A stretch of 64,000 nt of DNA, taken from NCBI GenBank assembly GCA_964347305.1, contig CAYFYC010000004.1, positions 12,784 through 76,783 on the forward strand. The letters are read 5' to 3'. Of the stretch, positions 1 through 64,000 are shown piece by piece; position 1 is the first letter of the stretch, and every line of letters starts with the position of its first letter. The notes under the pieces are model-generated. The model saw nothing but the letters and a program-made list of their open reading frames with translations. It did not search any database and was not told where the DNA came from. The DNA is from an uncultured Acidimicrobiaceae bacterium. GTDB taxonomy: Bacteria; Actinomycetota; Acidimicrobiia; Spongiisociales; UBA5794. The position numbers and the translations under genes are program-made.

Positions 1-424
1 GATCTCGGAGGAAGGCATCATCGCCATCGTCAACGAGGAGACGAGTGTCGACACCCAGATGGCCACGCTCGTCGGCATCCGAGTCTCCGGCGGCAACAAC
101 CAGGTGCCAGTGGCGACCGTCGACATCCGCCGCGGCGACGAGATCGCGTCGTACGAGGCGGAGGGCGACGGCATGGTCAACGCCGCCTTCGTCGCCATCC
201 AGGACGCCTTCGCCCTCCCTGCGACGCTGATCGACTACCGGGTGAGCCCGCTCACGGCGGGTGCGGATGCGATGGCGCAGGTCAGTGTGATCATCCAGAT
301 CGGACCGGAGACATACTCCGGCAGCGGTGTCTCCACGGACGTCGTCGAGGGATCGGCACGTGCCTTCGTGGCTGCGATGAACAAGAGGGTCGGCGCAGTG
401 GTGGCGACCGACGACGAGGCGTGA
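1..424 (+). CDS. C-terminal part of a 2-isopropylmalate/citramalate synthase family protein (LeuA_dimer regulatory domain); 5' end lies outside the window
   Basis: Frame 2 is open from the window edge. The residues ...[50 protein letters not shown] resemble the LeuA/CimA C-terminal domain. The stop overlaps the leuB start (GTGA at 421-424). Confidence 0.7.
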
Positions 425-1494
425 CCACGTTCGTCCTCCTTCCCGGGGACGGCATCGGTCCCGAGGTCACGGCGGAGGCGCGCAAGATCCTCGAGCAGGT
501 CGGGGCGCTTCACGGGCACCAGTTCGCCTTCGACGTGCGGCCGATGGGCGGCAATGCCATCGACGACTACGGCGATCCGCTGCCAGCGAGCACGCTCGCC
601 GCGTGCCGGGAGGCCGACGCCGTGCTGCTCGGCGCCGTCGGTGGGCCGAAGTGGGACGATCCCGACGCCAAGACCCGCCCCGAGGCGGGGCTGCTCCAGC
701 TTCGCAAGGAGCTCGGGCTCTTCGCCAACCTGCGACCCGTCACGGCGTTCGACGAGCTCGTCGGAGCTTCCCCGCTGCGCCGCGAGATCGTCACGGGCGT
801 CGACATCCTGTTCTTCCGTGAGCTGACCGGAGGCATCTACTTCGGCGAGCAGCGCCTGTCCGACGACGGGACCGTGGCGCACTCGACGATGACCTATTCC
901 GTCCCCGAGGTCGAGCGGATCGTCCGCATGGCGGCCGAAGCAGCCCGCCTTCGCCGCAACAAGCTCACCTCGGTGGACAAGGCCAACGTCCTCGAGGTGT
1001 CGCGTCTGTGGCGGCGGACGGCGGCACGGGTCATGACCGAGGAGTTCCCGGACGTCGAGTACGAGGTCGTGCTCGTCGACGCCATGGCGATGCACCTCAT
1101 CTCGCGGCCCCGCGACTTCGATGTCGTGGTGACCGGCAACCTCTTCGGTGACATCCTCACGGACGAGGCATCCATGCTCCCGGGGTCGATGGGCATGCTG
1201 CCCTCGGCCAGCCTGGGCGACCCGGGACCCGGGGTCTACGAGCCGATCCACGGTTCGGCACCCGACATCGCGGGACGTGGCGTCGCCAACCCGCTGGCGA
1301 TGATCCTGGCAGCCGCCCTCGCCCTCCGTCACTCCCTGGATCTGGACCACGAGGCGTCGGCGGTCGAGGCGGCTGTGGCCACCGTGCTCGGCAACGGGCT
1401 ACGGACCGCCGACATCGCCGCAGGAGGTCCGGCACTCTCGACGTCGGCGATGGGGGATGCCGTCGTCGACGCACTACTCACTGCGGGGGCGTGA
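421..1494 (+). CDS. leuB: 3-isopropylmalate dehydrogenase
   Basis: 357 aa. The N-terminus [11 protein letters not shown] and the motif [26 protein letters not shown] are typical of the IMDH/ICDH family. It is coupled to the upstream leuA-like gene. Confidence 0.93.
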
Positions 1495-1521
1495 ATCCGG
1501 TTCCCGGATAGCATCGCATTC

Positions 1522-3024
1522 ATGCACCGGCGCCACCTCGTCCTCGCCCTGGTCCTCTCCTTCGCGACCGCAGCGTGTTCCACGGCTTCGCCCGCCACGA
1601 CGACCACTCCGGCATCGACATCCACCTCGTCGGTAGCCCGCACGTCACCGCCGACGACAACGTCGACCCTGGCCACACGAGCCGATGTGCCGCTTCCACC
1701 GGCGCCTGCGGCCGTCACCCTCGGCGTCGGCGACCCCCTCTTCCCGGGCCTGGGCAACCCCGGCTACGACGTCGCCCACTACGACCTGCAGCTCACGTAC
1801 GACCGGGATCAGGAGCTGCTGACGGGCCTCGCCACCATCACGGCCACCGCCACCGAGGGACTCGCGACGTTCAATCTCGATTTCTCGGAGCTGGAGGTGC
1901 TCTCGGTCGCCGTCGACGGCGTTGCAGCTTCCTTCTCCAGGACGGATCTCGATCTGGTCGTTGCACCTTCGTCGCCCATCGCGGGCGGCGACACGTTCGT
2001 CGTCGCCGTCGAGTACTCGGGCACGCCGGAGCCCGTGTTCGACAGCCAGGTCGCCTTCGGATTGGGATGGCTGACGACGCCACGCGGCACGTTCGTGGTG
2101 GCCGAGCCGGCCGCCTCGAACTCGTGGTTCCCCTCCAACGACCACCCAACGGACAAGGCCACGTTCACATTCCGGGTCACCGTGCCGGACGGCACGGTCG
2201 CCATCGCCAACGGAACGCTGGAGGACACGATCACCGACCTCGGGTGGAACACGTGGGTGTGGGAGATGCGGCAACCCATGGCCACCTATCTGGCGACGGT
2301 GGTCACGGGACCGTATGACATCAGCCTGGACGCCGCATCGTCGGACCTGTCAGGCGTCACCGTCCGCAATGCCGTGTTCTCGGGCGACACGGTCTCGCCG
2401 GAGCTGGATCGCCAGGGCGAGATCATCGCCTTCTTCTCGGAGTTGTTCGGGCCCTACCCGTTCGATGCCTATGGCATCGTCGTCGTGGAAGGTCTCGCCG
2501 CGGCTCTGGAGACGCAGACGTTCAGCGTGTTCGGCGACGTCGTCGTACAGGGACCGGGCTTCGAGCGGATACTGGTGCACGAGATCGTCCACCAGTGGTT
2601 CGGCAATCTCGTCTCGCCCGGCTCGTGGCGTGACACGTGGCTCAACGAGGGATTCGCCTCCTATGGCGAATGGCTGTGGTTCGAGAAGCAGGAGGGTCGG
2701 GCGATGCTGGAGCGTGCGATCCGTGAGGAGCGAGATCGACTCGCCGAGCACGTGCCGACACCGCCGGCGCAGCCATCCGTCGACGAGCTGTTCGGGGAGT
2801 CGGTGTATCGGGTGGGGGCGATGGCGCTCCATGCGTTGCGGCTCGAAGTGGGCGACGACGTCTTCTTCACGATCCTCCGCACCCATCTCGACCGGTTCGC
2901 CTTCTCTTCGGCGACCACGGCCGACTTCATCACCGTGGCCGAAGAGGTGTCGGATCGCGATCTCGGGGCGTTCTTCGATGCCTGGCTCTTCCAACCGGGC
3001 ATTCCCGACTTCCCGGACGCCTGA
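1522..3024 (+). CDS. M1-family zinc aminopeptidase with a lipoprotein-type signal
   Basis: HEIVHQWFGN...WLNEGFASY matches the HExxH-X18-E gluzincin motif. The N-terminus LVLSFATAAC looks like a lipobox and is followed by a Thr/Ser/Pro linker. Confidence 0.85.
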   Translation: MHRRHLVLALVLSFATAACSTASPATTTTPASTSTSSVARTSPPTTTSTLATRADVPLPPAPAAVTLGVGDPLFPGLGNPGYDVAHYDLQLTYDRDQELLTGLATITATATEGLATFNLDFSELEVLSVAVDGVAASFSRTDLDLVVAPSSPIAGGDTFVVAVEYSGTPEPVFDSQVAFGLGWLTTPRGTFVVAEPAASNSWFPSNDHPTDKATFTFRVTVPDGTVAIANGTLEDTITDLGWNTWVWEMRQPMATYLATVVTGPYDISLDAASSDLSGVTVRNAVFSGDTVSPELDRQGEIIAFFSELFGPYPFDAYGIVVVEGLAAALETQTFSVFGDVVVQGPGFERILVHEIVHQWFGNLVSPGSWRDTWLNEGFASYGEWLWFEKQEGRAMLERAIREERDRLAEHVPTPPAQPSVDELFGESVYRVGAMALHALRLEVGDDVFFTILRTHLDRFAFSSATTADFITVAEEVSDRDLGAFFDAWLFQPGIPDFPDA

Positions 3025-3026
3025 GC

Positions 3027-3731
3027 TCAGATCACGTCGGTCGCCTCGAGGATCAACGCTGCGAGGTTGTAGGCCCCGTGAAAGGTGATCCCCGCCACGA
3101 CCCAGCCCTGTCCGACGCGCAGCGACGGCACCGAACCGGTTCGAGTGGAGTGCAGCCACGAGGCGCGCAATCCGATGCCGACGAGCAGCGAGGAGACGCC
3201 ATGCACGAGGGGACCGAAGATCCACCGCCAGCGGATGATCTCCGGCGTCGGGTCCGGGATGTACACGTTCAGATAGATCCAGTTCTCGATGACGGCGAAG
3301 CCGAGGCCGCCTGCGACCGTCATCACCGGGATGACCCATGAGGCCGGCACGAGCCACGGGTACCGCTCCACGAGAACGACGGGACCGATCGCTTTCGTGA
3401 TCTCCTCGACCGCCGGGCCGAGAAACACGACGGCGAGCACCCCGAACAACGTGAACTGGGCCGTCACCGCGCTCAGCGCACCGAGAATCCCGAACGGTCC
3501 TGCGAGCAGCACGACCCCGACGACGGCGATCCATTGCACTGCGGGCCGCACCGCTGCGGACCGCTGCTCCAGCAGGTCGGCAAACGAGCCGACGGACGCG
3601 CCGCTCCGGGCGAGCGCCGGTTCGTCGCCGGCCTGGCCGATGGGTCGGGCCCCATAGGTGTCCTGGTAGCTGGCCCCCAGGGCAGGCTCTCCCTCGATGC
3701 CGGGAGCGCCCAGCTTTCGTTCGTCGGCCAC
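3027..3731 (-). CDS. PrsW-family intramembrane metalloprotease-like membrane protein
   Basis: Multi-TM protein with VEEITKAIG (EExxK-type) and FHGAYN (HxxxN-type) motifs, as in PrsW proteases. It lies 2 nt downstream of the YbjQ-like gene. Confidence 0.6.
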   Translation of the reverse strand: MADERKLGAPGIEGEPALGASYQDTYGARPIGQAGDEPALARSGASVGSFADLLEQRSAAVRPAVQWIAVVGVVLLAGPFGILGALSAVTAQFTLFGVLAVVFLGPAVEEITKAIGPVVLVERYPWLVPASWVIPVMTVAGGLGFAVIENWIYLNVYIPDPTPEIIRWRWIFGPLVHGVSSLLVGIGLRASWLHSTRTGSVPSLRVGQGWVVAGITFHGAYNLAALILEATDVI

Positions 3732-3733
3732 GC

Positions 3734-4177
3734 TCAGCTCGAGAGTGCGGTGCCGTAGGCCACGACCTCCGACACGGGAGCCTGGCCACCCCCGATGTCG
3801 CTCGTCTCCAACCGCACGTTGATCACCGAATGTGCACCACGGGCTTCGGCGTCCTCGAGCATGCGAACCAGCGCCTGCCGCCGGGCCCGCGCCAGCATCG
3901 TGCCGAGCGACTTGACCTCTCCGCCGACGATGGCACGCAACGACGAGGCGAACGTCTTGTAGTAGTCGGAGGCGATCACCGCCTCTCCGAAGACGATGAC
4001 GGCGCCCCGCACATCGCTCCGGCTCTCGAGGTCGTCGAGGTCGTGGACGATGAGGTGGCTCAGTGCTCGCTCGCGCTCCTCGAGCTCCCGGAAGTGGGAG
4101 CGCTCGCGACTACGACCCACGAGATAGCCGCCGACGATGAGCACCAGCGGGATCCCGATCGTGAGCCACAGCTCCAT
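3734..4177 (-). CDS. YbjQ/UPF0145 family protein with an N-terminal transmembrane helix
   Basis: N-terminal hydrophobic segment MELWLTIGIPLVLIVGGYLVG. The C-terminal half (ALVRMLEDAEARGAHSVINVRLETSDIGG...VVAYGTA) parallels the neighbouring YbjQ paralogue. Confidence 0.7.
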   Translation of the reverse strand: MELWLTIGIPLVLIVGGYLVGRSRERSHFRELEERERALSHLIVHDLDDLESRSDVRGAVIVFGEAVIASDYYKTFASSLRAIVGGEVKSLGTMLARARRQALVRMLEDAEARGAHSVINVRLETSDIGGGQAPVSEVVAYGTALSS

Positions 4178-4500
4178 CAGACCGTGCGCTCCACGATGGC
4201 GGCGGTGCCGTAGGCGTAGAGCTCGGCGGCGCCGCCGGCGACCGCGGAGGTGGTGAATCGGACGTTCAACACGGCGTTGGCCCCCAGGGCATCCGCCTGA
4301 TCGAGCATGCGCTGCAGCGCCTCGCGACGGGCTTCGGTCAGCAACTCGGTGTAGGCCTTGAGCTCACCGCCGACGAGGTTCTTGAGGCCTGCGCCGATGT
4401 CTCGACCGATGTTCTTGGCGCGGATGGTGTTGCCCTGGACGAGACCTCTCACCTCCGTGATCCGGTGACCGGGCACCGTCTCGGTGTTCACGACGATCAT
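4177..4500 (-). CDS. YbjQ/UPF0145 family (putative heavy-metal-binding) protein
   Basis: 107 aa with the typical family sequence VNTETVPGHRITEVRGLV...GGELKAYTELLTEARREALQRM...GANAVLNVRF...YGTA. It overlaps the next gene by 1 nt. Confidence 0.85.
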   Translation of the reverse strand: MIVVNTETVPGHRITEVRGLVQGNTIRAKNIGRDIGAGLKNLVGGELKAYTELLTEARREALQRMLDQADALGANAVLNVRFTTSAVAGGAAELYAYGTAAIVERTV

Positions 4501-4598
4501 GTGTTCCCTGCTCTCGAAGCGACGATCTCCACCGAGGATACCGGCGAATGCGGCGTGCGCCCGCTGTAGGGTCGCGCCGACACCGAGAGGGAGCGTAC

Positions 4599-6050
4599 GT
4601 GAGCGGACAGGCAGACATCGGCGTCATCGGACTCGCCGTCATGGGCCGCAATCTCATCATGAACATGAACGATCACGGCTTCACCGTGGCGGCCTACAAC
4701 CGCACCACCTCCAGGGTCGACGAGTTCCTCGAGGGAGAGGCTGCGGGGACCTCGGTGATCGGCGCGAGAACACTCGAAGAACTCGTCGGTGCGCTCGCAA
4801 CGCCACGGCGCGTCATGCTGATGATCAAGGCAGGCTCGCCCGTCGACGAGGCCATCGACAGCCTCCTCGAGTTGCTCGACGAGGGCGACATCATCATCGA
4901 TGGCGGCAACTCGCTCTTCTCCGACACCATCGCTCGCACCTCGCGGGTCGAGGCGGCTGGAATGCGATACGTCGGCGCAGGCGTGTCGGGTGGCGAAGAG
5001 GGGGCCCGCAACGGGCCTTCGATCATGCCGGGCGGCTCGGCGGAGGCGTGGGAACACATCAGGCCGATCCTGCAAGGCATCGCTGCAGAGGTGGACGACA
5101 CACCGTGTTGCGACTGGGTCGGACCCGACGGCGCCGGCCACTACGTGAAGATGGTGCACAACGGCATCGAGTACGGCGACATGCAGGTGATCGCCGAAGC
5201 CTATGACCTCATGCACCGTGGGATGGGGATGAGCCACGAGGCGATGGCCGACGTGTTCGCTGATTGGGACACGGGGAAGCTCGACTCCTACCTCATCGAG
5301 ATCACGGCAGACATCATGCGGCACCGGGACACGGACGGTGCGCCGCTCCTCGAGAAGATCCTCGACGCCGCCGGACAGAAGGGCACCGGGAAGTGGACGG
5401 TCATCTCGTCGATGCAACTGGGTCAACCGGTCACCCTGGTCGCAGAGGCGGTCTACGGTCGCATCGTGTCGGCATTGTGGGAGCAACGCCAGCAGGCCGC
5501 GACGAGACTCGGTGATCGGATCGAGCGGCTCGAGGGCGACGAGGAGGACCTCCTGTCGGATCTCCACGATGCGCTCTACGCGTCGAAGATCGTCTCGTAT
5601 GCGCAGGGCTTCATGCTCATGGCTGCGGCCGCTCGAGAACACGACTGGGATCTCGACTTCGGGTCCATCGCCTCGATGTGGCGTGGCGGGTGCATCATCC
5701 GCAGCAGATTCCTCGGCGACATCATGACCGCCTACCGCGAGACACCGGACCTCGAGAGCCTGCTCGTGAGCGACTTCTTCTCAGGCGAGGTCGCTGCTGC
5801 CGTCCCCGGCTGGCGCCGGACCGTCGTGCGCGGCATCGAGGCCGGTATCCCGGTACCTGCGTACGCGAGCGCGCTGGCGTTCTTCGACGGCTACCGATCT
5901 CGCAAAGTGCCTGCCAACCTCGTCCAGGCGCAGCGGGACTACTTCGGCGCCCACACCTACGAGCGCATCGACGCCCCCCGCGGCGAGTTCTTCCACACCA
6001 ACTGGACCGGCGAGGGCGGAGACGTCTCGGCATCGAGCTACTCGGTCTGA
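4599..6050 (+). CDS. gnd: 6-phosphogluconate dehydrogenase, decarboxylating
   Basis: IGVIGLAVMGRNLIMNM Rossmann N-terminus, GGNSLFSDT, HNGIEYGDMQ, QAQRDYFGAHTYERID. The start is placed at the GTG at 4599 rather than the upstream track start at 4548. Confidence 0.93.
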   Translation: MSGQADIGVIGLAVMGRNLIMNMNDHGFTVAAYNRTTSRVDEFLEGEAAGTSVIGARTLEELVGALATPRRVMLMIKAGSPVDEAIDSLLELLDEGDIIIDGGNSLFSDTIARTSRVEAAGMRYVGAGVSGGEEGARNGPSIMPGGSAEAWEHIRPILQGIAAEVDDTPCCDWVGPDGAGHYVKMVHNGIEYGDMQVIAEAYDLMHRGMGMSHEAMADVFADWDTGKLDSYLIEITADIMRHRDTDGAPLLEKILDAAGQKGTGKWTVISSMQLGQPVTLVAEAVYGRIVSALWEQRQQAATRLGDRIERLEGDEEDLLSDLHDALYASKIVSYAQGFMLMAAAAREHDWDLDFGSIASMWRGGCIIRSRFLGDIMTAYRETPDLESLLVSDFFSGEVAAAVPGWRRTVVRGIEAGIPVPAYASALAFFDGYRSRKVPANLVQAQRDYFGAHTYERIDAPRGEFFHTNWTGEGGDVSASSYSV

Positions 6051-6086
6051 GGCATACAGCGACGAGACCGTTCTAGTCTCGGTGGG

Positions 6087-6959
6087 GTGAACACGCCGCC
6101 ACATGTCCTCGTCGCGCTCATCACGGCCTTCGACGCCGGCGGGGAGATCGCGCTCGACGATCACGCCCACAACGTCGCCCATCTCGTGGAGCGCGGCATC
6201 AGCGGCCTCCTGATCGGGGGCTCGACCGGGGAGGGACCGTATCTCGAACCGGGTGAGCGGACGATCCTCGTGTCCAGAGCTCGACAGGTGGCCGGCAACG
6301 AGGCGTACATCGTCGGCGCCACTGCCGCCCAGAGCACCCGACTCGCCCGTGGTCAGATCTTCGAGATCGCCGAGGGAGGCGCAGACGCTGCGCTCGTGCT
6401 CACGCCGACGTCGCTGATCAGAGGCAACCACGCAGCCGTTCACCAGTTCTTCGCCGAGGTCGCCGACGCATCACCGATTCCGATCCTCATGTATTCCGTG
6501 CCCAGGGTCACCGGCTACGAGCTCCCGGTGGCAGTGATCGCAGCGCTCGCCGGCCACCCCAACGTGATCGGCCTCAAGGACAGCGGGGGACGGCCCTACC
6601 GGATGCAGGAAGTCGCCAGGAGCGTCGATCCGGCCTTCTTCCAGTTCGCAGGCGCCAGTGCCGCCATCGCTTCGAGCATCGCCGGAGGCGGCTACGGATC
6701 GATCACGGCCTCGACGAACTACCTCCCGGAACAGATCGACCGACTCGTCACGATGGCCCGGAACGGCGACCGTGAGCTCGAGTCGCGCCAGGTCGCCGTC
6801 ACCACGATCACCAAGGTCGTCGAAGCCCACGGCGTCGTCGGGACCAAGGCGGCGGCAGTGATCTCGGGCATGCGGAGCGCTCGCGTGCGCCGCCCGCTCA
6901 TGCAGCTCGACCAGGCCGCCTTCGAGGAGATCAGGCGCGTGGTGCCCCGCACCGCGTGA
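6087..6959 (+). CDS. DapA/N-acetylneuraminate lyase family class I aldolase (dihydrodipicolinate synthase-like)
   Basis: LIGGSTGEGPYL, YSVPRVTGYEL and the GLKDSGG active-site-Lys region are typical of the DHDPS family. The substrate cannot be assigned. Confidence 0.8.
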   Translation: MNTPPHVLVALITAFDAGGEIALDDHAHNVAHLVERGISGLLIGGSTGEGPYLEPGERTILVSRARQVAGNEAYIVGATAAQSTRLARGQIFEIAEGGADAALVLTPTSLIRGNHAAVHQFFAEVADASPIPILMYSVPRVTGYELPVAVIAALAGHPNVIGLKDSGGRPYRMQEVARSVDPAFFQFAGASAAIASSIAGGGYGSITASTNYLPEQIDRLVTMARNGDRELESRQVAVTTITKVVEAHGVVGTKAAAVISGMRSARVRRPLMQLDQAAFEEIRRVVPRTA

Positions 6960-6961
6960 GC

Positions 6962-7237
6962 TCAGTCGAGACCGATCGCCAACCGCTTGCCGGCGGCCAC
7001 GGCACCCCTCGCCTCTGCCACCAACGAGCCCGCGTCGAGCGTTTCCCACGAGGCCCTCGATGTGATGAGCGCCGATCGCATGAGCAGCAGCGCTTCCGCC
7101 TCCCCCACCTCGGCGCCGGCCGCCGCCTCGAGCCGTTCCGCACTCGACGGGTCGACAGACACGAGCGCCGCGGCGACCCGCAATGTGACGGTTCGGATCC
7201 GATCCAACGACCACTCGGGATCGGCGGCGGTGCTCAT
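6962..7237 (-). CDS. Hypothetical small helical protein (uncertain gene)
   Basis: It is the only ORF filling the gap between the dapA-like gene and pntAA. Third codon positions look GC-rich in this frame. I recognise no family. Confidence 0.3.
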   Translation of the reverse strand: MSTAADPEWSLDRIRTVTLRVAAALVSVDPSSAERLEAAAGAEVGEAEALLLMRSALITSRASWETLDAGSLVAEARGAVAAGKRLAIGLD

Positions 7238-7302
7238 GACCGAAGTATGCCGCAGCCGGATGGTCGATGGGAGGCGCGCCAACGTCGCTAACGTCGCCGC
7301 CG

Positions 7303-8424
7303 ATGAAGATCGGTGTCACCAAGGAGTCGGCCCCCGGGGAACGGCGAGTGGCGGCCACGCCCGACAGCGTGGGTGCGCTCGCCACGCTCGGCGCAGAGGT
7401 CGTCGTTTCCTCCGGTGCAGGCACGGACGCGGGCTTTGCAGACGAGGCCTACGTCGCCTCCGGTGCGTCGATCGCCGACGCCGCCGCAGTGCTCGACTCG
7501 GACATCGTGCTGACGGTCGGACACGTCGAACCGTCGTTGGTCACCGCCATGCGCCGCGGTGCCGCGATCGTCGGGTTCCTCGACCCCTTCGTCGACGCTT
7601 CGCTCATGGCCGCCGCAGTAGATGCCGGCATCACCGCGCTCGCCATGGAGGCCATCCCCCGCACGACGCTCGCCCAGTCGATGGACGCCCTCTCGTCGCA
7701 GACGAACCTGGCCGGCTATGCCGCCGTGCTCGAGGGTGCCGGTGCTTCCCCGCGTGCACTGCCGATGATGGTCACGGCCGCCGGAACCATCCCTCCTGCC
7801 AAGATCCTGGTCCTCGGTGTCGGCGTCGCCGGTCTCCAGGCGATCGCAACCGCGCGCCGTCTCGGCGCAGTGGTGCACGCCTATGACATCCGCGAGGAGA
7901 CACGCGAACAGGTCGAGAGCCTCGGTGCGAAGTTCGTTGCGGCACCCACCGACAGCGCCGACGAGGGCGGCTACGCCAAGGAGGTCGGTGCCGACACCCA
8001 GGCCCGGCAACACGCCGCACTCGCCCCGTTCGTGGCGGATGCCGATCTCATCGTTTCCACGGCGCAGATCCCGGGCCGGAGAGCCCCTCTGCTCGTGACC
8101 GACGAGATGGTCGCATCGATGCGACCGGGATCCGTGATCGTGGACATGGCCGCCGCCACGGGCGGCAACGTGGAAGGCTCGAGCCCCGATGGAGCGGTCA
8201 CTCGCCATGGTGTCGTGATCCACGGCCCCACGAACCTGCCCTCTCGCGTCGCCACGGATGCGAGCCGGCTCTACGCTCGCAACGTGCTCGAGTTGCTGAA
8301 GCGGGCGATCGTGGACGGACAGCTACAGATCGACCTCGACGACGAGATCATCGGGCAGACGGCCGTGGTCCACGACGGTCGTCCCATCCACTCCCGCACC
8401 GCAACACTCCTGGAGGCACAGTGA
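7303..8424 (+). CDS. pntAA: NAD(P) transhydrogenase subunit alpha, part 1
   Basis: MKIGVTKESAPGERRVAATPDSV N-terminus and VLGVGVAGLQAIATARRLGA Rossmann motif. The start is taken at the ATG at 7303. It is followed by pntAB and pntB. Confidence 0.9.
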   Translation: MKIGVTKESAPGERRVAATPDSVGALATLGAEVVVSSGAGTDAGFADEAYVASGASIADAAAVLDSDIVLTVGHVEPSLVTAMRRGAAIVGFLDPFVDASLMAAAVDAGITALAMEAIPRTTLAQSMDALSSQTNLAGYAAVLEGAGASPRALPMMVTAAGTIPPAKILVLGVGVAGLQAIATARRLGAVVHAYDIREETREQVESLGAKFVAAPTDSADEGGYAKEVGADTQARQHAALAPFVADADLIVSTAQIPGRRAPLLVTDEMVASMRPGSVIVDMAAATGGNVEGSSPDGAVTRHGVVIHGPTNLPSRVATDASRLYARNVLELLKRAIVDGQLQIDLDDEIIGQTAVVHDGRPIHSRTATLLEAQ

Positions 8425-8711
8425 GCCCGGAATTCATCGCCGGCATCGTCGTGTTCGTCCTCGCCGCCTTCGTCGGGCTCGAAGTGATCTCGAAGGTCCC
8501 GCCGACCCTCCACACGCCGCTCATGTCGGGCGCCAACGCAATATCGGGGATCACCATCGTCGGGGCCCTCATCGCCGCAGGCACGGGCGCCGCCACCGCA
8601 GCGACCGTGCTCGGGTTCTTTGCCGTCGTCGCGGCCACGATCAACGTGGTCGGCGGTTTCCTCGTCACCGACCGCATGCTCGAGATGTTCAAGAAACGGC
8701 CCGGCCGATGA
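8421..8711 (+). CDS. pntAB: NAD(P) transhydrogenase subunit alpha, part 2 (membrane)
   Basis: 96-aa hydrophobic protein with 4-nt overlaps to both neighbours. It contains LHTPLMSGANAISGI, typical of PntAB. Confidence 0.85.
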   Translation: MSPEFIAGIVVFVLAAFVGLEVISKVPPTLHTPLMSGANAISGITIVGALIAAGTGAATAATVLGFFAVVAATINVVGGFLVTDRMLEMFKKRPGR

Positions 8712-10066
8712 CGGAGCTGTCCTACCTCGCCGCAGCCGTCCTCTTCATCGTCGGGCTCAAGCAGCTCGGGTCGCCCGGCACGGCGCGACGCGGCAACATC
8801 CTCGCCTCAGCCGGGATGCTGGTCGCGATCGTCGTGGTGCTCGTCGACACGGAAGCGATCTCGTGGGGCGTCGTCCTGGCCGGAGTGATCATCGGCACGG
8901 CGATCGGCGCGGTGCTCGCCCTCCGGGTCCAGATGACGTCGATGCCGGAGCTGGTCGCCGCCTTCAACGGCTTCGGTGGCGCCGCCTCGGCACTGGTCAG
9001 CGCCGCCGAGATCGTCGACACCGACGCCGTGTTCGCCACCGAGACCGGAGTCACGGTGGCACTGTCGATGATCATCGGTGCCATCACGCTGACGGGCAGC
9101 TTCGTGGCGTTTGGCAAGCTGAGCGGGCTCCTGCCCGGCCGCCCGCTGCGTTTCGGCGGTGCGCAGGCACTCAACGCCTCTCTGGCCATCATCGCCCTCG
9201 CCGCCGCGGCGTGGGGCATCGTCGGCGATGCCGCCCTCGGCTACTGGCTCGCCACCGCTGCGGCCCTCGTGCTCGGCGTGCTCGGCGTCACGCCGATCGG
9301 TGGCGCCGACATGCCCGTGGTCATCTCACTGCTCAACTCGATGTCCGGCGTCGCCGCCTCGATGGCCGGGTTCGTGATCGGCAACTCCGCGCTGATCATC
9401 GGTGGCGCTCTGGTGGGAGCAGCCGGCTTCATCCTCACGGTGCAGATGGGCGAGGCGATGAACCGCTCCCTCGCCAACGTGCTCTTCTCGGGCTTCGGGG
9501 CCGTCGTGGCCGCAGCGGAGGGTCTCGAGGACAAGCCGGTCAACCGGGCGACACCCGACGACGTCGCGATCGCGCTGGCCTATGCGGACGACGTCCTGGT
9601 CGTGCCCGGCTACGGCCTCGCCGTGGCCCAGGCGCAGCACGCCGTTCGCGACCTCTCCAAGGCACTCGAAGCTCGCGGCGTGAACGTGGGATACGCCATT
9701 CATCCGGTGGCGGGACGCATGCCGGGCCACATGAACGTGCTGCTCGCCGAAGCCGATGTCCCCTACGACGTCCTCTACGACCTCGACCAATCGAACCCGC
9801 GGTTCCCCCAGACAGACGTGGTGCTGGTTGTCGGCGCCAACGACGTCGTCAACCCGGCGGCCCGCGAGGACGCCGAGTCCCCGATCTACGGGATGCCGGT
9901 GTTGGACGTCGACAAGGCGCACACCGTCGTGGTCGTCAAGCGCAGCCTGTCGCCCGGTTTCGCCGGAATCGACAACCCACTCTTCTACATGGACAACACG
10001 ATGATGCTGTTTGCGGACGGCAAGAAGGCGCTCGAGGACGTCCTCGCCTCGCTCAAGACCGTATGA
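8708..10066 (+). CDS. pntB: NAD(P) transhydrogenase subunit beta
   Basis: 452 aa with an N-terminal multi-TM region and a C-terminal dIII domain (PGYGLAVAQAQH, HPVAGRMPGHMNVLLAEA, VVGANDVVNPAA). Confidence 0.92.
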   Translation: MTELSYLAAAVLFIVGLKQLGSPGTARRGNILASAGMLVAIVVVLVDTEAISWGVVLAGVIIGTAIGAVLALRVQMTSMPELVAAFNGFGGAASALVSAAEIVDTDAVFATETGVTVALSMIIGAITLTGSFVAFGKLSGLLPGRPLRFGGAQALNASLAIIALAAAAWGIVGDAALGYWLATAAALVLGVLGVTPIGGADMPVVISLLNSMSGVAASMAGFVIGNSALIIGGALVGAAGFILTVQMGEAMNRSLANVLFSGFGAVVAAAEGLEDKPVNRATPDDVAIALAYADDVLVVPGYGLAVAQAQHAVRDLSKALEARGVNVGYAIHPVAGRMPGHMNVLLAEADVPYDVLYDLDQSNPRFPQTDVVLVVGANDVVNPAAREDAESPIYGMPVLDVDKAHTVVVVKRSLSPGFAGIDNPLFYMDNTMMLFADGKKALEDVLASLKTV

Positions 10067-10668
10067 GCGAGGCCGCCGACTTCTACCGCCTCGTTCGGCA
10101 CCGGCGCATGATCCGCAACTACACCGACGAGCCGGTCGACCGTGCAGCAGTCGAACGGATCGTGGAAGCCGCCAGACGAGGCCCCTCCGCAGGCTTCAGC
10201 CAGGGTCAGGCCTTCGTCGTGGTCACCGACAGCGAGACGCGAGCCGAGATCGCCCGGCTCGCCTCCGAGCCCGAGTACGTCGCACGTGGATTCGATCCGT
10301 GGATCTCGCGTGCCCCGGCCCACATCGTCGTGTGCACGTCGGAGAAGGTGTACAAGGACCGTTACGCCGAGCCGGACAAGTCCCCGGACGGGACCGAACA
10401 CGACTGGCCCGTCCCCTACTGGTGGGTCGATGCGGGCGCCGCCCTCATGACGATCCTGCTCGGCGCCGTCGCGGAGGGTCTCGCCGCAGGCTTCCTCGGC
10501 TCTCACGCATTCGGCGACATCAAGACCCTGCTCGGCATTCCAGACGACGTCGAACCGATCGGCATCGTCACGCTGGGCCGTCCTGCACCCGATCGCCGCT
10601 CCAGCTCGCTCGAGCGAGGGTGGAAGGATGCCGGAAACGTGATCCACTTCGAGCGGTGGACGCCGTGA
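10063..10668 (+). CDS. Nitroreductase family protein
   Basis: RHRRMIRNYTDEPVDRAAVERIVEAARRGPSAGFSQG matches the nitroreductase N-terminal signature. The ATG at 10063 overlaps the pntB stop (ATGA). The rest of track ORF 8620..10668 is artefactual. Confidence 0.8.
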   Translation: MSEAADFYRLVRHRRMIRNYTDEPVDRAAVERIVEAARRGPSAGFSQGQAFVVVTDSETRAEIARLASEPEYVARGFDPWISRAPAHIVVCTSEKVYKDRYAEPDKSPDGTEHDWPVPYWWVDAGAALMTILLGAVAEGLAAGFLGSHAFGDIKTLLGIPDDVEPIGIVTLGRPAPDRRSSSLERGWKDAGNVIHFERWTP

Positions 10669-10756
10669 GCCGAACAGGACCTAATGCTGTCCGGGGATAC
10701 AACGGTCACGCGGTAGGATCGGTCGTCCCGATTCGGATTCCCCGAGGAGCGGCTGC

Positions 10757-11947
10757 GTGAGCACGTGGACCTTCACATCCGAGTCCGTCACCGAGGGTCA
10801 CCCCGACAAGATGGCGGATCAGATCTCCGACGCGGTCCTCGATGCCTTTCTCGCCGAGGACCCGAACAGCCGCGTGGCGTGCGAGACCCTGGTCACGACC
10901 GGGCTCACCGTGGTCACCGGCGAGGTGGACTCCACGGCGTCGGTCGACGTCGAAGCGGTTGCGCGGGCGACGATCCTCGACATCGGGTACGACCGACCGG
11001 AGCTCGGGTTCGATGGCCGCACCGTCGACATCGACGTCCGGCTCGATCAGCAGTCGATCGACATCGCTCGCGGCGTCGACGACTCGGAAGAAGCGCGCTC
11101 AGCCCGCGCCGTCGACGAACTCGATCGCCAGGGCGCAGGCGACCAGGGCATGATGTTCGGTTACGCCACGAACGAGACCGAAACCCTCATGCCGCTGCCG
11201 ATCCACGTCGCCCATCGGATCGCCGAGCGCCTGAGTGCAGTCCGCAAGTCGGGTGCGCTCGCCTATCTGCGCCCCGACGGCAAGACGCAGGTCACCTTCG
11301 AGTACGAGGGCAACCGCCCCATCCGGTTGCGCTCCGTGGTCGTGTCGACGCAGCACGAGCCGGGCGTCGATCGGGACACGACCATCAGACCCGACGTGCT
11401 CGAGTGGGTGATTCGTCCCTCGCTCCCCGAGGCATTCGCAGAAGATCCCTACGAGGTGTGGATCAACCCGACCGGTCGCTTCGTGGTCGGCGGACCTGTC
11501 GGCGACGCCGGGCTCACGGGGCGCAAGATCATCGTCGACACGTACGGCGGCATGGGCCGTCACGGTGGCGGCGCCTTCTCCGGCAAGGATCCCTCCAAGG
11601 TCGACCGATCGGCGGCCTATGCCGCCCGGTGGGTCGCCAAGCACGTCGTCGCCGCCGGCGCGGCCGACCGCTGCGAGGTCCAGGTGGCCTATGCGATCGG
11701 GGTGGCCCAGCCGATGTCGATCCTCGTCGAGACGTTCGGCACCGCCGAAGTCGACACGGGGAAGCTCGAGGCGACGGTGACGGAGCTCTTCGATCTGCGC
11801 CCTGCCGCCATCATCGCCGATCTCGACCTGCGCCGGCCCATCTACGCCGCGACGTCGGCGTACGGCCACTTCGGCAAGGTGGACCCGCTCCTTCCGTGGG
11901 AGGAGACGCCTCGCGTGGACGAGCTCCGGTCGGCGCTGGGGCTGTGA
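10757..11947 (+). CDS. metK: S-adenosylmethionine synthetase
   Basis: [50 protein letters not shown]. Confidence 0.95.
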
Positions 11948-13173
11948 CGGCGGCGACTGCGCTCGACGCAGCCGACGCGCTGGCGTCGTATCGATCCAGG
12001 TTCGTCATCACCGACGACGACGTGATCTACCTCGACGGCAACAGCCTCGGTCGCATGCCCGTTGCCGCGGCCGAGGTCCTCGAACACACGGCTCGCCACG
12101 AGTGGGCTGACGGGCTCGTGAGGAGCTGGCACGAGTGGATCGACCTTCCGACCAGGATCGGCGCCATCGTCGCTAGCCTCGTCGGGGCCCGTGCAGACGA
12201 GGTCGCGATGAGCGACCAGACCTCGATCAACCTGTTCAAACTGGCTTCGGCGGCGTTGACGGACGACCGGCCCGACATCGTCACCGACACCACCAATTTC
12301 CCCTCCGACATCTACGTGCTGAAGGAGATCGCAGCACGGGCCGGAGGTCGACTTCGCCTCGTGTCGAGCGACGATCTGACGGGTCCCTCTCCCGACACCA
12401 TCGCTCCCCATCTCGACAACCGGGTCGGGCTCGTCAGCCTCAGCCACGTCGCCTTCAAGTCCGGCGCCATCACGGACCTCGCGTCGATGACCGAACTGGC
12501 CCACCGCCACGGGGCGATGGTCCTGTTCGACTGCTCCCACTCGATCGGGGCCATACCGGTCGGTCTGAGCGAGATCGGTGCGGACCTGGCGATCGGCTGC
12601 ACCTACAAGCACTGCAACGGCGGGCCGGGGGCGCCGGCATTTCTCTACGTGCGTCACGACCTGCAGGAGCGGATCGTCCAGCCGATCCACGGCTGGTGGG
12701 GACACGACGCGATGTTCGCCTTCAGCACGGAGTACGTGCCGGCACCGGACATGCGCCGCTTCCAGACCGGTACGCCCGGCGTCCTCGGCATGCGAGCCGC
12801 CGAACCAGGCATCGCGATGGTCGCCGAAGCAGGCCTGGACGCGATCAGGACGAAAGGGATCGCCCTCGGCGATCTCCTCGAAGCCGGCTTCGACGAGCGT
12901 CTCGCACCACTCGGGTACTCCTTCGGATCACCCCGCGGTGCCGCCAACCGGGGCCATCACCTGGCGCTCCGGCATCCCGAAGGCCACAGGATCACGAAAG
13001 CACTCATCGCCCGAAAGGTGATCCCCGATTTCCGCGCCCCGGACAACATCCGCATCGGCGTCAGCCCGCTCTATCAGCGCCACGTGGAGATGCCGGCAGC
13101 CGTCGCAGCCCTCGCCGACGTGGTGGAGTCCGGCGAACATCTCGCATTCGACACCGCGGCCCGCGTCACCTGA
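11944..13173 (+). CDS. kynU: Kynureninase
   Basis: [18 protein letters not shown] and [18 protein letters not shown] (PLP-Lys region) align by eye along most of the length with bacterial kynureninases. The GTG start overlaps the metK stop (GTGA). Confidence 0.85.
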
Positions 13174-13175
13174 CG

Positions 13176-14069
13176 TCAGCGGCGCGCGATCGGCTGGATC
13201 GCCTGCCTCGGGCCGAACTTCGGCGCCGAGATCCCCGCCGCCTTGAGCAGCATGACGACGCGCCGCCGATGACCCCGATACGGTTCCAGGAGCTCGAGCA
13301 TCCTGGCGTCGTCGGCACGGGCCTCCCCCGCCAGCGCCCAGGCCACCATGTTGGGGATGTGATAGTCGCCCACCGAGACGGTGTCGGGGTCGCCGCGGGA
13401 GACACCCATCACCGCGGCCGCGGTCCATGGACCGATCCCTTCGATCGATTGCAGACGCTCCCAGGCCTCCTGCCGCGACATGCCGATCGACTCCTCCAGT
13501 CGGGCGATCCGCCGCGCCGCCTCGATCAGCGTGCTCGCCCTCGACCGCTCGATCCCGTGGGGGTGGAGGTCCTCCCACGAGCATGCGGCGATGCAGTCCG
13601 GTCGTGGCGGCGTGCGCATGCCGTACGGCCCCGGCGCCGGTTCGCCGAACTCCCGGGCGAGCATGCGATACGACCGGCGCGCCTCGCGGCTCGTGACTCG
13701 CTGACCGAGGATCGCCTGGGCGAGGGTGTCCCACACGACGCCGGTCGCACCCAACCTCAGCCCGGCAAACCGGCGATGCAGCCTTCCCACGAGACCGTCG
13801 CCCGGCTCGAAGCCCGACACGTCGTCGTGGCATCCGGCGATCTCGGGGGCGCGAGCGAGAGCCCAGTCGGCGCCGGGTCCCCACGCTTCTGCGCGCATCT
13901 CGCCGGCCGCGGTCGTGAAGGCGACGGTCACGGGTCCCGGAGGAGCGATGGTCGCCCAGACGATGCTCCGGTCGTCGCGTACCATCGAGCCGCGGGCGGC
14001 GCGCATCTCGAGGAACCCGAGGGTGCGGACCGCGTCATAGCGGAGCGGCACGGAGAAGGTCCGGTGCAT
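13176..14069 (-). CDS. HhH-GPD DNA glycosylase (AlkA-like DNA-3-methyladenine glycosylase II)
   Basis: LQSIEGIGPWTAAAVMGVSRGDPDTVSVGDYHIPN matches a helix-hairpin-helix GPD motif with the catalytic Asp. The start is chosen at MHRTFSVPL; the upstream part of the track ORF is Arg/Gly-rich junk. Confidence 0.75.
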   Translation of the reverse strand: MHRTFSVPLRYDAVRTLGFLEMRAARGSMVRDDRSIVWATIAPPGPVTVAFTTAAGEMRAEAWGPGADWALARAPEIAGCHDDVSGFEPGDGLVGRLHRRFAGLRLGATGVVWDTLAQAILGQRVTSREARRSYRMLAREFGEPAPGPYGMRTPPRPDCIAACSWEDLHPHGIERSRASTLIEAARRIARLEESIGMSRQEAWERLQSIEGIGPWTAAAVMGVSRGDPDTVSVGDYHIPNMVAWALAGEARADDARMLELLEPYRGHRRRVVMLLKAAGISAPKFGPRQAIQPIARR

Positions 14070-14150
14070 GACGCTGGAAGCTAGCCGGTGTCGAGCTTCA
14101 GCAGGGCGCGAATCACGCCGATCCAACTCGAGGACGACAGAGGTGCGCAC

Positions 14151-15080
14151 ATGACCGATCGCAACGACAACGACACTCCCACCTCCTCCGAGGATCTCGT
14201 GAGACGAGCCCGCGAGGAGTTGTTCGGGAACGGCCGGGACGACACCGACGACGGGCATGCCGCGGTCGAGTCGTCTGTCACGTCGCAAGACGTGACCTCT
14301 TCGGTCGATCCCGTCGTCGACGAGTACGCCGAGTTCCTTCGCACCACACGGGAGGGCGATGAGCCGGCTGCTGTGCCCGAGCAAGGTTCTGCCGAGCCGT
14401 TCGAGCCCGACGACGAAGCCCCGACTCACGTGCCGACGGTGCTGAGCGACGAGGAACTGGCGCAGTCGTGGGACACCGCACCCGCACCGACGGCCGACCG
14501 TCGCTCATGGGATCCGAACTGGTCGCCCGGCGAAGCCACCTACGACTACGACCAACCGGTCGGTGGGCCTGACCCGAGTGTGCTGCCTCCACCCAGCCCT
14601 TCTGGTCGGCGATCCGGCGGAGGCGGGAAACTCGGTCCATGGATCATCGGTCTCGTGATCTTCGGGGGTTTCGTGCTGTTCAATGTCCTGGACAACACGA
14701 CGTCGGTCGCCTCGCTGAGCGAAGGCGACTGCATCCAGGATCCAGGGCTCGTCGAGGTCATCGAGAACGTCGAGGCCGTCGGCTGCAACGAGCCCCACGA
14801 GGTCGAGGTGTTCGCCGTCGTCGAGTTGAACCAACCCGACGGCTCGCGTTTCCCGGGCAACGATGCGGTCTACGAAGACGGTATGGATCGCTGCCTTCCA
14901 CGCTTTGCCGGCTACGTCGGGACCTCGTACGAGGAGTCCGTCTACTGGGTGGACGCGTGGACTCCGATCGAAGAGGGCTGGGACCGCGGTGACCGCGAAG
15001 TGTTGTGCGTGATCTACGAGGTCACCGACAGCTTCGACATCAAGACGAACACGTTCTCGGCGCGCAACACCGGCCGCTGA
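14151..15080 (+). CDS. Membrane protein with a C-terminal septum-formation-type Cys-rich domain
   Basis: Acidic/Pro-rich N-terminal region, one TM (WIIGLVIFGGFVLFNVL), and a C-terminal CIQDPG...VGCNEPHEVEVFAVV...DRCLPRFAGYVG...EVLCVIYE pattern like the actinobacterial Septum_form domain. The start could instead be the GTG at 14088. Confidence 0.55.
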   Translation: MTDRNDNDTPTSSEDLVRRAREELFGNGRDDTDDGHAAVESSVTSQDVTSSVDPVVDEYAEFLRTTREGDEPAAVPEQGSAEPFEPDDEAPTHVPTVLSDEELAQSWDTAPAPTADRRSWDPNWSPGEATYDYDQPVGGPDPSVLPPPSPSGRRSGGGGKLGPWIIGLVIFGGFVLFNVLDNTTSVASLSEGDCIQDPGLVEVIENVEAVGCNEPHEVEVFAVVELNQPDGSRFPGNDAVYEDGMDRCLPRFAGYVGTSYEESVYWVDAWTPIEEGWDRGDREVLCVIYEVTDSFDIKTNTFSARNTGR

Positions 15081-15147
15081 CCCTTCCGCCGACGGTCTCC
15101 GCCTCACCCGTTCGAGACGCTTTGCTTTCGGGCGGCCAGCGACCATC

Positions 15148-16074
15148 ATGCCGCCCAGCATGACCGCCCTCCTCCTCGTCGGCGCCGGACAACTCGGCTC
15201 GGTCGCAGCCACGGCAGCAGTCGCCGATGGTGTCGTCTCATCACTCAGCGGCGTCGTCGATCCGGACCCGGCCGCCAGAGCCGCCTTCGGGGACGTACCG
15301 GGATTCGTCTCGACGCTCGATGTGCCTGCGGCGCGTGAAGGTGATCGGGCGCTGGTCGCCTTCTCATCGAGCGCAGAGGAGACGGCACCGGCGATCCTGC
15401 GTCTCGTGTCGGCCGGGTATCACGTCGTCACCACCGCAGAAGAGATGGCATGGCCACCCCGTCACATCTGGGAGGCGATGCACACGGCGGCGAAGAGCCA
15501 CCGCCGGACCATCATCATGACGGGAGCGAATCCCGGCTTCGTCATGGACCGGCTCCCCCTGGTTGCGGTCTCGGCCAGCCGCAGCGTCAAACACATCACC
15601 GTGAGACGGAGGGTCGACTCGGCGACACGGAGAGACACGCTCGTCGCCAAGACGGGTCGCGGGCTCTCTCGCGAGGAGTTCGATGCGGCGGTTGCCGACG
15701 GATCGGTGGGGCACCGCGGGATCATCGCCAGCGCCAAGCTCCTCGCCCACACGATCGGCTGGCCCACGCACGATCTGACCCACTCCATCGAACCCCTCAT
15801 CGGCGACGACGAACAGGTCAACGGTCTGCATCAGCGTGCGATGCTGCGAGCCGGCGATCGAAGCATCGACCTCGAACTCGTCATCGGATGGCGGATCGCT
15901 GACCCCGGAGACACGATCGTCGTGGACGGTGATCCTCCCATCCACCTCGAGTTCCCCGGCGGCTACCACGGCGACCAGGGAGCCGTGTCGCAGATCCTGG
16001 GGGCGCTGCGGCACTGCAACGAGCTCACCCCGAGTTTCTACCGCCCGACCGATCTCCCGCTCCGGTTCGGCTGA
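15148..16074 (+). CDS. DapB-like NAD(P)-binding oxidoreductase (dihydrodipicolinate reductase / amine dehydrogenase-like)
   Basis: N-terminal LLVGAGQLGS nucleotide-binding loop and the overall pattern resemble the DapB N-domain family. The assignment is weak. Confidence 0.45.
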   Translation: MPPSMTALLLVGAGQLGSVAATAAVADGVVSSLSGVVDPDPAARAAFGDVPGFVSTLDVPAAREGDRALVAFSSSAEETAPAILRLVSAGYHVVTTAEEMAWPPRHIWEAMHTAAKSHRRTIIMTGANPGFVMDRLPLVAVSASRSVKHITVRRRVDSATRRDTLVAKTGRGLSREEFDAAVADGSVGHRGIIASAKLLAHTIGWPTHDLTHSIEPLIGDDEQVNGLHQRAMLRAGDRSIDLELVIGWRIADPGDTIVVDGDPPIHLEFPGGYHGDQGAVSQILGALRHCNELTPSFYRPTDLPLRFG

Positions 16075-16100
16075 TCGACGCGGCGGCTAGCGTTTGCCGC

Positions 16101-18458
16101 ATGGGGTCCAGGCAGACGACGCTCAGCAGCCGCACCGCGCACCTCGTGGCGCTGACGCTCACCGCCGCCATCGCCCTCATGACAGTGCTCGGGGCTCCCG
16201 CTCTGGCGCAGACAGAGACGCTGCTGTGCGAGCCGTTCGAGGGCATCACGTGTGACGGCTGGTTCACCGACGATGCAGGCGTCGTCGGCGACGACGCCGT
16301 CGTCGAAGACGCCATCGACCGTGTGGTCGGTCGATACGGCGTCGAGATCGCCATCGTCATCGTCGCGGACACCGGGAACCGGTCCACTGCCGAGTTCGCG
16401 CTCGACCTGGGGAACGCCTGGGGCGTCGGAGATCCGGAACGGAACGACGGCGTCGTCATCGTGGTCGACCTCGAGGCGCGCAGGATCGAGCTGCAGGCGG
16501 GACCCGGTCTGCCGGCGTTCGACTACGAGCGCGTCACCGGAGCGGCCACGTCCTTCTACGCCGCAGGCGACTTCCAATCGGGCACGCTCGCCGTGATCGG
16601 CTCGCTCGAGCAGGAACTCCTCGACATCTTCGAGCCCGGTGAGGATCCTCTCCCGCCGGAGGTGACGTCCCCGGACCCGTCGCCCGCCCCATCCGGCGGA
16701 ACCGGTGCGGTCGGCTACGTCGTGGCCGGTGTCGCGCTGGTGGGCGGTGGTGCGTTGCTCGTCCGCCGGCGTCGTGACCAGGACGAGGCCACCCTCGCAC
16801 GCCGGGCGCGGAGGATCGACGACGTCGTGGCCCGGCTCGAGCCGTCGGCCGACGAGCTCGTGAAGCTCGACGATCACAGGCTCCCGGCACCGGGAAGACG
16901 GCCCGAGATCCCGACGATGGACGCGGTCCGAGCGCTCCAGGAGATCGCAGCGGCGGGGGCGACCCACGATGCGGCGGCGACGACGGCGCTCGCCGACGCA
17001 GACCTCATCGCACTCATCGACCGTGACGGCTTGCTGGCGGAGACCAGGGTGCCATTCGAGCTGGCGGTCTCCGACGAACGCGACATCCTCGAGGGGGCGC
17101 TCCAGGCCGCGATCGAGGCGGCCGGTGATGTGCCCGCACGCAACGAGGAGGAGTTCACCGTCCGGCTCGGCGAGCTCGAGCGCATCATCGTCTCGTTGCG
17201 CCCGCACCGGGTTGCGGCCGATCGGCAGCGGAGCGCGGAAGCGCTCGCCGCCCGGCTCGCCGAGACTCCGCTCGGACCGGCGACCACGACCGACGGTGGG
17301 GAGCGGCTCCTGAAGGCGGCTCCGGCGCTCGACGGCGCCAACACGATTCAGGAATCGGTCGCCGAACTGGAGAGCGTGTACGCCACGGCACAGGAGAAGA
17401 CGCAGCGTCTCGCCCGCCTCTACGAGCGGCTCCCGGCCAACACCGCTCGACCGGCGGTGGCCGCCGCCCTCGCCGACGTCCATCGCAACGAGGACACGGC
17501 GGTGGAGCGCTACGAGAAGATCAGGCGGCGTCTGCAGGAGACCGGTTCCAGCCTCGAGGCCGACGGGTTGTCGATCCCGGCAGTCGCCGCGTTGCTCCTC
17601 ATGAACAACACCGGAGCCGACCTCGATCGTTTCGTCTCTGCCTACGAGTTGCACCGGGATCGGGGACGCGAGCCCGGGGAGAGCGTCGAGCTCGCCCTGG
17701 CCGGGATCACCCACAAGTCGGACATCCACCTCGTGCGGAAGGAAGCGGAGCGCCTCGGATTGCCGATCTCCCTCACCGTGGCGTTGCTGCGGAGCCGTGA
17801 CGACGGTCCCGAGGTCTTCCGCCAGATCCGCGACGAGCTCACCGCGCACGGGATGAAAGCCGACACCAGGCGAACCATCGCCGGCATCCTGGCCGTTTCG
17901 CTCGAGCCTGCCCTCGCCACCCAGCGCTGGCTGGCGGCACGGGAGGCACTCGCGGCGCTCGGACTCGAAGGTGCGTACGCCGATGTGGCGGCGGCCTTCG
18001 GAGCGTCCGACCCGAGAGGCCCACGGGTGTTTGCGCTCGCCTACGCAGCACAACGCCAGGCCCTGGCTCGGAGCGACATCCGGGATGCCGACCGCTTTGC
18101 GCCCGAGCTCGCCCATCAGGGCACGCGGCGCCAGCGGGACTCGTGGACCGGGAGACCCATCCCGCCGGGCCTCGGGTCGTTCGACCCCTTCACGCTGCTC
18201 TTCTATCACTGGGTCATCACGAGGGGCCACCGTGGCTCGCTCGGCTGGGAGCCGATCTATCGCGACACGTCGTGGGCAGGCGATCGTGATTCGTGGTGGG
18301 GAGGCACCGGCGGGTTCGGCGGCTTCGGCGGCGGCATCTTCACGGGGAGCGGCGGTGGATCGTCGTGGGGTGGCGGCGGCTGGGGAGGCGGCGGCGGATT
18401 CGGTGGCTTCGGTGGCGGCGGGTTCGGCGGCGGCGGAGGCGGCGGTTCGTCCTGGTGA
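16101..18458 (+). CDS. TPM-domain membrane protein with a large helical insertion and a Gly/Trp-rich C-terminal tail
   Basis: Signal-like N-terminus, then a TPM-type region (WFTDDAGVVGDD...VEIAIVIVADTG...NDGVVIVVDLEARRIELQAGPGLP). One TM follows (VGYVVAGVALVGGGALLVRRRR), then about 500 aa rich in Ala/Leu/Arg/Glu, and the tail ends GGGGWGGGGGFGGFGGGGFGGGGGGGSSW. Confidence 0.7.
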   Translation: MGSRQTTLSSRTAHLVALTLTAAIALMTVLGAPALAQTETLLCEPFEGITCDGWFTDDAGVVGDDAVVEDAIDRVVGRYGVEIAIVIVADTGNRSTAEFALDLGNAWGVGDPERNDGVVIVVDLEARRIELQAGPGLPAFDYERVTGAATSFYAAGDFQSGTLAVIGSLEQELLDIFEPGEDPLPPEVTSPDPSPAPSGGTGAVGYVVAGVALVGGGALLVRRRRDQDEATLARRARRIDDVVARLEPSADELVKLDDHRLPAPGRRPEIPTMDAVRALQEIAAAGATHDAAATTALADADLIALIDRDGLLAETRVPFELAVSDERDILEGALQAAIEAAGDVPARNEEEFTVRLGELERIIVSLRPHRVAADRQRSAEALAARLAETPLGPATTTDGGERLLKAAPALDGANTIQESVAELESVYATAQEKTQRLARLYERLPANTARPAVAAALADVHRNEDTAVERYEKIRRRLQETGSSLEADGLSIPAVAALLLMNNTGADLDRFVSAYELHRDRGREPGESVELALAGITHKSDIHLVRKEAERLGLPISLTVALLRSRDDGPEVFRQIRDELTAHGMKADTRRTIAGILAVSLEPALATQRWLAAREALAALGLEGAYADVAAAFGASDPRGPRVFALAYAAQRQALARSDIRDADRFAPELAHQGTRRQRDSWTGRPIPPGLGSFDPFTLLFYHWVITRGHRGSLGWEPIYRDTSWAGDRDSWWGGTGGFGGFGGGIFTGSGGGSSWGGGGWGGGGGFGGFGGGGFGGGGGGGSSW
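18294..18455 (+). repeat. GGC/GGT-rich low-complexity coding repeat (Gly/Phe/Trp tail of the TPM protein)
   Basis: Runs of ggcggc/ggcttc codons are visible at 18300-18455. Confidence 0.8.
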
Positions 18459-19252
18459 GCGACGATCGCATCACGAGCACGGCCAATCCCCTGGTCAAGG
18501 AGCTCGCGACACTGGCGAGCCGGCGCGGTCGGGTCCGGGCCGGGGCGTTTCTCATCGAAGGACACCGCGAGGTCGTGCGGGCGCTGGCGACAGAACTCGA
18601 CATCGACCTCGTGATCGTGTGTCCCGAGCTGCTCGGCGAACGCCCGCTGCCCGACAGTCCCCTCGCCAGGGTCCTGCAACTGGGTGAAGCAGCCTTCCGG
18701 AAGGTGTCACGGCGACAGAGCCCGGACGGCATCGCGGTCAGAGCGGCCACACCTGCGCTCGATCTCGCATCCGTCGCAGTGCCCTCGGAGCCACTCGTGC
18801 TCGTTGCCGAGGGCATCGAGAAGCCGGGCAATCTCGGGGCCATGGTGCGCACCGCAGCGGCGCTGGGTGTCGACGCGGTCGTGTTCGCCGACCCGGTCAC
18901 CGACATCTACAACCCGAACGCCGTCCGCGCCTCACAGGGTGCCCTCTTCTCAGTGCCACTCGCCGCAGCCGGCACCGACGAGGTCATCGGCTGGCTCACC
19001 GACCATCGGATTCGCGCCGTTGCAGGCCATCCCGAGGGAGGCACGAGGCTGTGGGATGCCCAGTTGTGGAGCCCGGCGTCTGGTTCCGGAACAGCCATCG
19101 TCGTCGGATCCGAGGCCGACGGGCTCACCGAGGCGTGGAACGATGCGCTGCGGGTCACCATCCCCATACGCGGCACAGACGGGGCCGACTCGCTCAATGC
19201 GGCGACGGCGGCGGCGATCCTCCTGTACGAGGCCGTCCGACAACGGCGTTGA
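18455..19252 (+). CDS. TrmH/SpoU family RNA 2'-O-methyltransferase
   Basis: NPLVKEL..., EGIEKPGNLGAMVRTAAALGVD and IPIRGTDGADSLNAATAAAILLYE match the SpoU motifs. The GTG start overlaps the TPM gene stop (GTGA). Confidence 0.85.
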   Translation: MSDDRITSTANPLVKELATLASRRGRVRAGAFLIEGHREVVRALATELDIDLVIVCPELLGERPLPDSPLARVLQLGEAAFRKVSRRQSPDGIAVRAATPALDLASVAVPSEPLVLVAEGIEKPGNLGAMVRTAAALGVDAVVFADPVTDIYNPNAVRASQGALFSVPLAAAGTDEVIGWLTDHRIRAVAGHPEGGTRLWDAQLWSPASGSGTAIVVGSEADGLTEAWNDALRVTIPIRGTDGADSLNAATAAAILLYEAVRQRR

Positions 19253-19278
19253 CGGCACCGGCGCTGACGGCACCGGCG

Positions 19279-19491
19279 TCAGGACGGCTCCACCTCGACG
19301 ACCTCGATGGCATCATCACGGTCGCACCACCGGCACACCACCCGCGTCACGTCGGAGGAGTGCACCTCTTCCTCGTCGACATCCATGTCGCCACCGAGGG
19401 TGAAGTGGAGATACCGTCTCCGCTCGAGGCGCTCGTAGACGTCGAACCTCGTCCGGTTGCCACAGTGTGCGCAGCGATACGTGCTCGGCAT
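19279..19491 (-). CDS. Small zinc-ribbon protein (CxxC...CxxC)
   Basis: 70 aa with CAHC near the N-terminus and CRWC near the C-terminus. It is divergent from the exonuclease gene. Confidence 0.6.
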   Translation of the reverse strand: MPSTYRCAHCGNRTRFDVYERLERRRYLHFTLGGDMDVDEEEVHSSDVTRVVCRWCDRDDAIEVVEVEPS

Positions 19492-19540
19492 CGGTCGGAT
19501 CGTACCGTCGGACGGATGGGCTCATGCCCGAATCGTTGAC

Positions 19541-19556
19541 CCGAACACATGTTCGA
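19541..19556. promoter_or_regulatory. Candidate LexA (SOS) box
   Basis: CCGAACACATGTTCGA matches the actinobacterial consensus TCGAAC-N4-GTTCGA in 11 of 12 positions. It ends 18 nt upstream of the ATG at 19574. Confidence 0.55.
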
Positions 19557-19573
19557 TCTAGGTTGTCGCACCC

Positions 19574-21232
19574 ATGGCGAAACACCTCCCCGGCATCCGT
19601 GACGAGCGCGGCTTCCAGGCGTCACTCCTCGACCTCGGCACACCGCTCCACGACGTTCCCTTCGTGATCCTCGATCTCGAAACCACAGGTGGCTCTGCCG
19701 CCGACTGTGCGATCACCGAGATCGGTGCGGTGAAGTACGTCGGAGGCGAGCTGCTCGGGACGTTCCACACGCTCGTGAACCCGGATGCGCCGATTCCGCC
19801 CACGATCACGGTTCTCACGGGCATCACGCAGGCGATGGTCATCGATGCGCCGAAGATCGAGGAGGTGTTGCCTTCCTTCTTCGAATTCGTGGGCGATGCG
19901 GTGGTCGTGGGCCACAACGTAAGGTTCGACATGTCGTTTCTCGATGCGGCGGCCCGCCGGCTCGGCTACGGGCGGTTTCCCAACCGACGCGCCGACACGC
20001 TCAAACTGGCGCGCCGCCTGGTCGGAGAGGAGGTGCGGAACCTGCGGCTCGCCTCGCTCGCCGCCCACTTCCGGAGTCCGGTGACCCCGACCCATCGCGC
20101 CCTCGACGACGCCAAGGCGACGGCCCATGTCTTCTTCGAGCTCCTCCAGCGAGCAGGGGCACTCGGCGCCACCCATCTCGACGATCTCCTCCGACTCCCC
20201 ACCGCCCGGGGCCGGCCGCACTACGACAAGATCTCCCTCACGGACGGGCTGCCCCGGGGGCCGGGTGTGTACCTCTTCGAGGACGTGGACGGCGAGGTGA
20301 TCTACATCGGCAAGGCGAAGAACCTCCGGACGCGGGTCCGGTCCTACTTCTACGGCGACACGAGACGGACCGTCACCACGATGATGCGTGTGTTGCGCAC
20401 GGTGAAACACGTCGCGTGCGCGACGGAGCTCGAAGCAGAGATCACCGAGGTCAGGCTCATCCACGCCCATCGTCCCCGGTTCAACCGGCGATCCCGGCCG
20501 CCCCGATCGAGTCATTGGGTGCGCCTGACGAACGAGCCCTTCCCCCGGCTCTCGCTCGTGCGCACCAGACAAATCGACGCACTCGCCCATCTCGGACCAT
20601 TCCGGTCGCGCCGCACGGCAGCGCTCGTCATGAACGCACTCTGGGACGCCACGATGATTCGCCGGTGCATGACCAAGGGAGGTCGAGTCTCCGCCGCCTG
20701 CCGGTTTGCCGAGTTGGGGGTCGCTCTGTGCCCGTGCGACGGGTCGATCGACGAGGCTCGCTACCACACGCTCGCGGTGGCCCCCCTGCTCGCCGGACTC
20801 GACGGGGACCCATCCGCCCTGCTCGATCCGCTGACGGAACGGATCGGGAGAGTGGCTCGCGATCGGCGTTTCGAGGAAGCGGCGGAACTGCGGGACCGCC
20901 ATCGTGCGCTGACGACGGCGATCACGGACCGCCAGCGGTGGCGTGCCCTCGAAGATGCGGGGCTGATCTGGGCGCATCGCTCCGACGGCGTCGGCGCGTT
21001 CATCGACCACGGCCGATTCGTGGCGGCGTGGTCGGGCAACGGAGCCCCACCCCTGGCCCACGACCCGGGCGAGCACGAGACCACCGACACCCCGACGGAC
21101 GTGGCGCTGGCCGAAGAGGCCCGGCTCGTGTGGCGATGGCTGGACGATCCTGAGGTGCGCATCGTGGACAGCACGCACCCGTTTGCCCACTCGATCCACC
21201 GCCCCATCCGTCTCGAACGGCTTGCCGGTTGA
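19574..21232 (+). CDS. DEDD 3'-5' exonuclease (DnaQ-like) fused to a GIY-YIG (UvrC/Cho-like) nuclease domain
   Basis: FVILDLETTG, VVGHNVRFDMSFL and HRALDDAKA form exo motifs I-III. They are followed by GPGVYLFEDVDGEVIYIGKAKNLRTRVRSYF (GIY-YIG). Confidence 0.85.
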   Translation: MAKHLPGIRDERGFQASLLDLGTPLHDVPFVILDLETTGGSAADCAITEIGAVKYVGGELLGTFHTLVNPDAPIPPTITVLTGITQAMVIDAPKIEEVLPSFFEFVGDAVVVGHNVRFDMSFLDAAARRLGYGRFPNRRADTLKLARRLVGEEVRNLRLASLAAHFRSPVTPTHRALDDAKATAHVFFELLQRAGALGATHLDDLLRLPTARGRPHYDKISLTDGLPRGPGVYLFEDVDGEVIYIGKAKNLRTRVRSYFYGDTRRTVTTMMRVLRTVKHVACATELEAEITEVRLIHAHRPRFNRRSRPPRSSHWVRLTNEPFPRLSLVRTRQIDALAHLGPFRSRRTAALVMNALWDATMIRRCMTKGGRVSAACRFAELGVALCPCDGSIDEARYHTLAVAPLLAGLDGDPSALLDPLTERIGRVARDRRFEEAAELRDRHRALTTAITDRQRWRALEDAGLIWAHRSDGVGAFIDHGRFVAAWSGNGAPPLAHDPGEHETTDTPTDVALAEEARLVWRWLDDPEVRIVDSTHPFAHSIHRPIRLERLAG

Positions 21233-21251
21233 GGCCCCGTAACCTGGCTCC

Positions 21252-21797
21252 ATGCCCGACCCCGCCCGCCGACCCGACGTCGTCACGGAGCATTCGCGGC
21301 ACATCGATGCGCCGCCCGAACTCGTGTGGCGAGGACTCACCGGTCTCGACCTGCGTGACTCCCTGGTCGTGCGGTTGCTGCTCGCCGTCCGTGGCCTGTC
21401 GAAGCGCAGTCCGCTGACGCTCGAGGCGCTCGCCGATGGCGGGTTCCGGCCGCTGCGCAGTCGTGCTCCGACGCCGGCGGACCCGACGGGTGAGCTCGTG
21501 CTCGGGCTGGTTGCACAGCCGTGGCGGCTCACCGGTGGCATCCGTCGCGGCGACGTCGGCGACCTGGACACGTTCGACGAGCCCGGCCATGCCGTCATCA
21601 GCTGGTCGTATCTGGTCGACCCGACCCGGGGTGGATGCCGGCTGACCACGCGCACCACCGTCCGGTGCACCGACGACGTCTCGCGCAGACGCTTCATGCG
21701 GTACTGGCGGATCGTCGGGCCCTTCTCCGGGCTCATCAGGCGCGAATCACTGCGTCTCGTGGCGCGACGGGTCGAGCCCATCCGGGACTCCGGGTAG
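21252..21797 (+). CDS. Hypothetical protein, possibly SRPBCC-fold
   Basis: 181 aa. HSRHIDAPPELVWRGLTGLD resembles the start of SRPBCC/polyketide-cyclase-like proteins. The assignment is weak. Confidence 0.4.
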   Translation: MPDPARRPDVVTEHSRHIDAPPELVWRGLTGLDLRDSLVVRLLLAVRGLSKRSPLTLEALADGGFRPLRSRAPTPADPTGELVLGLVAQPWRLTGGIRRGDVGDLDTFDEPGHAVISWSYLVDPTRGGCRLTTRTTVRCTDDVSRRRFMRYWRIVGPFSGLIRRESLRLVARRVEPIRDSG

Positions 21798-21806
21798 CCT
21801 CGCCTG

Positions 21807-23795
21807 ATGCGCTTCATCATCCGACCCGGATCGAGCTCCCAGGCCCGCGCCGACGCCACGCTGCTGTCGGCCATGGGGCTCCCCGGCGGCGGCGTGCTTC
21901 GCGTCGGCCGGACCCATGTGCTCGTGACCCCCGGAGATGTGGCCACACCCAACACACTCCTCCTGAACGAGCGTCAGATCCGCAACGCAGGTGTCTCGGC
22001 CGGTGCTGCGGTCGACGCCACACGGGCCATGCTCACGACCGCCGGTAGGGTGGTCGTGAGCAGCACGGACGCGCCCCTCGACTCGCGCCATCTGGCACGT
22101 TCGCTCGAGGGTTCGCCGGTCACGGTGGGCGACACGGTGGTCGTGCGCGCCGCCTATGGCGAGGGAACGAGCGAGGACGCCGAGGTCACCATCGTCACCG
22201 TGAGCCCGGGCACCGCGGGCCTCGTCGGCTCCTCGACGGTCGTCCACGAGGAAGGTGAGGACCCCGCCGCCGTCGTGGCCCAACCCGCCGGACATCCTGC
22301 GGGCGAGGCTCCGACCGCGGCCGAGGCCCTGCTCGCCGGGCTGCACACCGAACTCGAGACGCTCACCGGGTGGCTGCGGTTGTTGACGTCGCGCGACAAC
22401 CTCCCGGACGCCTGGGGCTTGCCCTCGGTCGCAGGGGTGCTGCTGGCCGGTCCCACCGGCTGCGGCAAGTCCGAGCTCGTGTCGGCAGCGGCCACGGCCG
22501 CCGGGGCCACCGTGCACGAGGTGTCGATGGAGCTCGTCTTCAAGCCGGACAAGCTGCTCGAAGTCCTCGAACGAGCCGTCCGCAATGCCGCTCCGGCCAC
22601 CGTCATCTTCGTCGACCGGCTCGATGCCGTTGTCGGTGACGACGCCCTGTTCCGCTCCCAGGTCGCAGCGATCATGCGGTGGTTCCTCGACACCGTGAGC
22701 GAAAAGCCTCGTGTGGCCTGTGTCCTCGGCGTCTCGTCGGTGGCGCGGATTCCGGCGGCGATCGCCGGCTCACCCCTGCTCCCCAGGGCACTGACCATTC
22801 CCCCGCCGGACCTCGAGCGTCGGACCCTGCTGTTCGAGTCCGCCCTCGCCAGGGTCCCCCACGACGACATCGACTTCGCCAAACTCGCCGGCAGATCGGC
22901 CGGATTCAGTGGTGCCGACATCGTGGCATCGGTGGTTCATGCGAGCGCCCTCATCGCATCCAACGGCGGTCACGTCGACGAGGATCTCTTGCTGCGGGCG
23001 ATCCAGGAGACCACCCCGTCGCTGGGGACATCGTCGCTCGGCGAGATGCCGAGCTATGGGTTCGAGCTCGTCGCCAATCTCGACGAGGTGAAGCAGCGCC
23101 TGACGGAGGCGGTCATCTGGCAGATGCGTGAACCAGACCGGTTCACCCGGCTCGGCATCGAGCCGCCCCGCGGCTTGCTGCTGTACGGCCCACCCGGGAC
23201 CGGCAAGACGTTCGTGGTGCGGGCCCTCGCAAATGAATCTGGTGCCGCCTTCTTCACGGTCAAGGGCGCAGAGTTGCTCGACAAGTACGTCGGAGAGTCG
23301 GAGCGAGCGGTTCGAGAAGTGTTCGCCAGAGCACGCGCCGTTGCCCCGGCGCTCCTGTTCTTCGACGAGATCGATGCCCTCGCCCCGGTGCGGGGCAACT
23401 CCTCGAACTCCGTCACGGACTCCGTGGTCGCCGCCCTGCTCACCGAGATGGACGGGGTGTCCGACCGGGGCGATGTCTTCGTGATCGGCGCCACGAATCG
23501 CAAGGACCTCGTGGACTCGGCCCTGCTGCGCCCCGGACGACTCGAGACACACCTCTACCTCGGGCTCCCGGTGGCAGCCTCCCGCAAGGCGTTCTTCGAC
23601 ATCCAGGACGTCCCGTTCGGAGACGATGTCGACATGGATCATGTGATCGGCGCCACCGACGGATTGTCCTTCGCCGAACTCTCGGGTCTTCTCCGTGAAG
23701 CGGCGCTGCAAGCGTTGCGCCGGGACTCCTCGGCGATCGAGGTCTCGATGGCCGACATGCAGGACGCTCTCGAGCGCTACACCTCGAGCACCTGA
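21807..23795 (+). CDS. Cdc48/VCP-like double AAA+ ATPase (Cpa-like)
   Basis: An N-terminal domain is followed by two AAA modules with Walker A motifs GPTGCGKS and GPPGTGKT. The second module carries LLFFDEIDAL and the second region of homology. Confidence 0.85.
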   Translation: MRFIIRPGSSSQARADATLLSAMGLPGGGVLRVGRTHVLVTPGDVATPNTLLLNERQIRNAGVSAGAAVDATRAMLTTAGRVVVSSTDAPLDSRHLARSLEGSPVTVGDTVVVRAAYGEGTSEDAEVTIVTVSPGTAGLVGSSTVVHEEGEDPAAVVAQPAGHPAGEAPTAAEALLAGLHTELETLTGWLRLLTSRDNLPDAWGLPSVAGVLLAGPTGCGKSELVSAAATAAGATVHEVSMELVFKPDKLLEVLERAVRNAAPATVIFVDRLDAVVGDDALFRSQVAAIMRWFLDTVSEKPRVACVLGVSSVARIPAAIAGSPLLPRALTIPPPDLERRTLLFESALARVPHDDIDFAKLAGRSAGFSGADIVASVVHASALIASNGGHVDEDLLLRAIQETTPSLGTSSLGEMPSYGFELVANLDEVKQRLTEAVIWQMREPDRFTRLGIEPPRGLLLYGPPGTGKTFVVRALANESGAAFFTVKGAELLDKYVGESERAVREVFARARAVAPALLFFDEIDALAPVRGNSSNSVTDSVVAALLTEMDGVSDRGDVFVIGATNRKDLVDSALLRPGRLETHLYLGLPVAASRKAFFDIQDVPFGDDVDMDHVIGATDGLSFAELSGLLREAALQALRRDSSAIEVSMADMQDALERYTSST

Positions 23796-23809
23796 AGCCG
23801 GTCCGTCCG

Positions 23810-24844
23810 CTAGGCGTTCATCTCGCCCTTGGGCGATGCCGACGGGGTGAACTTCTCCGCCTCGGCCTTCGGCTCGCCGCCGGGCTGCTCCGGCGAATCC
23901 TCGTCGTCTTTCACGGTTCGCATCCACACCGTGCGCTGCGGGAACGGAATCTGGATGCCTTGGCGGTCGAAGGCGACCTTGAGCCGGCCGCGGATGACGC
24001 GTGCGGTCGTCCACTGCTCTGCCGGCTCCACCTTGACGGCCAGCCTGATCGCCACGGAGTCCGCCCGGAACGCCTCCACACCCCAGACCTCGGGCTCCTC
24101 GAGGATCGTGGCCTTCTCCAGCTTCTCGTGCCAGACGCCGTCGGCGACCTCCTTGATGACCCGCATCGCATGATCGATGTCGGTGTCATAGGCCACATCG
24201 ATGTCGAGCACCGTGCGCGCCCAGGTCTGTGACTTGTTGGCCACCCGTCGGATCTCGCCGTTGGGAACGTGCCACAGTGTGCCGTAGACGTCGCGGAGCT
24301 CCGTCGTGCGCAGGTTCACGGCCTCGACGACGCCGGCCGCCTCGCCGACGTCGATGACGTCGCCGACGCCGTATTGGTCCTCGATGAGCATGAAGATGCC
24401 CGAGAGGAAGTCCTTGACCAGGCTCTGCGACCCGAACCCCAGCGCCACACCGACGATGCCGGCACTGGCGATGAGCGGGCCCAGATTGATCTCCAGCTCA
24501 CCGAGCGCCACCACGATGGCGATCGTGTAGATCACGATGCTGGCGCCGTTGCGCAGCACCTGTCCCAGCGTGCGCGCCCGCTGCTCCGCACGTGCGTTCG
24601 TCGTGTTGATCAGGTCGTCCTCGTGGAAACTCACGACTCGGTCCACGAAGCCCGAGATGGCACGACGCACGTAGCGATTGATCAACCACGCCACGAGGAG
24701 GATGATCACGATCGCGATGGGGGTTCTCGCCACGTCGGCGAGCGAGGCCACGGTGTCGTTCTTCGTCAGGTTGTAGAAGAACTCACAGAGGGTGCTCGGA
24801 TCGCTCCCACATGCATCTTCCACTGCGGCGGCAAGGATCGACAC
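23810..24844 (-). CDS. Small-conductance mechanosensitive channel (MscS family)
   Basis: TM helices are followed by GSQSLVKDFLSGIFMLIEDQYGVGDVIDV and a beta-domain pattern typical of MscS. Confidence 0.88.
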   Translation of the reverse strand: MSILAAAVEDACGSDPSTLCEFFYNLTKNDTVASLADVARTPIAIVIILLVAWLINRYVRRAISGFVDRVVSFHEDDLINTTNARAEQRARTLGQVLRNGASIVIYTIAIVVALGELEINLGPLIASAGIVGVALGFGSQSLVKDFLSGIFMLIEDQYGVGDVIDVGEAAGVVEAVNLRTTELRDVYGTLWHVPNGEIRRVANKSQTWARTVLDIDVAYDTDIDHAMRVIKEVADGVWHEKLEKATILEEPEVWGVEAFRADSVAIRLAVKVEPAEQWTTARVIRGRLKVAFDRQGIQIPFPQRTVWMRTVKDDEDSPEQPGGEPKAEAEKFTPSASPKGEMNA

Positions 24845-25117
24845 GGATCACTCCAGAGATGTCGCGTACGGCGCCTGACCATAGCCCCGCCGCAGCGAGT
24901 TTCGATGCGTCCAGGACGGGTAGGAGCACCGTATACGTAGTGACAGACGCCACGACCTTCGGTGTTTGCACACCAGACCGTCGCATGAGAACAGAGAGAA
25001 GCCCATCATGAACCCCACCATCCACCCCAGCCTCGTGCTCCGGCTGCACGATCATCGCGTTGCGGCCAGCCTGGCTCGTCGCATCGCGAGCTGAAGCGAC
25101 CCCACACATTCACCTCC

Positions 25118-25151
25118 GAGACCTGACGGTTGATGCCCGCCGTCAGGTCTC
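25118..25151. terminator. 12-bp perfect-stem hairpin at the 3' end of hisA (possible terminator or bidirectional stop)
   Basis: GAGACCTGACGG-N10-CCGTCAGGTCTC. It overlaps the hisA stop codon (25143-25145). No clear U-tract follows. Confidence 0.4.
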
Positions 25152-25859
25152 TCGCGTCACGGCAACGGCTTCGGCGACGGTGAACCGTCCCTCGTAGAGA
25201 GCACGGCCGACGATGGCACCCTCGACACCGTGACGAGCCAGGGCTCGGAGGTCGTCGAGCGTGCCCACGCCACCGGAGCCGATCAATGCCAGCTCGGGGG
25301 CCGCGGCGGCGACCTCGTCCAGCACACCGACGTCGGGGCCGGTGAGCATGCCGTCACGAGCGATGCCGGTCACCAGCGCTCTCCGCACGCCGACGCTCTG
25401 CAGCTCTGCGGCGACCTCTGCGAGTGGTCTCCCCTCGTCGGTCCAGCCGGCCCCACGAGCTCTGCCGTCACTCACATCGAGTGCCGCGACGAACGCATCC
25501 GCGCCGACGGCACCGAGGATCTCGGTGCGAGCGGCCGGAGCCCACACCGCCGCCGTACCGACGACCACCCTGGTGGCCCCCGCCGCGACGGCCGCTTCGG
25601 CACGGCTCGCATCCCGGATGCCGCCTCCGACCTGATACGGGATCCCTGCGGTGCCGAGACGACGCCACAGCTCGAGGTCGTGCGTTCCGTCGCGAGCCCC
25701 TGCGAGATCGACGACATGGACGAGATCGGCCCCGTCTGCCACGAACGAGACCGCCATCGCCACAGGATCGTCTCCATACACCGTCACGTCGTCGTAATCG
25801 CCTCTGGTCAGCCTGACCACTGCGCCGTCGAGGACGTCGACCGCCGGGAGGATCTGCAT
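25143..25859 (-). CDS. hisA: ProFAR isomerase HisA (possibly PriA-type)
   Basis: MQILPAVDVLDGAVVRLTRGDY, YQVGGGIRD, LIGSGGVGTLDDL. Confidence 0.9.
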   Translation of the reverse strand: MQILPAVDVLDGAVVRLTRGDYDDVTVYGDDPVAMAVSFVADGADLVHVVDLAGARDGTHDLELWRRLGTAGIPYQVGGGIRDASRAEAAVAAGATRVVVGTAAVWAPAARTEILGAVGADAFVAALDVSDGRARGAGWTDEGRPLAEVAAELQSVGVRRALVTGIARDGMLTGPDVGVLDEVAAAAPELALIGSGGVGTLDDLRALARHGVEGAIVGRALYEGRFTVAEAVAVTRET

Positions 25860-25892
25860 CGGACTTGTGTGCCTCCTTCGAGGGTGTACACT

Positions 25893-25930
25893 GCGTTTCA
25901 GTGTTTTAGCACATTAAAACACTGAAACGC
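25893..25930. promoter_or_regulatory. Perfect 16-bp inverted repeat with 6-nt spacer; candidate operator in the hisA / yerC-his divergent promoter region
   Basis: GCGTTTCAGTGTTTTA gcacat TAAAACACTGAAACGC. It is AT-rich in a high-GC background and lies between the starts at 25859 (minus) and 25955 (plus). Confidence 0.5.
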
Positions 25931-25954
25931 TACGCCGACGAATACAAGTGGACC

Positions 25955-26269
25955 ATGACGGCACGAACCGACGACGACTGGCGCAACGACGCCACCGCCG
26001 CCCTCTTCGACACCGTTCTCGCCCTCGAGGACCGTGAGGAGGTGGCTGCCTTCTTCAGGGATCTCTGCACGCGACACGAGCTCGAGGAGATGACGGCGCG
26101 CTGGGAGGTGGCACGGCTGCTCTCCACAGGCATGTCCTATCGCGAGATCAACGCCGTCACCGGTGTCTCGACGGCGACGATCACCAGGATCAACCAGTGG
26201 CTCCAGCACGGCACGGGCGGCTACCGCCTCGGTCTGGAGCGCATGGGGATCATCGAGGAGGAGACGTGA
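25955..26269 (+). CDS. TrpR-like YerC/YecD family DNA-binding protein
   Basis: 104 aa. FFRDLCTRHELEEMTARWEVARLL..GMSYREINAVTGVSTATITRINQWLQHG is the YerC/YecD signature. Its stop overlaps the hisG start. Confidence 0.85.
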   Translation: MTARTDDDWRNDATAALFDTVLALEDREEVAAFFRDLCTRHELEEMTARWEVARLLSTGMSYREINAVTGVSTATITRINQWLQHGTGGYRLGLERMGIIEEET

Positions 26270-27126
26270 GCGAAACGATACGGATGGCCGTCCCGAACAA
26301 AGGACGGCTGGAGGCCCCGACCGCAGCCCTCCTCTCCCAGGCAGGTCTGCGATACGAGAAGACGACCAGGGCTCTTTCGATTCCGGTCCGCAACATCGAC
26401 CTCGAGCTGCTCTTCGTGAGGACCGAGGACGTGTGCGAGCTCGTCGAGGACGGCGTCGCCCATCTCGGTGTCACGGGTCTGGATCTCCTCGCCGAGCGCA
26501 ATGGTGGGACCGAGATCGTCACCGAGCTCGGCTACGGACGATGTGCCCTCACCGCGGCGGTGCCCAACGCCAGCCCGGTCGAGGACATCGCCGGCTTCGA
26601 AGGTCTCCGCGTCGCCACCTCCCACCCCAGGGCGACTGCGTCGTTCTTCGCAGGCAAGGGAGTGTCGATCACCACTGTTCCGCTCCGGGGATCGGTCGAG
26701 GTCGCTCCCAAGCTCGACGTCGCCGACGCCGTCGTCGACCTCGTCTCATCCGGGTCGACGATGCGCGTCAACGGGTTGCGGCCGGTGGCCACGGTGCTCG
26801 ACTCACAGGCCGTGATGGTCGCCGGTGTCGGCGTGCTCGACTCGGGCAACCCGATCCCGGGTCGCCTGGCGACCATGTTCCGCGCCGTCGTCGCCGCCCG
26901 TCGCAAGCGGTACGTGCTCATGAACGCGACTCGCGCGGCGGTCGAACGCATCGAGGCGATCATTCCGGGCCTCGACGCACCCACCGTGGTCCCCCTCGCT
27001 CACGACGGCATGGTCGCCATCCATTCGGTGGTCGACGCCGACACGATGTGGGACGTGCTGCCCCGGCTCGAAGAGGCAGGAGCGTCGGGCATCCTCGTTC
27101 TCCCCATCGAGCAGCTCATCCCATGA
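26266..27126 (+). CDS. hisG: ATP phosphoribosyltransferase (long form)
   Basis: IRMAVPNKGRL, the DLVSSGSTMRVNGL motif and a C-terminal regulatory domain. The GTG at 26266 overlaps the yerC-like stop. Confidence 0.9.
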   Translation: MSETIRMAVPNKGRLEAPTAALLSQAGLRYEKTTRALSIPVRNIDLELLFVRTEDVCELVEDGVAHLGVTGLDLLAERNGGTEIVTELGYGRCALTAAVPNASPVEDIAGFEGLRVATSHPRATASFFAGKGVSITTVPLRGSVEVAPKLDVADAVVDLVSSGSTMRVNGLRPVATVLDSQAVMVAGVGVLDSGNPIPGRLATMFRAVVAARRKRYVLMNATRAAVERIEAIIPGLDAPTVVPLAHDGMVAIHSVVDADTMWDVLPRLEEAGASGILVLPIEQLIP

Positions 27127-28442
27127 CGGCTCCTCCCCGCGCCGTGGCGATGCGTCGCATCGTGCTGTCGGAGATCTCGGCCGCCGAGCGAGACGAGCTC
27201 CTGCGGCGGGCCCCGGTTCCCGATCCGACGATCCTCGCCGGCGCTGCAGCGATCGTCGCCGAGGTTCGAGACGGTGGCGATCGGGCACTGCTCGAGGCCG
27301 GCCGACGGCTGGGCGGGGTGGCATCCGACGGCCGGCTCCGCCACGACCGTGCCGACCTCGAGGCCGCCGCCGCAGCCCTGGATCCCCAGATCCGTGGCTC
27401 CCTCGAGCACGCGGCAGGCAACATCGCAACCGTTCATCGCGATCAGGTCCCCCGGGAGACCGTCGTCCAGCCGCAGCCGGGTGTAGAAGTCGCCCGCCGC
27501 TGGGCACCGCACCGGCGAGTGGGCGCCTATGTCCCCGGCGGTCTGGCGCCCTACCCGTCGTCTGTGCTGATGACCGTGCTCCCGGCGAAGATCGCCGGCG
27601 TCCCCGAGGTGGTCGTTGCGAGCCCGGCCGGACCGGACGGATCCGTGAACCCGGTCCTCCTCGCCGCCGCCGGGCTGGCGGGAGCCGACGAGCTCTACGT
27701 CATGGGTGGTGCCCAGGCCGTCGCCGCCCTCGCTCACGGCACCGAATCGGTGGCGTCGGTCGACATGATCGTGGGCCCTGGAAATGCGTGGGTGACCGCC
27801 GCCAAGCTCGTCGTCTTCGGCGTGTGCGGCATCGACCTGCCTGCCGGGCCGAGCGAATCCCTCGAACTCGTCGATGAAACCGCCGAGCCCCGGATCGTCG
27901 CTGCGGATCTCATCTCTCAGGCCGAGCACGGCCCGGACTCGCAGGCCGTGCTCGTCACCACGTCCAGTGAGATGGCCGACGCCGTCGTGCGCGAGGTCGG
28001 CGACCTGCTCGCCCGGCTCGATCGCAGCGACATCATCCGGACCAGCCTGGAGAACCACGGGTGGGTGGTCGTGGCCGCAGATCTCGACGATGCGGTCGCA
28101 TTCGCCAACGCCTACGCACCGGAGCATCTCGCCATCCACACCACCGACGCCGGTACGGTCGCCGATCGGGTGACCCGGGCGGGCTCCGTGTTCCTCGGCC
28201 GCTGGTCGCCGCATTCCGCAGGCGACTACGCCACGGGCGCCAACCACGTGCTGCCGACGGGCGGGCTGGCGCGGTCCTACGGCCCGCTCTCGATCGAGCA
28301 TTTCGGCTCGTGGCGACAGGTGCAGACGCTCACCGAGAACGGGCTGCGGGAGCTGCAGCCCACGGTGGCCGGCATGGCAGAGGCCGAGGGGCTCACGGCG
28401 CACCGGCTCGCCGTCGACATCAGATTCGAGGAGGGCCGATGA
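27123..28442 (+). CDS. hisD: Histidinol dehydrogenase
   Basis: GGAQAVAALAHGT, ISQAEHGPDSQAVLVT, APEHLAIHT, GDYATGANHVLPTGG. The start/stop pair forms an ATGA overlap with hisG. Confidence 0.93.
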   Translation: MTAPPRAVAMRRIVLSEISAAERDELLRRAPVPDPTILAGAAAIVAEVRDGGDRALLEAGRRLGGVASDGRLRHDRADLEAAAAALDPQIRGSLEHAAGNIATVHRDQVPRETVVQPQPGVEVARRWAPHRRVGAYVPGGLAPYPSSVLMTVLPAKIAGVPEVVVASPAGPDGSVNPVLLAAAGLAGADELYVMGGAQAVAALAHGTESVASVDMIVGPGNAWVTAAKLVVFGVCGIDLPAGPSESLELVDETAEPRIVAADLISQAEHGPDSQAVLVTTSSEMADAVVREVGDLLARLDRSDIIRTSLENHGWVVVAADLDDAVAFANAYAPEHLAIHTTDAGTVADRVTRAGSVFLGRWSPHSAGDYATGANHVLPTGGLARSYGPLSIEHFGSWRQVQTLTENGLRELQPTVAGMAEAEGLTAHRLAVDIRFEEGR

Positions 28443-29497
28443 CTGCCATTCCCACGTATCGCTGGCAGCCGACGTCGGCCGAGATCGCCGCAGCCATCGG
28501 ACTCCCGGTCGACGCCGTCGTGCGTTTCGACCACAACACGTCCCCCATCTCGCCGGAATGGGCTCGCGAGATCGCTGCCCGCCAGGCCGCGACACTCAAC
28601 GAGTACCCGGGAGCCAGCTACCGAACGATTCGAGAGGCGGCGGCGCGCTACACCGGTCTCGCACCGGAGCAGATCATGCCGGGAGCCGGGGCGGACGAGC
28701 TGATCCTGCTCATCGGCAGGGCGCTGCTCGGGCCGGGGGCGACGACCATCGCGGCGACGCCCACCTATCCCCTCTACGAGATCTCCGCCGCCCAGGTGGG
28801 CGCTCGCTTCGTCGCGATCCCCGCCGAGCCGCCGTCGTTCGCATTTCCCGTGGACGACGTCATCGCGGCAGCCCGTGATGCCGACGTCGTGTGGCTCTGC
28901 GTTCCGTGGAACCCGATCGGAACCTCGCTCGACATCGCTGCCGTCGAGGCCATCGTGGCGGCGACCGATGGGCTCGTGGTGGTCGATGCGGCCTATGCGG
29001 AGTTCGACGAGAACCGCCCGGTGTGGAGCGCCGTGGTGGAGGCGCGTCACAACCTCGTCGTGCTCCGGACGCTGTCCAAGGGATTCGGACTGGCCGGCAT
29101 CCGGGTCGGCTACGCCATGGCCCACCCGAGCCTGGTTGCTGCGCTCGATGCGGTGCGCCCCCCGGGATCGATCGCCTCCATCTCGGTCGACCTGGCGGTG
29201 GCCGCACTCCAGGCGGCAGACGCCATGCGTGACAACGTCGCCTGGATCGTCGACCGGCGCAAGGAGTTGGGCGACGGCCTCCGCCGCCTGGGCCTGACCC
29301 CGATGCCCTCCACGACCAACTTCCTCCTGGCCCCTGTCGGCCCATCGGCCGCTGCCATCGCCGCCGACGCACGAGACGACGGGCTCGTCGTCCGGACCTT
29401 CGCCGACGGACCACTCGCCAACCATCTCCGTTTCACGGTGCGCACACCCGACGAGCACGATCGTCTCTTCTCGACGCTGCAAAGGAGCCTCGCATGA
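28439..29497 (+). CDS. hisC: Histidinol-phosphate aminotransferase
   Basis: FDHNTSP, YPGASY, VVVDAAYAEF, RTLSKGFGLAGIRVGYA (PLP Lys). ATGA overlap with hisD. Confidence 0.9.
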   Translation: MTAIPTYRWQPTSAEIAAAIGLPVDAVVRFDHNTSPISPEWAREIAARQAATLNEYPGASYRTIREAAARYTGLAPEQIMPGAGADELILLIGRALLGPGATTIAATPTYPLYEISAAQVGARFVAIPAEPPSFAFPVDDVIAAARDADVVWLCVPWNPIGTSLDIAAVEAIVAATDGLVVVDAAYAEFDENRPVWSAVVEARHNLVVLRTLSKGFGLAGIRVGYAMAHPSLVAALDAVRPPGSIASISVDLAVAALQAADAMRDNVAWIVDRRKELGDGLRRLGLTPMPSTTNFLLAPVGPSAAAIAADARDDGLVVRTFADGPLANHLRFTVRTPDEHDRLFSTLQRSLA

Positions 29498-30078
29498 GCC
29501 GGACAGCCAAGGTCACCCGATCGACCAACGAGACCGACGTTGTCGTCACGCTCGATCTCGATGGGTCGGGATCCGCTGCGATCGACACCGGAGTCGGCTT
29601 CTTCGATCACCTCCTGACCGCACTGGCTCATCACGGCATGTTCGATCTCGAGATTGCGACGAACGGCGACCTGGAGATCGACGAGCACCACACCGTCGAA
29701 GACACCGCGCTCGTGCTCGGCTCCGCATTCGCCGAGGCCCTCGGCGATCGCGCCGGCATCGTCCGGTACGGAAACGCGACCGTGCCGATGGACGAGGCAC
29801 TGGCGACTGCTGCCGTCGACGTCGGTGGCCGGCCCTATGCGGTGATCGACATCGAGCTGCGCACGGAGCGGATCGGGCAGCTCGGCACCCAGATGATCCC
29901 GCATGCGCTCGAGTCGCTCGCTCGCACCGCAGGCTTCACCGTCCACATCACGGCTCGAGGTCGCAACGACCACCACGTGGCCGAAGCAGCGATCAAAGCT
30001 CTGGCACGAGCGCTGCGAGCCGCCGTGGCCGACGATCCGAGACGCACCGGCGTTCCCTCGACCAAGGGCACCACGTGA
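29494..30078 (+). CDS. hisB: Imidazoleglycerol-phosphate dehydratase
   Basis: RSTNETDV, GVGFFDHLL, DEHHTVEDTALVLG, GRNDHHVAEAAIKALARAL. Confidence 0.93.
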   Translation: MSRTAKVTRSTNETDVVVTLDLDGSGSAAIDTGVGFFDHLLTALAHHGMFDLEIATNGDLEIDEHHTVEDTALVLGSAFAEALGDRAGIVRYGNATVPMDEALATAAVDVGGRPYAVIDIELRTERIGQLGTQMIPHALESLARTAGFTVHITARGRNDHHVAEAAIKALARALRAAVADDPRRTGVPSTKGTT

Positions 30079-30692
30079 GCCGGATCGCGGTCATCGACCA
30101 CGGGGCCGGGAACCTCGTCTCGATCGCCCAGGGTCTGCGACGTTCCGGGGCGGTCGTCGACATCGTCCACGAGCCGGGAGAGCTGCGCGATCCGGCCGGC
30201 ATCGTGCTCCCCGGCGTGGGGGCGACCGGCGCTGCGATGCGACGGCTCGCCGCATCCGGCTTCGTCGATTCGCTGCAACGGTGGGACGGGCCGCTGCTCG
30301 GCATCTGTGTCGGGCTGCAGCTCTTCTTCGACCGATCCGAGGAGGACGACGACGGCACGTGTCTCGGCCTGATTCCCGGCGTGGTCCGCCGTCTCTCCGG
30401 TGCTCCCCTGCTCCCCCACATCGGTTGGAACGACGTGGCGACGTCTGCCGACCCGATCTTCGACGGAGTCCCTGCGGGCAGCCCGTTCTACTTCGTGCAC
30501 TCGTTCGCACCGGTGCCCGAAGATCCTGCGGTGGTGATCGGCACGACCGACTACGGAGGCGAGATCGTCGCAGCCGTCCGGTCGGGGAATCGCGTGGGGG
30601 TGCAGTTCCATCCCGAGCGGTCCGCCGAGCTCGGTCTCCGCGTCCTCGGAAACTTCGTGGCCATCTGTGAGGAGTCGGCTCGTGCTGCGTAA
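30075..30692 (+). CDS. hisH: Imidazole glycerol phosphate synthase, glutaminase subunit
   Basis: [26 protein letters not shown] (catalytic Cys), VQFHPERS. Confidence 0.92.
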
Positions 30693-31452
30693 GCGGGTCA
30701 TCCCGTGTCTCGACGTTCACGAGGGACGCGTCGTCAAGGGCGTGCGGTTCGTGGATCTCGTCGACGAGGGCGATCCGGTCGAGTTGGCCGAGCGGTATGT
30801 CGCCGAAGGCGCCGACGAGATCTGCTTCCTCGACATCACGGCATCGCACGAGGACCGCGACACGATGCTCGACGTGGTGCGGCGCACTGCGGAGAACGTG
30901 TTCGTGCCGCTGACGGTGGGCGGCGGGATCCGCAGCGCCGACGACATGCGAGCCGCCCTGCGCGCAGGAGCGGACAAGGTGTCCGTGAACTCGGCCGCAG
31001 TGGCACGACCGGCGCTCATCGACGAATGCGCCCGTGAGTTCGGCCGGCAGTGTGTCGTGCTCGCCATCGATGCCAAGCGGAGGGCAGACGGCTCGGGGTG
31101 GGACGTGTACACACACGGGGGACGTCACAACACGAACATCGACGCCGTCGAGTGGGCCGCCGAAGGAGCCAGACGTGGTGCCGGCGAGATCCTGCTCACC
31201 TCCATGGACCGCGACGGCACATATGCGGGCTACGACATCGAATTGCTGCGCGCAGTGCGCGCCGCCACCACGATCCCCGTCATCGCCTCCGGTGGAGCAG
31301 GGACCATCGACCATTGCATCGAGGCGCTCGGCGACGACCGCGCCGACGCCGTGCTCGCGGCCTCGATCTTCCACCGGCGCGAGATCGAGATCGCCGATCT
31401 GAAACGAGGGCTCGCCGCAGCAGGCGTGCCGGTCAGGGAACCGTTGGCATGA
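30682..31452 (+). CDS. hisF: Imidazole glycerol phosphate synthase, cyclase subunit
   Basis: [36 protein letters not shown]. The start may be the GTG at 30682 or the one at 30667; both overlap the end of hisH. Confidence 0.92.
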
Positions 31453-32084
31453 TCGATCCGTCCAGCGTGAAGTTCGACGATCGGGGGCTGGTGACGGCCG
31501 TCGTCCAGGATGACAGCACCGGAGCCGTGCTCATGGTCGCCTCCATGAATCCAGAGGCTCTCGAGGCGACCCGGCGAACCGGGCGGGTCACGTTCTGGAG
31601 CCGGAGCCGCGAAGAGCTGTGGGAAAAGGGCGCCACCAGCGGAAACGTCCTCCACCTCGTCGACATCACCGAGGACTGTGACGGGGACGCCCTCCTCATC
31701 CAAGCCACCCCGGCGGGTCCGACGTGTCACACCGGCACCGTGTCGTGCTTCGGCGACCGTGCGTTACAGGGCTTCGCTGCGCTCGAGCAGCTCTGGGATG
31801 TGATCTCGACCCGGGTCACGGAACGACCCGAGGGCTCGTACACGGTGCGGCTGGTGGAGGAGGGTCCGGAGGGCCCGGGACGCAAGATCGTGGAGGAGTC
31901 GACCGAGGTGCTCCTTGCGATGAAGGACCACGCGGCCGGGACCGCGAACGACGCCCGCGTCGCCGAGGAGGCCGCCGACCTGATCTACCACCTCATGGTG
32001 GGGCTGGCCGAGCGCGCCGTCGATCCCGCGATGGTCGTTGCCGAGCTGAAGAGGCGGGCCCGGCCGGCCGACGCGACCGGCTAG
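31449..32084 (+). CDS. hisIE: Bifunctional phosphoribosyl-AMP cyclohydrolase / phosphoribosyl-ATP pyrophosphatase
   Basis: [39 protein letters not shown] and CHTGTVSCF form the HisI part. [28 protein letters not shown] forms the HisE part. ATGA overlap with hisF. Confidence 0.9.
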
Positions 32085-33316
32085 CCCCTCGTCTCTGCGC
32101 TTCGATCGACGACCCACACATCGCCGACGTTCGTACCCGTCGGTCCGGTGACCACGGTCGCCCCGATCGCATCGAGCACCGTGTGCGAGTCGTGACGGCG
32201 GAGGGCGCCCTCCGCATCGCCACCGACTCGCCGCACCGCATCCACCGTTCGCCCATCGACGATCGCTCCCGCAGCCGTCGAATTGCCGTCTCTGCCGTCG
32301 GTCCCGATCGTGGCGAACCTGATGGACGTGCCGACGATCGACAGCGCGGCCAGCAGTGCGGCGTGCTGGTTCCTCCCTCCTCTGCCGTCACCGGTGACCC
32401 TCACCGTCGTCTCTCCGGCCAGGATCCCGACGGTTCCCGGCGGAGTCGACGCCAGCGCCCATCTCACGGCCTCCGTCACGTCGCCCCGCAGCGTCTCGGT
32501 GAGGACTGCCGCATGCGCTCCCGCCGCATCCGCCCGGCGCATCACCGCCCTGGCAGCCACACCACCGTCCGCCGCGACGACGAACCCGCCCCGCTTGACC
32601 TGCGCCGGCGTGCCGGCGACTGCGGGCAGGACGACGCCGTACCGATCGGCGACCTGCACCGCAGCCTCGGGACCGGCGGGATCGGGGACGGTCGGGCCCG
32701 ACGCGATCGCGATCGGAGCCGAACCGACGACATCGGAGATCGCAATCGTGACATGGGGGCCTCGGAGCGCCGCCGCCAGACCCCCACCCTTGAGCGCCGA
32801 GAGGTGACGTCGGATCGTGTTGATCTCCTCGATGTCGGCGCCGCAACGGAGCAGCCGTTCGGTGATGCCGGCGATGTCGCCCAGGGTCACACCCTCCCGG
32901 GGGACCTCCGCCAACGACGATCCTCCCCCGGACACGAGGACCACCGTCGGTACGTCGTGCGGCAGGAGCGCCGCTGCAGCGAGAAGGCGATGTCCGGCGA
33001 TGACGGAACGCACGTCGGGGACGGGATGGCTGCCATGGATCGTGACGATGCCGCGGAGACGGCTCGCTCCCGCATGCGTGATCTCGAGCCCGTGGAGCGT
33101 GACGTCCGGAAGTGCCGCACGCAGACCTCGCACCATTCCCGGCGCAGCTTTGCCGAGTGCCAACACCGCAACGTGCTCGGCGATCGGGAACGGGTGATCA
33201 CCGACCTGGAGACGGTCCGGCGTCCCGGTCACGACGGCGGCGACGGCCCGAGCCGGGTCAGCGGCGTGGACGGCCGCCATGAGGAGCGACCTGAGATCGG
33301 GGAGCGACTCCACCAC
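32081..33316 (-). CDS. Glycerate 2-kinase (GckA/TtuD, DUF4147 + MOFRL)
   Basis: VAVLALGKAAPGM, VLVSGGGSSL, ILAGETTVRVTGDGRGGRNQHAALLAA, GTDGRDG. Confidence 0.85.
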   Translation of the reverse strand: MVESLPDLRSLLMAAVHAADPARAVAAVVTGTPDRLQVGDHPFPIAEHVAVLALGKAAPGMVRGLRAALPDVTLHGLEITHAGASRLRGIVTIHGSHPVPDVRSVIAGHRLLAAAALLPHDVPTVVLVSGGGSSLAEVPREGVTLGDIAGITERLLRCGADIEEINTIRRHLSALKGGGLAAALRGPHVTIAISDVVGSAPIAIASGPTVPDPAGPEAAVQVADRYGVVLPAVAGTPAQVKRGGFVVAADGGVAARAVMRRADAAGAHAAVLTETLRGDVTEAVRWALASTPPGTVGILAGETTVRVTGDGRGGRNQHAALLAALSIVGTSIRFATIGTDGRDGNSTAAGAIVDGRTVDAVRRVGGDAEGALRRHDSHTVLDAIGATVVTGPTGTNVGDVWVVDRSAETRG

Positions 33317-34732
33317 CTAGGCGCGCGTCGAGGCGAGCGACTCGATCCGGGTTGCCTGGATCACGGCTTGCGGGTTCTGGCTGGTGGCGAGACGGGTGTG
33401 CTCGCGGATCAGGTCGACGTCCGGGATGTTGCCTCGCTCGTTCGAGCCCGAGATGTAATCGGGCGGGATGAAGCGCAACGTGACGATCTCGTCGGTGCGC
33501 ACCTTCCTCGCAAGCTCGACGAAGTCCACGAGACGGGACCGCGGGATGTCGGTGCGCAGCGAGTCCTGGAGCACGTCGGCGAGATCCGGATACGCCCTGA
33601 TGAACTCGAGAGGACTGCTCTGCTCGATGACCGCCTCCAGCACACACCGTTGTCGCTGCATTCGGGCGTAGTCGTTGGCGTTGCGGCGGATCCGCGCATA
33701 CGCCAGCGCCATGTGCCCGTCGAACTCGTTGGGACCGACCGGGATGTCGATGTACTCACGGTCGACGCCGTTCTCGTGCGGATACGACTCGTCGACGATG
33801 TTGAACTGCACGTCGACGACCACCCCGCCGAGCGCGTCGACCACGCCGACGAACCCCTCGAGCGTGACGAGCGCGTAGTAGTGGATGTCGAGATCCAGCA
33901 GATGCCCGATTCCGGCCTTGACGGCGTTGACCTCGGGCTCCTGCGGACCCGGGAAGGCCGCCGGGCTCTCGATCCCGGCGATGTAGAGGTCGTTGAGGAG
34001 CCGGGGGAAGCAGTCGCACTCCCACGCTCCGTAGCCCTCCGGAAGCGGCACGTTGACCATGTTGCGCGGGATGCTGAACATCGCCGTGTCCCCGGTCACC
34101 GGGTCGATCGACACCACGATCATGGTGTCGGTGCGGATCTCGCGACGACCCGACCCCGAGTCGCCGCCGAGCAAGAGGATGTTCAACCGGTCCAGCCCGT
34201 CCCAGATCGGGGGACCTTCCGCCACCGGGAAGGTGGTCGTGGTCGAGCCTGCGGAACCGGGATCCTGGACCGGCGGTGTCGTCGTCGTGGCTCCCGAGGC
34301 GATGTCCTCGTCGGCGAAGACGTCGAGAACGTCGTACTGGATCAGCGCGTAGCGGCCGAGCACGACATGTGGCAGCAACACGAGGGCCACGACCGCCACC
34401 GCTCCCCCCACGAACGCCGCCACCCCGGCGCGTTCCGTGGAACCCGCGAGCCGGGCCGCATCGTCTGCGGCCCAGACCCGGTACGCCAGAACCACGATGT
34501 TGGCGATGAGGAGCGACCCCACCCCCGCCACGGTGAGTCCAAGCTCCAGGAGCAGCCGCTCGTCGGTCGCGACGAGCAGCGCGATCACGACGAGGAACAG
34601 ATCGACGCCGACGAGCACGAAACCGCGCTGCCTGGCCCCGGCATAGAGCTGACCGGTCCCCGGCGCGATCGCCGAAAGGACTGCAGCGAGAAACGCCGAA
34701 CGCACCGGCGGTTCGGGAGGCTGATCCACCAT
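33317..34732 (-). CDS. LytR-CpsA-Psr (LCP) family cell-envelope phosphotransferase with a multi-TM N-terminus
   Basis: LNILLLGGDSGSGRREIRTDTMIVVSIDPVTGDTAMFSIPRN and ALAYARIRR are LCP motifs. The start is set at MVDQPPEPP because the upstream part of the track ORF overlaps the divergent TlpA gene. Confidence 0.85.
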   Translation of the reverse strand: MVDQPPEPPVRSAFLAAVLSAIAPGTGQLYAGARQRGFVLVGVDLFLVVIALLVATDERLLLELGLTVAGVGSLLIANIVVLAYRVWAADDAARLAGSTERAGVAAFVGGAVAVVALVLLPHVVLGRYALIQYDVLDVFADEDIASGATTTTPPVQDPGSAGSTTTTFPVAEGPPIWDGLDRLNILLLGGDSGSGRREIRTDTMIVVSIDPVTGDTAMFSIPRNMVNVPLPEGYGAWECDCFPRLLNDLYIAGIESPAAFPGPQEPEVNAVKAGIGHLLDLDIHYYALVTLEGFVGVVDALGGVVVDVQFNIVDESYPHENGVDREYIDIPVGPNEFDGHMALAYARIRRNANDYARMQRQRCVLEAVIEQSSPLEFIRAYPDLADVLQDSLRTDIPRSRLVDFVELARKVRTDEIVTLRFIPPDYISGSNERGNIPDVDLIREHTRLATSQNPQAVIQATRIESLASTRA

Positions 34733-34822
34733 GGCGGAGGATGGTACCCCGGCCCGCCCGGATCGGTGCCGGCCGCATCGATCCCCGGCGTCGACACGGT
34801 GGGTGACCCATAGACTGCTCTC

Positions 34823-35326
34823 GTGCGCCGTGTCCGCTTCCTCGCCGTATCCGTCTTCGCCCTCGCGGCCTTGCTCGCCTCTTGCGGTCGAGCGTCCGTC
34901 GACGTCGACCTGGTCCCCGAGCTGCCCACGGCCGATCTCGAGACCATCGAGGAGCAGCTCGCCGGCTCGAGCCGGCCCGTGGTGCTCAACGTCTGGGCGT
35001 CGTGGTGCATCCCTTGCCGGTCCGAAGCGCCGCTGCTCGACGCCGCCGCGGTGGCCTTTCGCGACCAGGTGCGTTTCGTCGGGCTCAACGTCCGAGACAG
35101 CCAGCTCGATGCACGCGAGTTCATCGCCGAGTTCCTCGCCGATTCCCCGATCGAGCACTTCCACGATCGCAATGGTGCGATTCCGCCGGCCATCGGCGGC
35201 AACATCGGCGTCCCCCTCACGTTCTTCTTCACAGCTGGTGGCGAGCTCCAGCACCTCCACACCGGCGTGATCGACGAGCGCGGACTCGCCTTCTTCATCG
35301 ACGAGCTGCTCGCCGGGGCCGGCTGA
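34823..35326 (+). CDS. TlpA/ResA-like thioredoxin-fold lipoprotein (WCxxC)
   Basis: Lipobox LLASCG and the redox motif VLNVWASWCIPCRSEAP. Confidence 0.8.
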   Translation: MRRVRFLAVSVFALAALLASCGRASVDVDLVPELPTADLETIEEQLAGSSRPVVLNVWASWCIPCRSEAPLLDAAAVAFRDQVRFVGLNVRDSQLDAREFIAEFLADSPIEHFHDRNGAIPPAIGGNIGVPLTFFFTAGGELQHLHTGVIDERGLAFFIDELLAGAG

Positions 35327-36030
35327 TGGAATTCACCCTGCTCGGGGCGGCGCTCGCTGCCGCCGTCGCACTCAACCTCGGCATCAGATGGGACGCCGTC
35401 AGGGCAAACGCCGCCGACTGCGTGCGTGAGCACTGGGATCGAGCGATCGCCGCTGCGGTGAGCGGCGTCTTCGCCGGGAGGATCGTCGCCATGATCCTCG
35501 ACGGCGTCAGCCCCTTCAGCCGCGATCTCATCATCGTGAGAGCCGGAGTCGACACGGTCGGCGCCACCATCGCCGCCATCGCCGTCGTGGCGTGGCTGGG
35601 CCGTCACGACCTCGCCGTTGCCCTGGACGGCCTCTCCGCCGCCGCTCTCTTCGGACTGGCCGGCTGGCATGCCGGATGCCTGGTCCGCGACGCCTGTCTG
35701 GGGACGGTCACGGATCTGCCGTGGGGCATCGTGGCGTCGTCCTCGTCCGTCGCCCGGCACCCCGTCGAGCTCTACGCAGCAGCTCTCTTGCTCGCGGCCG
35801 CCTTCCTGCTCTCGTGGCTGCGGTCCAGGGCTGCGCTCGCACCGTTCGGGGCCGCGGCGTTGGCGCTGGCCGCAGCGGGTGCGATTCGGTTACTCACCCA
35901 GCCGATGCGACTGTCACTCGGTGGTGGGCCCATGGCGTGGTACGTCCTGGCGGTGATCGTCGGTGCCGGTGGGGCCGCCATCGCCCGCACCCGGTTCAGC
36001 TCCGGCGCTTCCGGCGCAACAGCTGACTGA
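35326..36030 (+). CDS. Short Lgt-family (prolipoprotein diacylglyceryl transferase-like) membrane protein
   Basis: TDLPWGIV......ARHPVELYAA resembles the Lgt TDxPWG...RHPxQLYE block. Multi-TM. The ATG overlaps the TlpA stop (TGATG). Confidence 0.5.
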   Translation: MEFTLLGAALAAAVALNLGIRWDAVRANAADCVREHWDRAIAAAVSGVFAGRIVAMILDGVSPFSRDLIIVRAGVDTVGATIAAIAVVAWLGRHDLAVALDGLSAAALFGLAGWHAGCLVRDACLGTVTDLPWGIVASSSSVARHPVELYAAALLLAAAFLLSWLRSRAALAPFGAAALALAAAGAIRLLTQPMRLSLGGGPMAWYVLAVIVGAGGAAIARTRFSSGASGATAD

Positions 36031-38734
36031 GCGTCTCCTCCTCGGGGAGCATCTCCCGGCGGCCGGCCTCGTCGGCGTCCGGCACAGGAGCCGCGGTCTC
36101 CTCGTCGCCTCCGAGCTGCACGGGATCGTCGGTGGCGATGGCCTCGACCCGCCGCGGTGCCCGGGTCAGGGTCTTGCGCCACTCGGCGACATCGCCCCTC
36201 GCCACGATGATCCTCCGCAGGGCGACGTCGGCCATGAACAGGGCAAGCGCGAGCGCTGCGAGCAGCGGCCAGAGCTCCGATGTGGCAGATCCTCGATTGG
36301 GAGTGAGATCGAATGCCTGGATCGGGAGCGGGTCGACCCGGCCGTCCGTGACCTCGGCCACGTCTGCGGCGAGATCGTCGTTGGGGTCGCTCAGCGCGAA
36401 CTCGCGGGCGTAGCCGGAGACCACTCCGTTGCTGCCACCTGCCACCAGGCCGGTCGGTGTCTCCACCCGCACCGCGACCCATTGGGCGCCGGCCTCCTCG
36501 ATCGGCACCCGAGCCTCGAACCGTGTCTCCGTGGATCGCTGCATCGGGACCTGGACGACATCACCATCCGACGACCGGATCTGGGCGACGCCGACGGCGT
36601 CGAGGGGCGCCTCCGCGTCGAACGTGATCTCGAGGAACCCGCCGTCGATGCGCACGGAGGGTGGGGCTTCGCGCCCGGGTGGCAACACGTCGGCGACGAC
36701 GGCGCCCCAGAACTCTACGAAGCCGTCCCACTCGACCCAATCGGCGGACCACCGAACGGTTGCATCGGAGGTCCAGGTGCTGGCCCTGCCGAGGCCTCGC
36801 TGCCACGTGGCGAGCAGCGGGTCGCCCGGTCCGATCTCGAGCGGCAGGCTGGCGGTCGCCTTCGGACGCGTGAGCACATAGCCGCGCAGCGGCGGCGTGG
36901 CCGTCAGACCCGCGGTCACCTGTGAGGCGGCCCCGAGGGCGGGGACGAAGGCGCCCTCGGCGATGAGCGGCCGAGCGACACGCAGGGTCTCCTCCACGAA
37001 GATCTCGGGGATACTCTGCAGATCGCGGCCCGGGTAGTACTGACCTCCGCCCAGGGCAGCAGTGCGACGCAGGGCGTCTCCGGTGCCCTCACCCGTGCCC
37101 AGGACCGACAGGGTGATCCCGGCTTGGGCCACCTCGCGCGCGGCCTCGAACAGATCTGGATCGTCCCCCCAGCCGTCGGTGAACAGCACGATGTGCTTGA
37201 TCTCCTCGGGAGCGTTCTTCAGTTCCTCGAGCGCGGCCCGCAACGCAGGCGAGATCTCGGTGTCCCCCTGTGGCGTGAGCGTCGCGAGCGCAGCCTCGAT
37301 GGTGGCCTGATCGGGTTTCACCCCGAGGGGCAGGGCCCAGCGCGTACCCGACGTGAAGGCGAGGACGCCGACTCGGTCCTGATCCTGGAGCGCATCGATG
37401 GCCAGCGCCGCACCGGCCCGTGAGATGTCGGTCTTGTTGATCCCACCCTGCTCGGACGGATCGTGATCTCCGCCACTCCCACAGTGACAATCGGCCATCG
37501 AACCCGACGTGTCGATGACCAGCACCTCGGCCACCGGCTGACGGCGCAGGAGATCGTCGGGATCCGAGGTCACCGGCAACAGCGCTTCGAGGGGACCGTC
37601 CTGGTAGCCACCGAGCCCGAATGCCTGGTCTCCCCCGACCACGACGAGACCTCTGCCGAAGTCCTCGACGAAGGAGGCGAGGTCGTTGGTCTGCTCATCG
37701 GGTGGCGAGGCGACGTTGACCAACACGACACCGTCGAATCCGATCAGCTCGTCGGCAGTCGGGATGTTGGTGAAGCGTGACACCTCCACACCTGCTGCGG
37801 TGAGCGCTCGAGCCAGGTCGTCTGCCTCTCCCAACCGTCCTTCCACCACTGCGACCTGTGCGGGACCGAGAACCCGCACGATGGCCTGACCGGTGTCGTT
37901 CTGCGGCACGCGATCTCCTACGGCGTCGACGCTCGCGGTCACGACCATGGCCCCCGCCTCGGTGGCGGGAACCGTGAAGCCGACCGTGTTCACGCCGGGC
38001 TCGAGTGTCGCGGTCACTCGCTGGACGACGCCATCGACGTCGAGGGAGATCGTCGCCTCCCCGGAGAGCGTCGAGGTCACCTCGACCTCGATGTCGACCT
38101 CGTCGCCGATCCGGGCGGTCGTGGGAGCATCGACCGCCGTCACCAGCGCGTCCGCGGTGCGCCCGGTGTCGAGGACGACGACGTCGACCGAGACCCCGGC
38201 GTCGGCCAACTCTGCGGCCGCCGCCCTGGCGTTCCCGAGCGTCTCCACTGCGTCGGTGAGCACGATGATCCGTCGCGAGCCTTCCGTGGGAAGGATGGCC
38301 GCTCCACCGCGGAGCGCGGCGGCGAGATCCGTGGCGGACTCGTCGACGACGGTCCTCGCACCGGTGTACACCACGTTCTCGCTGAGTGCCGTGTCGAGGC
38401 GAAGCTCCGCACCGAACACGCCGACGGCGAGCCGGTCACGAGGTCCGGCACCGGCTGCAGCGTCTCGCACGTAGGCGTCCTGGGCCTGGCGCACGTCTGT
38501 CGTCACGGATGCAGATCGGTCCAGGAGGAACAACACGGCGCGGTCGCTCGACGTACGAACGAGGCCCGGCCCTGCGAGGGACAGCGCGATGAGTACCACG
38601 CCGGCGACACGCATGCCCACGGCGATCCGATGTTGCCGCAGCGGCACGGCGCGGCGGCCATGCCGGGCGACGTAGAGGACCACCGGTAGGGCAACCACGA
38701 GGACGAGCAGGAACAGCGGTCTGGCCAGCGTCAT
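35996..38734 (-). CDS. Large membrane-anchored protein with two von Willebrand factor A domains (BatB-like, extended)
   Basis: N-terminal TM followed by VLFLLDRSASVT (MIDAS 1), a second VLVIDTSGSMADC (MIDAS 2), and a C-terminal TM LWPLLAALALALFMADVAL. The ATG at 38734 overlaps the upstream stop (ATGA). Confidence 0.8.
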   Translation of the reverse strand: MTLARPLFLLVLVVALPVVLYVARHGRRAVPLRQHRIAVGMRVAGVVLIALSLAGPGLVRTSSDRAVLFLLDRSASVTTDVRQAQDAYVRDAAAGAGPRDRLAVGVFGAELRLDTALSENVVYTGARTVVDESATDLAAALRGGAAILPTEGSRRIIVLTDAVETLGNARAAAAELADAGVSVDVVVLDTGRTADALVTAVDAPTTARIGDEVDIEVEVTSTLSGEATISLDVDGVVQRVTATLEPGVNTVGFTVPATEAGAMVVTASVDAVGDRVPQNDTGQAIVRVLGPAQVAVVEGRLGEADDLARALTAAGVEVSRFTNIPTADELIGFDGVVLVNVASPPDEQTNDLASFVEDFGRGLVVVGGDQAFGLGGYQDGPLEALLPVTSDPDDLLRRQPVAEVLVIDTSGSMADCHCGSGGDHDPSEQGGINKTDISRAGAALAIDALQDQDRVGVLAFTSGTRWALPLGVKPDQATIEAALATLTPQGDTEISPALRAALEELKNAPEEIKHIVLFTDGWGDDPDLFEAAREVAQAGITLSVLGTGEGTGDALRRTAALGGGQYYPGRDLQSIPEIFVEETLRVARPLIAEGAFVPALGAASQVTAGLTATPPLRGYVLTRPKATASLPLEIGPGDPLLATWQRGLGRASTWTSDATVRWSADWVEWDGFVEFWGAVVADVLPPGREAPPSVRIDGGFLEITFDAEAPLDAVGVAQIRSSDGDVVQVPMQRSTETRFEARVPIEEAGAQWVAVRVETPTGLVAGGSNGVVSGYAREFALSDPNDDLAADVAEVTDGRVDPLPIQAFDLTPNRGSATSELWPLLAALALALFMADVALRRIIVARGDVAEWRKTLTRAPRRVEAIATDDPVQLGGDEETAAPVPDADEAGRREMLPEEETLSQLLRRKRRS

Positions 38735-40548
38735 GCGGTGATCCTCTCCAGGGACGAGCGACGCCATGGCCGCGGCCGCCCGTAGGCGACCCACCACTCC
38801 AGCAAGACGATGAGCAGCACTGCGGCGAGAATCGCAGGCGCCCACTCCCGCAACAGACCGCTCTCTTCGGGATCGACGTCATCGGACACGATGGTCGAGA
38901 GCTGTCTCGCCGTCCCGGCCGATTCGGTCGCGGCGAACTGGCGCACCGTTCGCAGGTCGGAGACGGTCGTTTCAGAGTCGTCGGTCACGACGACCCGGTA
39001 CACGCCCGGCAGCTCGGTGGCCGTGTACTCCAGCGTTCCGGCGACGAGCCGGTCGACCCTGCCATCGGGTCGCGTCACCTCGGCTGTCGTCCCCACCGGT
39101 ACGGCAACGGGGATTGGGGTGCCCGCGACCGCCGTCGATCCACTGGTGAGGCCACCGCCTCCCAGATACGACATGATGCGAGAGCCGAGGATCGGGAAGG
39201 TGACGAGGACAGGGAGGTTGCTCTCGACGAGATCGAACGTGAAATACACGACGCGGTGACCCTCGACCTCGCCGAGCAGCACGAGATCGGTCGAACCGGC
39301 ACTCACGATGGGAAACCACCCCGGAGCGTCGATGATCTGCGCCTCACCGATCACGATCTCGCTCATGTCGATGCCGTCGAGGATCGGATCCGACGGCTGC
39401 TGAAACGTGATCACCGGGTTCTCGAGACGACCGACGATCTCGATGCCGGGAGGCGGGGTGTCCGGTGCGATGAGCCACGTGGGACGGTCGATCGTCGCCG
39501 CCTGTGCTCCATCGACGATGGCCAGGTCGGGAGCCTCGCCCACGGCAGGGCCGAATCCGGGCAGCGCTCGCACCAGCGCATCGAGAAACGGTGACCCCTC
39601 GCCCACCACCGTCACCGACAGCTCCCTGGCGCCGGAGAGCACGAGCGATGCCACGTCGTCGAGCGGGTTGGCGTCTTCGTTGTCGCGAAGCGCCACCGTG
39701 ACGACGTCGCCGGGTCCCGCATCCACCTCGATGATCTCGCGAGTTCGTGCGCCGGGGTCGACCGCGAGCGGGGTGGAGCCGGTCGCCAGCCCCTCGACCA
39801 TCACGTCGAGGTCGACCTGAGCCGGGCGCCCGGCGAAGTTCGCGATCTCCACGAAGAGCCGCACCGCACCTTCGCCCGGAACACCCGTCCCGAAGGCGGT
39901 GATGGCGATGTTGTCGTTCACCTGGTCATACAGCACGTGGAGTGCATCGACCACCGGTTCGCCGACGGCACCCTCCAATCCGCCGTCGGACATCAGCAGC
40001 ACCGACGTCGGGCGGTCGGGTGTGGCGAGGCCACGGGCGAGCTGCAGCGCCCCGGCGAGGTCTTCGACCCCGCCACCCACTTCGAGCCCGTCGAGCGCGG
40101 CGAGAACGTCGGACGGCTCTCTCGAGAACGCGGCCAAGACCCGGGGCCTCGGTCCCGCCTCGACGACCGAGACGAGCTGCGCCTCGGATGCATCGCCGGC
40201 GAGCCGTCGCGCCTCGGCCAGGGCCGCTTCGAAGCGACCCGCGGTGGCCATGGAGCCGGACGTGTCGATGACGATCACCGTGTGCGGGCCCAGCAAGGTC
40301 GCCTCACGGAAGAAGGGCCTGGCGAGCAACAGGGCGAACGCGGCCAGCGCCAGCAGCTGGAGCAGCAGCGCGGCAGTGATCTTGAGCCGCTGCCAGGGCA
40401 GCGACGAACTCACGAACTGTTCCTCGCCCTCCCAGAGCATCGTCGACGGGACTTCCTGCACCTGGCGCCGGCTTCGCAACATGTAGAGCACGACGAGCGG
40501 AATCGAGAGCGCCAGCACACCCAGGGCAGCCGGAGCGAGGAAACTCAC
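38731..40548 (-). CDS. BatA-like protein: N-terminal double-TM aerotolerance-regulator domain plus a VWA domain
   Basis: MSFLAPAALGVLALSIPLVVLYMLRSRR...MLWE (BatA_N type), VIVIDTSGSMAT (MIDAS) and a C-terminal TM. Confidence 0.8.
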   Translation of the reverse strand: MSFLAPAALGVLALSIPLVVLYMLRSRRQVQEVPSTMLWEGEEQFVSSSLPWQRLKITAALLLQLLALAAFALLLARPFFREATLLGPHTVIVIDTSGSMATAGRFEAALAEARRLAGDASEAQLVSVVEAGPRPRVLAAFSREPSDVLAALDGLEVGGGVEDLAGALQLARGLATPDRPTSVLLMSDGGLEGAVGEPVVDALHVLYDQVNDNIAITAFGTGVPGEGAVRLFVEIANFAGRPAQVDLDVMVEGLATGSTPLAVDPGARTREIIEVDAGPGDVVTVALRDNEDANPLDDVASLVLSGARELSVTVVGEGSPFLDALVRALPGFGPAVGEAPDLAIVDGAQAATIDRPTWLIAPDTPPPGIEIVGRLENPVITFQQPSDPILDGIDMSEIVIGEAQIIDAPGWFPIVSAGSTDLVLLGEVEGHRVVYFTFDLVESNLPVLVTFPILGSRIMSYLGGGGLTSGSTAVAGTPIPVAVPVGTTAEVTRPDGRVDRLVAGTLEYTATELPGVYRVVVTDDSETTVSDLRTVRQFAATESAGTARQLSTIVSDDVDPEESGLLREWAPAILAAVLLIVLLEWWVAYGRPRPWRRSSLERITA

Positions 40549-41410
40549 GATGCGACCCCGGCCTCGATGAGCTGCCGCAGTGCTGCATCGACGGCATCCT
40601 GGGCAGCGACGGTGAGGACATACTCCATCCCGGCCCGACGAGAACGGAGCGCCGCCTCCTCGATGAAGCCGCGCAGCCGCTCCTCGTAACGGTCGGCGGC
40701 AGCGGTGTCGAGTGAGACCGGAACCTCGCGGCGGGTCTCGACATCACGCAGCGACAGATCACCGCTGAGATCGGGGGCGATCTCGTCCGGAGCGAGCACG
40801 TGCAACACGGCTCCCCCACCGATGCTCCCGATGATGTCGATCGATTGATCCCATCCTGGAGCCAGCAGATCGGACACGAGCACGATCGGGCCGCGATGGG
40901 CTCCGGCGGCAGCGAGGAGGTGAGCCGCACCGGGGAGATCCGTGCCCCCTTCCGTCTCGAGATCCTCGATCCAACGCTCGATCGCAGGCCATGAGCCCGG
41001 GTGGCGGGCCCACCGGCTGCGGAGCGAAACACGACCTTCGGCAGGCACGGTGACGATGCGGACCCGCTCACCAGATGCGAGACCGAGATAGGCCATGGCT
41101 GCAGTGAGACGCTGCGCCGTCAGGAACTTCTCGCCGTGGGACATGGACCGCGACGTGTCGATGACGATCTGCAAGGGCAACTCGTCCTCTGCCTCGAACA
41201 GACGCACCAGGACCACGCCCATGCGCGCCCAGAGGTTGTAGTCGATGCGCCGGAAATCATCTCCGGGGAAGTATTCGCGGTAGTCGGCGAAGTCCAGGGA
41301 CTCACCGAGCTGCACGGAGCGGTGACCGCCCGCCCACATGCCCTTCACGCGTCGCCTGTGCTGGAGAGCGAGACGCTCGAGCCGGGCCCGGAGTTCGGGC
41401 TCGAGCAGCA

Positions 41411-41411
<1 letters not shown>
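40545..41411 (-). CDS. DUF58 family protein (MoxR-associated, VWA-like)
   Basis: GESLDFADYREYFPGDDFRRIDYNLWAR and VIDTSRSM are typical of DUF58. Confidence 0.88.
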
Positions 41412-42375
<964 letters not shown>

Positions 42376-42379
<4 letters not shown>

Positions 42380-44037
42380 GAGCCCAACTCCGTGAAGTAG
42401 ATGCGAACGATGTCCTGGAGGTTCGTGGGAACGGTCATGCGGTCCAGCGCGGTCAACGCCTGCGCCTGGTATTCCGCAAAGCGGTTGACATACGGGACCA
42501 GCGGGAGATTCTCGACACCCTGGCCGCTCGTCGAGCCGCCGAGCTGACCCGTGGGGTCGTCGGGGTCGAAGTCGACCCGGTTCTCGTCTCCCCGGATCCA
42601 GTCGACCGGGTCGAGGATCTGGGAGCGGGCCGGGTCGCGAACGATGTCGTTGTCGCCCTGGCCCTGTCCATCAGGACCGCTGCCGCTCCCGGTGCCGCCG
42701 GTGACGGGATCCGGGTTGTTGGCCCCGCTGCCGGAACCTCCCCCACCACCGCCTTGACCCTGGCCCTGGCCTTGACCCTGGCCCTGTCCCTGTCCCTGGC
42801 CCTGTCCCTGGCCCTGTCCCTGTCCCTGACCCTGTCCCTGACCCTGACCCTGTCCCTGGCCCTGACCCTGTCCCTGACCCTGACCCTGTCCCTGGCCCTG
42901 GCCCTGTCCCTGACCCTGACCCTGGCCCTGACCTTGGCCCTGGCCTTGACCTTGGCCCTGGGCGTCGCGCAGATCGGCCAGCTGTCGCTGCGCGTCGCGA
43001 ACGGCGTCGCGGGCATCGGCAACGGCTCCGGCGCGGTCGACACGCTGTTGCGCATTGGCGAGCGCCTGTTGGACGGCGTCGGCCGCACCGGCCACATCTC
43101 CCGTCTCGGACGAGAGGGCGGCGGCGAGATCGTCGAGCGCATCACCGAGATCTCCTGCCGAGGGGCCCACCTGATCGGCGAGCTCCTGGACCTGCTGCGC
43201 CAGCTCACGGCGCGCGGCCGGATCGAGGTCATCGGCTTCGGAGGGCAGGTTCTGCAACTGCTCGGACACGGAGGAGCCGGAAGCGAGTGGTTGCTGCCCG
43301 AGCTTGGCTTCCAACCCTGCGAGCGCGGTCTTGATGGCGAGCGACTGCTCGTCGGAAGCATCGGCGAGCTCCTGGTCCGCCTCGCCCAGCTCACGGAGCG
43401 CCTCTTCGACATCTGCGGCATCACGAAGCTCCTCGGCGCGACGACGCAGATCGTCGGCGATCTCGGGGTCTTCGTTGGCATCGGCACGTTCTTCCAGCTC
43501 ACGCGCCACGGTGTCGATGATCGCTGCGTCCGCTTCCCGCGCTGCCTGGATGGCGTCGGCAGGAGAGGTGGGGATCGCAAGCACGAGGGCGGCGACCACG
43601 GCGAGCACGGAGAGGAGGATCAGCCGCGGCGAGGGTGCCACCCGACCCCACGCATCGAACGTGCGGCCTTCGGCCCACACCGCGGAGCGAGAGATCTGGG
43701 CGTCCTCGATGGATGTCCTGCTGGTCTTGGCCGACAGTTCCAGAGCCGTGGACACCTGGTCCCTGCCCCCGAGCCTCTGGTCGACGGCGATCGCAGCCAC
43801 CATGGAATCGGGGCGCCGCACCAAGGTGTAGATCACGACACCGATGAGCGCGGCAGCACCCACGCCGAGCGCCACGGGCTCGGCCCACGGCATGACGATG
43901 CGACGGGCGACAGCGAGGAGCACCGAGGAGGCAGCAGCAACGACCCCGATGGCGACGAGGGTGCGGCGCATGGCACCCGCTGCGGTGAGTCTGTGCCGAC
44001 CTGCGGTGATGATCCTGGTGAGAGATTCAGGCAGCAT
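42376..44037 (-). CDS. Uncharacterised membrane protein with a coiled/acidic region and a (Gln-Gly)x35 repeat
   Basis: Three predicted TM segments in the first ~150 aa, then an Ala/Asp/Glu/Leu-rich region, the QG repeat, and a C-terminal segment ending ...VPTNLQDIVRIYFTELGS. It is overlap-coupled to both neighbours. Confidence 0.7.
42751..42960 (-). repeat. Hexanucleotide coding repeat, 35 units, encoding perfect (Gln-Gly)n
   Basis: The plus strand reads gccttg/accctg/gccctg/tccctg units without interruption. This corresponds to CAG/CAA-GGC/GGT/GGA on the coding strand. Confidence 0.9.
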
Positions 44038-45127
44038 CTGTGGTCCTTCTCCGATACACCCGTCTTCTCGAGGCAGGCGCCCTCACGAGCCGGGTTGTTC
44101 CGTAGAGCGCCAGCATTGAGACGCTCAGTTCGAAGGCGACGGTTCCCGGCCAGGCGGGCGGGCGGATGTTCGGCGGCCGGTCGATCTGCTGTGGGGCGGG
44201 GACCCCACCGGGGAAGTCGCGAAAGCCGGGCTCGATTTCCACAAAGACCTGCCCGGGGAAGCCGAAGCCGCCGAACAGATCACTGCTGGCGGCCGATGCG
44301 GCGAAGCCCTGTCGCTTCACGAGCATGGCGCGGAACGGGATGTAGGGCGACGGCACCAGCTCTCCCTGGAAGGCGAGCACGTCGCTCGAGGCGTCGACGA
44401 GCCCGACGTAGGGATTGATGACGGCGCTGTACAGCTCACGGCCGTTGTCGCGCGCGTAGCCGCTCTGGAACCGGGTGAGACCGGGATCCACGTCGATCAG
44501 GAAGAACTCGGCCACGAGGAGGGCGAGCGTGCCGAAGACGAGCGCAACGGTCCACATGTAGGAGCCGAGCACCGCACCCTGCACGGACTTCGCCCGCGCC
44601 GACACCCAGATGGACACCGAGCCGATCATGATGCTGGCCGTGAGGACCAGCGCCACGCCGCCGACGAGGTCCATCAGGTCGACACCACCGAGCAGGATGG
44701 GGATCACCATGAGCGGCGTCGTGGCGATCAGCAACAACACGACGTAGGCGAGGGCTGCGCTCAGCTTCCCCCACACGATTCGCCAGGCGCTGAGCTGGCT
44801 GACCTGGAGCAACTGGAGCGTCTGCCGCTCCTTCTCCCCCACGATCGCCACCGCCGCCTGACCGGGCACGACGAAGACGACGGCGGTGAGGAGACCCATC
44901 AGCAACACATGGAGGATGAAGCGACCCATCGATGCCGAGGCGAACAGCGTGCCGAGACCGCCGAACCCGAATGAGGTGAACCGATCCTCGGCTGCATTCC
45001 GAGCCACGACGTATGCCAGGAAGGTGAGCACGCCGGCGGCGAGCACCCAGATCGACAGCAGGATCGGCGAACGCAGGGTCCTGAAGCGCTCCTGGAGCTC
45101 GCGCCGCAACACCGGGTTCATCGTCAT
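44027..45127 (-). CDS. ABC-2 type transporter permease
   Basis: NPVLRRELQERFRTLRSPILL N-terminus and six hydrophobic segments. It lies immediately downstream of, and overlaps, the ATPase gene. Confidence 0.75.
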   Translation of the reverse strand: MTMNPVLRRELQERFRTLRSPILLSIWVLAAGVLTFLAYVVARNAAEDRFTSFGFGGLGTLFASASMGRFILHVLLMGLLTAVVFVVPGQAAVAIVGEKERQTLQLLQVSQLSAWRIVWGKLSAALAYVVLLLIATTPLMVIPILLGGVDLMDLVGGVALVLTASIMIGSVSIWVSARAKSVQGAVLGSYMWTVALVFGTLALLVAEFFLIDVDPGLTRFQSGYARDNGRELYSAVINPYVGLVDASSDVLAFQGELVPSPYIPFRAMLVKRQGFAASAASSDLFGGFGFPGQVFVEIEPGFRDFPGGVPAPQQIDRPPNIRPPAWPGTVAFELSVSMLALYGTTRLVRAPASRRRVYRRRTTDAA

Positions 45128-46077
45128 TGCCCGTCCTCGCCTTTCTCATCGGTGAGCTGGAGGAACAGCTCCTCCAGACCCAGGGTGCGCATCTGCCAGC
45201 CGGCCACCGGCACCTCTGCATTGACGATCTCACGCAACAGCGCCGCCGATGCCTTCTCGTCGCCGTCGAGGACGAACGACATCCGGTTGACCTCGACATC
45301 GATGTCGCTGACCTCGGGCTTCGCCCTCAGCATCGCCTCGAGCTTCGGCGAGGATGCCGCCGCCACGGTTGCCTCGATCCTCCGTGTCGCCCGGAGCCGC
45401 TGCCGGATCGAGTCCACGGGACCCTCGGCGACGATCTTGCCGTGATCCACGATCGCGAGATGGGAACACATCCCCTCGAGCTCGGACAGGATGTGCGACG
45501 AGATGATGATGGTGCGTCCCATGCGGTTGAGCTCTGTGATCAGTTCACGGAGATCGACGCGGGCACGGGGGTCCAGCCCCGACGCGGGCTCGTCGAGGAC
45601 CAGCAGATCGGGATCGTGCACGAGCGCTCGCGCCAGCGACAGCCGCTGCTTCATGCCTCGAGAGAGGCCGTTGACGTCGGCGTCCGCCTTGTGCTCCAGA
45701 TCCACCAGTGCCAATAGATCGGCGACGACGGCGGGCCGGGCGCTGGGACGGATGTTCTGGGTCGCGGCGAAGAACTCGAGATACTCGCGACTGGAGAAGC
45801 CCTCGTAGACGCCGAAGAAGTCCGGCATGTAGCCGACATGCTGACGAACCGCGGTCGGCGACACCTGGGGGTCGACACCACCGACCCGCACTCGCCCGGC
45901 ATCGCGACGCAGCAGCGAGGTGATGAGCATCATCGACGGGGTCTTGCCCGCGCCGTTCGGCCCGATCAGCCCGAGCACCGAGCCCTCCTCGACGGTGAGG
46001 GTCGCGTCATCGAGCGCGACCGTCCCGTTGTACGCCTTGCGGACGCTGTCGAATTCGACGATCACGTCGTCACCCAC
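45124..46077 (-). CDS. ABC transporter ATP-binding protein
   Basis: GPNGAGKT Walker A, LSRGMKQRLSLARAL signature, LLVLDEPASGLD Walker B, ISSHIL H-loop. Confidence 0.93.
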   Translation of the reverse strand: MGDDVIVEFDSVRKAYNGTVALDDATLTVEEGSVLGLIGPNGAGKTPSMMLITSLLRRDAGRVRVGGVDPQVSPTAVRQHVGYMPDFFGVYEGFSSREYLEFFAATQNIRPSARPAVVADLLALVDLEHKADADVNGLSRGMKQRLSLARALVHDPDLLVLDEPASGLDPRARVDLRELITELNRMGRTIIISSHILSELEGMCSHLAIVDHGKIVAEGPVDSIRQRLRATRRIEATVAAASSPKLEAMLRAKPEVSDIDVEVNRMSFVLDGDEKASAALLREIVNAEVPVAGWQMRTLGLEELFLQLTDEKGEDGQ

Positions 46078-48167
46078 GAGAGCTGGAACCGCTGGAGCTG
46101 GAGGCTCTCCTCGAAGAACTCCTGGTCCTCGTTGAGACTCGCCCGGACGATCAGCTCACCACCGGGCGAGCGCTTCGTGGCGAGATCGATGGGATCGCCC
46201 CAGTCGTATGGAACGAACGATCGACTCGCCCAGTCGTACACCTCGACCTTGCGCAATTGGGTGAACGAGGGCCGGATGACCCCGGACCCGCTCACATCGA
46301 CCGGGAGGTCGTAGCGGAAGAGGAACTCGTCGGCGCCGTAGGCGTAGATCTCGTCGTAGTACTGCTCGACGGACGAAGAGCCTGTGACGTCGAGCAGCGT
46401 GGGGATGACCGGGCGGTCCTGACGCAGGCTCGCCGGCAGGTCGAACTCCTTGATGAAGAGCGTCGAACCGGCGGCGGCGAGGTTGCGCCCGTCGATGGCG
46501 ACCGGCGTGTCGAGTGAGTCGGTGAAACCGAAGAAGTAGGTGCCGTCGCGCAGCAACTTTCGGTCGATGGACTCGGCCTCGTAGGAGAGGGCCGAGAGCA
46601 CCTGATACGTGGTCTCGTAGAAGTTCGGGTCGGCAAACGCCCGCCGCTGGGCCGTTTCCAACACCACCGGTTCGTAGCGGGTACCCCGGTTGCGCTGGGC
46701 GATCCTCAGCTCCTGGGGCTGGTTCGGGACGAGATCCCCATCTCTCGTCGTGACCGTGTAACCCACGCCGTCGACGACGAGACCCCAGCTCCAGAAGGTG
46801 TACGGCGAGGAGTTGGTCACGGTGGTCACGCCGCCTTCGCCGACTGCGACGTCGAGCTGGAGCGGCTCTGCGCCCGAGACCCTCGCCTCGGCGGCCCCGA
46901 CGCCGAGATCCTGGAGGTTGAACGTGATGCTCTGAGGATCGTCTGCATCCTGAACGCCCGAGGCGAACCCGAACCCTTGGGCAGGGGCGATCTGCCAGCC
47001 GTCCGGGAATGCGAGAGTGCGATCGCCCCCCGTGGCCACCTGCACGACGGCGCCGGCGCGCCCGGTCACGGTCTCGCCTCTGTCGACGAAGATCGAAGCG
47101 GAGGTGACGGCGGCGTCGGCGACCTGGGCTCGTCCGGCCAACCAGAAGCCGGCGACGAAGAGCACGGACAGGGCCGGCACGGTGAACCATGCGAGCTCGG
47201 GTCGGCGAAGCCGGCGGAGGACGACGAAGTTCACCGGACCGACGAGGAGGACGAACAGCGCGATGCCGAGGAGCAGCCAGGAGAGACCGGGAACGGCGGC
47301 CTCACGTCCGGCGGACGCTGCGGAGACCAGCCCTGGTCCCTGGTTGAAACCTTGATTGCGCAGGAGACCGGGATTGTCGATGGGGCGGAGGATCGTGCCC
47401 CAGTCGGCGACGGTCACCGACCCGACGTCGGCCACCGCGACCAGCTCACCGTCGCCGACGGTGTCGACGGCGAAGGCGGTCCCGGGCCAGACGACGGCTC
47501 CTCCGGAGTCCGCAACCACGCCGATGTCACCCGGAGCGCCGACGAGGACACCCCCATCGTCGACCCAGCCGGCGATCTGGTCGAGCACGTCGCCTGAAGC
47601 GGCGGCCAGCCCGTCGTCCCCGATCACGAGGTAGTCGACGATCGGGAGACCTGCCACCACGTCGTCGGGGCTCACCCTGACGATCTCGACATCGAAGTCG
47701 ACAGGCTCGGGCGTCGCTGCGCGGAGGGAGGCCTCGGCACCGTCGGCACCGAGCAGGGCGACGACGACCGCACGGAGCGGAACCGTCACCCGGAGCTGCA
47801 GGCTCTCGAGTTGCCTCGTCTCCTCTCCGGACGTGTCGACGAGCACGACGTTGACGACGCGGCGATCGCCCAACGGGGCGGCAGTGATCTGCAGTGACTT
47901 GACACCACCTGCGGGAACCTCGATGGCTTCGCTCGTGGTGGTGCCGCCGGCCGACACGTCGAGCCGACCCACGAGCAGCAACTCGGAGGAGATCTCGATG
48001 TCGACCACGGTGTCACGAGCGGGATCGACGAACCCACCGACGCCGACCGAGGCTTCGAGCGACCACGTCTTCGGCGCTTCCTGAGCCGCCGCCGGAGGAA
48101 CGACGAGGCCGGCCACCACCATCGCCAGGATGGCCACCTTGAGCGTGCGTGTGATCGTTCCTCCCAC
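46062..48167 (-). CDS. Uncharacterised 701-aa secreted/membrane protein, first gene of the ABC/MoxR operon
   Basis: Signal-like N-terminus VAILAMVVAGLVVPPAAAQEAP, two central TM helices (WLLLGIALFVLLVGPVNFVVL, FTVPALSVLFVAGFWLAG), and large flanking soluble domains. I recognise no family. Confidence 0.65.
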   Translation of the reverse strand: MGGTITRTLKVAILAMVVAGLVVPPAAAQEAPKTWSLEASVGVGGFVDPARDTVVDIEISSELLLVGRLDVSAGGTTTSEAIEVPAGGVKSLQITAAPLGDRRVVNVVLVDTSGEETRQLESLQLRVTVPLRAVVVALLGADGAEASLRAATPEPVDFDVEIVRVSPDDVVAGLPIVDYLVIGDDGLAAASGDVLDQIAGWVDDGGVLVGAPGDIGVVADSGGAVVWPGTAFAVDTVGDGELVAVADVGSVTVADWGTILRPIDNPGLLRNQGFNQGPGLVSAASAGREAAVPGLSWLLLGIALFVLLVGPVNFVVLRRLRRPELAWFTVPALSVLFVAGFWLAGRAQVADAAVTSASIFVDRGETVTGRAGAVVQVATGGDRTLAFPDGWQIAPAQGFGFASGVQDADDPQSITFNLQDLGVGAAEARVSGAEPLQLDVAVGEGGVTTVTNSSPYTFWSWGLVVDGVGYTVTTRDGDLVPNQPQELRIAQRNRGTRYEPVVLETAQRRAFADPNFYETTYQVLSALSYEAESIDRKLLRDGTYFFGFTDSLDTPVAIDGRNLAAAGSTLFIKEFDLPASLRQDRPVIPTLLDVTGSSSVEQYYDEIYAYGADEFLFRYDLPVDVSGSGVIRPSFTQLRKVEVYDWASRSFVPYDWGDPIDLATKRSPGGELIVRASLNEDQEFFEESLQLQRFQLSWVTT

Positions 48168-48249
48168 GGCATTACGACGTCACGAGCCTTCGAGACGGTT
48201 CCCGGTATCGCCGGACCGTCGCATTGAGGCTAGTGATCGGAACCGGGCG

Positions 48250-48825
48250 TCAGGAGGATGCCAGCAGGCCGTCCACGACCTCGCGGATGTCGGGAGCGCC
48301 GATGGCGCCGTACCAGGTGTCGGCGACGCGACCGTCGGCCGTGATGGCAAACGTGATCGGCTGATACCTCGCTCCATAGAGGTCCCAGATCGAGTCGTCG
48401 AGCCCCCATTGCAGCGCATCTCCGAAGAGCGCTTCAGCCCGCGCAGCGGTCGACTCGAGATCGCTGCGACCTGCGACGGCCACGAAGTCGACCCGGCCTT
48501 CGTACTCGGCAGCAACCTGTGCGACGACGGGCAACTCCCGCCGGCAGGTCGGTCACCACTCGGCCCACACCACGAGGTACACGGGGTTGCCGGCCTCCGA
48601 GAGGACGAACTCGCCCTCGGGCTGCAGACTCAGCGTGAAGTCCGGAGCGACGGGTCGATCATCCGTAGCGGACCCGGCCGTGGTGGCGGACCCGCTCGTG
48701 GTGGCGGACCCGCTCGTCGTCGGCGCAGTCGACTCGCCCCCACCGCACGCCGCCAAGCCGGCGGCCATGACGACGGCAACGGCCAGCAGGCCGGTGCGAC
48801 GAGCGGTCCCACGAGAAGCCAACAT
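48250..48825 (-). CDS. TlpA/ResA-like thioredoxin-fold lipoprotein interrupted by one in-frame TGA at the first Cys of CxxC (selenocysteine candidate or pseudogene)
   Basis: Track ORFs 48553..48825 and 48250..48534 share a frame. The joined reading is ...NPVYLVVWAEW-TGA-PTCRRELPVVAQVAAEYEGRVDFVAV.... Lipobox AAGLAACGG. Confidence 0.6.
48515..48549 (-). promoter_or_regulatory. Interrupted hairpin immediately 3' of the in-frame TGA (SECIS-like candidate)
   Basis: mRNA ACCUG-C-CGGCGGG-AGUUG-CCCGUCG-UCGCA-CAGGU gives 5-bp and 7-bp stems and an apical loop AGUUG starting 17 nt after the UGA. Confidence 0.3.
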
Positions 48826-48906
48826 GGGACCACGCTATCCGGTGTGCGTCTCTAGCCGAAGCTTCCGTGCGACTGTTCACAGAACCTTCAGACCTGACTT
48901 CGTCGG

Positions 48907-49917
48907 TCAGGAGAAGGCGCGGATGTTCTCCACGACGGCGCGAGCCGCACCCGAGTCGATCGCCTGGGCGGCCAGCGCCGCGGCGTCGACGAATCCCTCT
49001 GCCAGCCCGCCGACGACGATGGCCGGTGCGGCATTGATGATCGTGGCGTCGCGGTGCGGGCCCTCGGCGCCCTCGAGCACATCGAGGGTGATGGCGAGAT
49101 TGTCCTCGGCGGTGCCACCGATGATCGACTCCACCGGCGACCGGGTGACTCCGAAGTCCTCGGGTGTGAACTCGGCGGTCGTGATCTCGCCTCGCTGGAG
49201 CCGGTAGATGAAGGAGGGTCCTGCGATCGACATCTCGTCAAGACCCTCTTCTCCGTAGTAGACGAAGGCGTACTCGAGCCCCCGGTTCTTCAGCACGTGG
49301 ATCATCTTCTCCGCCACGGCCGGGACGCTCACGCCGATGGTCGCCAGCGTCGCACCTGCCGGATTGCAGAGCGGTCCCAGGAAGTTGAACACGGTCCGTA
49401 GACCGAGCTCGCGACGAACCGGGCCGGCAAAACGCATCGCCGGGTGGTAGTTCGGGGCGAAGAAGAACCCGAAGCCCACCTCCCGAATCATCTCCACCGT
49501 CCGGTCCGGCGTCATGTCGAGATCGACACCGAGCGCTTCGAGGAGATCCGCAGAACCGGTCTGCGACGACGCCGCACGGTTGCCGTGCTTGGCGATCTTG
49601 ACTCCGGCGCCTGCAGCGACGAGCGAGGCCGTCGTGGAGATGTTGAAGGTACCGAAACCATCGCCACCGGTCCCGACGAGATCGACCACCGGGACCCCCA
49701 CATCCACGGTGACGGCGGCGTCGAACATGGCGTCGACGAAGCCGGTCATCTCATCGGCCGTCTCGCCCTTGGCTCTGAGCCCGGCGAGAAACGCCGCAAT
49801 GCGAACGGGGGATGCCTCGCCGCTCATGATCTCGGCCATGGCGGTTCGCGCCGTGTCCCGATCGAGGTTCCCACCCTCGACGATCGTCTCGAGCGTGCTG
49901 GTCCACGAGAAAGTCAT
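48907..49917 (-). CDS. trpD: Anthranilate phosphoribosyltransferase
   Basis: VDLVGTGGDGFGTFNISTTASLVAAGAG, KHGNRAASSQTGSADLLE, FFFAPNYHPAM. Confidence 0.93.
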   Translation of the reverse strand: MTFSWTSTLETIVEGGNLDRDTARTAMAEIMSGEASPVRIAAFLAGLRAKGETADEMTGFVDAMFDAAVTVDVGVPVVDLVGTGGDGFGTFNISTTASLVAAGAGVKIAKHGNRAASSQTGSADLLEALGVDLDMTPDRTVEMIREVGFGFFFAPNYHPAMRFAGPVRRELGLRTVFNFLGPLCNPAGATLATIGVSVPAVAEKMIHVLKNRGLEYAFVYYGEEGLDEMSIAGPSFIYRLQRGEITTAEFTPEDFGVTRSPVESIIGGTAEDNLAITLDVLEGAEGPHRDATIINAAPAIVVGGLAEGFVDAAALAAQAIDSGAARAVVENIRAFS

Positions 49918-49959
49918 CGACGGAGACCATAGCCCGCGTCGAAACGGCGCAATCGGCCG

Positions 49960-50241
49960 TCAGCTGGCGAGGGTGCGAACGAGCCGCCGGCGCTGCCGCT
50001 CGGTCATGCCGCCCCACACGCCGTACCGTATCTCCGCCTCGATGGCGTACTCCAGGCACTCCGCCCGAACGGGGCAGGTTGCGCAGATGGCGACGGCTGC
50101 GGCGGTACCGGCCCTGTCCTCGGGGAAGAAGATGTCCGGGTCTTTGTCCCGACAGGCCGAGAAGACGACCCATGGCCGCTCTTCGGTGATCGGGATGGGA
50201 ATGAATTCGGTCTGATCGCCGAGCAGATCGTGCATGGGCAC
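49960..50241 (-). CDS. WhiB-family Fe-S transcriptional regulator
   Basis: C-X..-CATCPVRAEC with GVWGGMTERQRRRL at the C-terminus. Confidence 0.9.
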   Translation of the reverse strand: MPMHDLLGDQTEFIPIPITEERPWVVFSACRDKDPDIFFPEDRAGTAAAVAICATCPVRAECLEYAIEAEIRYGVWGGMTERQRRRLVRTLAS

Positions 50242-50408
50242 CTCCAGAGGTGTCTCTCGTTCACCGCCCGTTCCCCTCTATGACGCCTTCTGGGTGGGTT
50301 TGGTTCCCGTACGGGACAACGAGATGCCGCGCCGTACACTCCACCGGACTCTGTACCCACACCGCCCATGAGCCCCGGCATGCACCCCACACCCTCGAAC
50401 GTCGCGCA

Positions 50409-50783
50409 ATGAAGTCGGTCGCGTGGGGTGCCGTGCTCTACGGAGCCTTGACCGGGTTGGCCGGGGCACTGCTCGTCTTCGTCGTGCTCGGGATCGCAGG
50501 TCTCGACAACGATCTCCGGGGTCAGAGCATCCTGATCTTCCTCACCTATGCGGCGTTCATGGTCGCCGGCTTCGTGGCGGGCAGGTTCTCGCATCAGGCG
50601 CACGTCCTCAATGGAGGTCTGGCCGCCATGGTGCTCTTCGCGCTGCAGGTCGTGGTGTCGGGGGCGACCACGGTCACGATCGTCCTCGGAAGCGTCGTTG
50701 CCGCCGTGATCGGCTCCGCCGGTGGCGCGCTCGGTCAGTGGGTCCTGGAACGGCGGGATGGGGGTTCACAGGACACGCCGTGA
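50409..50783 (+). CDS. Small integral membrane protein (four hydrophobic segments)
   Basis: MKSVAWGAVLYGALTGLAGALLVFVVLGIAGL.... The start is chosen at the ATG at 50409; the upstream part of the track ORF is non-hydrophobic and probably not coding. Confidence 0.5.
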   Translation: MKSVAWGAVLYGALTGLAGALLVFVVLGIAGLDNDLRGQSILIFLTYAAFMVAGFVAGRFSHQAHVLNGGLAAMVLFALQVVVSGATTVTIVLGSVVAAVIGSAGGALGQWVLERRDGGSQDTP

Positions 50784-50800
50784 CCGGTACCGTGTCGTGG

Positions 50801-51132
50801 CGAGTCCGGGAGGCGGTCGCGGCCGGGCAACCGGCTGAGGAAAGTCCGGACACCACAAGGCAGGATGCTGGCTAACAGCCAGGCGGGGCGACCCGATGGA
50901 AAGTGCAACAGAGAGCAGACCGCCGATGGGCGTCGATCTCCGGATCGGCGTCACAGGCAAGGGTGAAACGGTGGTGTAAGAGACCACCAGCGGTGTCGGT
51001 GACGACACCGGCTCGGTAAACCCCATCCGGTGCAAGGCCAAGTCGGGACAGAGTCGCCTGCTCGTCACGTCCCAGGTGGGCCGCAGAGACAGATGATCGC
51101 CCACGACAGAATCCGGCTTACACCCGGACTCG
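50801..51132 (+). ncRNA. rnpB: RNase P RNA, bacterial type A
   Basis: Conserved blocks GAGGAAAGTCCGGAC, AGGGTGAAACGGTGGTGTAAGAGACCACCAG, GGTAAACCCCA and ACAGAATCCGGCTTAC. P1 pairs CGAGTCCGGG with CCCGGACTCG. The ends are approximate to within a few nt. Confidence 0.9.
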
Positions 51133-51167
51133 CACGCACGGAGCCTTCGATTTCAGGAGCTCCGCGG

Positions 51168-51189
51168 AGCCTCCGCTACGGCGGAGGCT
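51168..51189. terminator. 9-bp hairpin between rnpB and the convergent response-regulator gene
   Basis: AGCCTCCGC-tacg-GCGGAGGCT followed by tcgccgtttc. It could terminate either strand. Confidence 0.4.
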
Positions 51190-51197
51190 TCGCCGTT

Positions 51198-52013
51198 TCA
51201 GGCAGAGACGGCGGCCTGCGAGGCGTCGACCTCATGTGAGACCGATGGCTTGCTCGCTGCGTTCACCGTCGCGAAGCGAACCACCACCTCGGACGCACCG
51301 TTCGGGCCGAGCATCGGCACGAGTTCTGCGGTGACGAACCGAACCCCACCCGAGGCGGTCCGCACGCTCACGGCCACCTTCTTGGCTTGTGTCGAGTCGT
51401 CGATGTCACGAAGCAGCTCGCTCCAGCTGGCGGCATCGTCGGGAGTCGTGATTCCCATGACGTGGTTGCCGACGAGTTGCCCGGCGCTGAGCCCGGTGAT
51501 CTCGGTGAGACCGCGATCGACACGCAGCACGGCACCATCGAGACCGACGATGGCATTGCCTGCCTGCTCCGAGGTCGCAGGTGCGTTCCGGCGAGGCACG
51601 GCGACACCGCCCCGGACCATCGCGTAGCGCATGGAGCGGGCGAGAGCGTCCGAGCCGACCCTGCCCTTGACCAGATAGTCCTGCGCCCCGACCGCCAAGG
51701 CCTGGAGCGCATGCTCGTCGTCCTCGTGGGCCGAGAGCACCACGACCGGTGTGTTGGGCGCAAACGAGAGCACGGCGTGCAGCCCCTCGAGCTGGTCGGC
51801 GTCGGGGAGCACGAGGTCCAAAAGGACCACATCCGGAATCGACTTGCGGAGGTGAGCGATGGCGATGTCGAGCCGCTTGGCCACGCGCAGCGTGGAGATG
51901 TCTTTCCACACCTCGCGCAGCATCGTCTGGACGAGACGGACATGAAGCGGGTTGTCCTCGACGAGGAGCACGTCGGGGAACTGCTCGCCGCCCTCGTTGT
52001 GGGCCTCAGGCAT
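51198..52013 (-). CDS. Response regulator receiver domain fused to a PAS domain (no DNA-binding output)
   Basis: VLLVEDNPLHVRL, VVLLDLVLPD (phospho-Asp context), VVVLSAHED and YLVKG form the REC domain. The C-terminal AIVGLDGAVLRVDRGLTEITGLSAGQLVG is PAS-like. Confidence 0.8.
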   Translation of the reverse strand: MPEAHNEGGEQFPDVLLVEDNPLHVRLVQTMLREVWKDISTLRVAKRLDIAIAHLRKSIPDVVLLDLVLPDADQLEGLHAVLSFAPNTPVVVLSAHEDDEHALQALAVGAQDYLVKGRVGSDALARSMRYAMVRGGVAVPRRNAPATSEQAGNAIVGLDGAVLRVDRGLTEITGLSAGQLVGNHVMGITTPDDAASWSELLRDIDDSTQAKKVAVSVRTASGGVRFVTAELVPMLGPNGASEVVVRFATVNAASKPSVSHEVDASQAAVSA

Positions 52014-52173
52014 CGGTCCTACCTAGTTGTCGGGAAACCTGTTCGATCCGTACGGGTTGCCATCGGCCGGTCAGGCAGGCTTCTTGAGGAAATGGCCCTG
52101 TTTCCATCATTCCGCCGCAACCGCCTCGAGCCACGCCGGTTTCGGTGGTGGATCAGGGGTTCAGCCCGATCCC

Positions 52174-52836
52174 TCACTCGCCGCGTGCCCCCTCGAACAC
52201 GATCCGCAGGTCGCGCACAGCATCTGCGACGTCGGCGCCTTCATCCACCCGGGCGGCGGCTTCGAGACCCGGCAGGACCCATTGCTCGAAAAGGGTGCGG
52301 AACCGGTCAGCGGTGGCCCGTGCGGCCAGATCCGTGAGTGGCACGACGAGGCCCGAACCGACCGTGGCGAGCACATCTATCTCCCAGCGCCCTTCCACGC
52401 TGCGGCGAACGAACACGTCGGTCGATCTATCTCCTGAGCCGATCGTCACGGCAGAGAATCGAGCCCCTCCCGCATCGAATTCTCGGCTCGATCCCACCGA
52501 GAAGGACGCGAACTCCGTGCCGTCGATTTCGGCGAATGCCTGCTCGAACGAGGCCCAGAAGGCGCCCACTACGTCGGCGGAAGGGCCCGCTTCTGCCAAT
52601 CGTGTGATCTCATCCGTGGTCAACCGGCTCTCGATGCCGATCACGAACGCCAGCGACGGGGACGCGACCAGTCCGTCGAGCGCCACGACGTCCCCCTGAT
52701 CGACGGCGGTGATCCACTCGCGCACCACGATGTCCGGCGCCGGCAGCAGCGTGGTCGACGACGATCCGCCGTCGCCTCCGCACGCGACGGCGACAACCGA
52801 GAGCACCACGACGAACACCCAGCGACCGACCTGCAT
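52174..52836 (-). CDS. Hypothetical lipoprotein
   Basis: Lipobox LSVVAVACGG. I recognise no family. Confidence 0.55.
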   Translation of the reverse strand: MQVGRWVFVVVLSVVAVACGGDGGSSSTTLLPAPDIVVREWITAVDQGDVVALDGLVASPSLAFVIGIESRLTTDEITRLAEAGPSADVVGAFWASFEQAFAEIDGTEFASFSVGSSREFDAGGARFSAVTIGSGDRSTDVFVRRSVEGRWEIDVLATVGSGLVVPLTDLAARATADRFRTLFEQWVLPGLEAAARVDEGADVADAVRDLRIVFEGARGE

Positions 52837-52854
52837 GGAGAGCAGGCTACGCGA

Positions 52855-53385
52855 TCACCCGTCGATGGGGACGTCCACGACTCCCGATGCGAGAAACGCT
52901 CTGCGCTCGGCTTCGCGATGAAGCCCGCCGCGACGAGCGAGCACGAAGAGATACGCGGCCCCGAGGATCTCCAGCAGCCAGACGCGAGCGTCGGTGAGAA
53001 CGTCACCGACGTGGCCCGCCAGATCGGTGGCGCCCGCGGGCGTGAAATCGAGCCCGAGGAACGGCCACCACAGCGTCTCCGGAGACGCCCACATCGCATC
53101 GAGGGCGAGATGCACGAGCATCCCGATCGCAAGCGGCATCCACCGCTTGCGGGGCCGGCCCCGCCTGGTCCTCAGCACCACGATCACCATGGCGAGCGAA
53201 GCGAAGAGGAGCGAGTGGAGGACGAGACGCGTCGTCATCGTCGTCCCGAACCAGATCCATCCGATCGGGGTGTCGATGAGATCGGGAAGCACGGCCCCGA
53301 GCATCAGGAACCGCAGATCCATGCGATCGTCGCGGAAGGCGTAGCGGACGAGGGCGACGGTCGCTCCGAGGTGCCACAGCAGCAT
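52855..53385 (-). CDS. YdjM/DUF457-type membrane-bound metal-dependent hydrolase
   Basis: MLLWHLGATVAL..., LPDLIDTPIG and HSLLFA, with His-rich hydrophobic segments. Confidence 0.7.
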   Translation of the reverse strand: MLLWHLGATVALVRYAFRDDRMDLRFLMLGAVLPDLIDTPIGWIWFGTTMTTRLVLHSLLFASLAMVIVVLRTRRGRPRKRWMPLAIGMLVHLALDAMWASPETLWWPFLGLDFTPAGATDLAGHVGDVLTDARVWLLEILGAAYLFVLARRGGLHREAERRAFLASGVVDVPIDG

Positions 53386-53394
53386 GGCGAGACC

Positions 53395-54108
53395 TCAGAG
53401 AACGAGGATGCGTCTGCAGTGGATGCAGCGGGGCGGATGCGAAGCCTTTGCCTCGAGCTCTTCGGCGGCGGTGAGACGCAGGTGACAACCCCCACAGATG
53501 CCCTCTGCGAGCCGGGCAGCACCCACTCCCCCGTCCTTGACGCTCCTCAAGTCCTCGTACAGCTCGAGGAGGTCCTCGGGAATCAGCGAGACGGCGTCCG
53601 AGCGCCGGCGCTCCTGAGCTGCGAGCTCTGCGTCGATCTCTTTCCAGGCGTCGGTGATGAGCGATTCGAGCTCCGCCTTGGCAGCGGTCGCCTCGCCCAC
53701 TTTCGCCTCTGCCGCCTCCAACTCGACTTCGAGCGCTTCGCGACGCTCCATCAACTCGAGGACCTCGTCCTCCATCGACGACTTCTTCCGCGCCAGCATC
53801 TCGACCTCTCGTCTGAGATAGTCGGCATCACGTGCACTCATCCCGCCGGCATAGAGCCGGTTCTGTTCGGCATCGAGACGGCCTTCCGTGATCTCGAGCT
53901 CACCTGCCGTCTTGTCCTGCGCCAGCGACGTCTCACGAAGCGACGCCTGCAGTGCATCGCGCTCGGTCGTGAGCACACTGAGCGACTCATGCGCCTCCCG
54001 GAACTTCTCGAGCTCGGGAAGCGCCTGGCGATCGTGTCGAAGCCGATCGATCTGGAGATCGACGCCCTGGAGTACGAGGAGATCGTTGAGCGTGTCGATG
54101 TCTTCCAT
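53395..54108 (-). CDS. COG1579-type coiled-coil protein with a C-terminal C4 zinc ribbon
   Basis: LLVLQGVDLQIDRLRHDRQALPE, a long coiled coil, then CGGCHLRL....CIHCRRIL. Only the last 237 codons of track ORF 53395..55065 are credible. It overlaps the NIF3 stop by 1 nt. Confidence 0.8.
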   Translation of the reverse strand: MEDIDTLNDLLVLQGVDLQIDRLRHDRQALPELEKFREAHESLSVLTTERDALQASLRETSLAQDKTAGELEITEGRLDAEQNRLYAGGMSARDADYLRREVEMLARKKSSMEDEVLELMERREALEVELEAAEAKVGEATAAKAELESLITDAWKEIDAELAAQERRRSDAVSLIPEDLLELYEDLRSVKDGGVGAARLAEGICGGCHLRLTAAEELEAKASHPPRCIHCRRILVL

Positions 54109-55190
54109 CACCCATCCTCCCAGGGGCTCACCCGGATCCCGGTGAGGTCGACGACGTCCCCATCGAGGACCTCGGCGGACAACGCAGCGTACAGGTTCGC
54201 GACACCGGGTCGTTCGGTGGCCACGTGGCCCGGATCGAGGATGGCGAGACCCCGGTCGAGACCGGCCCGCGCCCGATGATGGCTCACGTCGCCCGTCACG
54301 ATGGCATCGGCCACTCCGGCGGCGGCTTCGATGAGCATGCCGCCCGAACCCGGCACCACCGCCACACGTCGGACCGGTCCGGACCCCGCGATCTTCGGTG
54401 CGGAGCCGAGACGCTGTTCGATCAGCGCCCCCAGGTCGGCGACCGTCGTGTCCGTCGTGCCGATGCGACCCACGAATCCGGCGTTGGAGCGCGTCGTGAA
54501 CACGTCGTAGGCGGGCTCGTCGTAGGGATGGGCAGCGACCAGAGCGGTCACGACGGCATCCACGCGGGAAGCCGGAGCGATCATCTCGATACGCATCTCC
54601 GGCTCGGCGCTCAGCACACCGTGGCGACCGGACACCGGCTTCGCCCCGCCGCCGGGAACGAAGGTCCCCGTCCCCTCCAGCACGAAGCTGCAGGAGGCAT
54701 AGCGACCGATGACACCGGCGCCCGCACCAGACATCGCGGCACGGATGGCATCGACGGCGCCGGCCGGCGCAAACGTGACCACCTTGGCACCATCCGCAGG
54801 CCACATCGGCCCGAAGGGTGCGATGTCCGACAGGTCGAGCGCGCCCGCCAGTGCATCGGCACACCCCCCATCCGCGACGTCCGCGGCCGTGTGCGCCACG
54901 ACGAGAGCGACCCCGTGCCGCAACAGACGGAACGCACGCCCCGATGGTCCCGACCCGGCGACGATGCGACGGGTGGCGTCGAAGAGAAGAGGGTGATAGG
55001 CGACGAGCACATCGATGTCGCCGTCGAGCGCGGCATCGACGACGTCGTCGGTCACCTCGTGACACACTGCGATTCGCTCGGCGGGAGCGTCGAGATCACC
55101 GAGCTGCAGTCCCACCGGGTCCCACGAAGCCCCCTTCCCGAGGGGCGCGACCCGATCGACTGCGGACAACATCTCGGCGACCGTGGACAT
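54108..55190 (-). CDS. NIF3-family dinuclear metal-centre protein (GTP cyclohydrolase 1 type 2 homologue)
   Basis: WDPVGLQLGD, LLVAYHPLLF, the C-terminal ITGDVSHH..A and an inserted PII-like region. Confidence 0.88.
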   Translation of the reverse strand: MSTVAEMLSAVDRVAPLGKGASWDPVGLQLGDLDAPAERIAVCHEVTDDVVDAALDGDIDVLVAYHPLLFDATRRIVAGSGPSGRAFRLLRHGVALVVAHTAADVADGGCADALAGALDLSDIAPFGPMWPADGAKVVTFAPAGAVDAIRAAMSGAGAGVIGRYASCSFVLEGTGTFVPGGGAKPVSGRHGVLSAEPEMRIEMIAPASRVDAVVTALVAAHPYDEPAYDVFTTRSNAGFVGRIGTTDTTVADLGALIEQRLGSAPKIAGSGPVRRVAVVPGSGGMLIEAAAGVADAIVTGDVSHHRARAGLDRGLAILDPGHVATERPGVANLYAALSAEVLDGDVVDLTGIRVSPWEDG

Positions 55191-55200
55191 CGCGGCGATG

Positions 55201-55764
55201 CTAGGCGCCGTTCCCTTCCCCGGTCAGATCGAGGGTTGCCTCGACGATCCCTCTGTCGGTCGAGCGCACGTGGTAGCCACGTCTGGCGAAGAGCTGTGCG
55301 GCCGGCTCGTTCTCCACGAGGTAGATGGCGAGCGAGGTGACGTAGCCACGATCCCGAGCCGCGGCTTCGATGATGTCGAGGAGGTGGCGGGCGATGCCGT
55401 GGCGCCGCCAGCCGGCCTTCACCGACACGGCGACTTCGATGGTCGACTCATCGACCTCCGCATAGCGGGCGATTCCCAGCGATGTTCCCGTCTCGGATTC
55501 GATCGCCCCGACCGCGAGCGCCGACCGATAGTCCATCACGGTGAGACGGGCGAGCATCGCCGCATCGGGTCGCACCGATGACGTGAAGAAGCGGAGATAC
55601 AGCGTCTCGCTGTCGGCCGTGAGTATCTCGTCGGCGAGCACGGCGGCGTCGTCCGGGACGATGGGTCGGACGCGAACGAGCGTCCCGTCATGGAGGACGA
55701 GATCGTGCTCCAGATGGCGCGGGTAGCCGTCGGGCAGAGAGGTGGGGTGGAGGGCGGCACGCAT
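55201..55764 (-). CDS. GNAT family N-acetyltransferase
   Basis: VSVKAGWRRHGIARHLLDIIEAAARDRGY matches the acetyl-CoA binding R-x-x-G-x-A motif. Confidence 0.8.
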   Translation of the reverse strand: MRAALHPTSLPDGYPRHLEHDLVLHDGTLVRVRPIVPDDAAVLADEILTADSETLYLRFFTSSVRPDAAMLARLTVMDYRSALAVGAIESETGTSLGIARYAEVDESTIEVAVSVKAGWRRHGIARHLLDIIEAAARDRGYVTSLAIYLVENEPAAQLFARRGYHVRSTDRGIVEATLDLTGEGNGA

Positions 55765-55866
55765 CGTGTTCTAACAATTGTACGCATATTGCTATCTTTT
55801 GCAAGCACCCACGATCCCCAGGGGACCCGACTCGCCCGCTCGATCCAGCCATGGCAAGCTCGTCGG

Positions 55867-56817
55867 ATGAGGATCACGATCGTCGGCAGCGGGGTGTCGG
55901 GTCTCACCAGCGCGCTTCGCCTCCTCGACGACGGGCACGAGATTCGAGTCGTCACCGCCGCACCGTCGGACCGCTCGACCTCCATCTATGCGGCTGCGAT
56001 CTGGTGGCCCGTCACGACCGAGCCACAGGAGGTCATCGCCCCGATGGCGCTGGAGGGTCTCCGCGTGTTCGAACGGCTCGCCGAGGAAGGCGTACCCGGC
56101 ATCCGCATCATGCAGGTGTCTGAGTTCTCCTCCCGCCGGATCACACCCGGGCTCTGGACGGAGGGGATCACCGGACTGCGGTTCCTCGGACCGGACGACG
56201 TGCCGGATCCATATGTGAGCGGAGTCACCATGATCTGTCCGCGTATCGACCCGAACCTCTACCTCCCGTGGATGGAACGACGTCTCGCGGACGACGACAC
56301 CGCGGTCACCGTGCTCGATGCACCGCTCACGAGCCTCGCCCCCCTCTTCGACGATGCCGACGTCGTCGTCAACTGCACGGGGCTCGGTGCGCGCACGCTC
56401 GTCGACGACAGGTCGATGTATCCCATCCGCGGCCAGATCGTCGCCATCGACGATCCGGGCATCGACGAGGGGCGAGCCGACGAGATCGGTGATCGAGACA
56501 TCTCCTATGTGTTTCCCCGCGAGCGCGAGGTCATCGTCGGCGGAACCTTCTGGTACGGCGATTGGTCGACGATCCCGGACGACGGGCAGACGGAGCGCAT
56601 GCTTCGCGACGCCCACCGCCTCTACCCCGGCATCGACACCAGCCGTGTCCACGAGGTTCGGGTCGGTCTGCGGCCGGGACGACCCACACCCCGCATCGAG
56701 ACGGAGCACACGGACCGAGGCCCTGTCGTGCACAACTACGGGCATGCGGGTCACGGGTACACGCTCTCGTGGGGCTCCGCCAACAAGGTCGCAGCCGAGG
56801 TTGCGGCGCTCCCTTGA
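55867..56817 (+). CDS. D-amino-acid oxidase family FAD-dependent oxidoreductase
   Basis: MRITIVGSGVSGLTSALRL dinucleotide fold and C-terminal HNYGHAGHGYTLSWGSA. The start is at the ATG at 55867. Confidence 0.85.
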   Translation: MRITIVGSGVSGLTSALRLLDDGHEIRVVTAAPSDRSTSIYAAAIWWPVTTEPQEVIAPMALEGLRVFERLAEEGVPGIRIMQVSEFSSRRITPGLWTEGITGLRFLGPDDVPDPYVSGVTMICPRIDPNLYLPWMERRLADDDTAVTVLDAPLTSLAPLFDDADVVVNCTGLGARTLVDDRSMYPIRGQIVAIDDPGIDEGRADEIGDRDISYVFPREREVIVGGTFWYGDWSTIPDDGQTERMLRDAHRLYPGIDTSRVHEVRVGLRPGRPTPRIETEHTDRGPVVHNYGHAGHGYTLSWGSANKVAAEVAALP

Positions 56818-56924
56818 GTGGGTCGCGCGGCCCATTCCCTGGTTTTCGCGCGTTCCGGGTAAACCCGACACGCAGCTCGTGCGAGTGACCCAGCGAAACC
56901 CAAACGACCAGGAGGTTCGGGTAC

Positions 56925-58370
56925 ATGCTGAAGTTGCGCCGCATGCTGGCCCTGATCGCCGGACTCACGGTGATCGTTGTTGGCGGTGCTGCTCTCGCAC
57001 AGGTGGGGACGTTCGCCCCGGATGACGACACGACGGTCGTCGCCGAGGGCGACGTCGCGTCGGCTCCGTTCATCGGGATCCCCGAGGACGGCAGCAACGA
57101 CGCCACCGCCGAGAAGCAGGACGGAGAATCGACCGACGGCGAGAAGCCGTCGGATGACGGGACAGAGACGAAAGACGACGGCTCCGACGACGAGACGAAG
57201 GACGACGTCGTCGAGGACGGCACCGGAGACGGTGGAGACGGAGACGACGAGACGAAGGACGATCCCGTGAAGGATCTCGGGATCGAGTTCCTGAGCCCGG
57301 AGTCGGGAACCCGCGTCGAGGTCGGTGAGCTCGCGGTGAAGGGCATCGTCAACCAGCCCGCCCGCGTGACCGTCAACGGCCATCCCGTCGAGGTCGGCCC
57401 CGAGGGTCACTGGTCCAAGGTCGTCGGGCTCGAGCCCGGCAAGAACGTGCTCGCGGCACGTGCCGAGAACGAGGCGGGTCATGTTGCCGAGGCCTCGATC
57501 GTCGTCTACTGGGACAAGGAAGAGCCGCCGGTGCGCCTCGGCATCGAGGTGACCAGTCCCCGCAACGGCACCGAGACCGAGCGCGAGTCCATCAAGATCC
57601 AGGGCTACGTCAACGCTCCGGCCCGCGTCGTCGTCGGCGACTGGCTGGCAGAAGTCAACGACAACGGCAGCTGGTGGGTCGTCGTACCCCTCCGTCCCGG
57701 CAAGAACCACTTCGTCGCCACGGCGAAGACGGAGAGCGGAGCCACGGCGTCGGACGAGATCACGATCTACCGGATCACCGACCACAAGGAACTCGGGATC
57801 GAGATCACGAATCTCCACAACGAGATGAAGGTCGACGACGGTGAGATCAAGGTGCGCGGCGTCATCTCGACCAACGCCACGGTGAAAGTGAACGGTGTCA
57901 AGGCGACGGTCAACGACGACCTCACCTGGTACGCCTGGATCGGGCTCGAGCCGGGATGGAACCGGATCGTCGCCGTCGCCTTCAACGACTTCGGCGAGAC
58001 CAAGGACGTCGTCGAGATCTTCCGTGTCACCAAGGAGACCGTCGAGTTCACCGCGAACCAGGTGTACGGCTCCTGTGGCGAGGAGATCCCCTACGACGTG
58101 TTCTGGGGCCGCGCCGATGCCGGCGAGAAGATCTGGATCGAGTCGCCCTACGACGTGTTCCACGGCACGGCGATTCCAGGCACGGTGATCCACGTGCTGG
58201 CCGACTTCGGCTCTGGCGAGACGGTCACGGACGAGACGGGCCACTGGGAGCTCCGGGTGGAATTCCCCGAAGCTCCGTACTTCAAGGAGTTCCAGGTCAA
58301 GGTGAAGGCCTCGACCGGTGAGTACAAGTACTTCTCCTTCGTGCGCACCGGAGAGGAGCACGGCGCCTGA
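56925..58370 (+). CDS. Secreted protein with an acidic low-complexity region and three tandem ~85-aa Ig-like repeats
   Basis: Signal peptide ALIAGLTVIVVGGAALAQ, a D/E/T/K-rich region, and three repeats starting LGIE(F/V/I) (nt 57276-58031), each with V.G....A.V.VNG and L.PG.N. Confidence 0.65.
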   Translation: MLKLRRMLALIAGLTVIVVGGAALAQVGTFAPDDDTTVVAEGDVASAPFIGIPEDGSNDATAEKQDGESTDGEKPSDDGTETKDDGSDDETKDDVVEDGTGDGGDGDDETKDDPVKDLGIEFLSPESGTRVEVGELAVKGIVNQPARVTVNGHPVEVGPEGHWSKVVGLEPGKNVLAARAENEAGHVAEASIVVYWDKEEPPVRLGIEVTSPRNGTETERESIKIQGYVNAPARVVVGDWLAEVNDNGSWWVVVPLRPGKNHFVATAKTESGATASDEITIYRITDHKELGIEITNLHNEMKVDDGEIKVRGVISTNATVKVNGVKATVNDDLTWYAWIGLEPGWNRIVAVAFNDFGETKDVVEIFRVTKETVEFTANQVYGSCGEEIPYDVFWGRADAGEKIWIESPYDVFHGTAIPGTVIHVLADFGSGETVTDETGHWELRVEFPEAPYFKEFQVKVKASTGEYKYFSFVRTGEEHGA

Positions 58371-58406
58371 GCTCAGCGATCGCCGGGTAGGGCTTGGCGA
58401 TGCAGC

Positions 58407-58440
58407 GAAACCGGGGCCGCCTTCGGGTGGCCCCGGTTTC
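58407..58440 (+). terminator. Rho-independent-type terminator after the Ig-repeat gene
   Basis: GAAACCGGGGCC-N10-GGCCCCGGTTTC is a perfect 12-bp stem followed by gtgattgtt. Confidence 0.6.
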
Positions 58441-58524
58441 GTGATTGTTCACACATAACATGGGCTTCAGCGGGAACACCACACCGATCGGCCCGGTTGC
58501 GATCGTTGTACCAGGAGGTAACCC

Positions 58525-59175
58525 ATGTTTCTCTTCCGCAACAAGACGTCCATGCCCACGGCCGACGACGCCCTGCCGGGCCGAGCCGAGTCGATCCCCG
58601 TCCCCGACACGCACTGGGTGAACGGCAACCGCATCGTCCCGCCGTTCCCCGATGGACTCGAGGTCGCGTACTTCGGGATGGGGTGCTTCTGGGGCGCGGA
58701 GCGGGTCTTCTGGCGACTCGACGGCGTGTATTCCACGGCCGTCGGATACCAGGGCGGCTACACCGAGAACGCCAGCTATCAGGAGGTCTGCTCGGGACGC
58801 ACCGGTCACGCCGAGACGGTTCTCGTCGTGTACGACCCGATGACAATCGGCTACGACCAACTGCTCAAGGCGTTCTTCGAGGAGCACGCCCCGACGCAGG
58901 GGATGCGCCAGGGCAACGACGTCGGCACCCAGTATCGCTCGACGATCTACACCACCACCGCCGAGCAATTGGCGATGGCGAAGCTGGCGCGTGATGAGTA
59001 CCAGGACCGTCTCGCTGCGTCGGGATGGGGTGAGATCACCACCGAGATCCGCGAGGCGCCCGAGTTCTATTACGCCGAGGAGTACCACCAGCAGTACCTG
59101 GCCAAGAACCCGAACGGCTACTGCGGCCTCCAGGGCACGGGCGTGAGCTGCCCGACGGGGTTATCGCTCGACTGA
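58525..59175 (+). CDS. msrA: Peptide methionine-S-sulfoxide reductase
   Basis: [48 protein letters not shown]. Confidence 0.93.
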
Positions 59176-59262
59176 GCAGTCGAGACCGGCGGCCGGTACC
59201 GTGACTTCGCGGCCAGGCACATCTATCTTGCCGCCGGCACACTTCCCCGAGGAGGCGACGAC

Positions 59263-61101
59263 GTGAGGCGAAGGACAGCGCGCGCGGCCGTGTTGCTCAC
59301 CCTGTTCGCCGCGCTCGCCGTCCCCATCGTGGCCCACGCCGCACAGTTGTGTGGTGGCGCCGAGATCACCATCCACGGCAGCAGCGAAGCCGAAGAGATC
59401 ACGGGCACGTCGGGTGACGACGTCATCCACGGATACGGTGGAGCGGACGTCATCGATGGCGGCGGGGGCGACGACATCATCTGCGGCGGGAACGGCGCCG
59501 ACGTGATCTCCGGCGGCTCCGGCAACGATCGCATCATGGGCGGCCGCGGCGCCGACGACATCCATGGCGACGAAGGCAACGACGTCGTCCATGGCAACGA
59601 CGGCCACGATGCGATCGACGGCGGCCCGGGAGACGACCGCCTGCTCGGAGGGTCGGGTGGCGACCGGCTCGACGGCGGAGCCGACCGTGACATCGCCTAC
59701 GGCAACGACGGGAACGATCTCCTCATCGGAGGACCCCAAGGAGACCGGCTCTTCGGAGGAAGAGGGGCCGACTCCGTGCTCGGTCGGTACGGGAACGACA
59801 TCGTCCACGGCGGCCCACATCGAGACGAGCTGCGCGGCGGTGCCGGCGACGACGTACTCGAGGGCGGTCCGGGCTCCGACCTGCTGGCCGGTGGAACCGG
59901 TGACGATCGCGGCATCTCCGGCCCCGGCTTCGACGAGTGCCTCTCGACCTCCCGTGACGACGGGTGCGAGGGCCCCGTCTTCCTCGAGACCTTCGACTTC
60001 GATGCGCCATCACCGACCCCGCTGCCGAACTCCGCGTCCTTTTCGGTCTCCGTGAATTCACGCATCGGCGCAACGCAACACCAGCTCGCAGCCATGGAGG
60101 CCGACCACGGCCCCGATTGCGCTCCCCTTCCCGCGACCCACACAATCACCGCCTACGAGGATGCGGTCTATCGCTGCCGCGACCACCTGATGACGGCGGT
60201 GAGCTCCGGGCTGTTCACCGACCGCACGAACATGGCGGTGGCGATGTTCTCGCCGAATCAGATCCTCGATTTCAGTGGCGGCCCCGCCACGATCACGTAC
60301 GACGCATCGACACTCCGGGCCTCGCGTCGCGACTGGTACGACATCTGGATCACGCCATTCGACGACCTGCAACGCATGCCGCTCCAGGCGGACCGGGTCC
60401 TGATGCAGGGGCCGTCCGAAAACGCTCTCGTGGTCTCGCTGCGCGCCTTCTCCTCGAAAGGAGTCTTCGACGCGTCCATCTTCGACGGGTTCGTCGAGAC
60501 CGAGATCATCGGCTCGAACGATGGCTACGAGACCGTGCTCACGCCGAGCCGTACCGCACGCTCGACGTTCGAGATCGTGATCGAGAGCGACCATCTCAAG
60601 GTCTGGATGCCCGAAGAAGGTCTCGTCTTCATCGACCAGGCCATACCGGAGCTCCCCTTCACGCGAGGCATCGTCCAATTCGGACACAACTCCTACGAGG
60701 TGTTCGAATGCGACGAGGGCTGCGCCGAGGGCCCGGCAACCTGGCACTGGGACGACATCCGGCTCGCACCCGCCGAGCCGATCCGCGCGCTGCCGGCGTC
60801 ACGCCGCTTCGTGAACGCGTCGACCGCCTCGTTCGTGAGCTTCCCCGCACCGGCGCCCGCGGACAGCTGGATCCAGTTCACGGCGATCGGAAAGGAACTG
60901 GAGGTCTCCTTCGATTCCGGGGCGACGTGGCTGGCAGCCGTGACCCAGCACGATCGGGAGAACTACGTGTGGCGCTACCGCAACTACTGGATGCCGATGC
61001 CGGAGAGTGCGACGACCATGCACGTCCGCGGGACGAACACGGCCGAGCATGTGTGGCAGTTCCAGGACATCTCGATCCTGGTCCGCGACGACAACGGCTG
61101 A
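59263..61101 (+). CDS. Secreted calcium-binding protein with about 19 RTX-type nonapeptide repeats and an uncharacterised C-terminal domain
   Basis: Signal peptide LLTLFAALAVPIVAHA. GGxGxDxxx repeats (GGGGDDIICGGNGADVISGGSGNDRIMGG...) span nt 59401-59907. About 395 aa of unrecognised sequence follow. Confidence 0.8.
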   Translation: MRRRTARAAVLLTLFAALAVPIVAHAAQLCGGAEITIHGSSEAEEITGTSGDDVIHGYGGADVIDGGGGDDIICGGNGADVISGGSGNDRIMGGRGADDIHGDEGNDVVHGNDGHDAIDGGPGDDRLLGGSGGDRLDGGADRDIAYGNDGNDLLIGGPQGDRLFGGRGADSVLGRYGNDIVHGGPHRDELRGGAGDDVLEGGPGSDLLAGGTGDDRGISGPGFDECLSTSRDDGCEGPVFLETFDFDAPSPTPLPNSASFSVSVNSRIGATQHQLAAMEADHGPDCAPLPATHTITAYEDAVYRCRDHLMTAVSSGLFTDRTNMAVAMFSPNQILDFSGGPATITYDASTLRASRRDWYDIWITPFDDLQRMPLQADRVLMQGPSENALVVSLRAFSSKGVFDASIFDGFVETEIIGSNDGYETVLTPSRTARSTFEIVIESDHLKVWMPEEGLVFIDQAIPELPFTRGIVQFGHNSYEVFECDEGCAEGPATWHWDDIRLAPAEPIRALPASRRFVNASTASFVSFPAPAPADSWIQFTAIGKELEVSFDSGATWLAAVTQHDRENYVWRYRNYWMPMPESATTMHVRGTNTAEHVWQFQDISILVRDDNG

Positions 61102-61111
61102 CGAGCTTCGC

Positions 61112-61909
61112 TCAGGCCTCGATGTCGGAGAGGGCGTCCGGCCAACCGACCCGTCGGGCGAGCGCTGCGGCCTCGAGCTGGGATCCGGCATCCAGCTTGA
61201 CGAGCACGGCCCGGATGTGTGAACGCACGGTCGCAACGGACACATCCCAGTCTTCGGCCATCTGAGCGGCTGACCTGCCCTGGCAGATGGCGAGCAGCGT
61301 CTGGCGCTCTCGATCGGTGAGCCGGGTGAACGGAGCGAGGCGAGCCTCGAGACGGCTCTTCTCCTGCAGCAGCGCCGCCCGGAGCTCGAACCGATCGTCC
61401 TCCGAGAGCAGCTCCCCACCCGTCACGACCACCTCGACGGAACGAACGAGCTCGTCGGGTGACACGCCCTTGCTGAGATGACCGGCCGCGCCTGCCTCGA
61501 CGCACTGGGCGATGGTGAGCAGATCGTCGGCGGCGGTGAGCATGATCACGGTGACGTCACGATCGAGCAGCTGCTCGATGAAGGCCTCGGCGGTCTGCTC
61601 GCCCAGGTAGTAGTCGAGGAGCACGATGTCCGTGCCCCGAGCAGCCACGGTCTCGGCGAGCTCTGCCGGGTCCTCTGAATAGGCGGCATAGGCGCGGAAT
61701 CCGGCCGAGGAGAGCACACCGACGAGCAGCTGGCTCACGAGATCGTGATCGTCGACGACACCGATCGTCACATCGCCACGTGCAACGACGGGGAGTCGGG
61801 CTTCGTGCGCTTCCTCGCCCCCCATCGACGCCACGACATGCATGGCATGCCGTTCGTCGTCCGCTTCGATCTGACCGGTGTCGAGTCGAACGCTCACAAG
61901 TGTGTTCAT
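61112..61909 (-). CDS. NarL/FixJ-type response regulator (REC + LuxR HTH)
   Basis: IGVVDDHDLV, IVLLDYYLG, VIMLTAADD, then LTDRERQTLLAICQGRSAAQMAEDWDVSVATVRSHIRAVLVKL. The start is uncertain (ATG at 61909 chosen). Confidence 0.8.
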   Translation of the reverse strand: MNTLVSVRLDTGQIEADDERHAMHVVASMGGEEAHEARLPVVARGDVTIGVVDDHDLVSQLLVGVLSSAGFRAYAAYSEDPAELAETVAARGTDIVLLDYYLGEQTAEAFIEQLLDRDVTVIMLTAADDLLTIAQCVEAGAAGHLSKGVSPDELVRSVEVVVTGGELLSEDDRFELRAALLQEKSRLEARLAPFTRLTDRERQTLLAICQGRSAAQMAEDWDVSVATVRSHIRAVLVKLDAGSQLEAAALARRVGWPDALSDIEA

Positions 61910-62144
61910 CTGTTCCTGTCGTTCCCCTGCAAGGCACCGTACCCGCGCCCCCGTGTCGGCCACGGCGCGACCTCTTCTGCCGGGTCTCCCTCCTCTGACC
62001 CCCACTCCCCGATCGTGCCGGTCTCTCCGCCGACGGCGGAACACGTGTGGTGGCCTGACGGCCACAGGGAGTGGCGGGCCAAGTGTACTCCGACAGAGGG
62101 CGGCCGTGGCAAGCCTCCGCGGGTGGTGACCAGCCCGTGACGGG

Positions 62145-62726
62145 TCAGGGCCGCTCGCCGGGTGTCGTTGCGGTGCGCGCCCGTTGCGCCGCGGTTTCGA
62201 GCACGCCCCGAACGAAATCTGGGTCGAATACCTGCGGTTCCAGCGTCTCTTTGTCCCACATGGTGCGGGGTGTGGTGAAGAACTCACCGCCGTAACAGTG
62301 GATCGCCGCCGTCCATTCGCGAGTCGGGTTGGCAACCGAGTGCACGACCTCGTCACCGAGCGTCACGACATCTCTGGCCAGCAGCGTCTTGTCGGTGTGT
62401 GGCTCGATGCGGCCGTCTTCGCGACGTCGGTAGAAGCTGTTGTCCTCCCGACCGCCGTAGAGCCCGATGACCGCCCACATGTTGTGGTCATGGGCGTACA
62501 GGTCCACCTCCGGCGGCCACACGATGTGGAGGGCGGTGAACTCTTCCGAGCGATGCCAGATCGTCATCATCGGGCTCTCGCTCCACGGCCGAACCTCGCG
62601 TTCGATGGCCGCAGGATGCGCCACCGCCCGTTCCACGAGCTCCCGAACCTGGGCGTGTGGTCGATCACCGCCACGGACTGCCGTCAGGCAGTCGGCGATG
62701 AACTGATCCTTGTCGAACGGCGGCAT
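62145..62726 (-). CDS. Cupin-fold protein (double-stranded beta-helix, cysteine-dioxygenase-like)
   Basis: HIVWPPEVDLYAHDHNMWAVIGLYGGRE..F and VHSV look like cupin metal-site motifs. The assignment is weak. Confidence 0.45.
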   Translation of the reverse strand: MPPFDKDQFIADCLTAVRGGDRPHAQVRELVERAVAHPAAIEREVRPWSESPMMTIWHRSEEFTALHIVWPPEVDLYAHDHNMWAVIGLYGGREDNSFYRRREDGRIEPHTDKTLLARDVVTLGDEVVHSVANPTREWTAAIHCYGGEFFTTPRTMWDKETLEPQVFDPDFVRGVLETAAQRARTATTPGERP

Positions 62727-62786
62727 GGCCCTCCCTCTCCTCGATGCGAGGCTACCCCCGTGACCACGCCGCGCGGCGCTCCTTCT

Positions 62787-63368
62787 TCAGCGCAACGCAA
62801 ACGGCGGGTAGCGATCGGTCACGAGGAAGGTGGCGTATGCCTCCACACGGAGCGCCCACGCCAGGACGCCCTCCATGTAGCGGAACACGCCCTCGGGATA
62901 CCGCCCGGTGAAGAGGATGACCAGCCATGCCCACAGCCAGGCGAACAGCGCCCCGACGAAGAGGAACGCGAGCACGACGTAGTGCGGGATGGCCAGGAAC
63001 CACTTCACGAGTGGCATCCATCGGTTGAGGTTCTCCGCATCGGGGTACTCGATGTCGAGCCAGACGTACTGGTCCTCGTCCGTGGACGGGTAGTGGTCAG
63101 ACATCAGAAGCACGTACGCGACGACACGCGTGCTGAAGCGGGCGACCCCGAGCACGAAGTCGAACCACCAGCGCGGGTACTTCTGCCTGAACAGGAGCAT
63201 CAGGAGGACCGGCATGAACAGTGCGCCTGCAGACCCCACGAACGAAAGAACGATCAGGATCGGAATGGCGTAGAAGAGCCTGAGGGCAGAGGACAACCGA
63301 TCGAGGTCACGATCGGGATACTGGATGGAGAGACGGGCCGGGTAGCCCTCTGGTGCGGACGACGTCAT
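62787..63368 (-). CDS. DUF4389-type membrane protein
   Basis: YPARLSIQYPDRDLDRLSSALRLFYAIPILIV, KYPRWWFDF, LAIPHYVVLAFL, LFTGRYPEG. The start is at MTSSAPEGY. Confidence 0.7.
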   Translation of the reverse strand: MTSSAPEGYPARLSIQYPDRDLDRLSSALRLFYAIPILIVLSFVGSAGALFMPVLLMLLFRQKYPRWWFDFVLGVARFSTRVVAYVLLMSDHYPSTDEDQYVWLDIEYPDAENLNRWMPLVKWFLAIPHYVVLAFLFVGALFAWLWAWLVILFTGRYPEGVFRYMEGVLAWALRVEAYATFLVTDRYPPFALR

Positions 63369-63521
63369 GTCAACTCCTCGTGGAGGCGCGCCGGTAGCGG
63401 CGGATTGCGAGTGGGTGCGGCGATACCGATGGTGACCACAGCTCACATCAACGTCGATCCAAGGAGGCACTGCAAGGGCCGAACGTCCGGTTTCGGCTCA
63501 AGGACCGAGCCACGGCTGCGA

Positions 63522-64000
63522 TCAGGCCGAGGCGGCGTCCTCGGCATTCTTGAGACGATCGAGACCATCGAGAATCAGATCGAGGGCGAAGAAGAACTCG
63601 AAGTCGTCGTCGCACCCCGCCCCCACGACGGAGTCGTCGTCGTGGGTGATCTCGGCAACGATCCGTGAGATGTTCGGGTACTCCTCGAGCATCTGCTGCA
63701 TCATTGCCGCCGCGACCTCTGGACTCTCGGTCATCGCATCCGAGTCGTCGAACAGCTCCTGGGAGAAGCCGAGCATCCTGCTGCCGAGGGCATGCAGGCC
63801 GTGGTGCGCCAGCTCCATGGAGAACCCGTTGTCGAAGAGGATGCCGGCGAACGTGTCCATGTATCGCATCATGTTCGGCTTGAGCCGGGTGCGGCTCTCG
63901 ATGACGCCGGACGCCCAGGGATGGCGTTTCATGCTCTGACGGGCTGCGAGGATGCGGTTGCGCATCTGCGACTTCCAGGTGTCGCCACGGATCGTGAGGT
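63522..64000 (-). CDS. TetR-family regulator, C-terminal ligand domain; the N-terminal HTH lies beyond the window edge
   Basis: The frame stays open upstream of the track Met to the window edge. The pattern HPWASGVIESR...MRYMDTFAGILFDNGFS.ELAHHGLHALGSRMLGF resembles the TetR_C (tetracycline-repressor-like) domain. Confidence 0.65.
   Translation of the reverse strand, partial: LTIRGDTWKSQMRNRILAARQSMKRHPWASGVIESRTRLKPNMMRYMDTFAGILFDNGFSMELAHHGLHALGSRMLGFSQELFDDSDAMTESPEVAAAMMQQMLEEYPNISRIVAEITHDDDSVVGAGCDDDFEFFFALDLILDGLDRLKNAEDAASA

Follow-up and report, generated by a model that had tools for sequence, protein, structure and literature searches.

A "thiol-disulfide isomerase-like protein" carrying selenocysteine (Sec) in a UxxC motif was first described from the Sargasso Sea metagenome in 2005 (PMC1088965). 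A 2026 review lists this selenoprotein in its Table 1 as cd02966 TlpA-like with a UxxC motif, and also lists a thiol:disulfide oxidoreductase of the Prx-like type, a thiol:disulfide interchange protein, a UGC-type TlpA protein, and SaoT (PMC13188914). Here, we analyzed a 64-kb stretch of DNA from an uncultured Acidimicrobiaceae bacterium (the window), where two short minus-strand open reading frames (ORFs) flank an in-frame TGA. We consider it very likely that the two ORFs are one gene, the UGA of which is recoded to Sec, and that its product, a thiol-disulfide oxidoreductase with a TlpA/ResA/DsbE fold, is lipid-anchored outside the cytoplasm. The selenoprotein reading, a UxxC motif in a thioredoxin fold, had been put forward in a preliminary description of this DNA; it is supported by a Sec/Cys pair recurring in dozens of genomes, by coding constraint past the UGA, and by a conserved SECIS-like hairpin.

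In common with the "thiol-disulfide isomerase-like" family, the gene has a TlpA-like fold, a UxxC motif that begins with Sec, Cys homologues that are widespread, and a SECIS straight after the UGA, a likeness drawn from the published description rather than from a reference sequence (e.g., MGB1650493.1). The UGC-type TlpA (WAxxUGC) and SaoT selenoproteins likewise have a Sec nucleophile in a thioredoxin-fold motif, but the gene analyzed here reads W-U-P-T-C and not U-G-C. Since UxxC TlpA-like selenoproteins have been known since 2005, it is not a new type; it adds to an established group, and its clade has possibly been catalogued already. The lipoprotein anchor, the invariant CGGG-AGUUG-CCCG SECIS, and a conserved pair of neighboring genes are traits of the Acidimicrobiia clade taken from the present data and not from the literature.

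None of the public gene calls examined has the gene whole; all of them split or truncate it. Database proteins that stop at ...FWAEW number at least 15, the full-length Sec-type product is absent from the protein database that was searched, and no NCBIfam model covers it. Split or truncated in this way, a redox enzyme widespread in Acidimicrobiia is invisible to standard pipelines. The present analysis thus corrects an annotation and documents a predicted lineage-wide exported selenoenzyme; it introduces no new principle.

One reading frame with UGA at the catalytic position

The minus-strand ORFs 48825..48553 (90 aa, ATG start) and 48534..48250 (94 aa, TTG start) share one frame and are separated by a TGA at 48555..48553 and six sense codons (PTCRRE). 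Joined, they form a complete gene (48250..48825, minus strand) of 191 codons including Sec91, which starts with ATG at 48825, ends in a TGA terminator of its own (48252..48250), and has the TGA at 48555..48553 as its sole interruption; its assignment as a single gene draws on the single frame, on Pfam matches, and on coding constraint on both sides. The layout agrees with the preliminary description, which had noted one TGA, six sense codons, and no other disruption. It had also placed the TGA at the nucleophilic Cys, the first of W-C-x-x-C, and indeed the same codon specifies Cys in nine orthologues and in 31 database homologues. A search for promoter- and terminator-like sites around the gene found none.

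The read-through product begins with MLASRGTARR, continues through AAGLAAC27-GGG and a Ser/Thr/Gly linker to APDFTLSL, passes the active site (VYLVVWAEW-U91-PTC94RRELPVV) and YQP156, and ends in LLASS. Residues encoded by 48745..48825 (minus strand, as are all parts of the gene) read as a lipoprotein signal peptide, with a positive n-region (R5, R9, R10), a hydrophobic core, and the lipobox L24-A25-A26-C27. The linker (residues 28–56; 48658..48744) is of low complexity, rich in Gly, Ser, Thr, and Ala, and varies in length and sequence among orthologues. It is followed by a TlpA/ResA/DsbE-type thioredoxin-fold domain (residues 57–191; 48253..48657), assigned by Pfam, by matches to DsbF and DsbE, and by the modeled structure of a Cys orthologue with 48% identity. 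Within the domain, the UGA codon (48553..48555) would provide Sec91 as the N-terminal nucleophile of U-P-T-C, and Cys94 (48544..48546), which is invariant in both protein alignments (A3 and A4), would be the resolving cysteine of UxxC. Pro156 of Y-Q-P (48358..48360) occupies the position of the cis-proline loop opposite the active site; its column is nearly invariant in A3 and A4 and aligns to the QP of DsbF and DsbE, and by analogy with the family the residue is expected to be in the cis conformation. The columns of W90-U91-P-T-C94 and Y-Q-P156 are invariant or nearly so.

Whether close relatives carry TGA or TGC at this codon was the comparison proposed in the preliminary description, and TGA turned out to be conserved across many genomes. 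An independent strain, L063 (Logan assembly, run SRR30410469), is 99.1% identical to the window over 48542..50980 and has the same TGA, which is kept while flanking codons are substituted (VFWAEW versus VVWAEW; TGT CGA versus TGC CGG). When genomes were scanned, with a single one for each GTDB species, 25 orthologous loci emerged, all from Acidimicrobiia/Actinomycetota metagenome-assembled genomes and 38%–64% identical in protein sequence; TGA is present at the exact codon in 21 of them and TGC or TGT in four. A further 38 loci came from metagenomes; of these, 33 have TGA and five have Cys codons, and the closest metagenomic relative (L064, 74% identity) also has TGA. When all Acidimicrobiia-type orthologues (38%–74% identity) are combined, TGA is found in 54/63 loci and TGC/TGT in 9/63, and TGA has been exchanged repeatedly for codons that specify Cys, but in no case for one that specifies Trp. 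This comparison puts the position of the TGA far outside what chance would give.

Protein sequence is conserved before as well as after the UGA (FWAEW-U-xxCRRELPV...AVAGR...WGLDDSIWDLYG..QP). In 49 Sec-type genes, pairwise differences at the first, second, and third codon positions are 0.33/0.27/0.54 after the UGA versus 0.23/0.22/0.47 before it. The approximately 100 codons past the UGA contain no in-frame stop in any of these 49 genes, and the other two frames contain 2.3–2.6 stops per gene. The codon-position pattern and the lack of in-frame stops indicate that the half downstream of the UGA is translated in frame throughout these organisms; as judged from the alignments, it evolves as translated coding sequence under purifying selection.

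A SECIS-like hairpin and the decoding of UGA

Past the UGA, a SECIS-like hairpin is found at 48525..48543 (minus strand), with a 7-bp stem, a CGGG/CCCG core (48540..48528), a 5-nt loop AGUUG, and a minimum free energy (MFE) of −13.3 kcal/mol. The hairpin starts 10 nt and its loop 16 nt past the UGA. In Sec-type genes, a 13-nt sequence, CGGGAGTTGCCCG or a close variant of it, lies at a fixed distance past the UGA. The pairing joins alignment columns 16–22 with columns 28–34 (48543..48525 in the window). In an alignment of 42 distinct sequences, pairing holds for 92.5% of cells and drops to 36%–70% when the 3′ arm is slid. In these sequences the four core pairs are invariant, and the basal pairs show compensatory changes at three positions out of three (e.g., cga/ucg to caa/uug, gca/ugc, or cgu/acg). 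None of 500 shuffles matched the observed pairing or covariation score. Codon usage, which was assessed with no recourse to structure prediction, is constrained at the same place. Of the highly degenerate conserved columns in 22 sequences, two lack any codon variation, the 6-fold degenerate Arg CGG and the 4-fold degenerate Pro CCC, which form both stem arms; the others show 0.5–2.2 bits of codon entropy. For the Leu in the loop, the codon used is mainly TTG, which is otherwise rare.

The 29-nt element folds with −12.4 to −14.3 kcal/mol (z −1.5 to −3.6) in Sec forms. In the Cys forms L009, L019, L023, and L024, the corresponding stretch reaches −5.1 to −7.7 kcal/mol, with z close to 0, and an equivalent hairpin is missing; in a further Cys form, L088, the hairpin is intact. 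The hairpin core occurs once within the window, and a search of all DNA fetched for the combined TGA and hairpin pattern gave 60 matches, 55 of them in this gene family. Single-sequence folding of the 71 nt past the UGA was no better than for shuffled sequences at the local GC content (z +0.33), and the fold of the 29 nt was not significant by the same measure (z −1.6). Hence, the case for the hairpin rests on comparative data.

The consensus of bacterial SECIS elements (bSECIS) has an apical loop of 3–9 nt, a stem of 4–16 bp, a distance from UGA to loop of 16–37 nt, and an MFE of at most −7.5 kcal/mol, with a G as the first or second base of the loop and, as a rule, a G or U after it (PMC13188914). 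The window hairpin lies within all four ranges (loop AGUUG, 7–10 bp, 16 nt, and −13.3 kcal/mol); the loop G is missing in five orthologues, which have a 3-nt ACU-type loop. Like the bSECISearch model and the SECIS of E. coli fdhF/fdnG type, the element is a coding-region stem-loop straight after the UGA with a small apical loop in which G is followed by U. In contrast to these, it is very short (7 bp), its spacing is at the allowed minimum, its stem core is invariant throughout the Acidimicrobiia clade, and a bulged U is not evident. A search of the window at Rfam gathering thresholds returned only RNase P; Rfam has no general model of the bacterial SECIS. Its compactness and near invariance make the element a clean case on which to test SECIS models for high-GC genomes that use UGA as their main stop.

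UGA retains its ordinary meaning elsewhere. The gene itself ends in TGA in the window and, with the window counted, in 17 of 25 complete orthologues; TGA also ends most high-GC3 ORFs within the window. Since TGA still terminates most genes, recoding must be local, and on this sequence evidence TGA is not reassigned genome-wide. ARAGORN found no tRNA genes in the 64-kb window or in the 25 orthologous loci, and among all loci a single tRNA-Sec, in an unrelated Dehalococcoidia locus. A tblastn search with approximate E. coli SelA, SelB, and SelD queries found no selA, selB, or selD in the window or in 125 related loci (about 1.4 Mb). That selA/B/C/D are missing within 64 kb is to be expected. With no machinery seen in the window or in related loci, we infer Sec decoding in this organism from the gene itself, which indicates the same for many sediment, soil, and marine Acidimicrobiia. 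Within this class, Actinomarina has all four of selA/B/C/D (bioRxiv 10.64898/2026.04.03.716425), and our literature search found no report on Sec in other Acidimicrobiia. A GC3-based scan of the window for further selenoprotein genes flagged only adjacent same-frame genes, and the known Sec gene was likewise unflagged by it.

We propose that the UGA at 48555..48553 is recoded during translation, with the in-gene hairpin (48543..48525) acting as a bacterial SECIS. The hairpin would recruit SelB and Sec-tRNA(Sec) to the ribosome, leading to Sec insertion instead of termination; dependence on SelB and tRNA-Sec is presumed from what is known of Sec decoding generally. The remaining genomic UGAs, including the terminator of the gene, would still be read as stop.

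Recoding has to be weighed against SECIS-independent read-through, where a near-cognate tRNA (Trp or Cys) or low-level suppression decodes the UGA, the hairpin merely stimulates, and the product contains Trp or Cys rather than Sec. Such a scheme would fit with the lack of Sec machinery in the window and related loci and with the missing loop G in some orthologous hairpins. However, the UGA falls exactly on the catalytic Cys and is swapped repeatedly for Cys codons and never for Trp codons; Trp at site 91 would kill a CxxC enzyme, and for Cys an ordinary Cys codon would do, as in nine relatives. In addition, the position, size, loop, and energy of the hairpin fit the bSECIS consensus, and the hairpin is missing from the four Cys forms that were folded (the Cys form L088 keeps it). 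We therefore regard this explanation as very improbable.

The preliminary description had left room for a very recent pseudogene or a base-call error. Conversion of TGC to TGA in an ordinary Cys-type TlpA gene, whether by a recent nonsense mutation or by a sequencing or assembly error, needs just one transversion, and gene callers do split the locus into two ORFs; yet the TGA is common to the independent 99.1%-identical strain, the 74%-identical metagenomic relative, and 54/63 loci, and the part past the UGA is under purifying selection and free of further lesions. On these grounds we reject mutation or error as extremely improbable. Production of two polypeptides, with a lipoprotein cut short after Trp90 and a C-terminal fragment initiated at the TTG, is scarcely credible either. 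A GGGAG does precede this TTG, six codons past the UGA, but it abuts the TTG with no spacer, and in several orthologues the codon is replaced by CTT, CTA, or CTC, none of them a start; the preliminary description, too, saw no convincing start in the downstream half. The fragment would be devoid of a signal peptide, of the first three strands, and of half of the redox motif, and PTCRRE, which lies between UGA and TTG, is strongly conserved as protein. Recoding of the UGA to Sec is accordingly the reading adopted below.

Fold, closest structures, and predicted activity

With Cys placed at position 91, the joined protein passes the Pfam thresholds for Redoxin (PF08534; 39.6 bits, threshold 26.6), AhpC-TSA (PF00578; 35.9 bits, threshold 26), and Thioredoxin (24.6 bits, threshold 23.5). 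The nearest solved structure by sequence is M. tuberculosis DsbF (3IOS; E = 9.5e-11), followed by DsbE/MPT53 (1LU4; E = 1.4e-8). As a structural proxy we used a model of the Cys orthologue P0029 from the same clade, which is 48% identical and aligns without gaps. The model has a pLDDT of 96.2 and TM scores of 0.75–0.88 to ResA, DsbF, DsbE, StoA, and CcmG and to Etrx1/2, the lipoprotein thioredoxins of pneumococcus. By these scores the P0029 proxy conforms to the TlpA/ResA/DsbE fold, which is recognized by an N-terminal β-hairpin extension, a central insert, and a redox motif at the N terminus of helix 1. As modeled, the product of the Sec gene is a TlpA/ResA/DsbE-fold protein. The TlpA/ResA-like assignment made earlier is therefore correct as to fold and is refined as to kinship, the nearest characterized relatives being actinobacterial DsbE and DsbF.

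Scores against specific NCBIfam models are low: 40.9 bits against a cut-off of 170 for ResA (NF002854), 32.4 against 123 and 30.8 against 359 for DsbE/CcmG (TIGR00385 and NF011941), 23.8 against 230 for TlpA (NF047696), 30.5 against 210 for StoA (NF041202), and 27.1 against 300 for the WAxxUGC selenoprotein (NF041054). The SaoT profile did not match the joined protein. Being so far below the NCBIfam cut-offs, the protein should not be named ResA, DsbE, TlpA, StoA, or WAxxUGC selenoprotein.

The lipobox L-A-A-C27 follows an A-C-G/S pattern that is conserved in orthologues and database homologues, in keeping with the lipoprotein signal, followed by a Thr/Ser/Gly linker, noted in the preliminary description. 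The protein is thus predicted to be an exported lipoprotein: the pre-protein would be exported and lipid-modified at Cys27, and the flexible Ser/Thr/Gly linker would hold the enzyme at the outer face of the membrane. A Gram-positive-type cell would then carry a selenoenzyme beyond its cytoplasmic membrane. There, the selenolate may attack substrate disulfides or other oxidized sulfur to form a mixed selenosulfide, which would be resolved by Cys94.

M. tuberculosis DsbF (Rv1677, 3IOS) has the motif W-C-P-T-C, identical to that of the Sec protein except for Sec. Together with DsbE/MPT53 (Rv2878c, 1LU4), it is an actinobacterial, extracytoplasmic, single-domain protein, and the two structures have TM scores of 0.75–0.85 to the P0029 model; both use Cys instead of Sec, and identity to the Sec protein is about 30%. 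The two mycobacterial proteins are oxidants in vitro and fold hirudin (PMC3853704). The reductases ResA, TlpA, CcmG (DsbE), StoA, and Etrx1-2 share with the Sec protein the common fold, a membrane-anchored or lipoprotein topology, and the W-C-x-x-C arrangement. By analogy, the Sec enzyme could work as a reductase, as do ResA, TlpA, CcmG, and Etrx, or as an oxidant, like M. tuberculosis DsbE and DsbF in vitro. Compared with CxxC, a UxxC selenosulfide is the more reducing and the quicker to exchange. From this general chemistry, we lean slightly to a role as reductase or exchange enzyme.

Genomic neighborhood and Sec/Cys switching

The window contains a Cys-type TlpA-like paralogue (34823..35326, plus strand), recognized by Pfam and itself a lipoprotein, with lipobox L-A-S-C and the motif W-C-I-P-C; its active-site stretch is WASWCIPCRSEAP (WASWCIPC), as previously stated. 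Directly 3′ of it, at 35326..36030 (plus strand), is a gene for a 234-aa Lgt-like membrane protein of the prolipoprotein diacylglyceryl transferase family (PF01790, E = 4e-12). Between this pair and the Sec gene lies an eight-gene operon (p701, ABC ATPase, ABC-2 permease, p553, MoxR, DUF58, BatA-VWA, and VWA-GATase1), separated from the Sec gene by 82 nt.

The 82-nt gap and the eight genes are as the preliminary description had them; the association is not conserved across genomes. In most genomes, the Cys paralogue followed by the Lgt-family gene sits immediately downstream of the Sec gene in convergent orientation. Both genes are present in 26 loci, contig ends cut six more, and the arrangement is found in L001. 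The MoxR operon intervenes between the Sec gene and this pair in the window and in L005, L006, L009, L016, L018, and L019. The order WhiB-TrpD-Sec gene is conserved as well. By comparison of these loci, the conserved neighbor of the Sec gene is the Cys paralogue with the Lgt-like gene, and the MoxR operon is an insertion in a subset. A functional link of the Sec gene to the MoxR/ABC/VWA operon was considered and rejected, as the operon is not a conserved neighbor. Among annotated genes nearby there are none for cytochrome c maturation, oxidase, ccdA, resBC, cta, dsbD, or exported Msr, and the MsrA encoded in the window has no signal peptide. Given these observations and the low NCBIfam scores, we assign no specific pathway to the Sec protein.

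In a rough neighbor-joining tree, the window sequence falls inside a predominantly Sec clade. Next to this clade is an all-Cys sister clade ("APAWKS" type); L026, a distant homologue of Sec type, falls outside the two. At least three Cys lineages are nested in the Sec clade: L009 with P0014, P0024, and P0029; P0030; and P0010, L019, and P0001. More speculatively, and against our own expectation, the Sec form may be ancestral and nearly universal in a large Acidimicrobiia clade and, with the Cys paralogue and the Lgt-like protein, make up a dedicated selenium-dependent redox module at the membrane's outer face in a monoderm actinobacterium, the invariant CGGG-AGUUG-CCCG hairpin at minimum spacing being a lineage-specific SelB recognition code. 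If so, the exported selenoenzyme would draw an advantage from its selenolate, such as quicker exchange or an ability to resist over-oxidation, in the oxidizing extracytoplasmic space. At least three Sec-to-Cys switches in one orthologous group provide a natural series for asking what Sec contributes to a CxxC enzyme. The still intact hairpin of the Cys form L088 suggests that the switch in this gene was recent.

Sec-type orthologues in public gene calls

Among the protein database hits, no fewer than 15 gene calls from public sources (JGI, NCBI, ENA and Logan) stop exactly at ...FWAEW (P0032, P0035, P0038, P0039, P0049, P0050, P0054, P0057-P0061, P0065, P0068 and P0071). These calls are Sec-type orthologues cut off at the UGA. 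For one of them, P0061, the source gives the name 'ABC-type enterochelin transport system substrate-binding protein', clearly a mis-annotation. A large majority (~80%) of high-GC3 ORFs in the whole window terminate with TGA; UGA being the main stop codon of the genome, the Sec UGA must therefore be told apart from terminator UGAs.

An orthologue on metagenome contig Ga0307505_10032536 (L088, 362..410) has the Cys form, with TGC, and the SECIS-like hairpin cgaCGGGAGTTGCCCGtt is still intact. The Sec-to-Cys switch in this gene therefore looks recent, with the SECIS yet to decay.

The Cys-type paralogue and the MoxR/ABC operon

The Cys-type TlpA-like lipoprotein (motif WCIPC, lipobox LLASC) is followed directly on its 3' side by the gene for a short, 234-aa membrane protein of the Lgt family. 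This pair (34823..36030, plus strand) was also found in L001 (10561..11984) and in 25 further loci; in most Acidimicrobiia loci it is convergent with the Sec gene. The Lgt-like protein may be the housekeeping Lgt or, alternatively, may act as partner to the thioredoxin-like proteins.

The two TlpA-like genes of the window are separated by an inserted 8-gene operon (35996..48167, minus strand) encoding an exported 701-aa protein, an ABC ATPase, an ABC-2 permease, a 553-aa protein, a MoxR AAA+ protein, a DUF58 protein, a BatA-VWA protein and a VWA-GATase1-like protein. The 701-aa and 553-aa proteins gave no Pfam match. The same insertion was observed in L005, L006, L009, L016, L018 and L019; most other loci lack the operon at this position. 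Because it is present there only in a subset of loci, the operon behaves as a variable cassette.

RNA genes and an MsrA/RTX pair

The sole tRNA-Sec gene among all DNA fetched was detected in a Dehalococcoidia MAG (L034, SHYM01000023.1), ~1.2 kb from a thioredoxin-like query match; the two features lie at 2177..2287 and 3514..3611. In the window, a full-length bacterial class A RNase P RNA (50801..51136, plus strand; Rfam RF00010, 248.5 bits) sits upstream of the WhiB-TrpD-Sec gene cluster.

On the plus strand at 58525..61101, a cytoplasmic MsrA (PF01625) that lacks a signal peptide shares its frame with a 612-aa protein with RTX calcium-binding repeats, encoded beyond the MsrA TGA. The common frame is a coincidence, and the pair does not count as a candidate for read-through.
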